From Girardia tigrina (taxonomy: Eukaryota), in contig MQRK01246197.1 of the NCBI GenBank assembly GCA_001938485.1, forward strand, positions 36,150 to 97,487: a DNA stretch of 61,338 nucleotides. The letters run 5' to 3'. Below, piece after piece: positions 1 to 61,338 of this stretch. Within the stretch, counting starts at the first letter, position 1. Each line of letters starts with the position of its first letter. Below the pieces are notes generated by a model that was not told where the DNA came from, searched no databases, and worked only from the letters and a program-made list of their open reading frames with translations. The translations under genes and the position numbers were made by a program.

Positions 1-285
1 AATAAAATTCAAATATAAACACCTGCATAGAATTGTTAAATTTTTAATCCAGCTTGCATACCAAGATTTTTTTTGAAACAGCAAAGTTGAGTACATACAA
101 AAAAAATTAAGACTTGTTTTTTGAAGTAATAAAAATATGTGCATTTTAAATTGTATTTTATGACAATAATATAATTTTCTTAAACAAATAGTGTTGTAGA
201 AGTCCCTTTTATAATAGGTTTTCAAAAAAAATCGTGTTAGAGTGAAATCGTGTTGTAGGATACCATGTTGTAGGAGGGATACCTG
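1..285. mobile_element. Terminal fragment of a pogo/Tigger-like DNA transposon or MITE
   Basis: Ends ...GTAGGAGGGATACCTG followed by TA (reverse complement CAGGTATCCCTCC, a pogo/Tigger-type TIR). Subterminal repeats (C/A)GTGTTGTAG/GTGTTAG are present. Confidence 0.55.
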
Positions 286-2044
286 TATATATATTCCATA
301 TTATGGCCAAATTTAGAGGTTATACAGTACTCATAATGATTGTAACAATAATAATAATGAAGTAGTAATTAAGTAGTAATAATAATATTAAGAACAATAA
401 CAGTATTCCTGGCCATAATGGTGGGTCTGAATAACGGATATCAACGTATTAATGATCCGATAGACAGTGCGACCATTGAATGGAAATGTCAATCTCTATT
501 AAAAATCAGTTTCAGATAAACAATATCTTTTTCAGCGCATTTCTTGATCGTATTAAACTCGGACAATGAAGTATATAAATAATTCATGGTTGAATAATAA
601 TAAATATAATCACGCGACAAAATACAATTCCATTTCACTAATTATATTATTTCAATGGCCTCCTCAACGGGGGAATGGTGTTCTTTAGGAATTATTATTC
701 TGTCAGATGGGCATCTGATTTGAATTAACATTGACTCTTTCACTTATTCAATATATTTTTTTATCAAATGATAATTGGCAATTTCCAAATAGAAATTCAT
801 TAAAAAAATGAGTAAAAATAATTTATATTTCAATCAATAACATATTTTTTTATTTTATATTAATAATAATTGAGAAAGAGAAATCTTTCTTTTCTTAACT
901 GAAAATACAATCAAAAAACATGAGATTGAGAAAATAATAAAATAAATGAAATACTCTCTAATAAATATAAATAATGTGTATATTTAAAGATCAAAGAAAC
1001 TTTTTGTTGACACCCAAGATCGGTAATGAAGAGGAAGTCGAAAGATTAACTTTATCCTGCTTAATAATGCATTTAAAACGAAAGGTTAAATTTTCAAAAG
1101 CTACGGCACGTTACTTAGGATATTATTCAACATACTTTATTCTTAAGTAATATTAAAGTATCTAATAAATAATTTTTTGTCTAAGGACTTTCTTATGACT
1201 GAAGAAAATTCAACCCGGTGTGAGGAATATTTCAAATTGTGTATGGATGTGGTGTTTTTATTTGGAGTGTGCTGGAATGAGAATTGTGATTCTCTCATCC
1301 AGTTGAAAAATTGGCACTTTATTGCATTCGCGATAAGTTATCGTAGCCCGTACCTTGCCGCCCGGCCTGAGGTATGGGCTATAAAATATAAAGTAGCCTC
1401 TTCATTGTTCAATATTTTTTGGACATACACATAATTTTAAATGCTAAAACACTGAATACCGCATTATAACAAGCACTTATAATTATAGTATGTGACAGTT
1501 AATACCACGAAATTTAATACCAAAATATTTCATCCAAAACATTAAAAAATTAAAATGATTATTAAATTAAAATAATTATTTTTTTATTTTAACTTTTTAT
1601 TGTTAATGAAAATTGATATTGAACTACAAACGTTTTTATATTTATTTTATTAAAGTTTTATAACCTAATTATTCCAAATTAATACCAAAACATTTAATCC
1701 CGTAAAAGCAATTAGGTTTATAAAAAAATTAAATGATTAATGTTTTTATAAAATAAATTTGAAAAATTAATTTTATCATTATTTTATTTTGAATAATTTA
1801 AATATTTTTTAGTTTACAAAATTTGAACATCTTTTGTCAGAACCATCCATACAAAATATTAAATTAATTTTAAATTCAATGCAAATTAATTTAATAAATT
1901 AATGGTTTTAGTTTTTTCAAAGTTTCTCTTAAAACTATGACTAAAAGAATAGTAATTACAAAATAATATATGTGTTTAAATAATCTGTTCTTGTGAATTT
2001 TTTAAATATTTTTTTTCATAATAAACTTACAATTCAAATAGACA

Positions 2045-3399
2045 ATGAAGATCGTTAAAGTATCTAAAGTGGATATTATTTCTACAATTCCTCAGTACCT
2101 ATTAACATTTTTTTATATTGATCACTTAAATACAAGTGTAATCTACAAGATGTGTCTTTCGAAATTTGAGTATCACCAACAGAAGACGGGCACCCGTAGT
2201 TTGAAACGACATCTGGATAATAAACACCCAAAAGTGTCCAGCGCGAAAGAGAAGACCAAGTCAACTTTGAGTCAACAGCATCCTACTCTCATTTCCTGTG
2301 GATTTATTGAACCTCGTGCTAAAAAGTATCGTGTTGAAGTATCCACTTTAAAGAAATCTATTTTAACACTCACATGTAGTCGCCATATTCTACCTCTTCA
2401 ATTCTTTGAAGATCCCATCATTTCCAAAGGCTTTGGTCTGCCCTCCATCAGTCGTCATGATGTTCGAAATGAATTGAGGAAAATGACAGTTGAAATTAAA
2501 AGTGATTTGATGGACAAGCATCGTGGTGAGTGGGCATCAATTGTGATAGATGGTTGGAAAAATCCTGTATCCAACCACAAACATTTAACAATCTTATTAT
2601 TTTCTCCTATGAACCCTCAAAACCAGTGTTTTTGCAGAGTTTCTTGTTACCTGACAATAGTGTACTGTATATTTCAACGTGTGTATTTGATGTACTGAAC
2701 AATTTGGATTCTTGTGATATCAAGGTTATCAGTGCTATTACCGACAATGCCAGATGTATGGTTGCCGCGATAGAGCTTGTATTTCAACATCACCCTACCT
2801 TTTTGCCCCTAAGATGTGCTGCTCACATAATCAACCTTATAATTAAAGATGCGTTGAAAAATGTTGATTTAATTAGAGTTGGTTTTCAAATACTCTCGAG
2901 CTACATTCAGAATGGTATTAAGCCATATTGTGAGACCAGATGGAACAGTGTCTTCGATCGTTTAATTGATCTGGCGAAATACCTCTGTGCATAAGACGGG
3001 CCACCTAATTCTGATATGCTTGTTTGCATTGAGAACACAATATCAGCTTTGTCTCCTTTCATTGATGTTCTCCATGTTGCTCAAAAGGATTGTTGTGATT
3101 GACTGACGTTGTACAAAGAGTTCTCCAAAGCAGTAGCAAGGACCTCTGAATCCGGTCGGGACCACTTGGCAGCGGTGGCTGAAAATCGCAGACATTTACA
3201 ATGTAATCCTGTTGTTCACCTTGATATGTTTGTGAATGAGAAAAAGCAGTTATCTGAAGCTTCTGAAGGTAGGCTTCACAAGTGGTTGGACGCTCTTGGA
3301 GTTCCTGAATTCCATCAATATGTTTGTGAACGCGAATTCCATTCAATTGCAATCATTCCGAAGCGATTACGTTTATTTATAATAAATCTGACTATGTAG
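2045..3399 (+). pseudogene. hAT transposase pseudogene with N-terminal BED zinc finger (element starts near 1487)
   Basis: BED-like KMC...TGTRSLKRHLDNKHP, then IVIDGW, AITDNARCM, RCAAHIINL and CETRWNS spread over frameshifted ORFs 2045-2698, 2530-2994 and 3109-3399. Subterminal TTAATACC repeats at 1500-1700. Confidence 0.88.
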
Positions 3400-3489
3400 T
3401 GGTGGGGAAGGTTGTTGATCGATATAAATTGCATGAACTAATAATTATGTATGATAATAAAAAAATTTAATGACAAAAACTTCGTACAT

Positions 3490-4699
3490 TATTATTTTAA
3501 AACTAGAAAAATACCAGTCATATTTGACGAATGAGCTGAATTTTCGTCTTTGAAAGTTTCTGTTTTAATTTTTAAATCGTAATTATTATAATTTATTATT
3601 TATTGTTTCGAATTCTGTGTTGATTTAACAGTCAGTCAATTAAGTCGGCTCCCAGCATCATTCGGCGACGGTGCTGCACAGACAGAACCGTCTTGATGTG
3701 GGCTAATCAGATTGATCAAGTTTATACGTAGATTTACTCCTGTCACTCTTCAATTTTGCATTTTATTTGTTGATATTATTTTTTAATAACGAAAATTTGT
3801 AATTTCTGCAAAATTGATTTTTAGCAATATAATTAGTAAATAATTGATAAAAATCGTAATTTATCAAATTAATTAGTATTTTATTAGTATTGTCATAAAA
3901 ATTTTCACGAAATTCATAATACAAATCATCCAAATCGTCATTATTCGAAATATGTGTTGATTTATCCATTTAACGACCTGCTCGATTTACCATTGATTTC
4001 GCCGGCTTGCGGGCGTCTGTCGGCCAAGGCGCTGTACCGACATATTTGTCTCGATGCAGGTTATTGTACCATCAAGATTATTAACAGAATCCTCCATGTA
4101 TATGACTGTACAGTTATTAATCCATATAAGCTTATGAAAACAACTATCTGATTGTATAATATATAAATATAAATGATACCTAAGACGTATTTCACAACCT
4201 TAAAACAAAAAGAATTAAACAAGATTTTCATTAAAAATAGAAAGTTTGATGTGAATAGAGAAAAGTTATTAAGAACTATTCTCACAGTCTAAATATTGTA
4301 CCAAAGACTGATTTGGAGACTATTGGGTTCTAAATCAAAAGACGTTGACATTAACACAAAACTTTATTTCAATTAATAATTACGTTTTCCAAAATAAAAT
4401 TAAAATCGCATTTTCATTTAAGTCGATTTAACCGTTTTACAATTTTATTTTGATTCCAATTACAATTTCCAAATAAAATTATAATTACATTTTTAATTTA
4501 CTTCGATTTAATCGTGTAAAATAAAAGAAAGTTACAAAAAATAGTTTAGTTTACTTTCATTTCGCAAATAAAAAATTAAACTTTATATTACTTTTGATTT
4601 TATTTCAATTAAATATTTTCATCAAATTTGAAATTAACTTTTTTACTTTATAATAAATCTTTTAATAACCCTACCATAAAATTTATTTTATTTCTTACA
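3490..4699 (-). mobile_element. Copy of the unclassified TG-headed AT-rich cassette family (putative LTR-like) with small orphan ORFs
   Basis: Minus strand starts TGTAAGAAAT...TTATGGTAGGGTTATT, a variant of the head motif. It contains ORFs 4061-4285 and 3763-3969. The tail 3490-3765 has an inverted paralogue at 16107-16380. Confidence 0.45.
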
Positions 4700-5674
4700 T
4701 AAATTAATTTTTACATTAAATTTTTGAAAATCTTATTTTAACATATCTATAACAATATTTTGCGGAATGTAATTGTTTAATTATTAATTTGATGAGATTG
4801 TAAATTCAAAAATTTTATGAACTCAACTCAACATTGTAAAAATAATGAGTGACAACAGATATTTTGGATAGAATTTAATTAAATAAACTTTTATAGAAAC
4901 TTAATTTCGGATGAGAAATTGATTAATGATGGATTTGTTTTGGCCTCAGAATGACTGACTATGTGGAATGATGCTTGGCTGACGGGGTCTTCTAATCAAC
5001 TTGACCAGAATAACTTGAATGAGAATTCGATAGAATGGGAATTAATTTGCCGATAAATCGTTAATTTGTACAATAATCGTGAACTACTCTAATAATTACA
5101 ATGCATTTACGATATTATAATAATATACATTGCTATACTAAATATATTAGATAATAATTATAAGTTCATTATAATTACAAAATCCTTAAATATTTCAAAT
5201 CAACGAAGCATACAGATAAAATGTATTTATGTTTTCATAAACAAAGATACCACACAGCGTTAAATACCTTAATTCCCTGCAACTCAACATGAGGTTTCAA
5301 GTAAATGAGATTGGCATCGATACATCTAGGTTCACACTATTTTAAAATCCATGCAACCAGTCAAAACTCCAAGTCGAATACAAACAAGTACGATCAGCTC
5401 AACGTTGCTCAGATACTGACACAGTTTCCGGGGACCGTTCTTTACTCTAAAATATAACCCCTCCACGAAAGGTGGTAGGGGCACAAACAATCGGATGTTC
5501 CCGGTAGATTATGAAAACAAATCCACTTACTCGGCAAAAATAATAATAAATTTGAAGGTTAACCTACCCGTAAATCAAATTAAAGAACAAAGGTTGGCAT
5601 AATTATATTATCTTAGTAATTGTAATTAATATTTTCCACGTAGTCATTTAATTCTTTTCAATGCTTTATAGTAG

Positions 5675-5676
<2 letters not shown>

Positions 5677-5712
<36 letters not shown>
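5677..5712. repeat. (AT)n microsatellite
   Basis: Pure AT run just downstream of the minus-strand hammerhead. Confidence 0.95.
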
Positions 5713-5716
<4 letters not shown>

Positions 5717-5739
5717 TGATTAAAGCTTTTTTATATAAT

Positions 5740-5782
5740 TATTGCACATGTTTCGATGTTACATACATCATCATCAGCAATA
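5740..5782 (-). ncRNA. Minimal type I hammerhead ribozyme (Penelope pLTR type), probably inactive
   Basis: Minus strand reads TATTG-CTGATGA-T-GATGT ATGTA ACATC-GAAA-C AT G-T-G-CAATA. Core boxes, stem II and stem I are intact, but the cleavage triplet reads GUG. Confidence 0.7.
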
Positions 5783-5849
5783 TTTGGAAACTTAGTATTT
5801 GAATATTTGAATTGTTTTAATAATATGTATTAAGAACACCAACATGTGC

Positions 5850-6142
5850 CTTCAAACCCCCACTTTCAACACAGAATTGTCTTTTGGACAACTCTCAGCA
5901 AAACTCTCGTCATTCGACATCGTTCTAAATTGATAATTTTTTTATTAATGTTTGTTAATAAACAATTATTCGAACAAATTTTTCATTATTTTCAGATTTT
6001 ATTTTTACAGTTCAAATTTGGTAATTTTAGTACCAATTTTATTTACATATTCATTTTATTTAAAAAATATTTTATTGAAAGAAGGAACATTTATTTAATT
6101 CAAAACTTAGTTAAAACTATTTATTTTATTTAAATTTTATTA
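5850..6142 (-). mobile_element. Partial copy of the AT-rich cassette family
   Basis: Minus strand CAATTTAGAACGATGTCGAATGACGAG (MSNDESFAES..., ATG at 5920) aligns with 59850-59910 (MSNYECSVDN...). ATCTGAAAATAATGAAA matches 56711. Confidence 0.5.
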
Positions 6143-6994
6143 TGAAAATTTGAAATGATTTAATATTTTTAATGTTTTTAAATATATTATGCTGTACTTT
6201 AAAATGTAAATTATACTCGAATAATTATCTATCGTGAACATCCAAAATATCAATTTTCCACCTGGGTTGGAGAAACACATTTCCAAATACTAAACTCAAC
6301 ATACAAAATTCAACAAACCAATTTCAACATACCAAATTTAAAATATTTCTCACATCCCCCTCGATTTAAATGGCTTTAGCCATTCCACATTTCTNNTCAA
6401 TATTCTGCCATCATCTAATTGTATCTCGTAACTTCTTTCATGTCGTCGGTTCTTTATTGTGGCTGGGCCCATATATCGATCCTCATCCTTCGTTACGTTT
6501 TCTTTCTTTATAAGCACTTTATCTCCAATTTGGAACATTCGTTTCGTCTGTGTCGTGGTTTTATTCATTTCCTTTTCGACATGTCTTTTTCCATCGGTGT
6601 TTTTCAACCAATGTCTTAGTTTTCTACCAAAAATTATTTCTGCTGGAGATATCTCTGTGGTTGCCTGAATTGTGCTATTTAGCATAAACTCTATTTCTGG
6701 CAGGGTTTCCGTCCAATCTTTGTGGACCTCGTCTTTCATCCGTATATTCATGGCATCCCTAATTGTTTCAAATAATTTCAAATGAAAATTTGAAAAGATT
6801 TAATATTTTTAATGTTTTTAAATATCTTATGCTGTACTTTAAAATGTAAATTATACTCGAATAATTATCTATCGTGAACATCCAAAATATCAATTTTCCA
6901 CCTGGGTTGGAGAAACACATTTCCAAATACTAAACTCAACATACAAAATTCAACAAACCAATTTCAACATACCAAATTTAAAATATTCCTCACA
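6143..6994 (-). mobile_element. Internally deleted Ty3/Gypsy element: two near-identical 212-bp LTRs (6143-6354, 6783-6994) around an integrase C-terminus
   Basis: TG...CA direct repeats differ at only a few positions. A polypurine tract (GAGGGGGA on minus) abuts the 3' LTR. There is no PBS and no clear TSD. Confidence 0.9.
6350..6781 (-). pseudogene. Gypsy integrase C-terminal fragment
   Basis: W..LPEIEFMLNST.QATTEISPAE.IFGR ... FQIGDKVL ... RYMGP ... RNVEWLKPF, homologous to the integrase end at 49560-50060. Confidence 0.9.
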
Positions 6995-7009
6995 ATATGA
7001 ATTGAGGGT

Positions 7010-7087
7010 TCCGAATAATGGGTTAGGGTTAGGGGGCGGCAAATCTTAGGACCGCCCCGGGCGCCAATAAGAGTTGCTACGCCACTG
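7010..7087. mobile_element. Terminal remnant of a DNA transposon (TIR CAGTGGCGTAGC)
   Basis: Ends GCTACGCCACTG, preceded by a GC-rich GGGGCGG/CCGCCCC hairpin. Confidence 0.55.
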
Positions 7088-7659
7088 CTTCAAATACAGC
7101 TACCTCGTTCAAAATATGTACAAAAGTAATTGAATATAACAGAATATACTTCTTTTAAAAGAACTACCAAAATTTATTATAATACTTAATTTAATGTTAA
7201 AAATAAATAGCTTAAAGATGAAGAAGAAAGTACTCACGAAGAACAGAAGCAACGTATTACACTAACTTATTGGTGTACAGTCACCCTACACTATAGCAAG
7301 ATTTAAATCTCCAGGTCACTAATATAAGCTAGCAAAATTTGTTAGATCAAGGGTGATAGGAGAATATGAGACGTATAATTTTGCATAAATAATTATAAAT
7401 ATATTCAAAGTGTAACTAAAATCAGTCGAGAGTCAGACGCATTAATGGTAATGTGGGGTACAATATTCAGACATATTAGATATTATCCAGAGGAGTTAAT
7501 GTTTTTATGGAAGGTTAAACATTATTCTTTACAACAGTTCTTATTTACTGACAAATTATAATTCATTTGATTTGCAAATAGAAGTTTTATTAATTCTTCA
7601 AACACTTTAATTAATGCATATAGAAATCAATTATAATAATTAAAATCATTGTAAAAAGT

Positions 7660-7930
7660 AAGTTGTGAACAATTTATTTCAACAGATCAACCGTTATCGT
7701 TGGGCAGCGACTAAACTACATGTATATGCAAATGGACTGTTACGTAATGAAATCATGCTAACCGATAATTCTCAATGATTGGTTGATAATGCCGTTTGAA
7801 CATTGATTTTAGGACATCGTGACATAATTAACATTTTTTAACTCGCCATTTTCTCTCAATAACTATCAAGATACTTACTATAATGAAGAGAACTAACCAA
7901 TAACTTGTTTAAAACTATTTGGAAACTTCC
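7660..7930 (-). mobile_element. Penelope-like element 3' end (GIY-YIG C-terminus plus degenerate hammerhead)
   Basis: Minus translation ...SRCPKINVQTALST matches SRCAKINVQSAVST at about 28880. Downstream TAACGGTTGATCTGTTGAAATAAATTGTT is a decayed copy of the 29021 hammerhead. Confidence 0.7.
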
Positions 7931-8015
7931 TTGTACATATACATATAGTATTGTTCCTATTAACGGTTCCGCCAAGTGCATTAATGTGCTAATGTACCTT
8001 TGTACTTTCTCTCTG

Positions 8016-8111
8016 TCTCTCTCGATTACAATGATTACTATTCTATGCGTTTTGATACTTCTCCATATTCATCACAACGCATAAAATAGTAAAGATTGTG
8101 ATCGAGAGAGA
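8016..8111. repeat. Imperfect palindrome (about 41-bp arms, 14-nt loop), MITE-like hairpin
   Basis: TCTCTCTCGATTACAATGATTACTATTCTATGCGTTTTGAT pairs with ATCACAACGCATAAAATAGTAAAGATTGTGATCGAGAGAGA. Confidence 0.8.
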
Positions 8112-9422
8112 TTGAGAATCATAAATTAAGAATCAGGCCCACCTACACTACAAGTAAATATTTAGTTTTAATCATTTGTCGATATGGATAACGTGCATTA
8201 ACAGTGTATGAAATGAGAAACTCTCCTACACCATACCAGCAAGAGTAATCGTCAGATAACCTGGCATTTTTGTGTGTTTTAGACACAGGTTAACAACGTT
8301 AAAAAGCAATTCAATGCAACTTGAAATGCTTTACCAAGAAGAATTGGAAGGTGATGTACAAAACTCTTCTTGGTGTCAATACTGAACGTCTTATTGTTAT
8401 GCAGGCCAAGTGTAATTCAATAGTGATACCAAGATAAGTTGTCTCTGAACATGTTAATGGTAGCATCATCAGACATATTCTGCGCCAGAATAGAATGAAA
8501 CCATGCAGACCCATCAAGTATCCTGTCCTTATAAAAACACACCAGCCTTTTTGTTACAAATGATCACTCCAACATCTGCAATAGTCATATACATAGTGGA
8601 AGACAAAATATTCTCGTACGAATATTTCATTGAAGTAAAATTAACGTGGTCACTTTATGTCCGTCGGCAGAATGGTCAGCAGTTTCAATATAACCTATTC
8701 AAACAAACGAAATGCTTACCCTTTGAAGGTAAAAATGGGGAGTTTCATATACTTTTATTGGATCTCTGAGTTGCTTTCTGTATATGACAATAGATAGTGA
8801 TGAGTACCTTTTAATGAAGGAGGGGTATGGGCAATGTAACTGGATTTTATAGCAACATAATACTTGCTGACATACAAGTTAATACGCTATAAAACAAACT
8901 AACATTGAAGTTTTTCTCTCGTTAGGTTTTAGCCATGATGCTAATTGTATCGAATACCTCTGGTTTGTTATGAAACATGATGTCTACAACACCACACACT
9001 TGAGTAAGAAGTTCCTCATTGAGAAAAGTAAGATTGCGTGGACCTGTGCCAAAGTGTGAAGTAAGTGCACTTAACTTGTTTTATCCATGAAATCACATGT
9101 TGACTGTATTAAGATTGTAAAATGTGGTCGCAGCTCATTTTGATTTAAAGGTAAATAAAACTTACTTTAGGAGATTTATTTACTTTTTCACATTTTTCGA
9201 GGGGGAAAAGTTATTTTGAACAATGCTTTATATATATAGGGTACGTCATAAGTTTAGAGTTTTATGTTTTCCAAAATATTTTTACTGAGTGAAGGCTAAA
9301 GCAAACCATATTGTATATATCACACAGCCATATGAAATTTTAATAGAACGCTATCAGAAGGATTACAAAGTTCGTTAGAGTCCATTATCTCTCCATCTTC
9401 TTATGGGAAAAAGATTATTAAA

Positions 9423-10050
9423 ATGAATGAATTCATTGTCAATACTTCACAGTTAGACAAGAACAGAAATGATTATCCAATAGCACGTTATATCTATTCA
9501 ACTAAATCGCCATTCAGCAGCGTAGAACATCCAGAGTTCAAGAAGATCGTATCTTCTTTACGACCTGGGTATGAGCCTCCATCCCGTCAAAATATCACTG
9601 ACCGTCTACATGATTCTGTATACGAAACTCTCGTAGAAGAATTTGTAAGCCAAATGTTCTTAATAATGCAACGCTTTCACCATTGGTTTGGTGGTTCCCT
9701 CTGGAAAAACAACTGAACGAGCAAACAACGCAACTAGTTCGATGTTTGTTTACGGCAGTAGCTTCATCGACTGGAGCTGAAAGAGGTTTCTCGACATTCG
9801 GATTTGTCCATTCCGGAGTAAGAAACAGGTTAGGAGCAGAGATGGCAGCAAAACTTACGTTCATGTTTAAAGAATGAAACTCTGGAATTTTGATTCCTCA
9901 ACACACATACTTCCTTTACCGTATTCACGATTCCATGTTCAATTAATTTAAAAAATAAAATTTGATAAACTGAGTTAATTATTTTTTAGTTACCGAAAAA
10001 TTTGATTTAAATCAAAAAATCAATTTAAATAAAAAAAATCGATTTTAATG
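9423..10050 (+). pseudogene. Internally deleted hAT transposase (N-terminal part fused to C-terminal dimerisation domain)
   Basis: PFSSVEHPEFKK...LRPGYEPPSR, followed by WW...ASSTGAERGFSTFGFVHSGVRNRLG. GATTTAAATC subterminal repeats near 10000-10045. Confidence 0.85.
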
Positions 10051-10931
10051 ATATTTTCATATTTTTTTACTTTTCTACTTACCATTTTACATCCACCTGC
10101 TTATATCATTCCATAGTATTGTGAGAAGTGCTGATAATGGATTCTTCTGTTGCGAAGGAGCCAAGGTGTATATTTGTGGTTGAGTCTACTGCTAAAACAG
10201 CGAAGGTTAAATCTTCTTTTGTTGCAAAAGCATCAGGTTATGATCACAAAAAACAGAAAGTTAGTTTTAAAAATCGGTTTAAAAAAAGTGCCCCCCCCCA
10301 GTCAATATGTTAAAAAAAGGCCCTGATATCAATAGGATACCATTGATAATGTCATTAAAGATACATGAAATTTTTTTCTATGCTTTTTCAATGAAGATAA
10401 GAGAAGTTTTACCCACTGAGCAGACTGTCACTAAAACCATCACCGACTGTGAAAAGTTAAAGCGAAAGTTCGTGCATGTGTTTAAATCAATTAAGCTTCT
10501 TGTTAAATCAGAAAGGCTATTTTCTTAGAAAATAATAAAGAAAACTGTAAATATGATACTTTTGAAAGATAATTCTAAAAATCAAAACTTTTTTGTTGAG
10601 ATTCCATTCTTAAAGTGGATGAAAATGTAGTCTATATCAACTATGATTAATATGGTTGAGGTGCTGGCCCCCGGGTCGAGCAATGGTGGTCAGCATCTCT
10701 TTATCGTTCGGGAAGTTTCTGAGCGAGGAAGTCAAACAGTCGGTTGAGTGGGCGCCACGAAACGATCGGGCCCGAATTATCGTCCCGTCGGTGACGGTTT
10801 CCAGTCCTATCTCTCAGGCTCTATTGCAATCGGTGCCGATCGGAATGGTGGTTAGTGTGACCGGCTCATCGGCCGGTGACCCGAATGTACAGCAGGTCGG
10901 AAAGTCAAGATTTGTCAAGGTGTGTTATAAC

Positions 10932-11062
10932 TAGGGAGCGACAAATCGTTAAATATGGTCGATGCATCGTTTACGATGCATCGAAAACCCGCATCAAAAG
11001 ACTACATTGTTAACGACGCATCGAAAAACCTGCATCGTTAAACGATGCATCGTCGCTCCCTA
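10932..11062. mobile_element. hAT-type MITE, 131 bp
   Basis: TIR TAGGGAGCGAC/GTCGCTCCCTA, perfect 8-bp TSD GTTATAAC, and internal GATGCATCG repeats. Confidence 0.92.
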
Positions 11063-11069
11063 GTTATAA

Positions 11070-11430
11070 CATGCTGGTATAATCATTGGAAGAAAGCATA
11101 ATTATAATCGGTGAAAGCAGACACGATTAGAAGTCGATTTGGCAATCATATATTTTTAATTCACATTCAACAATTATATATCTTAAATTTTACACATCAA
11201 GCCCAACAACATTTAAACAAGTATTTGTTTGGTTTTTTAATATTTTCATTATTAATTAATTTTGTCAATCGTTTTTTTCTGTGTCCCCACAATGATAACA
11301 AATTATAACTATTAGAGGTTCTTTGAACATTCTCGGAATTATTATTAAGATTTACTTCAGACATCCAAACTTTATTATACAACACAAAACAATGTTTAAA
11401 TCTAATATTTAAACAAACTTATTATTTTTT
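11070..11430 (-). mobile_element. Probable diverged copy of the AT-rich cassette family with small ORF (ATG 11364)
   Basis: Minus strand AATAAGTTTGTTTAAATAT lies upstream of MSEVNLNNNSENVQRTSNSY, resembling MSVKTDNNESGINASY (59711) and SDNNESGINATTNSH (56701). Confidence 0.4.
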
Positions 11431-11929
11431 TGAGAAACAATTTGTTTTATAAATCTTAAACTGATATAAATAAAAATACTTATAAATATTCATATTTGAT
11501 TTTTTTATATTAATTTTATAAATCAATTTTAAATTACGATAACATTTTAAAATATTAAATCATTTAGTTTATTTTTATTAATTTTTAAAAATCGTTCCAC
11601 ATATACAAATGATACATTTTAATTTTTATATTATATTTAAAACTCTCAAAAATTTTTCTTCTTAATTTTAGTAATTTATTTTTTCAAACGTTACGTATTT
11701 AATTATATAAAAATTTTAATTTGTACATATTTAATTTAACCTTCTTTCAAAAATTTTCCTAACATTTTTAATTCCTAACAATAACTATTATAACCAATCA
11801 CTCAAAAACTACTTTATCACATATTTATCACTCATTTGCAAAATAAAGCTACAATTCCTAAGGAGAAAATATTGAAAAAAATAAGTCTTACATATTTGAT
11901 GTGACCGGAAAATATTGAGATTATTCAAC

Positions 11930-12560
11930 AATACAACAAATGAAGAACTTTACATAAAAATAAACATCAATCATTCATAACATAATCTCTGTTTTTGATC
12001 ATTAGTAACTGGCAATGATCCAACAGCTTCAATCGTTCGTGACTTAACCTTTTAGCTCTAGCATCGAATAATTTATCCTCTCTTCATAGTCGTGGAAGGT
12101 ACATTTGTGTTGCAGTTTTCATGAATGAAAATAGCCACCGGTCGCACATGTTAAAATATGTTAATAAGCTTCTTGGAAGAGTGCATTCAATTTGCATTTC
12201 TACAGGAAATTGTTGGTTGTGCATACTGAACGAGGTCTAGCGTTGTCAAATGAGAAAAAAAAACGAATGTCTTTCAAACTTCTTTTGGTTTGATCAAAGT
12301 TTGTACCATGTTTAATCAATTTCATTATGGAATTATATGAAAAAAATCAACATTCACAGTCTGTACTGCTGACTTCACCGCAATTAATATATTCTTGTTA
12401 CAAGTTAAAATCAAAGACAACATGGCCTGACAGCTACGGGTCCGTTCCCATCAATCAACACCTATACCTTATTCTCCGTTTTTGTCAAAATTGGATTAAA
12501 ATAAACCAAATGTTTTCGTTGATAGAGCTTAAAAACATTATCTTTCTGATTGATATTGCA
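11930..12560 (-). pseudogene. Decayed mariner-like transposase catalytic region
   Basis: Minus translation includes FDNARP, NMCDRWLF (cf. DLxPxDxxLF) and the terminal LLDHCQ...RDYV. Confidence 0.6.
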
Positions 12561-12775
12561 ACATTTCATCTAAGTTCTCTTTTCCTGACCTTTACGTTTA
12601 TAAGGGGGGGGGCAAATAGCACAAGATTAACTAAAATTTAAAAGACCTTTTCAGAAAATAATTATTGTTATTTCTTCAGAATCCATTTTAGAGAGGTGTT
12701 AATTTTGTTCAATAAAAGTTTATATCCACTCAACATTTTCTACGTATCTAACTCTTACTTTATAAATTTTGTAAT

Positions 12776-12866
12776 AATATATATTATAAAAGCCCAAGTC
12801 ACTCACTGCTTCACTAACGCTGACGTAATCAAGCGAGATAAAAAAACCCGAGTGTGTCGGGTAGTA
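12776..12866 (+). mobile_element. Short non-autonomous Helitron-like remnant (second partial copy at 13242-13290)
   Basis: 5' TATATTATAAAAGCCCAAGTCACTCACTG and a 3' hairpin ACCCGA...TCGGGT followed by AGT. The same 5' motif recurs after the gap. Confidence 0.45.
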
Positions 12867-14329
12867 TATATATCCGGCACACTATAAATAACCGATACAC
12901 TGCATACACGACACACACATCACTATTTGCTATCATTTTATATACCAATTCGAATGTTTTATTTAATTTTGATTGTGGAAGAACCCCGAATGAGGTAGTA
13001 ATTGCCGTTTCATTGTCTTTATTATTTTTATTTTTTGATTTTGTCTGTTTCATTAATTTCATTCTTTTATTTTATNNNNNNNNNNNNNNNNNNNNNNNNN
13101 NNNNNNNNNNNNNNNNNNNNNNNNNNNNNNNNNNNNNNNNNNNNNNNNNNNNNNNNNNNNNNNNNNNNNNNNNNNNNNNNNNNNNNNNNNNNNNNNNNNN
13201 NNNNNNNNNNNNNNNNNNNNNNNNNNNNNNNNNNNNNNNNNAAGCCCAAGTAACTCACTGCCTGCCTCACTGCCTCACTAACACTGTAAGGTAAATTTTT
13301 GAAATGATTTTATAATCAATAAAGAAATGATTGTATATTAATATATTTATTTATTAATATTATTTATTTATTAACAGGTTGATGCATGATAGGTACTCGT
13401 ATTAAAGATTAATATTTAAAACCTCTTTATAATGGAAATAATTACGAAAGAAAATAAAAAGTTTTGTTTGATAAGAATTGAGTATGAGCAATTAAAAATT
13501 ACAGTATAGTTTTATACAGTAATGTTTCAGATAATAATCTCGACTTATACAAGGTATAGAGATGTCCTTCAGGTTTCAATAGCCAATTACAGCTATAAAA
13601 ACAGTAAAAATCGAATGGGTCTCTTCGACTTCGTAGGAATTTTTATATCACGAATCGTTGATAAGAGATAACGTAACGATTAAATATACTTTCAGACGAT
13701 TACTTACCGTATTTATGGGTTGAGAGATTTATTAAAATAATATATAAATAAATTTGATAATTCACGGAATTTTCTCGATAAACTTTCATAAACTTTCTTA
13801 AAATGTAAACAAAATGAAAAAAAATATTTTTGTCAAATGACTCAGAACAAGCTCTAAATTCGAACAACTTTTTTACCCTGAATCAATATTTTGATCTCTA
13901 ATCATTTGTCTTGGAAAGTTGGATGTATCACATATGCCTCCTATGACCCTTGGCTGTAGAACTAAATGGCGGTTGCATGCAAACCATTCAGTCTTATTGA
14001 TAGATATACATGTATATTTTGTGTTGTACCGGTANNNNNNNNNNNNNNNNNNNNNNNNNNNNNNNNNNNNNNNNNNNNNNNNNNNNNNNNNNNNNNNNNN
14101 NNNNNNNNNNNNNNNNNNNNNNNNNNNNNNNNNNNNNNNNNNNNNNNNNNNNNNNNNNNNNNNNNNNNNNNNNNNNNNNNNNNNNNNNNNNNNNNNNNNN
14201 NNNNNNNNNNNNNNNNNNNNNNAATAAGAAAATTCATCGGTGGAAAAACTCTAGAGTTTTCAGGTCGAAAAATTTTTCAAGGGTTTATTCCCCCTCTTCT
14301 AGTGATTTGTAAAGATGATAATCGGATAA

Positions 14330-15950
14330 GGCAACATCTGGACTATATTGTGAATGCTATCTTCAAGTTTTTAGCACGTCTGGCGTGAAACGTGTGGTCT
14401 GGTATTGTCTTACTGAAAACAAACAAGAGCCATGTTGATACCATAATACAGAAAACACCCCAAACAAGTTCTAATGGGATGCATTAAACTTCAGAGGTGT
14501 TCCAAAGGACTTCCCAATGAATATGTCCGATGCCATCCACCAAACACACAACATCACCTAATTTTATGCAGATCACTTCGAAGTGTCCATTTCCAAACTT
14601 TACTTGGACTGAGCCATTGACTTTTGCACTTCCGGTTATCTTAGACAACCAAATTCTCATCGCACGTCAAAATCCGTTGCAATCCACCGCAGCTGAATTT
14701 ATGCAATAGCCAAGAGCAGACGTTACTTCGCCGATTTTTTTTCGTATTTCGTTGAGTTCATGCGTGACTTCTTGACCAAGTTTTGTTTTCTTGTTAATTT
14801 TTTGAAGGTTCTGAATAATGATTGAATGTGCATTTGGAGTTCAGCTGACAGTTTACATGTTGTTTGTGTCGGATCCGCTTCAGTGGAACGGCGTAGTGAT
14901 CGTCTATCGATGGTTGTTTAACGTCCAACGCGCTTTTCCTCTTTACTTTTAATAAACAAAACACCAAAAATAGGATAAACAATATATCCTTTTCGTGGAA
15001 TTTAATTCAAATTACCTGTATTAATTTTCTTTATTCTCAAATGAAAAATTTGATATTTATCCCACAAAAAATCTTTTATAGCAAAAGTAAATCCTATTTA
15101 CTGGAGATGTGACAACTTCCAGAGTCTGTAGAGTCTACAGTCAAAGGAAGAAGTTACCTCGATTGTTTTCGTAATCTACTTGTAAAAGTTTAACTTCTAA
15201 TAAAAACAAATGTATATTTAAATAAATCCATTTATTTTAGCTTTTGTCAATGCCTCAAGAATTAAAAAAAGTTATTTCCCTTTTAAATCAATAAGCCAGA
15301 CTAAGTTTTTGGGGGAACATACTCTCAACTTGATTGAAAACATTAGTTTTGTTCATCAAAAAAGTAGCATTTCAATATTCTAAGATTTTAATTTATAAAT
15401 GAAACAACAGGCAAAAGTATGAGTCAAAGAAAGATTTTATCTCTTCTTTAAGATTTAACCAAGTTTTGCTTCATGGACCAGGCATAATGATTGAATCGAC
15501 CAGTCCTCTGAATAATAAGATAAAGTAACCTTCAAAATCCTACTTTGGATCGTGAAGCAGGGAATTAATTGATAAAATAATAGCACTAGTCATTACATAT
15601 ATGTGAGAGCAACTAGTAAGTTACGTTGATCTTAAGTACAAAACATAAACTCTGTTTAAGAGTCTTCTTGGAAAAGGTTCGTAACAAGACAAAATGTGTG
15701 CTTCATCCTGGAAGCTTCTTACTTGATCCTAGTGTTCGAATTAGAATTTTTGGGACTACCAAAATTGCGAGTCTACCCTTATATGTGTTTTTCAAAATTT
15801 CACTAATATTAGACAGTTATTCTAAAATTCTTTTATATCAATTTAATTTCATTCAATTTTCACTGAAAACAAACAAGTTATACTGAAAACAGAAAGCACC
15901 CTAAACAAGTTCTAATGGGATGCATTAAACTTCAGAGGTGTTCCAAAGAA
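14330..15950. mobile_element. Mosaic of decayed Tc1-like fragments with an internal ~90-bp direct duplication (14412-14507 / 15862-15947)
   Basis: Minus DNTRPH...YSPD at 14335-14420. Plus KHP.QVLMGCI (Tc1 VKH..M.WGC) occurs in both duplicated copies. Confidence 0.5.
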
Positions 15951-16106
15951 GGATTTGAGCTGTAAAATTAACCGCTATCAGAATCTCATATCTAAACTAT
16001 AATTTTTTTATATTACACTTGAGTTTTCTAATTCTAAATGTATTTGTCTAAAAATTGTATTTTTGTGTTAGTTAGTTAGTTTGTTTGTTTGTCGGTCACC
16101 CTTTTA

Positions 16107-16380
16107 AATGTGAAATTGCGGAGGAACCGAAGTGAATCCATTTAAGGACGTAGTCAATATGGATAGCCCGCATCAAGACAATCGGTGCAGCGCTGTTGCC
16201 GACTGACGATGGGAGCTGACTTAATTGACCGACTGTTAAATCAACACAGAATTCGAAGCAATAAATAATAAATTATAATAATTACGATTTAAAAATTAAA
16301 ACAGAAACTTTCAAAGACGAAAATTCAGCTCACCCGTCATATATATAATTGGTCTTTTCTAGTTCTAAATATTAAGTATA
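16107..16380 (+). repeat. Dispersed repeat, inverted paralogue of 3490-3765
   Basis: About 270 bp alignable, with a near-identical core ACTGTTAAATCAACACAGAATTCGAA...GACGAAAATTCAGCTCA. Confidence 0.9.
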
Positions 16381-18176
16381 AAGGTAAGAATAAACACTAC
16401 TATTTAGATAATCGTTGAAATAATTTTTTTTGCTGATAATACGATTTATTCACACTGAGATACACATAAAACAGTTGTATGTTTATTAACTGCATTATGT
16501 GCAAGTTACAAAATATGGTGCTCCTAGCAACTTTACATTGTCATTATGATTATAATTTATTCGGCAAAAAACATTTTATTAAAAAATTACTGTAAAAACA
16601 TTTAATGAAATATTATTGTAGAAAATACTTGATTCGAAAAACATTTATGATCTTCTCTTGTTAAATGCGAATTCTGTGAATTGTTTAACTGCACAAACAA
16701 CGAATGCGAATCTATAAAATTGTAAATAAAAGTAAATGATCGTCTCATGAAAGAACTTTTCACTGTTGAAGAGAAATGGTGTTTTTGGAACAACTTGAAG
16801 GTCTCGAATAGTCCTTCGGGAACCGCATTAAACACCATAAACGAAATGAAGATGATGCCCAGCGAAACAGTTCCTTCTGGGAAACCACCTGAGACATCGA
16901 CCATGAATTAGAACGGGGGTCTCTGTTGGCCCAAGCAAAATTTCAAAATTCACTCTAGCATCAGGAGGCGCTGTTGCAGAACATTGGGACACAGAGTCAG
17001 ACGTCGATGTACAGCGATTACCCACATGAAGCCTACATACTAGGATGACTACGTCGTTGATGGAGATTCGGTTACTGACGAATCTGGTGGGGATGTGGGA
17101 TGAGACGATTAATCGAAAATAATAATCTCGTTAATTCGATTTTTATATTTTGTTTGAATATTCCGTTTATAGGGAAAAACGCGTTCTTTCTATTCAATAT
17201 AATTTAGGAACTTCTTATTCTTTGTTATTCTCTACAACATTATTTTAACTTAGATTTAAATTTTGTACACTACGTTTATTTAGATATTGAAGTCTAAATA
17301 TTTTAAATGTTAAAAAATTAAATATTCAAAAATTTCAAATTGACCAGACATCCTGACAGTACTCAAAATTAAAATGCAAATCTGAAGAATTAATTATTCG
17401 TTAACTTAATCACGGTTTATTGGAGATAATTTTGTAAAATTCTCAAGCAAGAAATAGCCGGTGTTCATTGACGACTTAATTGATGCTTGCATAAAAATGA
17501 TATTCTCATTTTATAAAACCAGTATGAAATCGTTTATCAGAGTGATCTAGCTGTAGGGCAAATTATTGCTTAATCATTTCCTTGAGACAGAGGCAAACAA
17601 CCTAGATGGGGGAGTGCAGCAACGGCACTCACCGCAATACGCTGGGAGCAGTAGCTAAGCCTTGAAAGTGGTTTGCTAGTTCACTAATGATACAAATTAC
17701 TGCCGGCCGTTAAAGCAGTATTTGGGTAGCTTCGGACACTTTGGCCTCGATTTCTCTGGTTTCCCAGGGACACCACTCTGAGGTATTCGGACTGGCTAAC
17801 GCATTCATCCCCTTGTAGTTCCGTAAGCGATTTGACACTGGTGTCTAGTATGTTTTCTGGAAACCATTGGATAAAACTTTCACCTCAGTTGTAGATAATT
17901 AGTCACCACGATCTTCAGACTGAAATACAGTCTGACACCGTTCTTAGGCCAGTCATAGAATGTTGTCTGTTATAGAACATCTGAAATTTCCACCTTCTCA
18001 AGCCCGCTTTCAGCTTTATTTCCGCACCATCTTATCCAAAACATTTATGCCAAATTTTGTTGCATTGTAAAAAGCAACAGTTTCTGGTGTTTTCTTCTCG
18101 TCTATGTCGACACTGATGTTAGCATATGTCAAATCAGAATGATGATTTTTTTGTTTGATTTACACTGATATACAAT

Positions 18177-21108
18177 TAGGGAATTCAATCCCAGTCGTTT
18201 TTACAATCCCGGGATCCCGAACTTTCAGGATTGATTTTTAGAAAATTATAAAACGAACGTGATACATTTATTTTCAAATAATGAAAAATATTGTTCCACA
18301 AATTATATATTTAATACAACTGAAACAATTTCATACAGTCATCCACATGTTGAAAATAAAATCTCAATAAGGTGAGTTTACTAAGAATATCATCACAAAG
18401 TCTGGAGCGAAACCTTGTCATAAATAGACCACTGGCAGAGAAAGTTCGCACTGCATCAATTGTTGTAGTTGGAATGGTCATTAAGGCTTTATAGAGAGAT
18501 TCCAGTATTTGTCCACACTGACCAGTCGATTGATAAAAACCGTTTCTCTTTGGATAGCGACTTTTACATTGCCATCAGGTGAAGAATTCGATAAATGGTC
18601 ACTTTTTTTCAGCACAACCGTCAGACTTCAAGCAATATTGAGTTGCTGTGGAGGTACTTTATACCCATCCATCCCAGGCACCAGGGGAGGTTTCTTGGCC
18701 AATGTGGTCAGAGTGTCTATAATGGGTGGGAGATTCTCGATCTGAGATTCCTTTTTTCAATATATTAACTAGGGAAATCGCCATGCTATTCTTCTGCTTT
18801 TTAGCTCCTCAATAGCAAAGTTTACTGAAGCAATTGACATAGCAAGATTGCATTCATAGCTGCAGAGCGCTTTCACAATTAGTACAACTGGATAAAGAGC
18901 AGAGTTAATTTCTTCAAGTAACTGTTTCTCTTCATCTCTAAATGTAAAATTCACTTTGGGATATTGACGAAGAGCTTTACGTATAAATAAGAAGCGGTAC
19001 AGCATGGCATACAAGGAGTTCTATCGCGCTTTAACGTCAATCACAACACATAGCTCTTTTCCGTGTTCATCTCGAACAAACCTTTGGAGGCTTTTTTTCT
19101 CCACAGGACTTCGGCGAAAGACTTTTGCTACCTTCCTTACTTTCGTAATGACATTTTCAAATTTTTTCATGAAGTAACTTTTTCTATTTTTCTTCGATGT
19201 GTCCCAATACACTCGTGTCTCTTGTAATCCATTTTCATACTCGCTGCAACTATTATCTTCGGATTCACTTAGAATTTCTTCTAAAGAATAGTCAACTCAC
19301 CTTTTTTTCTCGTAAAAAGCGTCAGTAATAGCTAAATGAACACCATGGGCATAGCATAGCTGATTTTCACATTCCATCAGATTTCCAAATTTGACCATCA
19401 GTAGTACAGCAGATTATGTCTTTCTTGGAGTCAATTCCAAAATTTGAGAGGTAATTGATTACAAAATTTTCAAAAATGACTGCCGTCATAGAGCTTTTTA
19501 TACGAACCAATTCCAAATCTTTAATTTTTCGATCATCCAAATGAAGATTAATATTCATGTATCTTTGAAATAAGAATAAAGAAAAAAACAAAAGTTACAG
19601 ACGCCCAATATCGCATTTTCAATACAAATTATCTCTTGTTGTTGAAACCTATCCATTCATCAATACTTACAGTGCGGTTCATAAGTAAGTTCGCACCCTA
19701 ACAATTTCAATATATCTCAATAAAACGATGAAAAAGTCTTTATTATTTTAATTGCATTGTTTAAAATGATTAAAATTGATCATAANNNNNNNNNNNNNNN
19801 AAATATTTATAGATTAATTTCATATTTGATGTTTTGTTGGTATTTTAGATTAAAATGGTTTATGCTAGAATATCCATCGAAAACAGGATAATCATTGTGT
19901 CGCTTAAGAGACAAGGACGGCATGTAGCTGAAATTAAGAATATTATGGAGAGTTTATATCACACAACTATCTCCAAGCGTGGAATTCAAAAGTTGTTAAA
20001 AAAATATGCTGTTACTGGAAGTTACGAAGACATTCAACGAAGTGGTAGACCTCATAAATTGTCGGAACGTTCAAAACGTTTAATACGACGCACCTCTTTA
20101 TCTTGTTTTTCGAAAATTGGCGTTGGAGTACTGAAAAGAATAAATGGCAACCTAAACGTAGAGAAATATCAAAAGGAAATAATAATAAATGAAATAAAAA
20201 AAGCGTTTTGAACGTTCCGACAATGTGTCTCTTAAACGACACAATGATTATCCTGTTTTCGATGGATATTCTAGCATAAACCATTTTAATCTAAAATACC
20301 AACAAAACATCAAATATGAAATTAATCTATAAATATTTAAATTAAATACAANATTATGATCAATTTTAATCATTTTAAACAATGCAATTAAAATAATAAA
20401 GACTTTTTCATCGTTTTATTGAGATATATTGAAATTGTTAGGGTGCGAACTTACTTATGAACCGCACTGTAGTGAAAATCGCTCTCCTTCCAAACGTCTT
20501 CTGTTTATATCCATTTTGATGGAGTCTTTAATAATAGTTGCGAAATTCACCACTCTGACGAATAGTATCGGCTGGCTTTGGAAGGTCAATTTGGCGAGCT
20601 GACAGTGCGATGCAAAGATCTTTGGAGGTAATAAATAAACGAAAGGTAATATCATCTTTTGTTACCACCAAAGCGAGAATTTCGTAGCTTGCTTTTCATG
20701 TATGTATCCATGGAATTTAGAAACGTATTTTTAAAGTCTGTTTGCTCAATCAATTTTCTCCAAACTTGGCACACTTACTCATTTTTGATGAAACTGGTAA
20801 ATCAAAAAACAATTTTGCATAAAACGTTTTATCCAGTAGATTTCTGTCCGCATAAAGCATGGATATAAAAATATTTTGATTTAGTACAACCTTTTACTAC
20901 ACTATTTCAAAGAATAATCATTGTATTTCATATTCGTAAATTGTATTTCAAATAATGTCATTCATACTCAAAGCAACTTCGAAAAATGAAGACGAGGTCT
21001 GTGCGACTACATTAACAAACAGTAAAAATAAAATTTTCACGCACACAAGTAAGAAAGTGATTACAATTACTTAAAGAAAATCATCACTGAATCCCGCGAT
21101 CCCGATTG
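18177..21108 (-). mobile_element. Degenerate hAT transposon with an inserted Tc1 element
   Basis: Ends carry TAGGGAATTCAATCCC and ATCCCG(G/C)GATCCCG repeats. Minus translation GERFSL|SIDEW across the Tc1, then CTTDG, CYAHGVHL, VIDVKAR.NS and TIPTTTIDAVRTFSASG. Confidence 0.85.
19670..20469. mobile_element. Tc1-like element built from two convergent 5' halves (about 244-bp inverted arms)
   Basis: TIR CAGTGCGGTTCATAAGTAAG and TA TSD on both sides. Both arms contain the transposase start MVYARISIENRIIIVS. HTH motif RSGRP lies in ORF 19855-20211. Confidence 0.92.
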
Positions 21109-23115
21109 TCCAATACAGTCAGCAAGATACCATATGTTTTCAGTACATTTGAGGAATGCCATTTTTCTTTGTCATTTAGAACCCCTAAAAGTTCTAACCG
21201 AGGCTCTGCTTTGGCCTAACGTAAGCTCTGCTCCAGGCAATTCAACAGGAAGTTCCAATCAGACGTCGCATCGCCATTGAAAAGTCGCTCGAATCACATG
21301 GTCATTCTGCTGCCATTGAACCAGCCATGTGGTTTGCAATTCCCACGATAATAACGCTCCTGTTCAACTGCGAAAACCCCTATACTAGTGTGAGTTTTTG
21401 AATTTTGCCATGAATAACAGGGCCCCTCGTTCTAGATTGTGGATATCTCTAACGGTTCCCCTGAAAAAATCATTTCTTTCATCATCACCTTCATAATTCA
21501 GTAAATTGTACACGATGTTCCATTTTTAAAATAAAAATATTTTTGTGAATCAATAATGTATTTTTATCAACAGTTTTTTAACATTTGCGTTCGGTTTTGT
21601 TCAGTTAAACAAACTTCTCTAAACTCACAAAATCTTGCACCATTAATTATCTATACAAAGTATTTCTTTTTGTCATTTTTATTGGTATTTTTTACAGTAA
21701 TATTTGTGTCACTTTCAAATAAAATATTTTTATCACAATTTTAAATTGAGTATTTTTAATAAAATTGTCAGGAGCACCACTCTGAACATCATACAAAAAA
21801 CGTCTGAGAAGCTATAGAAAATAAAAAAAACATACGAAAAAATGATTTCTTTCTTAAGATAATCATTTTTCTTCTATTCTTTTTTTCCATTCTCTTTTAT
21901 TTAACTAATCGTCAAAAATTAACGGAGTGAAGTGATTTTTCTACTGTTAATTTATAAAAAAAGTATTTTATTTAATTATTACAATTATAACGATTGTAAT
22001 GTAAATTTATACAAAAACAATTTGTAGCAAAATCGAATGAATATATCAATTTACAACAATTCGTCACGAATTTCTAAATTGTAAATTTAATTAAAATAAA
22101 TTAAATTAATTATTTTTCAGACTAAATAAAATCAAAAAAATCATATAAATCAAAGAGCTGTCCATTTATTTGTTAATCTTTGCTTTCGATTAAAACAAAA
22201 GGATATAAAATAATTTGGTATTTTTTATTTTTTTTCACTTAAATAGATTTTTTTTATTTTAAAATAAATTATTTTATATAAAAATTATTTTTTTTGTAAA
22301 TCAAAAATTATTAAAATAAAAAAATTTATTATTATTAGTAAAACAAATATTAAAATTTAAATTTCATTAAACTTTTTTTTATTTTTGTTTTTATTAATCT
22401 AAAAATTCAGATAATAATTTTTAGTGTTTTTTTTCTGTCTAAAATTAAAATAAATTAAAAAATAATCGTTCTTTTTTATGTTTTTTATAAGTATTTTTTG
22501 AGTCTTTTGTTTTCAATGGAAGGAAAGTACAATTTATTTTTTCATCCTCAACATCCTCGAATTATCAAAATCGTTTTCCATTTGAACTTTAAACGAAATG
22601 GTTTCTGTCTCTTGGATTTTCGTTCAAAAATCGAAACAAAACTTCCAATTTCCACTAATTCGTGCTGTTTTTGGTAAATAAAATAAATCCATATGCAAAT
22701 TATTCAATTGTAATAATTTATTAAAGGTTGGTATATATTATCATATTTGTTTCCAGACACATTAGCATATTTCAAATTGGGCTAAAGTTACATTTATAAA
22801 ATTGTTACTATTAAATTGTCTAACCGAGTTGTTAGCTTTACGATTTTCGTACAGATTTTATCTAAAAAACGAATATCATATATCATAACCGACTAATGTA
22901 GTCATATATTAATGAATAAAAATCTTATAATTATAATTTGTTTCATTCTTAATAATAATAATAAAAAATAATAGTAATAATAATAATAATAATAATTGTA
23001 TAAACTTATATTTATTATTATTTTTATTTAATTTTAATTTAAATTATAAAATATATTGATCGATATTACGATCAATCACATATTACAATTTGCAATCAGA
23101 TTTCTTTTTTTCCAA

Positions 23116-23696
23116 TGTTATAAAATATTTATTTATCGTTATGAGGGGTTAATTTAAATTTTGATCTCGCCTGAATAATTTATTATTTTTTAATTTAAAG
23201 GGTAAAATATTTTTATGTTAATATGCTTATTCAATATTTTAAAATTAAAAATTATATAATAAAACAACTATTAAAAAATCAANNNNNNNNNNNNNNNNNN
23301 NNNNNNNNNNNNNNNNNNNNNNNNNNNNNNNNNNNNNNNNNNNNNNNNNNNNNNNNNNNNNNNNNNNNNNNNNNNNNNNNNNNNNNNNNNNNNNNNNNNN
23401 NNNNNNNNNNNNNNNNNNNNNNNNNNNNNNNNNNNNNNNNNNNNNNNNNNNNNNNNNNNNNNNNNNNNNNTTGGGTCGAGATAATTAAATTAACAGGAAA
23501 ATTTGTTTTAAATATGTGAATTGTTATATAAATAAATTTTGGTGTTTAAAAAATGAATCCTGATATTGAGGTTGCAACCACTTCTCACAATCGTATTAAT
23601 CGGACATTTTTTTACAAACCCATCCTCATATTTATTATTATAAAGAGACGAATTTTAAAAATCGTGTTCTTCACCCAATACGAAACAATAACCTAA
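23116..23696 (+). mobile_element. Copy of the TG-headed AT-rich cassette family with a 47-aa ORF (23553-23696)
   Basis: TGTTA start, TTATGAGGGGTTAATTTAAATTTT at 23139, AATTAACAGGAAAATTTGTTTTAAATATGTGAATT at 23488, then MNPDIEVATTSH...RILKIVFF. Confidence 0.65.
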
Positions 23697-24348
23697 AAGT
23701 TAATTGAAATATAAATTTTAATATTTTTTAATAATAATTGTAGTGTATCCACTACTTCAGACACCATAGTGTACATTAATGTACATATTAATGTACATTT
23801 TTTGTGTATGTTATTTGAATGTTGTTGTGATGATAATTTTTGTTGTTCACGTTTCTCTTATCCTTAACCCGTCTCATTCGGAAGCAAATATTCCTGTTGG
23901 TGCTGGTAAAGCAAGATCTAAAATGCCGTTTTGTCACGAAAAAAATTGTGAATTATAATAATCATATTATAATAATAATATAAAAAATCAATAATTATAT
24001 TAAAAATTAATTCTCATCAAATTGCCCAACGATTATAATTTTCGAGAGCGTATACCTGGATTTTACCTCTATTATTCGTCAAAAGGATTTCAAAAAAACG
24101 GAAACAATCCATCAGATCGTCTACAGAACACCGATAACATTCCAGCAAAATAATATCGCGATCTAAGACATATCCGACGTCATTTGACGGTAAATATACG
24201 ATCTCGTGCCAGTGTAAACCCATGAACCCCAGTTGTTCCTTTATTTCCATCACAATCATACTGATCGGTTATTTATTTTGTATCGGACGTTGTGTAAATA
24301 TCATTTAAACATCTGAGTTTTGTTTAGTTTATTTTGTCATTTCTTTAA

Positions 24349-24397
24349 GTAAAAGCAACCTCAAGTGCATAATATCAGGACTTTAGGTTGCTTTTAC
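24349..24397. repeat. 49-nt hairpin
   Basis: GTAAAAGCAACCT...AGGTTGCTTTTAC forms a 13-bp perfect stem, extended by AAGT/ACTT. Confidence 0.75.
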
Positions 24398-24798
24398 AAT
24401 AATAATATTAATTCATTCACAGAGCTACAAGAATTACCAAATATTTTCCACTCAAAAATATTCTACTATCCGTAAACTTTTTGAACCAGAATCCCTGAAT
24501 CCCTTAGAAGAAAAGAAATCCAAGTAAATTCTTTTCAAGAAAGATTCGTCGACGAACAGAATTAAAATATCGAAGTTACTAAACATCTTAAAGACTATTT
24601 ATTCTATCTTTATTGTCTTCTTTTCACTTTGTGATCCCAATCTTTCTACTTATTGGTGTATTTGATTATTATTTACGATTTTGTTAATTAAAGTTATTAT
24701 ATTTTTATAAAAAATATTTTCTTTTTATAAATTTAATTTAGATATAAAAACGAGTTTATTGATACTCGGAGGTATCATCCATATCAGTTAATTTCTAC

Positions 24799-24829
<31 letters not shown>

Positions 24830-27800
24830 TTTTAAAAGATAATATTTTTAGATCATTCGGCAAATTAAAACAAAATATTAGTTGATATATTTAGTAAAAA
24901 TGCAATCTAATTTAAAATTATTAAAATAAATATGGATAATTAAAATGGGTATTCAAATATGTCGTGGGGGGAGGCAACGATGGAAAATAAGTTTGCCTAG
25001 CTCATAGAAACCCAAAATGCAAAAACCATAATCAACAACGAATAAACAAACTTGATTTATCGTCGTCAAATCCATTATATGTAAAGTAAATTAAAATTTT
25101 ACTGACTAAATGTGGCAATGTAATCAATTTCTCATCCTGTATAAATCTTTTAAAATATCTTTTCGCTTTCTCTACTTGTCTCTCTCACTCTCTCTCTTCC
25201 ATTCTCCGTCTCTCTCCCTCTCTCACTCTCTCATTCCTTTCGGAAAAATTATCTCTTAAATTCTTTTCGAATTAAAACAAAATAACATTTAGCCCCCCCT
25301 CATCGTTTTTTTCTCGATTTTTTTCGATCGTATTTTTGTTCGATTGCTTTTAATATTCGTCAGAAAAACACCTGCAAAATCAATAAATGTCGAAACGATA
25401 TTAATCGTTGATCAAAATTATTATCCCGTTTTTTTTATTAATACAAATTACAGATACCGGCGATTATCAAATAATATTTTAATTTTTATGTTTCAATTTA
25501 TATTATAAAACTGTAAATTTCCCGAAATTCAAAGTTATATTTAATAAAAGTAACCTTAAAGTTGACAAACAAAAAAAGAAACAATAATCAATAAATTATT
25601 TAATGAATTTATTAATTTAATTTTTTAAAAAAAATTAGTATTTAAATAATAATAATAATAATTAATTTTATTATTATTATTATTTTATTATCCTTATTTC
25701 CGAAATTTATAATACTATAAAAAGAGATTTCAAGATACCCGTGATTTTGGTGAGCTCACATAAATTTTTGAATTTTAGTATTTAAATTATCTCAAATGAA
25801 TTTTTAAAACATTTGAAAAATTTTAGGGTTGAAAATATTTTAAATTAAAGTTTAAAATGAAATTTTATGAATAAAAACATAAGAAAACTTTGGTTTAGGA
25901 TTTTTATTAAAATAAAGATTTCTTTAAAATAAAAGTTTTATAATTACAAAAATGAAAAAGTTTAGTTTAAGATTTTTTAAAAAAATAATAAAACTAATGT
26001 TGTCAAATTAATTTTGGAAATTCCCAAGAAATAATAAATTAAGTATTCGTATTTATATTTCATTATATTTATCTATAAATGGTTTGTGCAAAAGAAATAT
26101 TGTTCCTCGAAAATGTGTTAAAAAATATGTTACTGTGTTGTATTAATAAAACTTTGGTTTTATGACTTCAACATTTATTTCGAACCTAACAATTATAATT
26201 GGATATTTTTAATGTGTTCAAGAATCGAATGTGAGGATTCAGATGTTGATTTGATTTGGCTGACTTATTTCTAACAGTTACAAATATACATTGGTTATTT
26301 AACTCAATTCTTTGTATTTCTAATCTTCATGAATTTTGAACTAATGAATTTATTTCCGTCTATCTTTTTATTTTATGAAGTGATTTGCATTCCAATATTA
26401 ATAGTAAATTATTTGGCCATTAAATTCTTATACATTTCTATTTTAAATATTTTAATAAAGAGATAAATTGTTGTTAAAAAGGCGTTTGTTTAAACGCGTT
26501 TATTTGAATAGGTCGATGTTAAAGATATCTTTATGGTTTCGACTTGTGTTAATGCTGAAGATTATAATTGTTTTCATTGTGAAAATGCGTCACCTCGCCC
26601 TCAATGGTGTAATTATTTGGATAAAATGATTTATAAGTATCGTAAATTGACAAAAAATGAAATAGCTTTACGTGTGGAAATTAATTGAATGATAGAACAA
26701 TTTCTGTAGATTAAATGAGTTGACTATCAAACCGTGGTCTTGCTCCTTAATATTTTTAGCTGATGAAAAAATGTTCCATAGCGGAATCGATTGTTATAAA
26801 AATAATAATTGAACTTCGTTAAACTGTAAAAATCAATATTACGAAAGTAAAAATCATTCTTTTGATCCTTGACATTTTCACAACACCTTACTCCCCACGG
26901 TATTAATATCGATGTCTTTGAGTACCCACCAAACCCTGCCAATCCTACTTCACTGCAACCGTGTTTCCATGCAAACATTGCGATCAATAGAATTCCAAAT
27001 AACTATTTTTTGCATCCACAGATCAATTATTGCTTTGACAAAATAAAAGAAAGATTGGAGCTTGTACTTCTCAGTGGGCTCAAAAGTGTACTGAACAAAA
27101 ATTACAGACGTTTATGCATTTGATGGTAATGCAAGTTTTTTAATCGAGTTCATGCAAATTTTTTTGAAACACATTAGCATTTGCACTGTGTTAAAGTAAC
27201 GACTCTGATTAGTCAACTAACAACCAAGATTCGCGTTACTTTAACAGAAAGAAAATTGATTAAATGACTAACAAAACTAAGCTAATCAAAAAGATATTTT
27301 TTAATGAGCTTAGTTATNNNNNNNNNNNNNNNNNNNNNNNNNNNNNNNNNNNNNNNNNNNNNNNNNNNNNNNNNNNNNNNNNNNNNNNNNNNNNNNNNNN
27401 NNNNNNNNNNNNNNNNNNNNNNNNNNNNNNNNNNNNNATTTCGAAATGAGATAAGTTCCAGAAAGTAATGTCGAATCCAAAAGTTGTTTTGTAGATTGGT
27501 CTGATAATCACCCAAGAAAAAACGGTGTTACCAGCATTTGACTGTTCTGCTTGAATTTCTTCAGTTATGCGTTTTATATTATTTCTTTTATTGCTTTTTA
27601 TTGATTTTATTATTTTTATAATATAATTATATAATTAAGCTTCTTCTTCTTGGCTTTCTTTTCTTTCTTGACTTTCTTCTTTATCTTTTAAATAATATGG
27701 TCTTCTTATTCTTCTAAATAAACTAATCCAAAAAATAAAATAAAATAATCTACAAATTTCACCAGTAAATGATTGAAAGCATAGCAGAACGCATACATAG

Positions 27801-28086
27801 CAGAAAGGCGTTTAAAATTTGAAAGTATCGTGTTGGACAAGACTAAATGTTTTTTTATCACAAAAAGAAAGGAAAGTATGAATTACATAAACAAAAGATT
27901 GCCAGGCTCATACCAAAAAAAACAAATATATTTACATGAGATAAAAAAAATAAAAATTATCTTGGTTGATAATCAGGAGTGTTACTGTGTAGTTATTACA
28001 CACTGGAAATAGTGGAGATCCTTTTGAAGATGAAAATAAAAATATCCAATTATCATGTTCTACTTATCTATTTATACTTATTAGTA

Positions 28087-28242
28087 ATTATCCTACTTTA
28101 TTTCTTCTTCTGTTCCATTTGTAAATGATGAATAAATAATTATTAATAAGTTTAGTGCTTAAGTTACTACTATATTTATTAATACTTATTTATTCATCAT
28201 TTACAAATGGAACGGAAGAAGAAAGAAAGAAAGAAGGATAAT
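28087..28242. repeat. About 155-bp imperfect palindrome
   Basis: TTTCTTCTTCTGTTCCATTTGTAAATGATGAATAAATAA pairs with TTATTTATTCATCATTTACAAATGGAACGGAAGAAGAAA, with arms of about 70 bp. Confidence 0.9.
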
Positions 28243-28704
28243 AATATCACCAAAAGATAATAAAACAAGGTCACTTGGTAAAAAAGAACAAATAATAAAA
28301 AATATACTTCTAGAAATCGTTATATATAATATATACTAATACACAAAATGGATTTCTGAATAAATAATTTAGACGAAAGAAAAACTAAGTAAAAAAAAAT
28401 ATTAATAATATTTTAATTCGATTTTACTTTGCATATTTTGGGGGTTACTGAGACTTTTTGAATGTTTTAACTTTGTAAAATAATGTTATTAACAATAATT
28501 AGAAATATAATGATCAATAAAAAGTATATATTGATTACACTGGGTAACAAATTTTTATAAAAGTCATGTTTCATGATACTTTTTATTATTTCTTAATGTA
28601 ATTTTGCTTGTTGATTCAGAAAATAAAATCAGTTTCTCCCTACATTCAACGGCTCAAAAGATAAACTAAATTTTATATAATTAACATATACGAGAAATCA
28701 GATT

Positions 28705-29090
28705 TAACTACATTACCTCTGTAAACGAATTCAAGAACATGGTCGAAAAGAGAGTAGGAGTAATATTTCAGAACATAGGAAAAAATGTAAATGTGATGTT
28801 AATATTGATAATTTCAAAATTCTGTGTAAGCATTTTGACAGTTATTGGGAGAGAGTGTCTCGTGAAGCATTGTTAATTAGGTCGCGTTGCGCAAAAATCA
28901 ATGTTCAATCGGCAGTCTCAACCAGCTTATTGAGAATATTTGATTAGCATGATTTCATGCCATCGATTACTTAATCATCATTTTTGTATTTATATACAGG
29001 TGAATTGATTATTAATCAGTGACCTGAAGATGACGGTAGATCCGTCGAAATATATTGTCGTAAAATATATTTTAAAATGAGTTTCGTTTT
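28705..29090 (+). mobile_element. Penelope-like element 3' end (GIY-YIG endonuclease C-terminal half plus 3' UTR)
   Basis: LCKRIQEH...SNISEH..KC...NFKIL...REALLI...IN.Q, stop, then a hammerhead. Confidence 0.85.
29021..29060 (+). ncRNA. Minimal type I hammerhead ribozyme
   Basis: GAC-CTGAAGA-T-GACGG TAGAT CCGTC-GAAA-T AT A-T-T-GTC. The stem III region contains the palindrome AATATATT. Confidence 0.8.
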
Positions 29091-30226
29091 CAATAAAAAA
29101 ATTTCATACGGATTTTATTTTATCAATAATCATATTTAATATAATTATTTATTTTGATTTTTTCTCTAGAATTTTTTCTTGAAGGTTCCTTGTTGACCCT
29201 AGTTCTTGAGGACTAAACTGTCTTTATAGGTATATGATGTTCACAACAAAAGTTTCGCTTCTTCAATTTGACGAACTTTTTTAATTGATTTAATTTAATA
29301 ATTTTATATTTTATTTCAGTCACAGAGTTTTAAAATAAACTATTTTATTAAATCAATTGAAAAACAAGGAAAATTTCCTCATTCTTTTTTAAAATAAGAC
29401 TTTTTAACAGTGACCCAAAGAAGACATACAAAAAATGCTGAGTACAAATAAGTCAAAATTTGCCATAGTAAAAAAAGCAGAAAAAAGACAAGTAAAGAAT
29501 AATTAAAAATTAATTGCATATATTTATAAAACAATAATCCAATTACATTTCAATAAAAAATAATGCCAACTGGTAAATGGAAATCAAAGTTACTAGATTA
29601 GATACGGAGGACTGGTTTCTATCAAAGTGGTTTTTTGAGCCGAATAAATGTTAGAGTCTTATTACAAAATGATGAGGTATAAATCTTTGATAGATTTTTT
29701 TCAAACCATTCACGCGTAAAGAAAATCTGCAACGTGAGCCAACTTGAACTATTTAATATTTGCCAAAAATTAAAAAAAAACAATCCTTTTTTAATTAATT
29801 AAAACAAATGGTATGATAAATAATAATAATAAAAATAATAATAATAATAATATTTTTATTATCTTGTTTATGTTTTTAATATTTATTTTTTCAAGCAGTA
29901 ATAGTGGAAAATATTAGAAAAAAATTATTACTTTTCCTTTTGGTTGTAAAATTTTATTTTTTAATATTTAAAATTTATTGTATTATTTAACAAAAATATT
30001 GTTTGATATTTATTTGATTCAACTTGAATTTTTGGGAAAATATATTTGTTTATTAATAAAACGCTTTATAAAATAGTTTAGATATAGTTTTAGAATTAGT
30101 TTTAGTTTAGAATTAGTTTTGGAAATAAATTTTCCGAAGATGTTTTTAATACATTTGACACAGATGATCTAAGCCATTAAATCGTATCAGTAAAATTGAC
30201 TATCAGTAAAAAATTATTTTAAAATA

Positions 30227-30668
30227 TTAAGTTATTGCAAAAGGAATGCATGTTTTTGATTTTTTTGTATTTACCGTAATGTTATACGACTAAAGCATTT
30301 ATGATATTATGAGTTATTCGAAAGCTTAATTTATACTCTTTCAGATATATTTGTCTAAAACTTATTATAATCTTTCTTTTGTTAATAATTTTAATTTTAA
30401 TTACAGATGTCAAAACGTGATTTTCGCAACATCTACTTCTATGATTTCAAGCTAAGACGTAATGATGCTCAATTTGCTCGAAAAGTCAAAGAAGTTTGGG
30501 ACAAGGGAAATGTCAACGAATGAACGGTGCAGCGATGGTATTAAAAGTTTTACTCTGGCAATACCTTGCCAGAGCTTGGCAACGAGCCTTATGGCAGATG
30601 CCCATCGACGATTGACATTTGTTTAAAGTTTAGGTTCAAAACCCTGCATTGCTTTTGCAACAACCTAA
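30227..30668 (+). mobile_element. Internally deleted mariner (cecropia/Hsmar1-like N-terminus)
   Basis: Degenerate TIRs TTAAGTTATTGCAAAAG / CTTTTGCAACAACCTAA with TA flanks. Translation MSKRDFR...YDFK...TVQRW..KF.SG. Confidence 0.8.
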
Positions 30669-30676
30669 TAGTTACA

Positions 30677-32078
30677 CAGTGTGTTCAAAAAGTAACTGTG
30701 CACCTGCAATTTCAAAACAAGAACGATATCCTGTGTTCTAAAAATCAATAACAAAATATTTTGAATAGTCAATTTTATGTGAAGAACAATGACCNNNNNN
30801 NNNNNNNNNNNNNNNNNNNNNNNNNNNNNNNNNNNNNNNNNNNNNNNNNNNNNNNNNNNNNNNNNNNNNNNNNNNNNNNNNNNNNNNNNNNNNNNNNNNN
30901 NNNNNNNNNNNNNNNNNNNNNNNNNNNNNNNNNNNNNNNNNNNNNNNNNNNNNNNNNNNNNNNNNNNNNNNNNNNNNNNNNNNNNNNNNNNNNNNNNNNN
31001 NNNNNNNNNNNNNNNNNNNNNNNNNNNNNNNNNNNNNNNNNNNNNNNNNNNNNNNNNNNNNNNNNNNNNNNNNNNNNNNNNNNNNNNNNNNNNNNNNNNN
31101 NNNNNNNNNNNNNNNNNNNNNNNNNNNNNNNNNNNNNNNNNNNNNNNNNNNNNNNNNNNNNNNNNNNNNNNNNNNNNNNNNNNNNNNNNNNNNNNNNNNN
31201 NNNNNNNNNNNNNNNNNNNNNNNNNNNNNNNNNNNNNNNNNNNNNNNNNNNNNNNNNNNNNNNNNNNNNNNNNNNNNNNNNNNNNNNNNNNNNNNNNNNN
31301 NNNNNNNNNNNNNNNNNNNNNNNNNNNNNNNNNNNNNNNNNNNNNNNNNNNNNNNNNNNNNNNNNNNNNNNNNNNNNNNNNNNNNNNNNNNNNNNNNNNN
31401 NNNNNNNNNNNNNNNNNNNNNNNNNNNNNNNNNNNNNNNNNNNNNNNNNNNNNNNNNNNNNNNNNNNNNNNNNNNNNNNNNNNNNNNNNNNNNNNNNNNN
31501 NNNNACGGCGGCATGTGCAGTTCCAACGGATACACTCACTTCTTGAGATAAACGGCGCATTGACTTTGTTGGACTCTGGCTCATGGCTTTCGAAATAACA
31601 TTGACTTTTTGCTCCGTTAAAATAGTTGGTCGACCTGAGCGGGAGGTATCATGAACGGATCCAGTTTCTCTGAACTTGTTCACTAACGCTCGAACTGCAT
31701 TTCGATGAGGTATTGCTGTTGCGGGAAACTTTTCGGCAAATTTTTCCTTCACTGCTTCTGTGTATTCATCATTCGCACGAAAGACATGTTCAATCAAAAA
31801 TATTCTCTCCTTCGTTGAGAAAACCATTTTCAATTGGAATTAACTTCGCAATAAATTGACTTTCGTCAATGATTAGATTAAATATCAAAATGATATTTTT
31901 TTAAAAAATTTAAAACGCTCAGTGTCAAAGTCAAAGTGTGTAGGTATGTTTTTTGTTCACGAATATATTTCATAGTTCGATTTCATAGAAATTTGCATTT
32001 AAAAAGTCTGCTACAACGTTGATTATCTAAAAATAAACCAGACAATGAAAAGTGCACAGTGACTTTCTGAACGCACTG
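30677..32078 (-). mobile_element. Tc1/mariner-superfamily element with DUF4817-type HTH transposase (partly in gap)
   Basis: TIR CAGTG(T/C)GTTCA(A/G)AAAGT(A/C)ACTGTGCAC at both ends. ORF from 31833 reads MVFSTKERIF...KFRETGSV.D..RSGRP. Confidence 0.9.
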
Positions 32079-32994
32079 TATATGATCATGTTAAAAAACG
32101 ACTAACACGATGTTTTCAATAGGTTGTTTCAAGGACATATACTTACCATGCACAGAGACTCGTTGACCGTTTATGTTGTGCAGATAGATAGTGGGTTGTA
32201 AAAATAATTCTTGAACTTTACTATCTAAAAATTTCCAAAGCTTTGGTTTTTGAACATTAGAAGTGTCTGAAGGCAAAAATGCCATCCTGCGTTTCATTTT
32301 GTAACTCCGATAATACAATTCGCGACAGCTCGTCTATGATTCCAAATAGAAATACTAAAAAGCAACTCTCTCAGTTCGTATTATTTCTAAGTTGTCGACT
32401 GCACATATGTGAACTTTCAAAATATAATAGAAATATCTTTATCTGTTCTTGTTTTAGTCACATAATTAATATAAATATTTATTTGTAAAATCAATATTTT
32501 TTATACATAAAAGTTTATTATTATAAAGCGATTTGTTTCTATGCATAAAGAAAGTTGATTATTTTTGATAGAAATTTAAATATAAAACAAACTATGATGG
32601 CACAGTTCAACCTTTTCCTTGTTATGGAAGCTGTGAGGAATTGGGGAAACTCTTCTAAATTTTTTAATTGAAATTTAGTTAAACAACTTTTTAAAATAAA
32701 TACAATATTTAAATACAAAATTAAATAATAATCACGTCAACTTAAAGATAAAAAAATATTTAAAATTTACACTTAGTTAAAACATTTATATTTACAATTT
32801 ATTTTGATATTATTGGTTTGTACAAGAAAAATGAAAAAAAGTGTTCCTCAGAAATTTAATAAAACAAAACTAATTTCAATATTATATTATGTTGTTGTAA
32901 TAAATAAAAGTTTCAAAAATGTCTTTTTCTGAATTTTCATCAGAAAACAACCAAGAACCTAGCAGAAGCAATATACTATCTAGCCGATAGTAGA

Positions 32995-33745
32995 ATAAAC
33001 TGCGGAGGAACAAGAATAGCAAACCTACAATTTGCTGATGAAATAGACCTAATTGGTAAAGATGAGGCAGAGATTCAGGAACATACGAATAGATTGCACA
33101 GTGTTAAAAAATTGGAATGGAAATCAACAGAGAAATAAGCACAATAATAGTTTCAGGAAGCTGTAACAACGATATTAAACTGAAGAACCGAAGAAGAAAT
33201 CAGAAGCCGGGTTGGTATTGCAACAATCCAAATAATAAAGCTTAGCACAGTTTTTAACCTCAAAGAAATAAATCTCAAGAGCAGAATAAAATCACTAAGG
33301 CTATTGTCTGGGCAACACTCCTCTATGGATGCAAAAGTTGGACAATAAATCAGAAGAGTATGGATAGACTTAAAGCGTTTGAAATGATGTGCTACAGGAG
33401 AATGCTGAAGATCACGTGGAAAGAAAAGAAGTTCAACGATTTTGTCTAGAGGAGAGTGACAGAAATACTAGATAAAAGTCCGGAATCAATAGAAGAGACT
33501 ATCAAAAGAAGGAAGCTAAAATTCTACGGACATCAGATGATAAAACAAGCACTAGTAAAGGTTATGATTGAATGAAGAGTAGAAGGAAAAAGACCGAGAA
33601 GAAGACCAAAGAGAAAAGGGACAGACGACTTAAAAGAATGAGGAGGATTGTACATGGAATGTCTGAGAAGAGAGGCTACAAATGGAGAGATGCAGCGAAG
33701 GCTTGTGCATAACTGGGTGCACTCACGGCTCAACGGCTAAAGTCC
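32995..33745 (+). mobile_element. RTE-clade LINE reverse transcriptase 3' fragment
   Basis: NLQFADEIDL (F/YADD), GMEIN, LLYGC.SWT, AFEMMCYRRMLKITW, KLKFYGH and GKRPRRRP. Confidence 0.88.
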
Positions 33746-33884
33746 AAAAGAAAGGTGATGACCGATATTGTAATTTTTAACAAAGAATATTGTTGGTAGT
33801 ATTGCAAATTATTTAATTAATCCCGGTTCCGAGGATGAATATACATTCACGACGAAAGAATATATCTAGCAATTAATCAGATAT

Positions 33885-34285
33885 AAATATTCGAGAATTT
33901 CGTTGATGCAAATGAAGCGGAACGGAAAGTCATTATTTCAAAAAGCTGTCTTTTTTATCGACAGAAATTTTGTTGTTGGAGAGCACTAAATAAAATTGAA
34001 AAGAGTTACGTGTCCGAATATTCGTTTATCAAACTCAAAATCTGGTATTGCCCCTGGCAAATCGAGTGCATCAATCAAGCCTTTCAGACCGACAGCATCT
34101 TTGAGAACACGCAAGCCGTCATACTTGTTATCCTGGCACAAGAGAATTACACAGTCGCCTTACACAGTTAAATGCAATCATCAATTTTGCCTGGAATAAG
34201 ACAATAAAATTCGAAGTCTGTATTCAAAACGTAGATTCACTAAATGAAGATCGTAAAATTGGCACCGAGTGGGACGTCATTGTTG
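33885..34285 (+). pseudogene. RRAGC/D: Ras-related GTPase RagC/RagD (Gtr2) intronless pseudogene fragment
   Basis: With frameshifts it reads RISLMQMKRNGKSLFQKAVF..EILLLEST/NKIEKSYVSEYSFIKLKIWYCPWQ...IFENTQAVILVILAQENYTVAL/TQL...FEVCIQNVDSLNEDRKIGTEWD. This is collinear with RagC [20 protein letters not shown]...LESTNKI...SF.NFQIWDFPGQ...VIDAQDDYMEAL...[22 protein letters not shown]. Confidence 0.88.
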
Positions 34286-34329
34286 TTTTTTAAAAGTGGA
34301 CTACGAAAATAAATCTATTTTTCATGTGA

Positions 34330-34800
34330 AGTTATAATTCATTAGGGGTTTGTAAAACTTTTAGGAAAATTTCAGGTTTTTCTCGGTTTGATTTTCTTTC
34401 CATTGATTTGTACTTCTTTGAAGCATTTATGCAACCTGTTAGTTATTTTAAACGACAAATATCACATCATCAAGGTATATCTGTTTCCTTTTATATTTTT
34501 TAGTCTTTCAGTTGTATAGTTTTCTATACATTTTTCTATTGCATCAATATTGACTGAAATTTTACGATTGAACCGAAGTTTGTTTTCCAGATTGATGTAC
34601 CCATTCAAAATGTTTCTAAAACAAGATCCTCCCACACCAAAAAGGATCTCAGGTTTTTTTCCACATTTAATACTGTTTTCCAATAGTGTTTAATTACCGA
34701 ATTTATGGTTTTCCAAAAAAATATTCTACACTTTTCAATGGCTAAAAAATATAAATTTAAACAACAGCTTTAACAAGACATTTTTATATGCATACTCGTT
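34330..34800 (-). mobile_element. Possible L1/Tx1-clade LINE C-terminal fragment
   Basis: Minus frames contain KV.NIFWKTI, ILFG and IWK, resembling the post-RT zinc-knuckle region. Heavily decayed. Confidence 0.35.
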
Positions 34801-34804
34801 TATA

Positions 34805-35430
34805 TAAGAAGGATGGCCGAAAGAAATGTCGATCTGGACAAAAGCAAACAACTTTTTGATTTTATAAAAGTAAATGCAATCAAATACCGAGCAATGATTA
34901 GATACTTATTTCGACCAAGAAACGTATGAGGAGATTAACAGTTAATTGATCGATGTTTATGGGGACTTCGCATCAATTCTAAAATATTGGAGAAGTTCAT
35001 TTAAATGCGCTTGTAGAAGCATTTTTGATGGTGAGTCTCCAGGCCGTTATAATAAGGTGACCAGATCATATAGGATTTATAGTATCGTTGGAATAAAGAC
35101 TTACAACCAGCAAATGAACAGAACATATTTTTAACATTTTCCATGAATATCTGAGAATGTGGAAGTTATCTGCATAAGGATGTCGCATTCGCCATCTGAA
35201 GACAACAAATACAATCTTTTAATTATTTCAAAGTAGTGTATGACAACATTAAACCGTAATGAGATACTATTTTGAGTCGACTTGTGGCAAAGAATGAAAT
35301 ATTAATACATTTTTAGCATACCAGGGACCCAGATACAGTCAAAATATGTATTCCTCATGAATAGATGTTAAAAAAACCAAGTTATATTTATGAGCCAACA
35401 AGGTCTCGGCCACAGATTTTTGAAATACAA
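34805..35430 (+). pseudogene. Decayed mariner (irritans-like) transposase
   Basis: IKYRAMIRYLF...VYGD...KYW...FK....IFD.E.PGR. Confidence 0.7.
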
Positions 35431-35454
35431 ACCATTTGAATATTAAGACAACTA

Positions 35455-35974
35455 TACAAATTTCCCTCACTCTTCAGTGACAAATGTGACACGAGAAAAA
35501 ACATTTTCCACTCTGACCCGAATTAAAACCCAATACCAGAAGTACCATGAACAACAACCGACTAAAGGGTCTCGCGATGCTGTCAATGCACTGTGACGTT
35601 TCAATCAGGGCTGCTAAAGTGCTGGAAAAGTTTGGCCAATCCCAATGACGAATGAATTTTTTAATATAAAATTAGCTCTTCTATATCAATCTCTCATACA
35701 ATCATTATTATCTTTATTAAATATTTTATTCTTTACAACTTATGTAGATTACACTGTAATTTATATGCCCAACCTCTCTTCGTTCTTGCTAAACAATAAA
35801 AAATACAGAAACGTTATTTTATAGGAACACGAAATCCTTAACGATGTCAGTGTGTATGTGCGCGCGAGAGTGATTATGTGTATGCATGTATGTGTGTGTG
35901 CGAGACTGAGTGCGACTGAAAGTTTGGCTTATTCATCATTATCCCCCCCAAAGCGAAATCCTGGCTACACCCTG
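35455..35974 (+). mobile_element. hAT (Tip100/ZMYM1-like) 3' end
   Basis: VT...EKTFSTL.RIKT..RSTM...RL.GLAMLS.H, ending CCCCCC..AAATCCTGGCTACACCCTG. Confidence 0.8.
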
Positions 35975-36184
35975 TGCAAACTGTATACTTTAACAGGACA
36001 TTACAGTCACATAAGTATATTATACAAAACTGCAACTGAAACAAATGCAACCTCATTTTTCAAAGAAAAACAATTGTAACCCGAATACTTATTATTTGTA
36101 CTTCGTTTAAAGTAATTTAAATATAATCTTACTTTGAAAAAAGAATTATTTGGAGACAAACTCAAAAATAAAATTTTGTATCAT

Positions 36185-36630
36185 TGTGATTATGAGGGGT
36201 TATTTTAAATTTGCATTAAATAGTTTATTATTTTTTTAATTTGAAAATTCTAAAAAAAAGTAAATTAAAATATAAAGTAAAGATATCATAAAAATTAAAT
36301 ACTTATTTAAAATATGCTTGCAGTCATAACAATTGATATATTTTAATAAAAGTTATGAAATAAGTTTAAATAAATTTTAAAATAGACAATTAACGGATTA
36401 ATATTTTAAGAAATAATTTTTTAATAGTACATTTAAATTAATTAGTTTTTATGTTAAAGTTTTGTAAAAATGCAAGAATTATTTTAAAGTTTAAATTTCG
36501 TAAAATTTCGTAAAAAATGTAAAAATTATTTTAAAGTTTAAAATTTAAAAAATTTCAAATCGAAAAAAAATTAATAGATTAATTTTTGGCGAAATAATTG
36601 AATTAACAAGAAATTTGTTTAAATATTTAT
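36185..36630 (+). mobile_element. Head of the AT-rich cassette family (downstream ORF absent)
   Basis: TTATGAGGGGTTATTTTAAATTTGCATT at 36190 and AATTAACAAGAAATTTGTTTAAATAT at 36601. Alignable with 59195-59680 throughout. Confidence 0.7.
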
Positions 36631-36759
36631 TTATTAAATATTTATTTATATTTAAAAGAATTCCAAAATTTTTTATTATTAGTACACAATAAGTCTAAGC
36701 ATAATTTTAAAACATTATGTCCATTTCGTTCCACACACTTAAGCCTACTAATAGTTCAC

Positions 36760-37730
36760 TCAGAAAACGACTTTTTGAAAAATTCTTAAGGGCCTGCGGA
36801 GAGAAAGTCCTCCACAGTAATCTTCAAACTATCTTTAGTTCTAAACTGGATGCCTCTCGAATATCTTTAGGTGCCTGATGAGGTAAAAATCTCTCAGTCA
36901 AAAATCTGGGTTATACGGCTGATGATCCACAAGCAACAGTCCAGTACCGTCAATTGTGGCCCGAGAAATGCCCACTGTGTGCACTGGTGCGTTATCGTGA
37001 AGAAACTATAGTGGAGTGTTCTTCTGTTTCGTCTTTGTTTGGCGGTTACACACTGTTGGCTTTAGTAGACAGCCTCGATGGTGATGTCTTTGCCTGTGAA
37101 ATCAATGAGAATAAAACCTTTATGATCTCAGAAAATGGAAAGCATCATCGCTCGTCCATGACTTTTTCAAAGTCGTATCTTCAAAGATGGCTTTTCTTCA
37201 GACAGCTTCCACTCTGCTAACTCAAGCTTTGTTTCCGGCCAATACATAGTGAGTGGGGTGTCGTTCTCTATAATTCAATCTGCCAGGAAAGTCTTACTTT
37301 GCTGGTCCCAAAGATTCAAGTTGTTCTGACTGAACAATAAGCTGATTTGCATCATTTCAACAGTGAAGAATTAGGGTATGAATCTGGAGCATATTTCTCT
37401 GATGCCAATGGATTTAAATTTTGGCGGGCTATACCATCACTGATGCTGAGCTTTCTTTGACAACATTTTCATCGTAATTTGAAGCTTTTCTTGACCACCT
37501 TGTCCAATTTTTCATCAACTGAGTCAAACACTTCTTGAGGCCGACATGATTTTCTTGATCAAAAATTGAGGTGAGACCACCTATAAACTATCTGACCCAA
37601 TATTTAACAGTTGTCAGAGATGGAGAGTCATATAGATAAGTGGACTGCAAAAGATCGTATATTTCACTGCACTTCTTCTACTGCAACACAAATAACTTGA
37701 TAACGCTGCGATATTCGACATCGAAAATCA
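36760..37730 (-). pseudogene. Decayed mariner (irritans-like) transposase
   Basis: EYRSVIKLF...EIY..L..TY..DSPSLTTVKYW...F..G.TSIFD at the start, with HDNAPVH and Y.PDF motifs near 36900-37000. Confidence 0.75.
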
Positions 37731-39376
37731 TCGCACTGACGAAAATTCAAAATGTCACAGTAAAAATTTTGTTTCGTTTGATAAAATAAAACAATTACTG
37801 AAATTAAAACCTTTATTAATTTGTTTAATTACACAAAAAAAATTAAAATTGGCCATTACACTTTATTCATCTTAGGTAACGCACTTATTGAACGCACCAC
37901 ATATGTTCGTTTATCTTACGAGTTACCAATAACGATCATGAAAGATATTTCACAGAATGGAAAGACAAGTCAAACAAAATTATGGAGGATTTAATATTTG
38001 ATTTTAGATAAATTTAAGGTAAATTGTATAACATTATATTTTGTATCATCTTGGAAATATATTCCAAATGATCAAAGGTCTGAAATGAAACGGTAGTTTG
38101 AATTTTTATCAAAAATTTCATTTTTTATTTTGGGGATAGATTTTATCTCATAATTAGTAATTAACTTTTAATTACCTTTATTTTTTAGATACACTGCAAA
38201 AATGGTTTCCCCTAATCGTCCGGAGGACATTGACGTACCAAGAGGACCAAGAGGACCATGAAAGCAAAGTCCATTTATAGTTCTTCAAATCCAGTATATA
38301 ACAAAATAATATTGCAAATATATAAATTAAGGATAAATAATTTTTTAAATAATTTTAATAAATAAAATAAATGATGAATATCAAAATCCATCTAGTAAGG
38401 GTAACGTACCTTCATCCGATGACCCTTTTAAGATTTTATATATCATGGTCAATGTTTCTTCAATATAACACTCAGAGATTATAAATAAGATTTCGATTTC
38501 GAGAACTTAAAGAGTTGTTTCATATGTAAGAAGGGTATGACATAGAAAACAATGACTTGAAAGGAAAAGTCAAAACAGTTGTAAGTGACACAAGAACGAT
38601 TATTAGATTCGTTAATGAAGTTACATATTCAATATAGAATGGTCGAATGAAAGGTGATTTGTTTACGTGAATGCTGATATGAAGATTCCTATTCCGACCA
38701 GGCAATAGGGAGTTGATCAAAGAGACTAATTCGAACTTTGTCCCATGTGATACGGAGATATTAACTGTCGTTTATCACAAATGTGATAATGTAATCTTGG
38801 CCATTAAACAAGCAAGTCTTTTGACATATTTTTAAAGTCGTCAAAACGATTCTTATAGTCAATCATTAATTAAAAGTGTTTAATACGAGACTCAGGAAAT
38901 ATATGACACTACTTTTGTTATATCAGCCAGTGGTTATTCCAATCTAATGTATTGTTAATTTTAGTGTATATATAAACCGATTCCGTCGCAATTTTGGATG
39001 ATATGTACGAGGAAAATGTTGTCCTCCGAAGATAAGACTGTAGTGAAAAACGAAAGCCTCACAAAAAATTAAGTATTTTCCATTGGTGAAATTCATTTGC
39101 AACTTAAATAACTCTAAAACTAAATAATATCTAAGACTAAACTTAATAGAAAATGACAAGTTATAATTTCCTGTTCTCTATTTTTATATAAAAGAATAAA
39201 ATCTCTTGAGAACGTAATAATAAAGCAAACGACTGACTTCATTTAACCCTTTAGACCTAAAATATTTTTTTATAACTTATTCCTATTATTAAGAAGGATT
39301 TTATTGTATTATTCATAAAAATATTTTAAAAATGACGATAAACTATTTTTAAAAGTCAAAAAACGCTCGTCATAAT

Positions 39377-39847
39377 ATTTAGTAATCAATTTCGACGGAG
39401 CAACCGTCATCATCAGTCTAAATTAACTATGATATATTGGCGTTCATATATCAAAGCAATGTTTATGTAATCATTGTGTAATTTATAAATCATGAAAATA
39501 CTTTCAATAAAGTTGAAGAGGATGGTGTTTGTACATTCATTTTAGGATCAAAGGATTTGATCACCAATGCTTCACACATCACCCGTCCGAGTAATTGTCA
39601 AATTATGAACTTAAAATCTTTAAAATTACTTGCATCAACTTTACTATTCAAACGGTCCTTCCTATGTTGAGCAATATTATTATCACTTTCCCTTTGATTA
39701 TCTTCATGAATTCGTTTACAGAGATGAGGACAAGTCTCTCCGATGTATATACCTTCACACCCTTTACATTAATATTGACAAACTAAATTTGAACAAAAAC
39801 TTGTTAAGTGATAGATTTACTACTGAAAAAACTTCCTATCTTATATG
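39377..39847 (-). mobile_element. Penelope-like 3' end with hammerhead (39377-39423)
   Basis: CKGCEGIYIGETCPHLCKRIHE...CEALVIKSFDPKMNVQ, then CTGATGA-T-GACGG TTGCT CCGTC-GAAA. Confidence 0.88.
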
Positions 39848-39855
39848 ATCTAGAT

Positions 39856-40956
39856 CAGGGGTTCCCAAACTTTTTTTTTCGCGTACCACTTATGACTAAT
39901 AAGCTCAATGGATGTACCACCATTGCGTTTTAACCTTTGGATGCTAGTAAAAAAAATAAAACTGGTAAGAAACAATAAAGTAATATTTATCTTTATTAAT
40001 ATGAAGAATGCGATTAGAAATTTATTGAAAAATTTATTAGTGTGAAGAATGTCCTTGTCCATGCATACACAGTTTTTCAATTTCAGAATTGATTTGACTC
40101 AATTTTAACCGTAAATCCGGCTCAATATTCAATTTATTTCTAAACTTATTTTTTGTATAAACAATTGACAAAAATCCCGATTCACATAAATAAGTTGTAC
40201 TGAATGGTAATAGAAATTTTACAGCTTTGTTAGCAATGAATGGATATTCAGTTCGCCTTGCCATCCAAAATTCAGCCAAAACCCTTTTTTCCAGTTCTTG
40301 GGAGAGACTGTTATCGCATGAGAGCTCGATCAGTTCTTCCTTTTCTCGCAGAGTAAATGGAATCTGGTAAAAGTTCGGCTTCGACAGCAAATGGATCCCT
40401 AATCCAAAATTCTGCCGAAAGATCTTGTGGAAAATATTTTTTAAATTCTAGAATTAACTGCATGCAATGCTCCTTTATATTTTCCATCATCGCCATATTT
40501 AATGGTATTTCATTTTCAACCAAAAATGTTTCCAAAGTAGGAAATACAGAGAAATTTTACTCTCTTTCAATTTCATTGATGAAGAAGGCAAGTTTTTTTA
40601 TAAAACTCTTTACTTTGTCATGATCAAGGAATATCGTAGTATGTGCACCCTGTAAACTTATGTTGATGTCATTGAGACGGCTAAATATGTCTGCCAAGTA
40701 AGCTAACCTAGAAAGCCATACTTCATCTGTGAAGCGATTACTTAATTTGTGATTGCAATTCGAGAGAAAAATTTGAACTTCTGAATGTAGCTCAAAAAGG
40801 CGTTTTAGTACATTCCCTCGAGACAGCCATCTTATTTCGGTATGAAGCAAATGTTGATGATTTCCAAAAGGACATTATAAGAAGGTTGCCACCTGTGTAA
40901 TGCCTAAACTTAAAAAAATTATCCACCGACCGCGTACCGCACTTTGAGAACCCCTG
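39856..40956 (-). mobile_element. Internally deleted hAT Charlie/Buster-type element
   Basis: TIR CAGGGGTTC(C/T)CAAA and 8-bp TSD ATCTAGAT/ATCTAGAC. Motifs HTEIRWLSRG, LAYLADIF, WIRDPF and LLPFSTTYLCESGF. Confidence 0.95.
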
Positions 40957-42819
40957 ATCTAGACACATTTTTTTAATTTAATAAATTATTTTCATCATGT
41001 TTCATAATAGAGTATTCGAATTTTCTGAAACCTTCAGAGTAGGGAACAGTTAAAACAAAACCAATATTCTCATAATTATTATTATCTATCAGATTTTTAT
41101 TTATTTATTTTTTGTCGTATGTTTTTTATGTATTACTTTATATTATAATACTACATTGATCTTTCTGGAGTGTAAATAATGAACAAAAAAACGGTTTCAA
41201 AAAAAGAATTTCCGAATTGAGATAAATAATAAATGCATTAAATTCAACTATTAAATAATTATTAAATTTAATTTGCTCAAATTTCCATAAATTATAATTA
41301 CTTTTATGAGGAATATTTAGTATGAATGCGTAATGTAGTGTTTTATAGTACCACTTTAGGCGCCTCTCCAAATCAGAATGGGATGGAACAAACAGTTATT
41401 GGTCATGTATACATATTGTTCAACATTTTATTTTAATTTTTATTGGAAATTTCTCTCATCAAAATATAAATTTTGTAATTTTTTTATGTCCTAAAAGTTA
41501 ATATTTTTTTAATATTTGAATATTTTATTCCCGGGAAACTCTTTACGAAACTTCCAGTGCGTCTACCTTTCATTCTAAAGAGATTACTTAAAAATACGGC
41601 ATTGACCTCTGAGGAATAGCATTGTAATGATAAGTTTTATCTCAATATACCACAAAGTTTATATTAAAATTATTTTAAATACAATTTTAGAAGCTTCAAA
41701 TTATATTGGAGATCAAGTATTGTAAAGTATTATTAATGTAATACCCGTTACATTATATTTATATTAAAATGAACATATTACAATATAGTTTTCTCAAGTC
41801 TTTACTGGACGACTTTACTTTAAATGGCCATTTCCAGCAAGGTGGAAAAAAGACTACATTCATATATTAATAATTAAATATTAAACAAATTAATTAGAAA
41901 ATTGATGTAGTGCCCATCAACAAAACCAGAAGAACATTATCAATAAAAAATAACAATGATGAAAAAAAATTTTAATTTATGAAAAAATGATCGTTGTGTG
42001 AATAATGTAAAACCAACACAATGTTATGCAAATGTTTTAAATCGGAAATAAATGTAGACTCTCATATTTATTATTTTTAATTAATAAAAAAGACAAACAA
42101 CAACATCATGAGGGACCCTGGAGATTGTACCACTCAACGGGAACTCGAACCGGTAGGACTCAACCCGATACCATCACTCCCGATCCGGTAGTGTTCAACG
42201 GGCCTACATGACCGCACCAATCGGACAGACGTTACAATCACGATGGGAGAGACACTCGACGTGTCGAATGATGGTCACTGAACCCAGTATGTACACGGCT
42301 GCAGTCGAATCAGCACGTCGATCCTTCCTGGCACCGAATCCCGGAACATTGAAGAGATGCTGGTTGCAACAGCTCAATTCGGTGGTCAGCACCTCAAGCG
42401 ATAGAAAAATTCCATGTAAAAATATTAAATTATTAATCTACCAAATAAATCAAATCTTAACAATTACATAATAATCTAACAAGAAGTGTCTTTCTTTTCT
42501 ATTTCAGACTAAATCTCATTCAAAATATTCACATCTTTATTCTTTAACGAAATTCTATTATCCGAAAATCTGTCTCAGATACTGAAAACGTCAACCAACA
42601 ACCGAAGCATTTCTAAACCTAGAGAATATGCAATTATCTATCACCAGAGGATTTTTTGTCTGCTGAAAGATCAGAATTTCCTCAATCATCTGTTCATTTT
42701 ACCTAACAAATAAACGTAAATAAATAATAGTATAGTAGTAGTTATCTGGTTTATTGTTCCTATTAACATTAACTTCCTGTTTTGTGTTCATTTTTTTTTG
42801 TTAACTTTGCGTCAGTTGT

Positions 42820-43799
42820 TAAATAAATATTCTAAATTCAATTTTAGTCCAAAGATGTGTGAGACCTAGAATTATCCTGTGGAAAATGATACTTTTACGA
42901 TTGACCGATTCTGATCGCTTTTCCTTGATTACTGCATTCAATTTGTCCTGCTGCCAACAGTAGACCTGTGAATTAATGATTGGGTTCCTTGGAAGAAGAT
43001 CAAAGTACACCGGACCTTTCCAATCCTACTAAATAGACAACAAAATCTTCTATTGATAGATATTTGCCTTTAAAGTGGTTTTCGATAACTCATTAAACGT
43101 GCACCATGATCATTTTCGATTGATATTGTTGTACACAATCCACTTTTCGTATCCAGTGATAATTCTTTTTAAAGAAGAATCAAATTCGTTGCCGTTAAGC
43201 AGTGAATCACAAGCGTTGATGCGATTTGCCATATGAACTTCTTTCAAATTATACGAACCAAAATATCCAGCTTCTTAACAAGACCGACACTTTATAAATG
43301 CTACTCAATGGATGTATGTAAAACATTTAACTTATCTGCAATTCCCCATGTAGTTAAGCGACAATCCGCTTCGACGATGGTTTGATTTCATCCTCATTAA
43401 GCTTAACTGGTTGACCTGAACTTTGGTCATCTTTAACAAAAATCTCCCCAACGGAATTTTTTAAACCATTTTCGACATTGCCTTTCTTTTAGGCCTTCTT
43501 TACCTTAAACATCACGTTAGTTTTTGGCAGCTTGCACTGCGTTTTTTCCTTTACGGAGATAATAAAGCAAAATATGGCGTAAATGTTCATTTTTGTAATT
43601 TATATTAACTTTTGATTATTATATTAATTATTGAAATCCTTAAAACACTTAAAGAAAATATCTACGCAACGTATTCGTAAAGGTAAGTGAGGATGACTAC
43701 TAATATATATAAGAAGTTCCTAACATTTACGGATATCATAAAAATTGGAATGATAGAAATCTATAACTGAAATCGGCAATTACTTAGTTGACAACTCAA
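42820..43799 (-). mobile_element. Mariner pseudogene (3' truncated) with 5' TIR
   Basis: TIR TTGAGTTGTCAACTAAGTAATTGCCGATTT after TA. Motifs ITGYEKWIVY.N, GPVYFDLL.N..INS.VYC and NRK.IIFH. Confidence 0.88.
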
Positions 43800-45704
43800 T
43801 ATTTATATGTAAAGGTATACGTTATTGAATACATGAAGATTAAATCACAAATATACGTGTTTCGAGGAATTCTTATTCTCATCATCGGGTAATTCTATGT
43901 TTAACGAGAAAAAACTTGGGAAGGTTAAAATTTAGAAGATAACATGAATTGCGAGATATTATAATTATATAAATATATTTATTATAAAAAAAATATATAG
44001 AAAATATAAAACAATTATTGATTAATTGATAAATAAATTGGTAACGGGATTTAACAATAAATAACCCATGGATAAATATGGCAACTAAATTCTTTGGATT
44101 ATTTACCAATCTTGGTTGGACAGAAACTCATTGTCAGGTTACCAAAACTGAAGAATCAAGCAATTTATAACCATCAAAAGAAAAAATTCCTCCAACATAC
44201 GAGTGATTATACCAACAATTGATTTAGTGATCGAATTCCGTCCGACTGACTTCTTGGTTAACAATATTTACTTAATCGATATTGAAACTACAGGGCGTTG
44301 CTCATTCTGTGATCATAAGATTTACGTTAGTTAAATATAGTTATATTTGTCACAGTAAATCTTCCTCCAATTTCCTCCTACCTCCTTTTTAGTGATATCA
44401 CTAAAGTTAAACCTTCATTGTTCTCCTTCCATTTTGTAATTAGTTGATAATATAATATTAGTCTTTAAACTATATTTGGTTGTTCATTGTCTTACATATA
44501 TAAGAGGTTTTACAAAACCCATTAACGTTTTGTAAGGCTACTAAAACCTTTTCTTCTAAGCGATTAATTATTGTTTGATTGTTGATGTTAATTGTTATAA
44601 ATTATCAACATACGTCTCCGTTACCGTATAAAGTAAGGAGCCATAGAGCAAATAATAATTTATATTTTCGCCAGTAGTTGATCTGAAAGTACAATTAATC
44701 AAAATAGATTTACTAAATTATAAAAATATTATATACTTTTAATTATTTTATTATTATTAGAACAAAGAACATTTTATGAGAAATAAATAATTTTTAATTT
44801 TAATATAAACTAGACTATTTCTAACAAATATAATTATAAAATTAATTAATTAATTAATTAAACAAAAATAAACAATTGCAATTGAATTCTAACAGAAAAA
44901 AAACATTCAATCAAATAGAAATTTAATAAAAATATAATAAAGAAAAAATAATCATTATTAAATTAACTGTCAAATAAAAAAATATTTTTAAACAAAAAAA
45001 TATAATAATTAAAAATTATTGCTATTATTATCATTAATATTGTTCTTATTTTATTAAATATTATTACTAAAATATATAATTAGATAATTAAGGAAAATTA
45101 AAAAAAATAAAAATAAAAAATAAATAAAATCACAATCATCAAGCAAAATAATTGGGAAATTGACTGGTAATTATTTTTTTATAAACATTATTTTCTATGA
45201 AAGATTTTGTGAACTGCAATTGTCTTTATTTAATTAGTAATTAAATTAAATTAACCTGGAGAAATTTAATATTCATATGATAATATTAATAATATTATTA
45301 TTGCTTAATTAGGTCTTGTTATATCATACAAGTGAAGAATGCTCTGTTTATTCAAGGGCAATTGCGCATGAAATCGACAAACGAGCCTCTATCGAGCTGG
45401 TCTATCCTTGTCCGTCCATATATAGCTAGCCTAGCTAGGTTGAGCAGAGGCAGCATATCGGCTTTCAAAGTTATAAGGAAGTTGCATTTTACATTCGATA
45501 GCAATATATCCTTTAGAACTGATTAATATTTGTCTGTAAAAGTGACTTATTCAGTCTTAAATGATGTTCAACTTATTTTCCATTATAGAAATGTTCAATG
45601 AAATTTTATAATGTAAAAGTCTCCCCTAATTTCATTAAGGAGAAAAAGATTGAAATTAATGAAATTATAATTGATTTAAACAAAAAAAACATTAAAAAGA
45701 ACAA

Positions 45705-45735
<31 letters not shown>

Positions 45736-46159
45736 TTATTTTCTTGTCTGACCGATTGATACGTGAATTTGTATCGAGTGTTTTTTTTTAAATTTATTTA
45801 TTTTATTTTCAATTTTTTTATAGAATTTTTATTTGTTTTTTTGTTTTTCTAAAAATATATTTAGTCAAATTATAATTATTCTATAATTATTATAATAATT
45901 ATTTCGAAGAAATAAAAGTCCTCACTTTTATTTGTAACTCTATAGTATTACAATATTAATAGTAATTTTATAATGAAATAAATTATTATTGTCAGAGATT
46001 TTATTTTGATATTATTTATTTTATATTAAAATTAACAAAATTATACTTGTATTAAACAATTTTTGTTTAATGTATTTAATTTTCAAAATTTTTTTATAGA
46101 TTTTTTTATTAATATTTATATTTTTAGATTTTTATTTATATCACTGAAAGCGATCATCA

Positions 46160-46526
46160 AAAGTTTTTGCGAATCAACCGTCATCATCAGGCGAAACCAG
46201 ATGAATAACGATAATCTGACCTTTATATATCGAATGATTGTTTACGTAATCGTTTAAAAAACCCTAAAAACTCAGAATATTTTCAATAAAGTAGAAGAGG
46301 ATGGTGTTTGCTCATTGATTTCTGGATCCAGTGTATTAACCTTCAGTACTTCACACATCACTCTCTCCAAGTAATTATCAAATTGTAGACACAAAATTGT
46401 TAAATTATTTAAATCTACTATGCTATCTAAACATTTCTTTCTATTTTGAGCAATTTAATTCTCACCCTGTTCTTGAATTTGTTTCCAGATTCGTTTACAG
46501 GAATGTCGACATGTTTCACCGATGCA
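46160..46526 (-). mobile_element. Penelope-like 3' end with degenerate hammerhead; paralogue of 39377-39847
   Basis: IGETCRH..KRI...ERVMCE...DP.IN.QTPSSSTLLK, then CTGATGATGACGGTTG with the GAAA box mutated. Confidence 0.8.
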
Positions 46527-46832
46527 TGTGACATCAGGCGTGCTGATCACAAAGAGTGCGCCGGGTGGTGGCGACAGCCTGGTGTTGTTAAGGGGTATTC
46601 GGGTGGTGGGAAGAACTTAATACATCTTATCATCAGTATTGTTTTTACAATGGTTTTGGCTCGTCTCGAAATCGTCAAAACCCTCTCCGAATTTCTCCGT
46701 CAACATCTCAGTGATCATCTTTGCACTCCTCTGATTAGAAAAATTTTTCAGCGCCAATCGTGTGTCATCGATTCATCTTCATTGTTAAACAATCATATGC
46801 TAGCATCGTTACACAGATAATAATTATATTCC

Positions 46833-49800
46833 TGTTAGGATAAGAGAATCATATATTTATATTCATATCCATATCTATATTTATACCATAAAGGATCGTA
46901 AATATTATTACAAATGCTCCTGAAATATCAATAGAAATTTGGAACAACATGGAATAATAAAGAGATGTTCGTCACCGTGTTACACATCAATGGTTTTTGT
47001 TTGGAGGAAGAGAAAGAAAGAAATTCGGTTATGTCTAGATTTTAGACTGTTAAATCAAGTTACTGAGAGGCAAGCATTCCCAATGTCAAATATCGAAGAG
47101 ATGTTGGATGCTTTGAAAGGTACAAAGTGGTTCAGTTCGGTTGATTTAGGCAACGCTTACTATCAGGTAGGGTTGGAGGAGAATTCGAAACTGAAAACCG
47201 CATTTTCATACAAGACGGGCCAGTTTTGTTTTACGCGAATGCCGTTTGGCATAGCGGCCGCTCCAGCAACATTTCAGGAGTTGATGACTGCTGTTTTGAG
47301 AAATATGTTGTGGACGGAGGCATTAGTTTACTTGGAGGACATCATCATTTTTTTCAGAAACAGAAATCCAACATCTGGAGAGACTGGATAAATATTTCTC
47401 AAGGATTCAAGCAGTAGAACAAAGCAGTAGAACATTGTGAACAAAGGCGGTATTAAGACAAACCCAGAAAAGATCAGAGCGATTCACGATTTTGAGCGAC
47501 CTAAATGCGTAAAGAAATTACGGATTTTCTTGGGAATATGCAACTACTACATAAAGTTCATTCAACAGTATTCGAAATTATCCAAACCTTTGGAGGATAT
47601 GTGCGGTAGCAGGAAAATCACGCTGTATTGGTCCGAATCACACACGGAGGCGTTTGAAAAACTGAAGAAATCCCTAATTTTGACCCCGGTGTTATGTTAT
47701 CCCGATTTCAAATGAAAATTTATATTAGACACGGATGCATCATTTGATACTATTTGGGCTGTTTTGTCACAAAGAAATGATAGAGGGGAAGAGAAGGTGG
47801 TTGCATATGGGTCAATGCCGATGTCAAAACACGAAGTTGGTTACTATATCACTCGGAAAGAATTATATTCGATTTTCCACTTTACACAACTTTTCCAACA
47901 TTACCTATATGGTGCAAGTTTTAAGCTGAGGACCGATCACAAAGTGATATAATTCATGATGACCACGAAGAAATCCATAACACCACAATTCCAGAACTGG
48001 ATGAACTATTTGAGTAACCTCGATATGATGTTAGAATATTGGAAAGGCATATTGCATCAAAACGCTGATGCGCTCTCAAGAAAGGATTGTCAAACATGTG
48101 AACAATGCTTCCTTCAGCATGAACAAGCGAAATTGAGCAAGAAAATAACGAGAATGTTAACGCTGGATACATATTGTTGCGGATTTTGTTTTTTTTAACC
48201 GACGTGCTATTCCCGTCTGTATGTTTGCATGTGTGCACCGTTTGTTTTTTTGGTATGTAGCGTTTTTATGATTTTTTTTATTTTCGTGTGTATTTATTAT
48301 TTATTTTTTTTATTGTGTGATTTTTTCTTATTCTTTTTTTACAATTGCAGTCCCGCTTTCAAAATATTAATATTAATATATATCGAGAAATAATATTGCC
48401 TATGGCAATATAAAATAATTCAAAAGTGATCAATAATATTGATCACAAATTCAATAAAAATTTCAAATAGAATTCCAATCTAATATTTCGAGAGGCAGTG
48501 GTTGTCTTTTCCCAAACTCGCATCCACAACAATTGCTGATTGGAAAATTAATTTTGCCGCATCCGATTACTGTCGGTGAATTGATTAGTTTCACTTCGAC
48601 CCATTCGGATACGGGGACATTTCGTTGATAAAATCGAAAATCTTCGAAGAAACGGTCTATCGCTTAGGTTGGACAGAAAATTCCTCTCCATCATTATCGA
48701 AAAGACATTTCGTTGATAAAGTAACTATCATTTTTTTCTCTGTAAATAATATCATGATATTTATTCTTTTCTTGCGTTTCGTATCTCTTTGTGATATAGT
48801 GATTCCTTTCGCAACTTTAGATCTCTTTCTGTTTTGTTTGAATAATTATAGTTTTAATCATCTAAATTTTCTTCTTATTTATTGTACTAAATACGAGATT
48901 GCGTAGACGAGTTAGTGACGATCTTTGACTCATTAGCTCGTTTCCGTAATACATATGTTTCACCAAACCCGTGGCAATAAGACAAAGAGGAAATTATGAA
49001 TATATTGTAATCAATAAACGACGGAAAGGCGATGGAATTGAAAGTAGTTAATGGATGTTTAATGACGTCTACTAAAAAAAATCTGGATCCCAAAACAGTC
49101 TTGGAAGAATCGCATTCTTTTCTTTCATAAATTCATATGCTATACTGAAGTACATAACACATATTTGTCCATGAATAAGGAATATGATATGGACGATTTG
49201 CCAAGGAGGTGGAATCAGTAGTACAAGGCTGCCCGACATGTCAAATATCTAAACCATATACCGGAAAAACGAAAGAAAAAACATACGAATTGATGTAACC
49301 ACGTCCGTTAGATTACATTTGTATGGATTTTTGTGGACCACTTCCAGCGGTGAATGGAAATAAGTATATATTGGGAATCGTTGACAGATTAAGTAGATAT
49401 ATTAGTTTGATGGCCGTGAATAATCAAGATGAAGAAACGGTGATAAAAACATTTCATCACAAGTGGATTTATAAATTCCAGAGCTCCAGCAAATATCCAC
49501 GTTGACAGAAGAAAAGTTTTTGAGTTCCACAGATTTGAAAAATACGCGAAATCAATGCTGATGACAATCCATTTTTCAAGTCCATATCATTTTAGCGCAA
49601 ATGGAATAATAGAACGACAGTTTCGGACCATCCGGAATGCTCTTAATGCTACATGGAAGGAAAAAGGAGGTTCAAACTAGGTTGACATCCTCCCAGAATT
49701 GGAGTTCAGTTTGAACGCTTCCAGGCAAAGTACTATTTGAGTTAACCCAGCAGAAGTGATATTTTGGAAGCATATCACATTAGATGGTTCTCGCCACTAT

Positions 49801-50252
49801 GAACTGGATAATAAAAAAATTATAGTAGATATTAAACAAAAGAACTATCTTAAAAGCAAACCAAGGAGTTAAAACGAGAAGAGAGTTTTGGGAAGGTGAT
49901 GTAGTACTGGTAAAGAGGGAAAATAGACCAAAAGGATAAGACAGATATGAAGGACCATATAAAATCATTCGGAAAATACATGATCGGTGCGTAGAAATGA
50001 AAAATAAGACAGGGTGTGTAATAACGAGGAATATCGAATGGCTAAAGCATTTTAAAGAAGGGGGGTGTTAGCATAAGAGAATCATATATTTATATTCATG
50101 TCTATATTTATACACATAAAGGATCGTAAATATTATTACAAAGGCTCCTGAAATATCAATGGAAATATTGGGACGTTATTTTAATATTCAATTATTTTGG
50201 TGTCAGATTTAAATAAATAAATTAATTCTTGTTATGACTGAGTCGACTTACA
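46833..50252 (+). mobile_element. Ty3/Gypsy LTR retrotransposon lacking gag/protease (truncated 5' LTR 46833-46938; RT-RNaseH-integrase pseudogene; PPT; 3' LTR 50066-50252)
   Basis: RLCLDFR.LN, DL..AYYQ, MPFG, YLEDII, DTDAS, RTDH, ADALSR, MDFCGP, ANGIIER. PPT AAAGAAGGGGGG, then a TGTTAG repeat of the 5' LTR ending TTACA. Confidence 0.93.
48175..48951. mobile_element. Solo LTR (777 bp) inserted into the Gypsy pol
   Basis: 5-bp TSD CATAT on both sides, termini TGTTGCGGA...TCCGTAATA. The pol frame rejoins as LTLDT|YVSPNPWQ. Confidence 0.85.
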
Positions 50253-50649
50253 TGTCCACTAATGGGATTCTCTGTGCTCCGTTAAAAAAGACAAACAAAA
50301 AAGTCTTTATTTTATTTAATTCCAAATCACACATTTTCTTTAATTCTAAGTAAACCATTTTCCCATCAATAACACATCCTTTGCATTTTAAAAAACTACA
50401 TCAACAAACATTTTTTACATTGATGCAGTATAACAACCCGCAAGTTTTTAATCGTCAAAACTCCTTTTTTGTTACAATTCGTTTTTATACTGATTTTTCT
50501 CTCTTTTTCTCACCATTTTATACATCAAAATAAAAAACACAAAGATCTCAACTCTGATCATTTTTTAATTTCTGACCCACATGTTACATCACTCCCATGT
50601 TTTTGCAATTGATCATCCTCCACCAAGGTGATTTGGAAAATATCACCAT

Positions 50650-51060
50650 TTTTTATACTTTCATTTTTAATTATCACCCAATTTAAGAGCTATGTCCACA
50701 ATAACCTTCTTTGGGTGCAAAAAATGGGGATTATGATAAGTTTTGATCAATTAAGAACTAAAATGTACCCACAACTTCCGCAATCGCTAATAACCTACTT
50801 TAAGCCACACAATCAATCTTGTCTTCGCTGTACGAAATGGTAAAATTATTCTTAAGAATTAGAAAAAGTATCGGAAATTGCAGCGTATGAATGGTTTGAA
50901 CAATGTCCTACCTTGCAGGGAAAACAAGTGCAAATGTGATCCCATTCAGAACAATGTCTGTATGTTAGCAGATACAGCTGTACCATTAACTTTGTATTTT
51001 CTTTTATTTTGAAAGATATGCATACAAAATAATTTCCTTTCATTACTTTTGGAACACCCT
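50650..51060 (+). mobile_element. Decayed Tc1-like 3' end
   Basis: SPNL..M...FFG (cf. SPDL.P.DFFLWG) and terminus TTTTGGAACACCCT(A)TA. Confidence 0.45.
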
Positions 51061-53094
51061 ATATATAATTTATATTAATAGCAGGAAATGGAAAATCTGT
51101 AACGACTTGAATAGGAATCTTTTCCAAAATTATTTAAAAATTAAGAATTTTCATTTTCAGTTTGTAAATGTTCTGTTAAGTGATAAAAATCTTTCATTAA
51201 AAAAAGTATTAAATATTTTTTTTAATTAATTTTGATGATAATCGGGAACAACCTATTGTCGTACCATCGGTATTCATCACATTCCTTGGGAGGGTCTGCA
51301 CCCAACAATTTATAAAGTTATTACTGTTTCAAAGTTTAAGGGTACAATAAGCTCACTTTACATATGAAGGTTAATAAATAATATTAATAATGATGGAATG
51401 ATAATTGTACTTATCTTAAATTTCTCCAATTTAGAATATTTTATATTATCGAAATTCTCTATTTTGATACTTTATTACTACTAAGAACTCATGGTAATGT
51501 ATCAAGTGTTCCGTGTTCTACCATGATGTGAATGCTTAAATAAAGCGTAGTTTTATCTGCGCATAACGTACACATTGACTGGAAGATGTGGTCTTATGAT
51601 GGAACCGTAGAACGGACTCAGTTTACATCGAAAGTTTCGAAACCCACTTGTTTGCAGCCAGTACTGCAAACTATAAAAATATAATTGGAGAAACTGAGTT
51701 TATAAAGGTCGAAAGTTGGATTACAGATAATTTTTTCTGTCATAAAGAGGACAAATTATGGAGACGATTTTATAATTGGCGTTGATGCGATGTAAAGGAA
51801 GGTCAACCGGAATGCGACCGCGGAATGACAGTCGAAGGTATTTTTCTGTCATTCCTTCATACGATTAAGCGCGTTTTATAAACATTTCTTTTCTAACTAT
51901 GATAATATTAAATATGAAATCTTTTTATCATTGTTGGTAATCAGTAACTATCGGTGTATAATACTCGTATTGTATATACGAATTATCTATTATTGATTAT
52001 AAATAAAAAATCGATTATTATTATTATTATTCATTGAATGTCGGAGTATTTAAAGCGAATATGTTGCGTAATTAATCCAGTGTATGACGCATAATCACAG
52101 TAAAGTCAGAGTCTCTTCTTCACTTGATCCGACCCCTTGACGACAACAAAAAAGACAATAAATCTTAATCTTTACAATGTGATACATTCTTTAAAAAAAG
52201 AATAATAAAAAATTTGTTGTAATTTACAAGAAAAATTATAATAAAAAAACTTTTTTTTAATAATTTTAATAAAATTTAATAATTAAAATAAAATAATCTT
52301 TTCGGATTTCATTATTTTCTTCTTATATTACTTTACAATTTCTTTGAAATTCTTTTGATAGAACCAAATGCCTTTGGAGAACAACAAAAATAAACGAACA
52401 TTTGAGGAAAGAATAAAATATGTTTGTATAAATTGCTTTTATAAGTACTAATTACTCGAATTAATACAGGAAATCTTCTTTAATTAAAGGGGTTGATCGT
52501 TTGTATTGAAGTTAGATGAAGCCGCTCTTACTTGATAAGGTTTATCGTGATGGAGATTTGGATTCCTCTTGAAAAAATTAATCAATGTCTTCGGAGAAGT
52601 CTACAAATATAATCTCTCTTGTTTAGAAAACTTTCCTTAGATATTTGTATGAAAATAGAATAATAAAATGACAAATTTTTTTTCAAAAGAATTTGTTTAA
52701 GAGGCAAATTTTCTTCTAAGTACTCCCGGAATATTTGAGTTATTTTAAATTTAATTACCGGGTTTTGATTCGCAAAGATCCTTTTTAATATCCTTGAATG
52801 TCTTGAAAAGAAACTAGACTCAACGAACATTAAATAAATTTAATAATAAACTTTATTATTTTATACATTTTTATACAGATATCAGAGGTATCGTTATAGT
52901 GATAAATTTGAACTAAAAATCTTTTTGGTGTTTTTATAAAACTATTTAAGGGGTTTTTATTATAAATTTTCAGTAAATGTTGTTATAAATTTTGTAAAAT
53001 AACTTGGAGCATTTTAAGTAAATGAGCGAACGATTTTACTATAGCGTCTATTACAAATAACAATTTGACGATATAACAAATCCCCGTATCTTAA

Positions 53095-53335
53095 CCCTAA
53101 TGGGGCCGAAACTGTTTCCTCCATTCAGTCATGGTACCACTTCTTTTATTTTCACAAACTATAATGAACGTGTGTAAACAGAGTAAAGATAAACATAATA
53201 AACTGATGAGTTCAAACTCATGACTCATATATACAAAGACCATTGCACCTAATGCCGCCTGTTGCAGAATCGTCAAATTGATGTAAAAAAATATTTGAGC
53301 AGTGTTCTTTTAAAAGGACGGTGGCCCCATTCGGG
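53095..53335. mobile_element. piggyBac-type MITE, 241 bp
   Basis: TTAA TSD on both sides, TIR CCCTAATGGGGCC / GGCCCCATTCGGG. Confidence 0.88.
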
Positions 53336-54099
53336 TTAATAATGGATTGCCTAATTTATAAACATAACAATTATAATTCTATTAAAATGCGTATAAATTA
53401 TTATTTTGAAAAAGGTAAAATCAATTTTAAACAATATATAATAATTAAGCCAATTCAATTTTACAAATATATAAGAGATATCCATGGGTATAAAATTTTT
53501 AGTATTGTCGTATTAGACTGAATTTTCGAAAGCTTTCGTCGACCATTAAAATCAGCTTATGTTTAAAGTTTCATCTCTGTAACTTTAAGTAATAGGGATT
53601 TACACAGAGTTTGAAAATGTCAAGAAGATTGGAAATAGACTCGAGTGCATTAGGAAACATCAAGGATTTAATCAATTTTTATCTTTGAAGACAGTTTATT
53701 ATGATGTATGTATGAAGGTCCTTAAATAACACTTTTAATTCGCAAAAATTCACAAAAAAAGGTTTTGAAATAAAAATAAAAAGCATAAAATATTGTAAAA
53801 AATCTCATTAAAATATGTTCTCAATCCGACAGTACTTTAACTGTTTCCCCTCTTGAACTCCAAGATTAACAGATTGAAACTCGAAACTTAAAATTTATAA
53901 TTAAAAATTTATTTCAAAATAATTATTTTTTTAAAAGTAATAAAATCAATTTTAATGTAAAACTGTAAATGATTCAATTTTTTTTGATTTTTTGATAGAC
54001 ATTTTATGAGAAGTGCTTCAGATATTATTTATATTATTTTATAATTCTAGTAAATTCCGTTGTTCAACTATTATTCAAAATAAAGATTTGGATTTTGTT

Positions 54100-55754
54100 A
54101 AAGTGCCTCATCAATTCCCAACCAATAGGCCTAGAATTATCTTGGTGAAAAATGACACTTTTACGATTGACTGATTCTGGTCGCTTTTTCTTGACCGTAG
54201 TTTGTCCAGTTGCCGACAGTAGACCAGTGAATTAATGTTTGGGTTCCTTGGAAGAAGATCAAAGTACACCGGACCTTTCCAATCCTATCAAATAGACAAA
54301 AAAATCTTCTATTGATGGATATTTGCGTTTAAAGTAGTTTTCGATAGCTCATTAAACGTGCACCATGATCGTTTTCGACTGATGTTGTTGTACACAATCC
54401 ATTTTTTGTCTCCCGTGATGATTCGTTTTAAAAAGGATCGAATTCATTGCGTTTAAACTATGAATTGCAAGCGTTGATGCGGTTTGTCAGATGAACTTCT
54501 TGCAAATCATACGGAACCCAAATATCCAGCTTCTTAACAAGACCGACACTTTTCTAATGCTACTAAATGGATATATGTGAAAGATTTAACTTCTCTGCAA
54601 TCTCCCATGTCTGCTTCGACTATGATTTTGATTTCATCCTCATTAAGTTCAACTAGTTGACCTGAAAGTTGGTCATCTTTAAGAGAAATATCTCCACAAC
54701 GGAATTTTTTAGACCGATTTCGACATTGCCTTTCCTTAAGCTAGGTTAGGATAATAGTAAACATATTTGAGTAGAACTTCATAAATATGAGGAGGTATTT
54801 AATTTAGTTCGCTGATCAAAATTTAAGTGGTTTTAAAAATTATTTTGAACTGAAATCAAATTGAAAATTTTAAAAATTAAGTAGAATGATAATAAAATAT
54901 TTTAACTTTGAATTTAAAAATATTCTTTATAAATTAATTTGATTTAAAATATTAGTTTAGTAAAAAAAATAAATGGATTAAAAACAGATAACAGATAAAA
55001 CAGTATTTTTAAAAACAATAATTTTATTAGAATTTTATTAAAATCTGTAAAATTTTTAAATATATTAAGGATATGGATAAAAAGTTAAATATTTAAAACA
55101 TAAAAATATTGAATATTAAATATACATAAATTAATAAATTTCTTAAAAACAGTAGCCGCTGATTTATTTGAATCTTTGGGGATTCGTAAAAGGTTCAAAT
55201 AACTCAATTACTCAAATAACTCAATTATAAAAATTATGTCATAATTTTAGAAATGCCATTTAGTCATTTGGAAAAATAATGAAACACTATTTTTACTAAA
55301 CTTTACTTCAAAACAAAGCCATGATCATGCAATTTTGTTTGTTTGGAAGCATTTTCTTTTTCAACATGATTAATTTTCTTAATTTTATTCAAGGATTGAA
55401 ATTTAAAAATTATACTATTTTCTTCAAATAACTGAAAGTTTTTATAACTCAGCGTTCAAAAAACTCAATGAGTACTGTATTTTATAAAAATTTTAAAATT
55501 AAAAATTATTTTGATTTGGTTTAAAATAAATTTAAAATTATTGGAAAATATAGGTCGGTGGATTCATTACAAATTTAGGAAACAGTTTAAAATTTTGTTT
55601 GAATAATTGTTATTAATAAATATATAAATTGAGCTAAAATGATTTCTGATATTGACGTTACAAATATTTCTCACAATAATATTTACGGATATTATAAAAA
55701 GAAAGTGAGATACATCTATAACTGAAATCTGCCATTAATTAGTTGCCAACCAAA
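54100..55754 (-). mobile_element. Second copy of the 42820-43799 mariner family, interrupted by a ~900-bp AT-rich insert (54741-55650)
   Basis: 54130-54738 aligns with 42860-43490, and 55670-55754 aligns with 43720-43799 including the TIR. Confidence 0.85.
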
Positions 55755-56624
55755 TACCAATTTTCTATCTGGATATTTCCAAATTCCAAATACAAAATTT
55801 TAATTATTCCTCAGCTGCACATTCATATATTTATATTCTGAGACCTGACATGGTCACTAATGATTACCAAGTTACGTATCATGTTACATCTTCCTTACAG
55901 TAATCAAATAATAAAAAAATATCGCATTAAAATTCTCTAAATTAAAATATTTTTCTTTGTTATTTCACTTATTTTTCAGAGAAATCTCTTTTTTATCAGT
56001 TTCTTTTTTTACAATCATAAATTATTTATATTTTGGTAAAGATTTTGTAGGATAAAGAAACAATTTTCCAAAAGCCTATTTGTATTTAAATTAAAATCCA
56101 AAAAATGGTTGTAAATATTTAGAATTAAATCTTACTAAAAAACATCAAAACTTTTTAGAATTAAAGTAATACTGAAAAAGCAAATTGATGTTCATTTTCA
56201 CGGAAGAAATTGAAACAAAACACTTCTTCAGATGGTATTAAAAATATTTTATGATTTTATTAATTGAAAAAAAAGAAAAATATTAAAAATTAAAAAAAAA
56301 TAAATTATCAAATTCCATATTATTATATTTAATTTATATCGAATAAAAAAATGAATAAATTCAGTTAAAATTAAACGATAAATAATAATAAATTTTGCTA
56401 TTTTTATAAACATTTTTCAAAAATAATTTTAAAAGAATAAATTGAAAAAATTATGGAAAATTTTTTTATTTTCTAATATCTTCCAAAAAATAACTGTAAA
56501 TAAAACGAATATAAATATTAATATTTTTTTCAGAAAAAAATGGTAAAATATTTTTTTTATAAAAAGGAAATCAATTTTTGAACATATGGACATATTATTA
56601 CTGTTGTGTCGCAGAAAACTCCAA

Positions 56625-57020
56625 CGAAATAACTGAATTAACAAGAAATTTGTTTAAATATGTGAATTATTGTCAAAAATAAAAAATTTGGTGCTGAATT
56701 ATGAGTATTGATCTGATAATAATGAAAGTGGCATAAACGCTACTACCAACTCTCATGAAACTTCTTTGGTTCATAAGCAAATTATCGAATATGAAAAACT
56801 TCAATTATGGGAAGAAACAATTAAAAATAAGATAATGAGAAATTTATTATAAAAAGTACTATGATATAAAGTTATTCTAAAGCGAGTGCTGGAAGGAATT
56901 ATATTTTGGCTGGAAAATGTTCATCTTTTTTGGGGAGATTCAAATAAAATTAGTGAGCAATCTAATTAAAAGCTTTTTTGGGAATAATAAAATTTATAAA
57001 TAAACAGAATATAATGTTAT
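56625..57020 (+). mobile_element. 5'-truncated copy of the AT-rich cassette family with decayed ORF from ATG 56701
   Basis: GAATTAACAAGAAATTTGTTTAAATATGTGAATT, then GAATTATGAGT...CTGATAATAATGAAAGTGGCATAAACGCT shared with 59706-59752. The sequence diverges after that. Confidence 0.7.
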
Positions 57021-57022
57021 GA

Positions 57023-57295
57023 TCACTGAAAAAAAACTATTAAAAACACTTTGGCATGTGCAGTTTGCACCACCAACTTCCGTCGTTGGAACGGGAAGAA
57101 AAAACAAATAGAACGTGCGTAAAATGTATTGATACATGACATAAGAATACGAACCGAATCAGCAAAATAGGGGCATCTATCGGCATAATCATTGAATTGA
57201 ATACTCGTGTATTGTTTGGGGATATTTGATTTGACGACTGAGTGTTTGCTGGAGTTGCTGGCTGTGCTTTTGCTTTTGGTCGTGGTGGATTCCAT
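57023..57295 (-). pseudogene. Orphan ORF with a possibly degenerate RING-like motif
   Basis: S/T/K-rich N-terminus, then RCPYF..SVRILMSCINTFYARSI. The spacing resembles C-x2-C...C-x-H-x-F-C-x2-C with several ligands lost. Confidence 0.35.
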
Positions 57296-57681
57296 ATTTC
57301 TTATTTTATTTGAATTTGTTTGCCACTTTGTTTAGTAAAACAAAAACATTAATTTTTGTTTATTCATTTAATTTGTTGAATTTTTTATTAAATGGTGTTC
57401 ATTCAAAATGATTTTTTTTGAACACCACAAACACAAAACCAACAAAATAGTAAGGAATATTTTCGAATGGTGTTAAATATATGTTGTGTTTGATATGTTG
57501 CTTTTAGGTTTGTGTTTCTCCCACCCAAATAATATTTTGAATGTTTTAAATTTTCGGATATACGGACAGTTTTAAAATGTAAATAGCAACTTTAAAATAA
57601 AATAAATATACTTTAATCATTAAATATAGAATAACATTTTAATCAAAATACTTAAATGAAAGTAATTTAAAATATTTTGTT

Positions 57682-59144
57682 GTTTTTGTTTTGCAAATAA
57701 ATATTGCTGTAACCGCCTTGCGTTTTGCTTTCTTACAAGCTTTCGGCGGNNNNNNNNNNNNNNNNNNNNNNNNNNNNNNNNNNNNNNNNNNNNNNNNNNN
57801 NNNNNNNNNNNNNNNNNNNNNNNNNNNNNNNNNNNNNNNNNNNNNNNNNNNNNNNNNNNNCGGAGGGGATTTGTATGATCCGAAGGGCCAGCGCAATGGT
57901 TGTCAGGAACAACAGGACAATCTGCGAGGAGCTCGAGGTGGTCGAGGAATCGATTCTCAGAGAAAATCTCGAGTGCTATTCGTACTAGTGGCCGAGAGCG
58001 TGAAAGGAGGGCCGTTAATGGCGCTCATGTTCGGCCTGCTGGGACTAGGGTGACAATTGTGCATAGTGAAAGCGCCCGGGATTGGTGACAACGACAGGGA
58101 GAATTGTGTTCGGGCGATCAAAATTTGGGTCGCAGGGACGTGTGGGCGATCGAGAAACCGTTCACTAGGATTTTTGATGGGATCGAGTTGACGATAAAGT
58201 TCTCGATTGTGAACGGCGTTAAATCTGGCTATCAATTTCGGGTGCATATCAGGCGAATAAGTTCACCGAACGAACCGCTGATTAATCGTTGGGTAAAACC
58301 GAAGCCCTAACCTTCAGAGAGAGCTGAAGGACGCAGAGAAGATGAAAAGTAAAAGGTTGCAGACTTTGTTAAAAGAGCAGTTATGATGGACAGTAAATCG
58401 GAGGCGGTGCAGAATTTGATCATGCTGGCCGAGGACGTGCATGAAAGAGCTGTAGGTGCTATTTTTGAGCCGACTGGGACTGCGTCTGTGCGCGATGGGA
58501 ACGCTCAGGTTTTGTGTCGGTTGGAAAACCGCAGTCTTGTGAGGGCTTTGCTGTGTCCAGCCTCAGTTTTGAGAGAGATCCGGGGTCAGAGGGTCTGTAG
58601 CGATGAGTGCACATGGGGCAATGTGCGGTGGTGTGTTAACATTGTCTGTGGCGTCCGGGCAGACCTTGCGAAGTGGTCATCGATAGTTTCATGACCGGGG
58701 TCGATGGACCGGCGGGAGGCTACGCAGGACAAAGGCTGTGATCGAATCGAGATTTTTCACTCGAGTTGCTTGTCAGTTAAATGGCGAGTGCAGTGGGCTT
58801 GAGAGTAGTACCCCACCGTTGTGGGATGCGAATTTGGACGATTTAGAGGCGATTCTCGATGACGATGCCAATGATGGAACCGGTGGTTGAGTGTGTGAGC
58901 TAGTAGTGGATTTATCAGAGGGAGCTACCAGGATTCTGATGCGACCAATGAGAAGAGACGATGTGGAAAATGGATCAATTTGATTTTATGGCCAAGTTAA
59001 AATTCGAGAGCGGGTTGTGTGACTTGATGGTAGTGGGACGTGTAGAGGTGTTAATCTCGTTTGTTTGAATCGGTGATTCGTCAATGTAGTTTTTGTTTTT
59101 CAAATAAATATTGCTGTAACCGCCTTGCGTTTTTCTTTCTTTCA
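57682..59144 (+). mobile_element. GC-rich unclassified element bounded by ~55-bp direct repeats, carrying a decayed ~300-codon orphan frame
   Basis: CAAATAAATATTGCTGTAACCGCCTTGCGTTTT...CA at 57682-57737 and 59089-59144. ORFs 57900, 58104 and 58383 are all in one frame. Confidence 0.6.
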
Positions 59145-59160
59145 TAATTTTATAGTGGAT

Positions 59161-60424
59161 TGTAACGTAAAGTATTATTTAATTATATATAAGGTTATGA
59201 GGTCTTAATTTAAATTTGCATTTCGCCGAAGTAATTTATTATTTTTTTTTAATTTGAAAGTTTAAAAAAAAGTAAATATATAAAAAAAGTTAAAATTAAA
59301 ATAAAGAAAAACATGAAACCTAAATACTTATTTAAAAAATAAAACATACGTTTATTCTAATATGGTTCTTTTAAAATTAAAACAATTAGTTTTAGGATAA
59401 AATTTTGTAAAAAATTTTAAATTTAATGAAAAAATTATTTTATTAATTTAAAGATTTAAAATTTATTAATATGGTTATTAAATATTTTAAAATTAAAATA
59501 ATTAGTTTTGAGATAAAATTTTGAAATAATTTTAATTTTAGTGTAAAAATTATTTTATTAATTTAACGTTTTAAAATTTATTAAATTTTAAAAAATGGAA
59601 TCAAAAGAAAAATTTAATAGATTAATTTTCGGAGAAAAAACAATTAAATTAACAAGAAATTTGTTTAAGTATGTGAATTATTATGATTAAAAAATTTTTA
59701 GTGTTGAATTATGAGTGTTAAAACTGATAATAATGAAAGTGGCATAAACGCTTCTTACAAAGGTATTTAAAATGAATTAAAATATTTTTGCAAATAATTT
59801 TTAAATATTCTTATTGAGGAATAGTTTTTTCAATTTTAGAATTAAAATTAATCAATCAAGAACGATGTCTAACTACGAATGTTCTGTGGATAATATTTCT
59901 AGAGGCAATTTGAGTTGTAATATCCACTGTAAAAGTTATTTTAACAGAATTGGAAGTCAAATTATAGCTCTTAAAAAGTTGTTCAGATGTTTTTTAATCA
60001 ACAAGTTCTCTAAGTTAATTCATAACTATTCGTTGAAAACTCATATCAGAAAACTTTGTTTCGGAAATTTTGAACGCCAGACTTTTCAATAAACACATCA
60101 GATGCAAATTTTTGTTTTGAGATATGATCATATTAAAGATAAGAAAGTGGAAATTCTACAAAAATTCTTCTCTTTCTGTCGTCAATCGAAACTTGAAAAT
60201 GATTATCAGAAATTATTCTCGAAACAATTTCGAGTAGTAAGCTCAACTTCAGCAATTGTATTGGAAGATCGTTTTGATCATAAAAAAGCATATACCAAGT
60301 ATTATGAATATTAATAGACAGAATATTTTTAATTGTTTATTTTCAATAAAATGATCCGTAATTAATGACTGCAACATGACTTTAAAATTCTGGGATTTTT
60401 CAACTATTTGCCAAAATTTCACAG
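59161..60424 (+). mobile_element. Most complete copy of the TG-headed AT-rich cassette family; orphan frame 59865-60314 with one internal stop; cut by piggyBac
   Basis: TGTAAC start, head motif at 59195, second motif at 59647, ATG at 59711, putative GT-AG intron 59763-59839. ORFs 59814-60092 and 60102-60314 are in the same frame. Confidence 0.7.
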
Positions 60425-60428
60425 TTAA

Positions 60429-61122
60429 CCACTTCTGTGATTTGCCCGAATCCAGTTCGGGTAGGTATTTTGCTGACACAGTGATTTGCCCGAACTGGAT
60501 TCGGTCAAATCATACACGAAACTTTTTATAGTGATTTGCCGAAATCCAGCTCGGGTCATTCCCCCACCAACACATCGCGCGCGTTTAGTGACACATGTCG
60601 TAACTTGATCTTTCAAGAACAATTAGTCACCGGCTGCTCATCGCCCAGTTAGTTTGTGTGCTGTATTATCGTGTCGTGTGTATTCAAACTTTCGTAATTA
60701 CGTATTACGTATATTTACGTAATTTTTATTTATTTATTTTATTTTAGTTCTTGCCCAGAATGGCAGATTACGAAAGTGACGAGGAAGTATTGATAAGTGA
60801 ATCGGAAGATGAGGAATTTTCGGAATCTGACGATGATAGTGATCTTGACGACTCAGAAGATGATGATGTCGTTATGTCTAATGAATTTATAGAAATAAAT
60901 GTAGAAAATCCGCCAGCACAACCTCCGAAGTTTCCTTATTTCAAGACTGCTGGTATAAATTTACAGTTTGATGATAACGCATCAATCTTAAAATACTTCG
61001 AGTATTTTTGGGACAAGGAAATTATGGATATAATTACAACTGAGACAAACAGATATGCAGATCAATTTTACCATGGCGCGATTCTCAAGAAATTTTCTCG
61101 TTTGAAAAAATGGAAGTATTGA
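60429..61122 (+). mobile_element. piggyBac 5' end with transposase N-terminus (PGBD4-like), interrupted at about 61120
   Basis: TTAA then CC, three subterminal GTGATTTGCC repeats, acidic N-terminus and F..FWD.EIMD.I..ETNRYA.Q. Confidence 0.9.
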
Positions 61123-61123
61123 T

Positions 61124-61338
61124 CTTGTGACATTTAAATGTTCAATTGGGTGTGTTCAGCTATTCTAGTGCGGAGATGACGATTTGTTTGTCCAATGTAC
61201 AAGGATTCACACTTGTGACATTTAAATGTCACAAGTGTGAATCCTTGTACATTGGAGAAACAAATCGTCATCTCCGCACTAGAATAGCTGAACACACCCA
61301 ATTGAGTAGGAATAGCTCGATTCTAGATCACATTAAAA
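61124..61338 (+). mobile_element. Penelope-like insertion with inverted 5' duplication (164-bp palindrome 61142-61305)
   Basis: Plus frame FKCHKCESLYIGETNRHLRTRIAEH (GIY-YIG). The arms are identical except for one mismatch. Confidence 0.9.

Follow-up and report, generated by a model that had tools for sequence, protein, structure and literature searches.

A family of AT-rich interspersed repeats in Girardia tigrina that may be Gypsy-type LTR remnants

The 61,338-nt stretch of Girardia tigrina DNA analyzed here (the window) contains a family of interspersed repeats, with solid copies at four sites, c23 (23.1 kb), c36 (36.2 kb), c56 (56.6 kb) and c59 (59.2 kb). The copies are homologous, share an end just past an ATG, carry an integrase-type end motif in three cases, and have unrelated flanks. 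On balance, we favor the view that this is an old interspersed repeat of ~480 bp, AT-rich and non-coding, whose behavior is that of Gypsy-type LTR remnants. The same modest confidence covers the limit of the claim, which is that the repeat works like an LTR remnant; membership as a solo LTR is not asserted, and the copies are not filed as such because target-site duplications, a primer site, a purine tract and pol in the vicinity were looked for and not found. The repeat is real but ordinary, most likely old and transposon-derived. Repeat-rich animal genomes commonly hold such decayed, LTR-like repeats, and the present family would be a further entry in the species repeat library.

Copies of the repeat and their anatomy

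The initial annotation had defined the family by two recurring head motifs. Motif 1 did recur, at 23139, 36190 and 59195, with ≤3 mismatches (two at 59195) against 0.01 occurrences expected from 100 shuffles. For motif 2, recurrence held for the first 26 nt at 36601, 56636 and 59647 (0.00 expected), but the copy at 23488 was alignable only with gaps. Leave-one-out profiles recovered all three held-out heads (E 1e-9 to 3e-6) and three of the four held-out tails (E 3e-11 to 1e-8), and a profile built solely from c59 and c36 detected c56 (E 2e-19) as well as the two halves of c23 (E 5e-7 and 2e-5). With profiles of the copies, c23, c36, c56 and c59 scored far higher than any of 50 shuffled windows. 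Identity between c36 and c59 was 69% over 506 columns; because the copies are only 69–85% identical, an assembly artefact was ruled out.

A fifth tail, c55 (55551–55675), absent from the initial list, matched c23 (blastn E 1e-6; none of 300 shuffles was as good) and was not recovered by a profile of the other three tails (E 2.3). Because it has a pairwise match to c23 but none to the three-copy profile, c55 is graded as a probable member of the family, linked via c23 only. The variants that had been placed at 54786, 4680 (minus strand) and 11420 (minus strand) did not hold up: in every pairing, 10 or more of 300 shuffles did as well, and the profiles missed the latter two and gave the first an E of 26 at best. 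One of the four N-terminal peptides quoted as related stems from the unsupported 11.4-kb locus. The supposed copy at 4699 (minus strand) does start TGTAAGAA, an LTR-type start, and could be an LTR remnant that is separate or only very distantly related. All five copies have one orientation (chance, 1 in 16), and three of the five fall within 4.3 kb. A tandem array over 54.7–60.4 kb was considered and discarded, the DNA upstream of c54 and c56 being unalignable with the cores of c59 and c36 (38–148 of 200 shuffles).

No Rfam family matched across the window. Three motif strings searched in the full texts of papers returned no paper; supplements and Repbase/Dfam, the usual home of consensus sequences, lay outside that search. 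That the family is undescribed is therefore not established, and it may already bear a library name. The two family motifs had no match in bacterial and archaeal genomes, and the c59 finding had none among plasmids; these nulls, and those from phage collections, say little because the collections are of the wrong kingdom.

The order of the unit is motif 1, AT-rich DNA with copy-specific tandem duplications, motif 2 and an ATG, and shared sequence ends ~37–49 nt past the ATG. The most complete copy, c59 (59161–59759; copies are given here without a strand), has 599 bp at 14.5% GC and TGTAA...TTACA ends, the left one tentative. Its plus strand holds motif 1 at 59195–59217, where homology alignable between copies begins, an internal tandem duplication at 59369–59584 (period 115, 1.9 copies), motif 2 at 59647–59679, and an ATG frame of 19 codons at 59711–59770 with no coding constraint shown. 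The LTR-type terminus of c59 lies at 59752–59759 on the minus strand, and shared sequence stops there or within ~8 nt. The copy c23 (23116–23589) spans 474 bp including a 188-N gap and has TGTTA...TCACA ends; c36 (36177–36688) is firm over 36188–36626, with both ends tentative and a 47-bp tandem duplication; and c56 (56609–56748) is a tail only, 85% identical to c59, with a degenerate end motif. Counted from a TGT 13–34 nt before motif 1, c59, c23 and c36 are 599, 474 and 512 bp long. Subtracting the tandem duplications gives 484, 474 and 465 bp (the c23 gap being estimated and the c36 end tentative), so that the repeat is about 480 bp, at 14–20% GC.

The alignable block begins only at motif 1 and thus excludes the TG 'head' with which the unit was said to begin. 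TGT is present 13, 23 and 34 nt ahead of motif 1 in the three heads; this stretch is unalignable and such sites are common, a TGT(A/T)A 20–35 nt upstream being found at 6.3% of AT-rich positions. The left ends gave no alignment between copies. Reading motif 1 as a piggyBac end (GGG then TTAA) was rejected, as the homology is on the wrong side and c59 does not have this arrangement.

The terminus past the ATG

The ATG-side end is fixed as TGT(A/G)AGAA on the minus strand in three of the five copies, the minus-strand starts being TGTAAGAA in c59 and TGTGAGAA in c23 and c55; c56 and c36 have no end motif. There are nine occurrences of TGT(A/G)AGAA on both strands of the window, three of them the right ends of c23, c55 and c59, which count as one event because the copies are homologous. 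A further occurrence opens a Gypsy LTR, ahead of which lie an integrase C-terminus and a purine tract. This reference element, not a member of the family, lies at 6142–6994 (minus strand) and consists of two 213-bp LTRs, 99% identical, around the integrase C-terminus, with the purine tract before the LTR starting at 6354. The minus-strand end of the c55 tail, TGTGAGAAATATTT, equals the first 14 nt of that LTR (14/14 terminal bases alike). The repeat and the 213-bp LTR bodies gave no alignment (32–211 of 300 shuffles). With a common end motif but unalignable bodies, the two are taken as separate families whose integrase ends are of one kind. Nothing beyond the end motif was alignable between the repeat and either of the two known LTR families of the window, whose LTRs are ~190 and 213 bp; the repeat is longer and more AT-rich.

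The ends of c59 and c23 fit the att patterns TGTNANR...CGTNACA and TGTTRNR/YNYAACA, which an excerpt of PMC3601003 tabulates for animal Metaviridae. Judged by the same excerpt, the repeat resembles Gypsy/Ty3 (Metaviridae) solo LTRs in its TG...CA att-type ends, its length of a few hundred bases, its non-coding character and its unrelated flanks, and differs from them in having no target-site duplication, no linked internal region and an unalignable left end. The earlier description of the unit as LTR-like was therefore apt for the ends, but the firmest terminus lies just after the ATG, where it had gone unseen. Looking for a 3′ boundary gave a common CA end but no target-site duplication in any of four units at the chosen ends (best 2/4, 2/5 and 3/6); for comparison, neither Gypsy element of the window exceeds 3/5. 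Likeness continues past the CA for ~8 nt in c23/c59, into a shared GTATT, for ~7 nt in c23/c56 and for ~18 nt in c23/c55. No primer-binding site or purine tract was seen beside any copy, the 15 Gypsy pol proteins map to three sites in the window, none <4 kb from any copy, and the window contains no paired copies flanking gag-pol with a primer site and purine tract. The unalignable left ends, the degenerate ends of c56 and c36, the 7–18 nt of likeness past the CA and the single strand all weigh against interpreting the copies as LTR remnants.

The LTR probably starts at the TGT(G/A)AGAA end, on the minus strand and opposite to the proposed ORFs, as the end motif and, weakly, AATAAA suggest. On the minus strand AATAAA lies 18–80 nt from the end in all three long copies, and on the plus strand in one of three, the hexamer being frequent at such composition. 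Were the LTR plus-oriented, an ATG inside its end would give the same shared starts reading into unrelated flanks. In yeast Ty1, the gag start is inside the 5′ LTR. As in Ty1, an ATG placed ~40 nt short of the LTR end would let every solo LTR read a common N-terminus into unrelated flank; unlike in Ty1, there is no coding constraint here, and the end motif favors the opposite orientation.

The same ends could belong to a decayed element with Ginger-like TGT...ACA termini, either a non-autonomous DNA transposon or an unclassified interspersed repeat, served by a transposase elsewhere and bearing no cargo; we consider this unlikely. Ginger elements have TGTNR termini and 40–270-bp terminal inverted repeats, according to an excerpt of PMC2836005 that shows TGTNR to be common to Ginger and Gypsy. 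Both chosen ends of c59 and c23 share these termini with Ginger1/Ginger2 (Tdd), nearby pol, primer site and purine tract are all missing, and DNA transposons dominate the window. However, in place of long terminal inverted repeats there is an exact inverted match of only 3–5 nt, with 12–15 of the first 30 nt alike, and neither a CCGG or RTATAY-type duplication nor, unlike in Ginger1/Ginger2, any 4-bp duplication or transposase was found.

ATG frames and flanking DNA

An ATG at a similar distance past motif 2 had been listed as a feature of the unit. Such an ATG is no distinguishing mark, as 40% of AT-rich positions have one 45–85 nt downstream, and c36, which passes into mariner DNA, lacks an ATG of the family type. 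The ATG frames comprise 19 codons in c59, 11 in c56, 47 in c23 and 28 in c55; c59 and c56 are separated by a 1-nt indel at codon 4, which is concealed in the quoted 'MSI-SD...' peptide, whose ATG frame is the one of 11 codons. Identity between c59 and c56 is 42/49 after the ATG versus 55/65 before it, the codon changes between c23 and c55 are six nonsynonymous and none synonymous, and other frames outscored the ATG frame in all three of the pairs c23/c55, c59/c56 and c23/c59. No coding constraint is apparent from these results. In c23/c56, the ATG frame leads by one point, 21 to 20. The N-termini thus are related as translated DNA but not as constrained proteins. A general caution follows: the end of an AT-rich repeat, when translated, yields 'related N-termini with variable tails'.

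That the downstream sequences differ was borne out by 60 flank tests (10 pairs × 3 lengths × 2 scorings), the best of which was equaled by 15 of 200 shuffles, and by 30 further tests (best 6 of 100). Beyond the CA end, nothing is shared in 0.6–1.2 kb of flank, and hence there is no enclosing far terminus. A likeness between the c56 and c59 flanks noticed by eye fell to chance (28–60 of 100 shuffles). As first reported, neither the unit nor the flanks of c23, c56 and c59 had a transposase, RT or capsid match, and in the c56 and c23 flanks the longest stop-free run was within chance (54 and 118 of 1000 shuffles).

Mariner DNA occupies two of the five flanks, those of c36 and c55. To the right of c36 is a mariner transposase remnant (approximately 36700–37760, minus strand; PF01359 E 5e-4 and PF17906 E 4.6e-4, both below cutoff). 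At c55, the left half of a mariner (54127–54740, minus strand; 84% identical to 42862–43492) is interrupted by a segment that ends in c55, and the mariner 5′ end comes right after (55677–55756, minus strand; 82% identical to 43721–43801). By comparison with the uninterrupted copy at 42862–43801, the mariner resumes at 55677, two bases past the end of c55. As read from the alignment, this junction is an independent marker of the repeat boundary that depends on c55; it is not a clean insertion, because 228 bp of mariner are missing. The start of the segment inside the mariner, 54744–54766, has a 10-nt match to the LTR start at 46833 (3 of 300 shuffles) and also resembles, weakly, the missing mariner piece.

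Outside the repeat, the right flank of c59 holds a frame of 169 codons with one internal stop (59805–60314, plus strand) that exceeds chance (0 of 1000 shuffles); its longest stop-free run is 95 codons (13 of 1000). None of five homologue candidates, confined to the 85–273 aa range, was upheld, its first 95 residues had no hit among 1.84 billion representatives, Pfam and PHROGs gave no family, and NCBIfam gave noise only (E 0.05, far below cutoff). Exact look-up of window ORFs succeeded for none of 10, no solved structure matched two flank frames, and a 90-aa minus-strand ORF beside c56 had no usable atlas hit. From its sequence, the 169-codon frame appears to be an unexplained remnant without a found homologue. 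The right edge of the region is set by a separate piggyBac-like remnant that begins TTAA (60427–61122, plus strand; PF13843 E 0.0032, below cutoff).

The succession of c59, a GT...AG stretch, the 169-codon frame and an AATAAA ~30 nt past its stop would suit a host gene. The repeat would then be the promoter and short first exon of a decayed, locally duplicated host gene family, with GTATT as splice donor and an intron or later insertion behind it, an explanation that we find rather unlikely. It draws on the GTATT of c23 and c59 being in one codon phase, on ATG-to-end lengths only 12 nt apart, on the above-chance length of the c59 flank frame (0 of 1000 shuffles), on the copies all sharing one strand with three within 4.3 kb, and on a post hoc hand alignment of c23 and c56 in which four codons have third-position differences. 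Yet 85% identity upstream with nothing common downstream is the reverse of a gene family, the ATG frame has no excess conservation by the counts given above, none of three acceptors picked by eye would join the c59 ATG to the long frame in phase, and the boundary bears an LTR-type motif.

A further explanation is very unlikely in our estimation: an LTR-like element with a promoter, start codon and splice donor at its end would have activated neighboring DNA, and the 169-codon frame would have been born or recruited in this way. What speaks for it is the GTATT that c23 and c59 have in the same phase, together with the unexplained frame. If genome-wide data bore this out, an element supplying orphan frames with a promoter, a start and a splice donor would be a testable route to new genes.

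Hardly credible is the initial annotation's mobile cassette, in which a conserved promoter head would precede small orphan genes that are carried or shuffled: one flank does have an orphan frame that looks real and runs in the sense direction, and decayed coding-like pieces, such as an intronless RagC-like remnant, occur in the window, but the frames lie outside the repeat and within no shared far terminus, the ATG frames have 11–47 codons and N-termini in which no constraint was seen, and of the five flanks two are mariner and two more are without an above-chance frame. Because the repeat ends just past the ATG, the 'cargo genes' would be the DNA that each copy happened to land beside.

Proposed history and the surrounding window

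If the copies are LTR remnants, an LTR retrotransposon would have inserted by means of its integrase and lost its internal region via LTR–LTR recombination or deletion; the LTRs left behind would have decayed, with duplication of short stretches inside them, and mariner and piggyBac elements would have cut into them later. The 'related N-termini' would then be the last 12–16 codons' worth of repeat DNA in one frame, and the 'variable ORFs' would be insertion sites.

A link to the giant Burro elements had been suggested, and none was found. In excerpts of PMC6431247 and PMC8532177, Burro has an internal region of up to 25 kb and a total length >30 kb, with MATH, BIR, ankyrin and BCL2 inside. 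The repeat shares with Burro/GYPSM1 Gypsy-type ends and an AT-rich, animal-type repeat landscape; unlike Burro, it is a unit of ~0.5 kb whose frames lie outside it. No MATH, BIR, ankyrin or BCL2 domain or giant polyprotein was present in 150 proteins (149 of the 155 stop-free frames of 62+ codons, plus one read-through) or in 48 read-through frames.

The window has 29% GC and nine N gaps. Pfam identified decayed hAT, mariner/Tc1, piggyBac and Gypsy transposons, with Gypsy pol at 6353–6772, 46924–48186 and 48963–50068, a repeat landscape that looks animal-type. This density of decayed transposons was counted in favor of LTR remnants. In the Gypsy element at 6142–6994, the two LTRs are just 427 bp apart and there is no primer site; 95% identical integrases are on record, and the arrangement may reflect an internal deletion or an assembly collapse.

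Between c56 and c59 lies a 1467-bp insert of 49% GC (57678–59144), bounded by 60-bp direct repeats that are 93% identical and run TG...CA, with a flank duplication of 4/5. One repeat end reads TGTAAGAA on the minus strand, and the frames are broken. There was no credible Pfam, PHROGs or phage match to the insert and no usable atlas hit for its 113-aa frame; it could be a short-LTR element. Abutting its 60-bp repeat, at 57450–57677, is a diverged LTR related to the 6142/6782 family (0 of 300 shuffles for 57450–57562).

An intronless, frameshifted RagC/D-like remnant at 33830–34300 (plus strand; PF04670 E 2e-7, RagC structures E 4e-7) is probably a processed pseudogene, and the fragment upstream of it is presumably LINE-like. 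Coding-looking decayed frames with no Pfam match are present at 24017–24259 (minus strand), 26500–27000 and 52400–52860 (minus strand). A Tc1-like element at 19668–20471 has inverted repeats of ~246 bp, and its frame has suffered an internal deletion. At 61142–61305, a perfect palindrome with 82-bp arms and no spacer lies within an endonuclease-like frame, which we take to be of Penelope type; related pieces are found at 28.7, 39.4–39.8 and 46.2–46.5 kb. Two TTAGGG units adjoin an LTR flank at 7020–7034.
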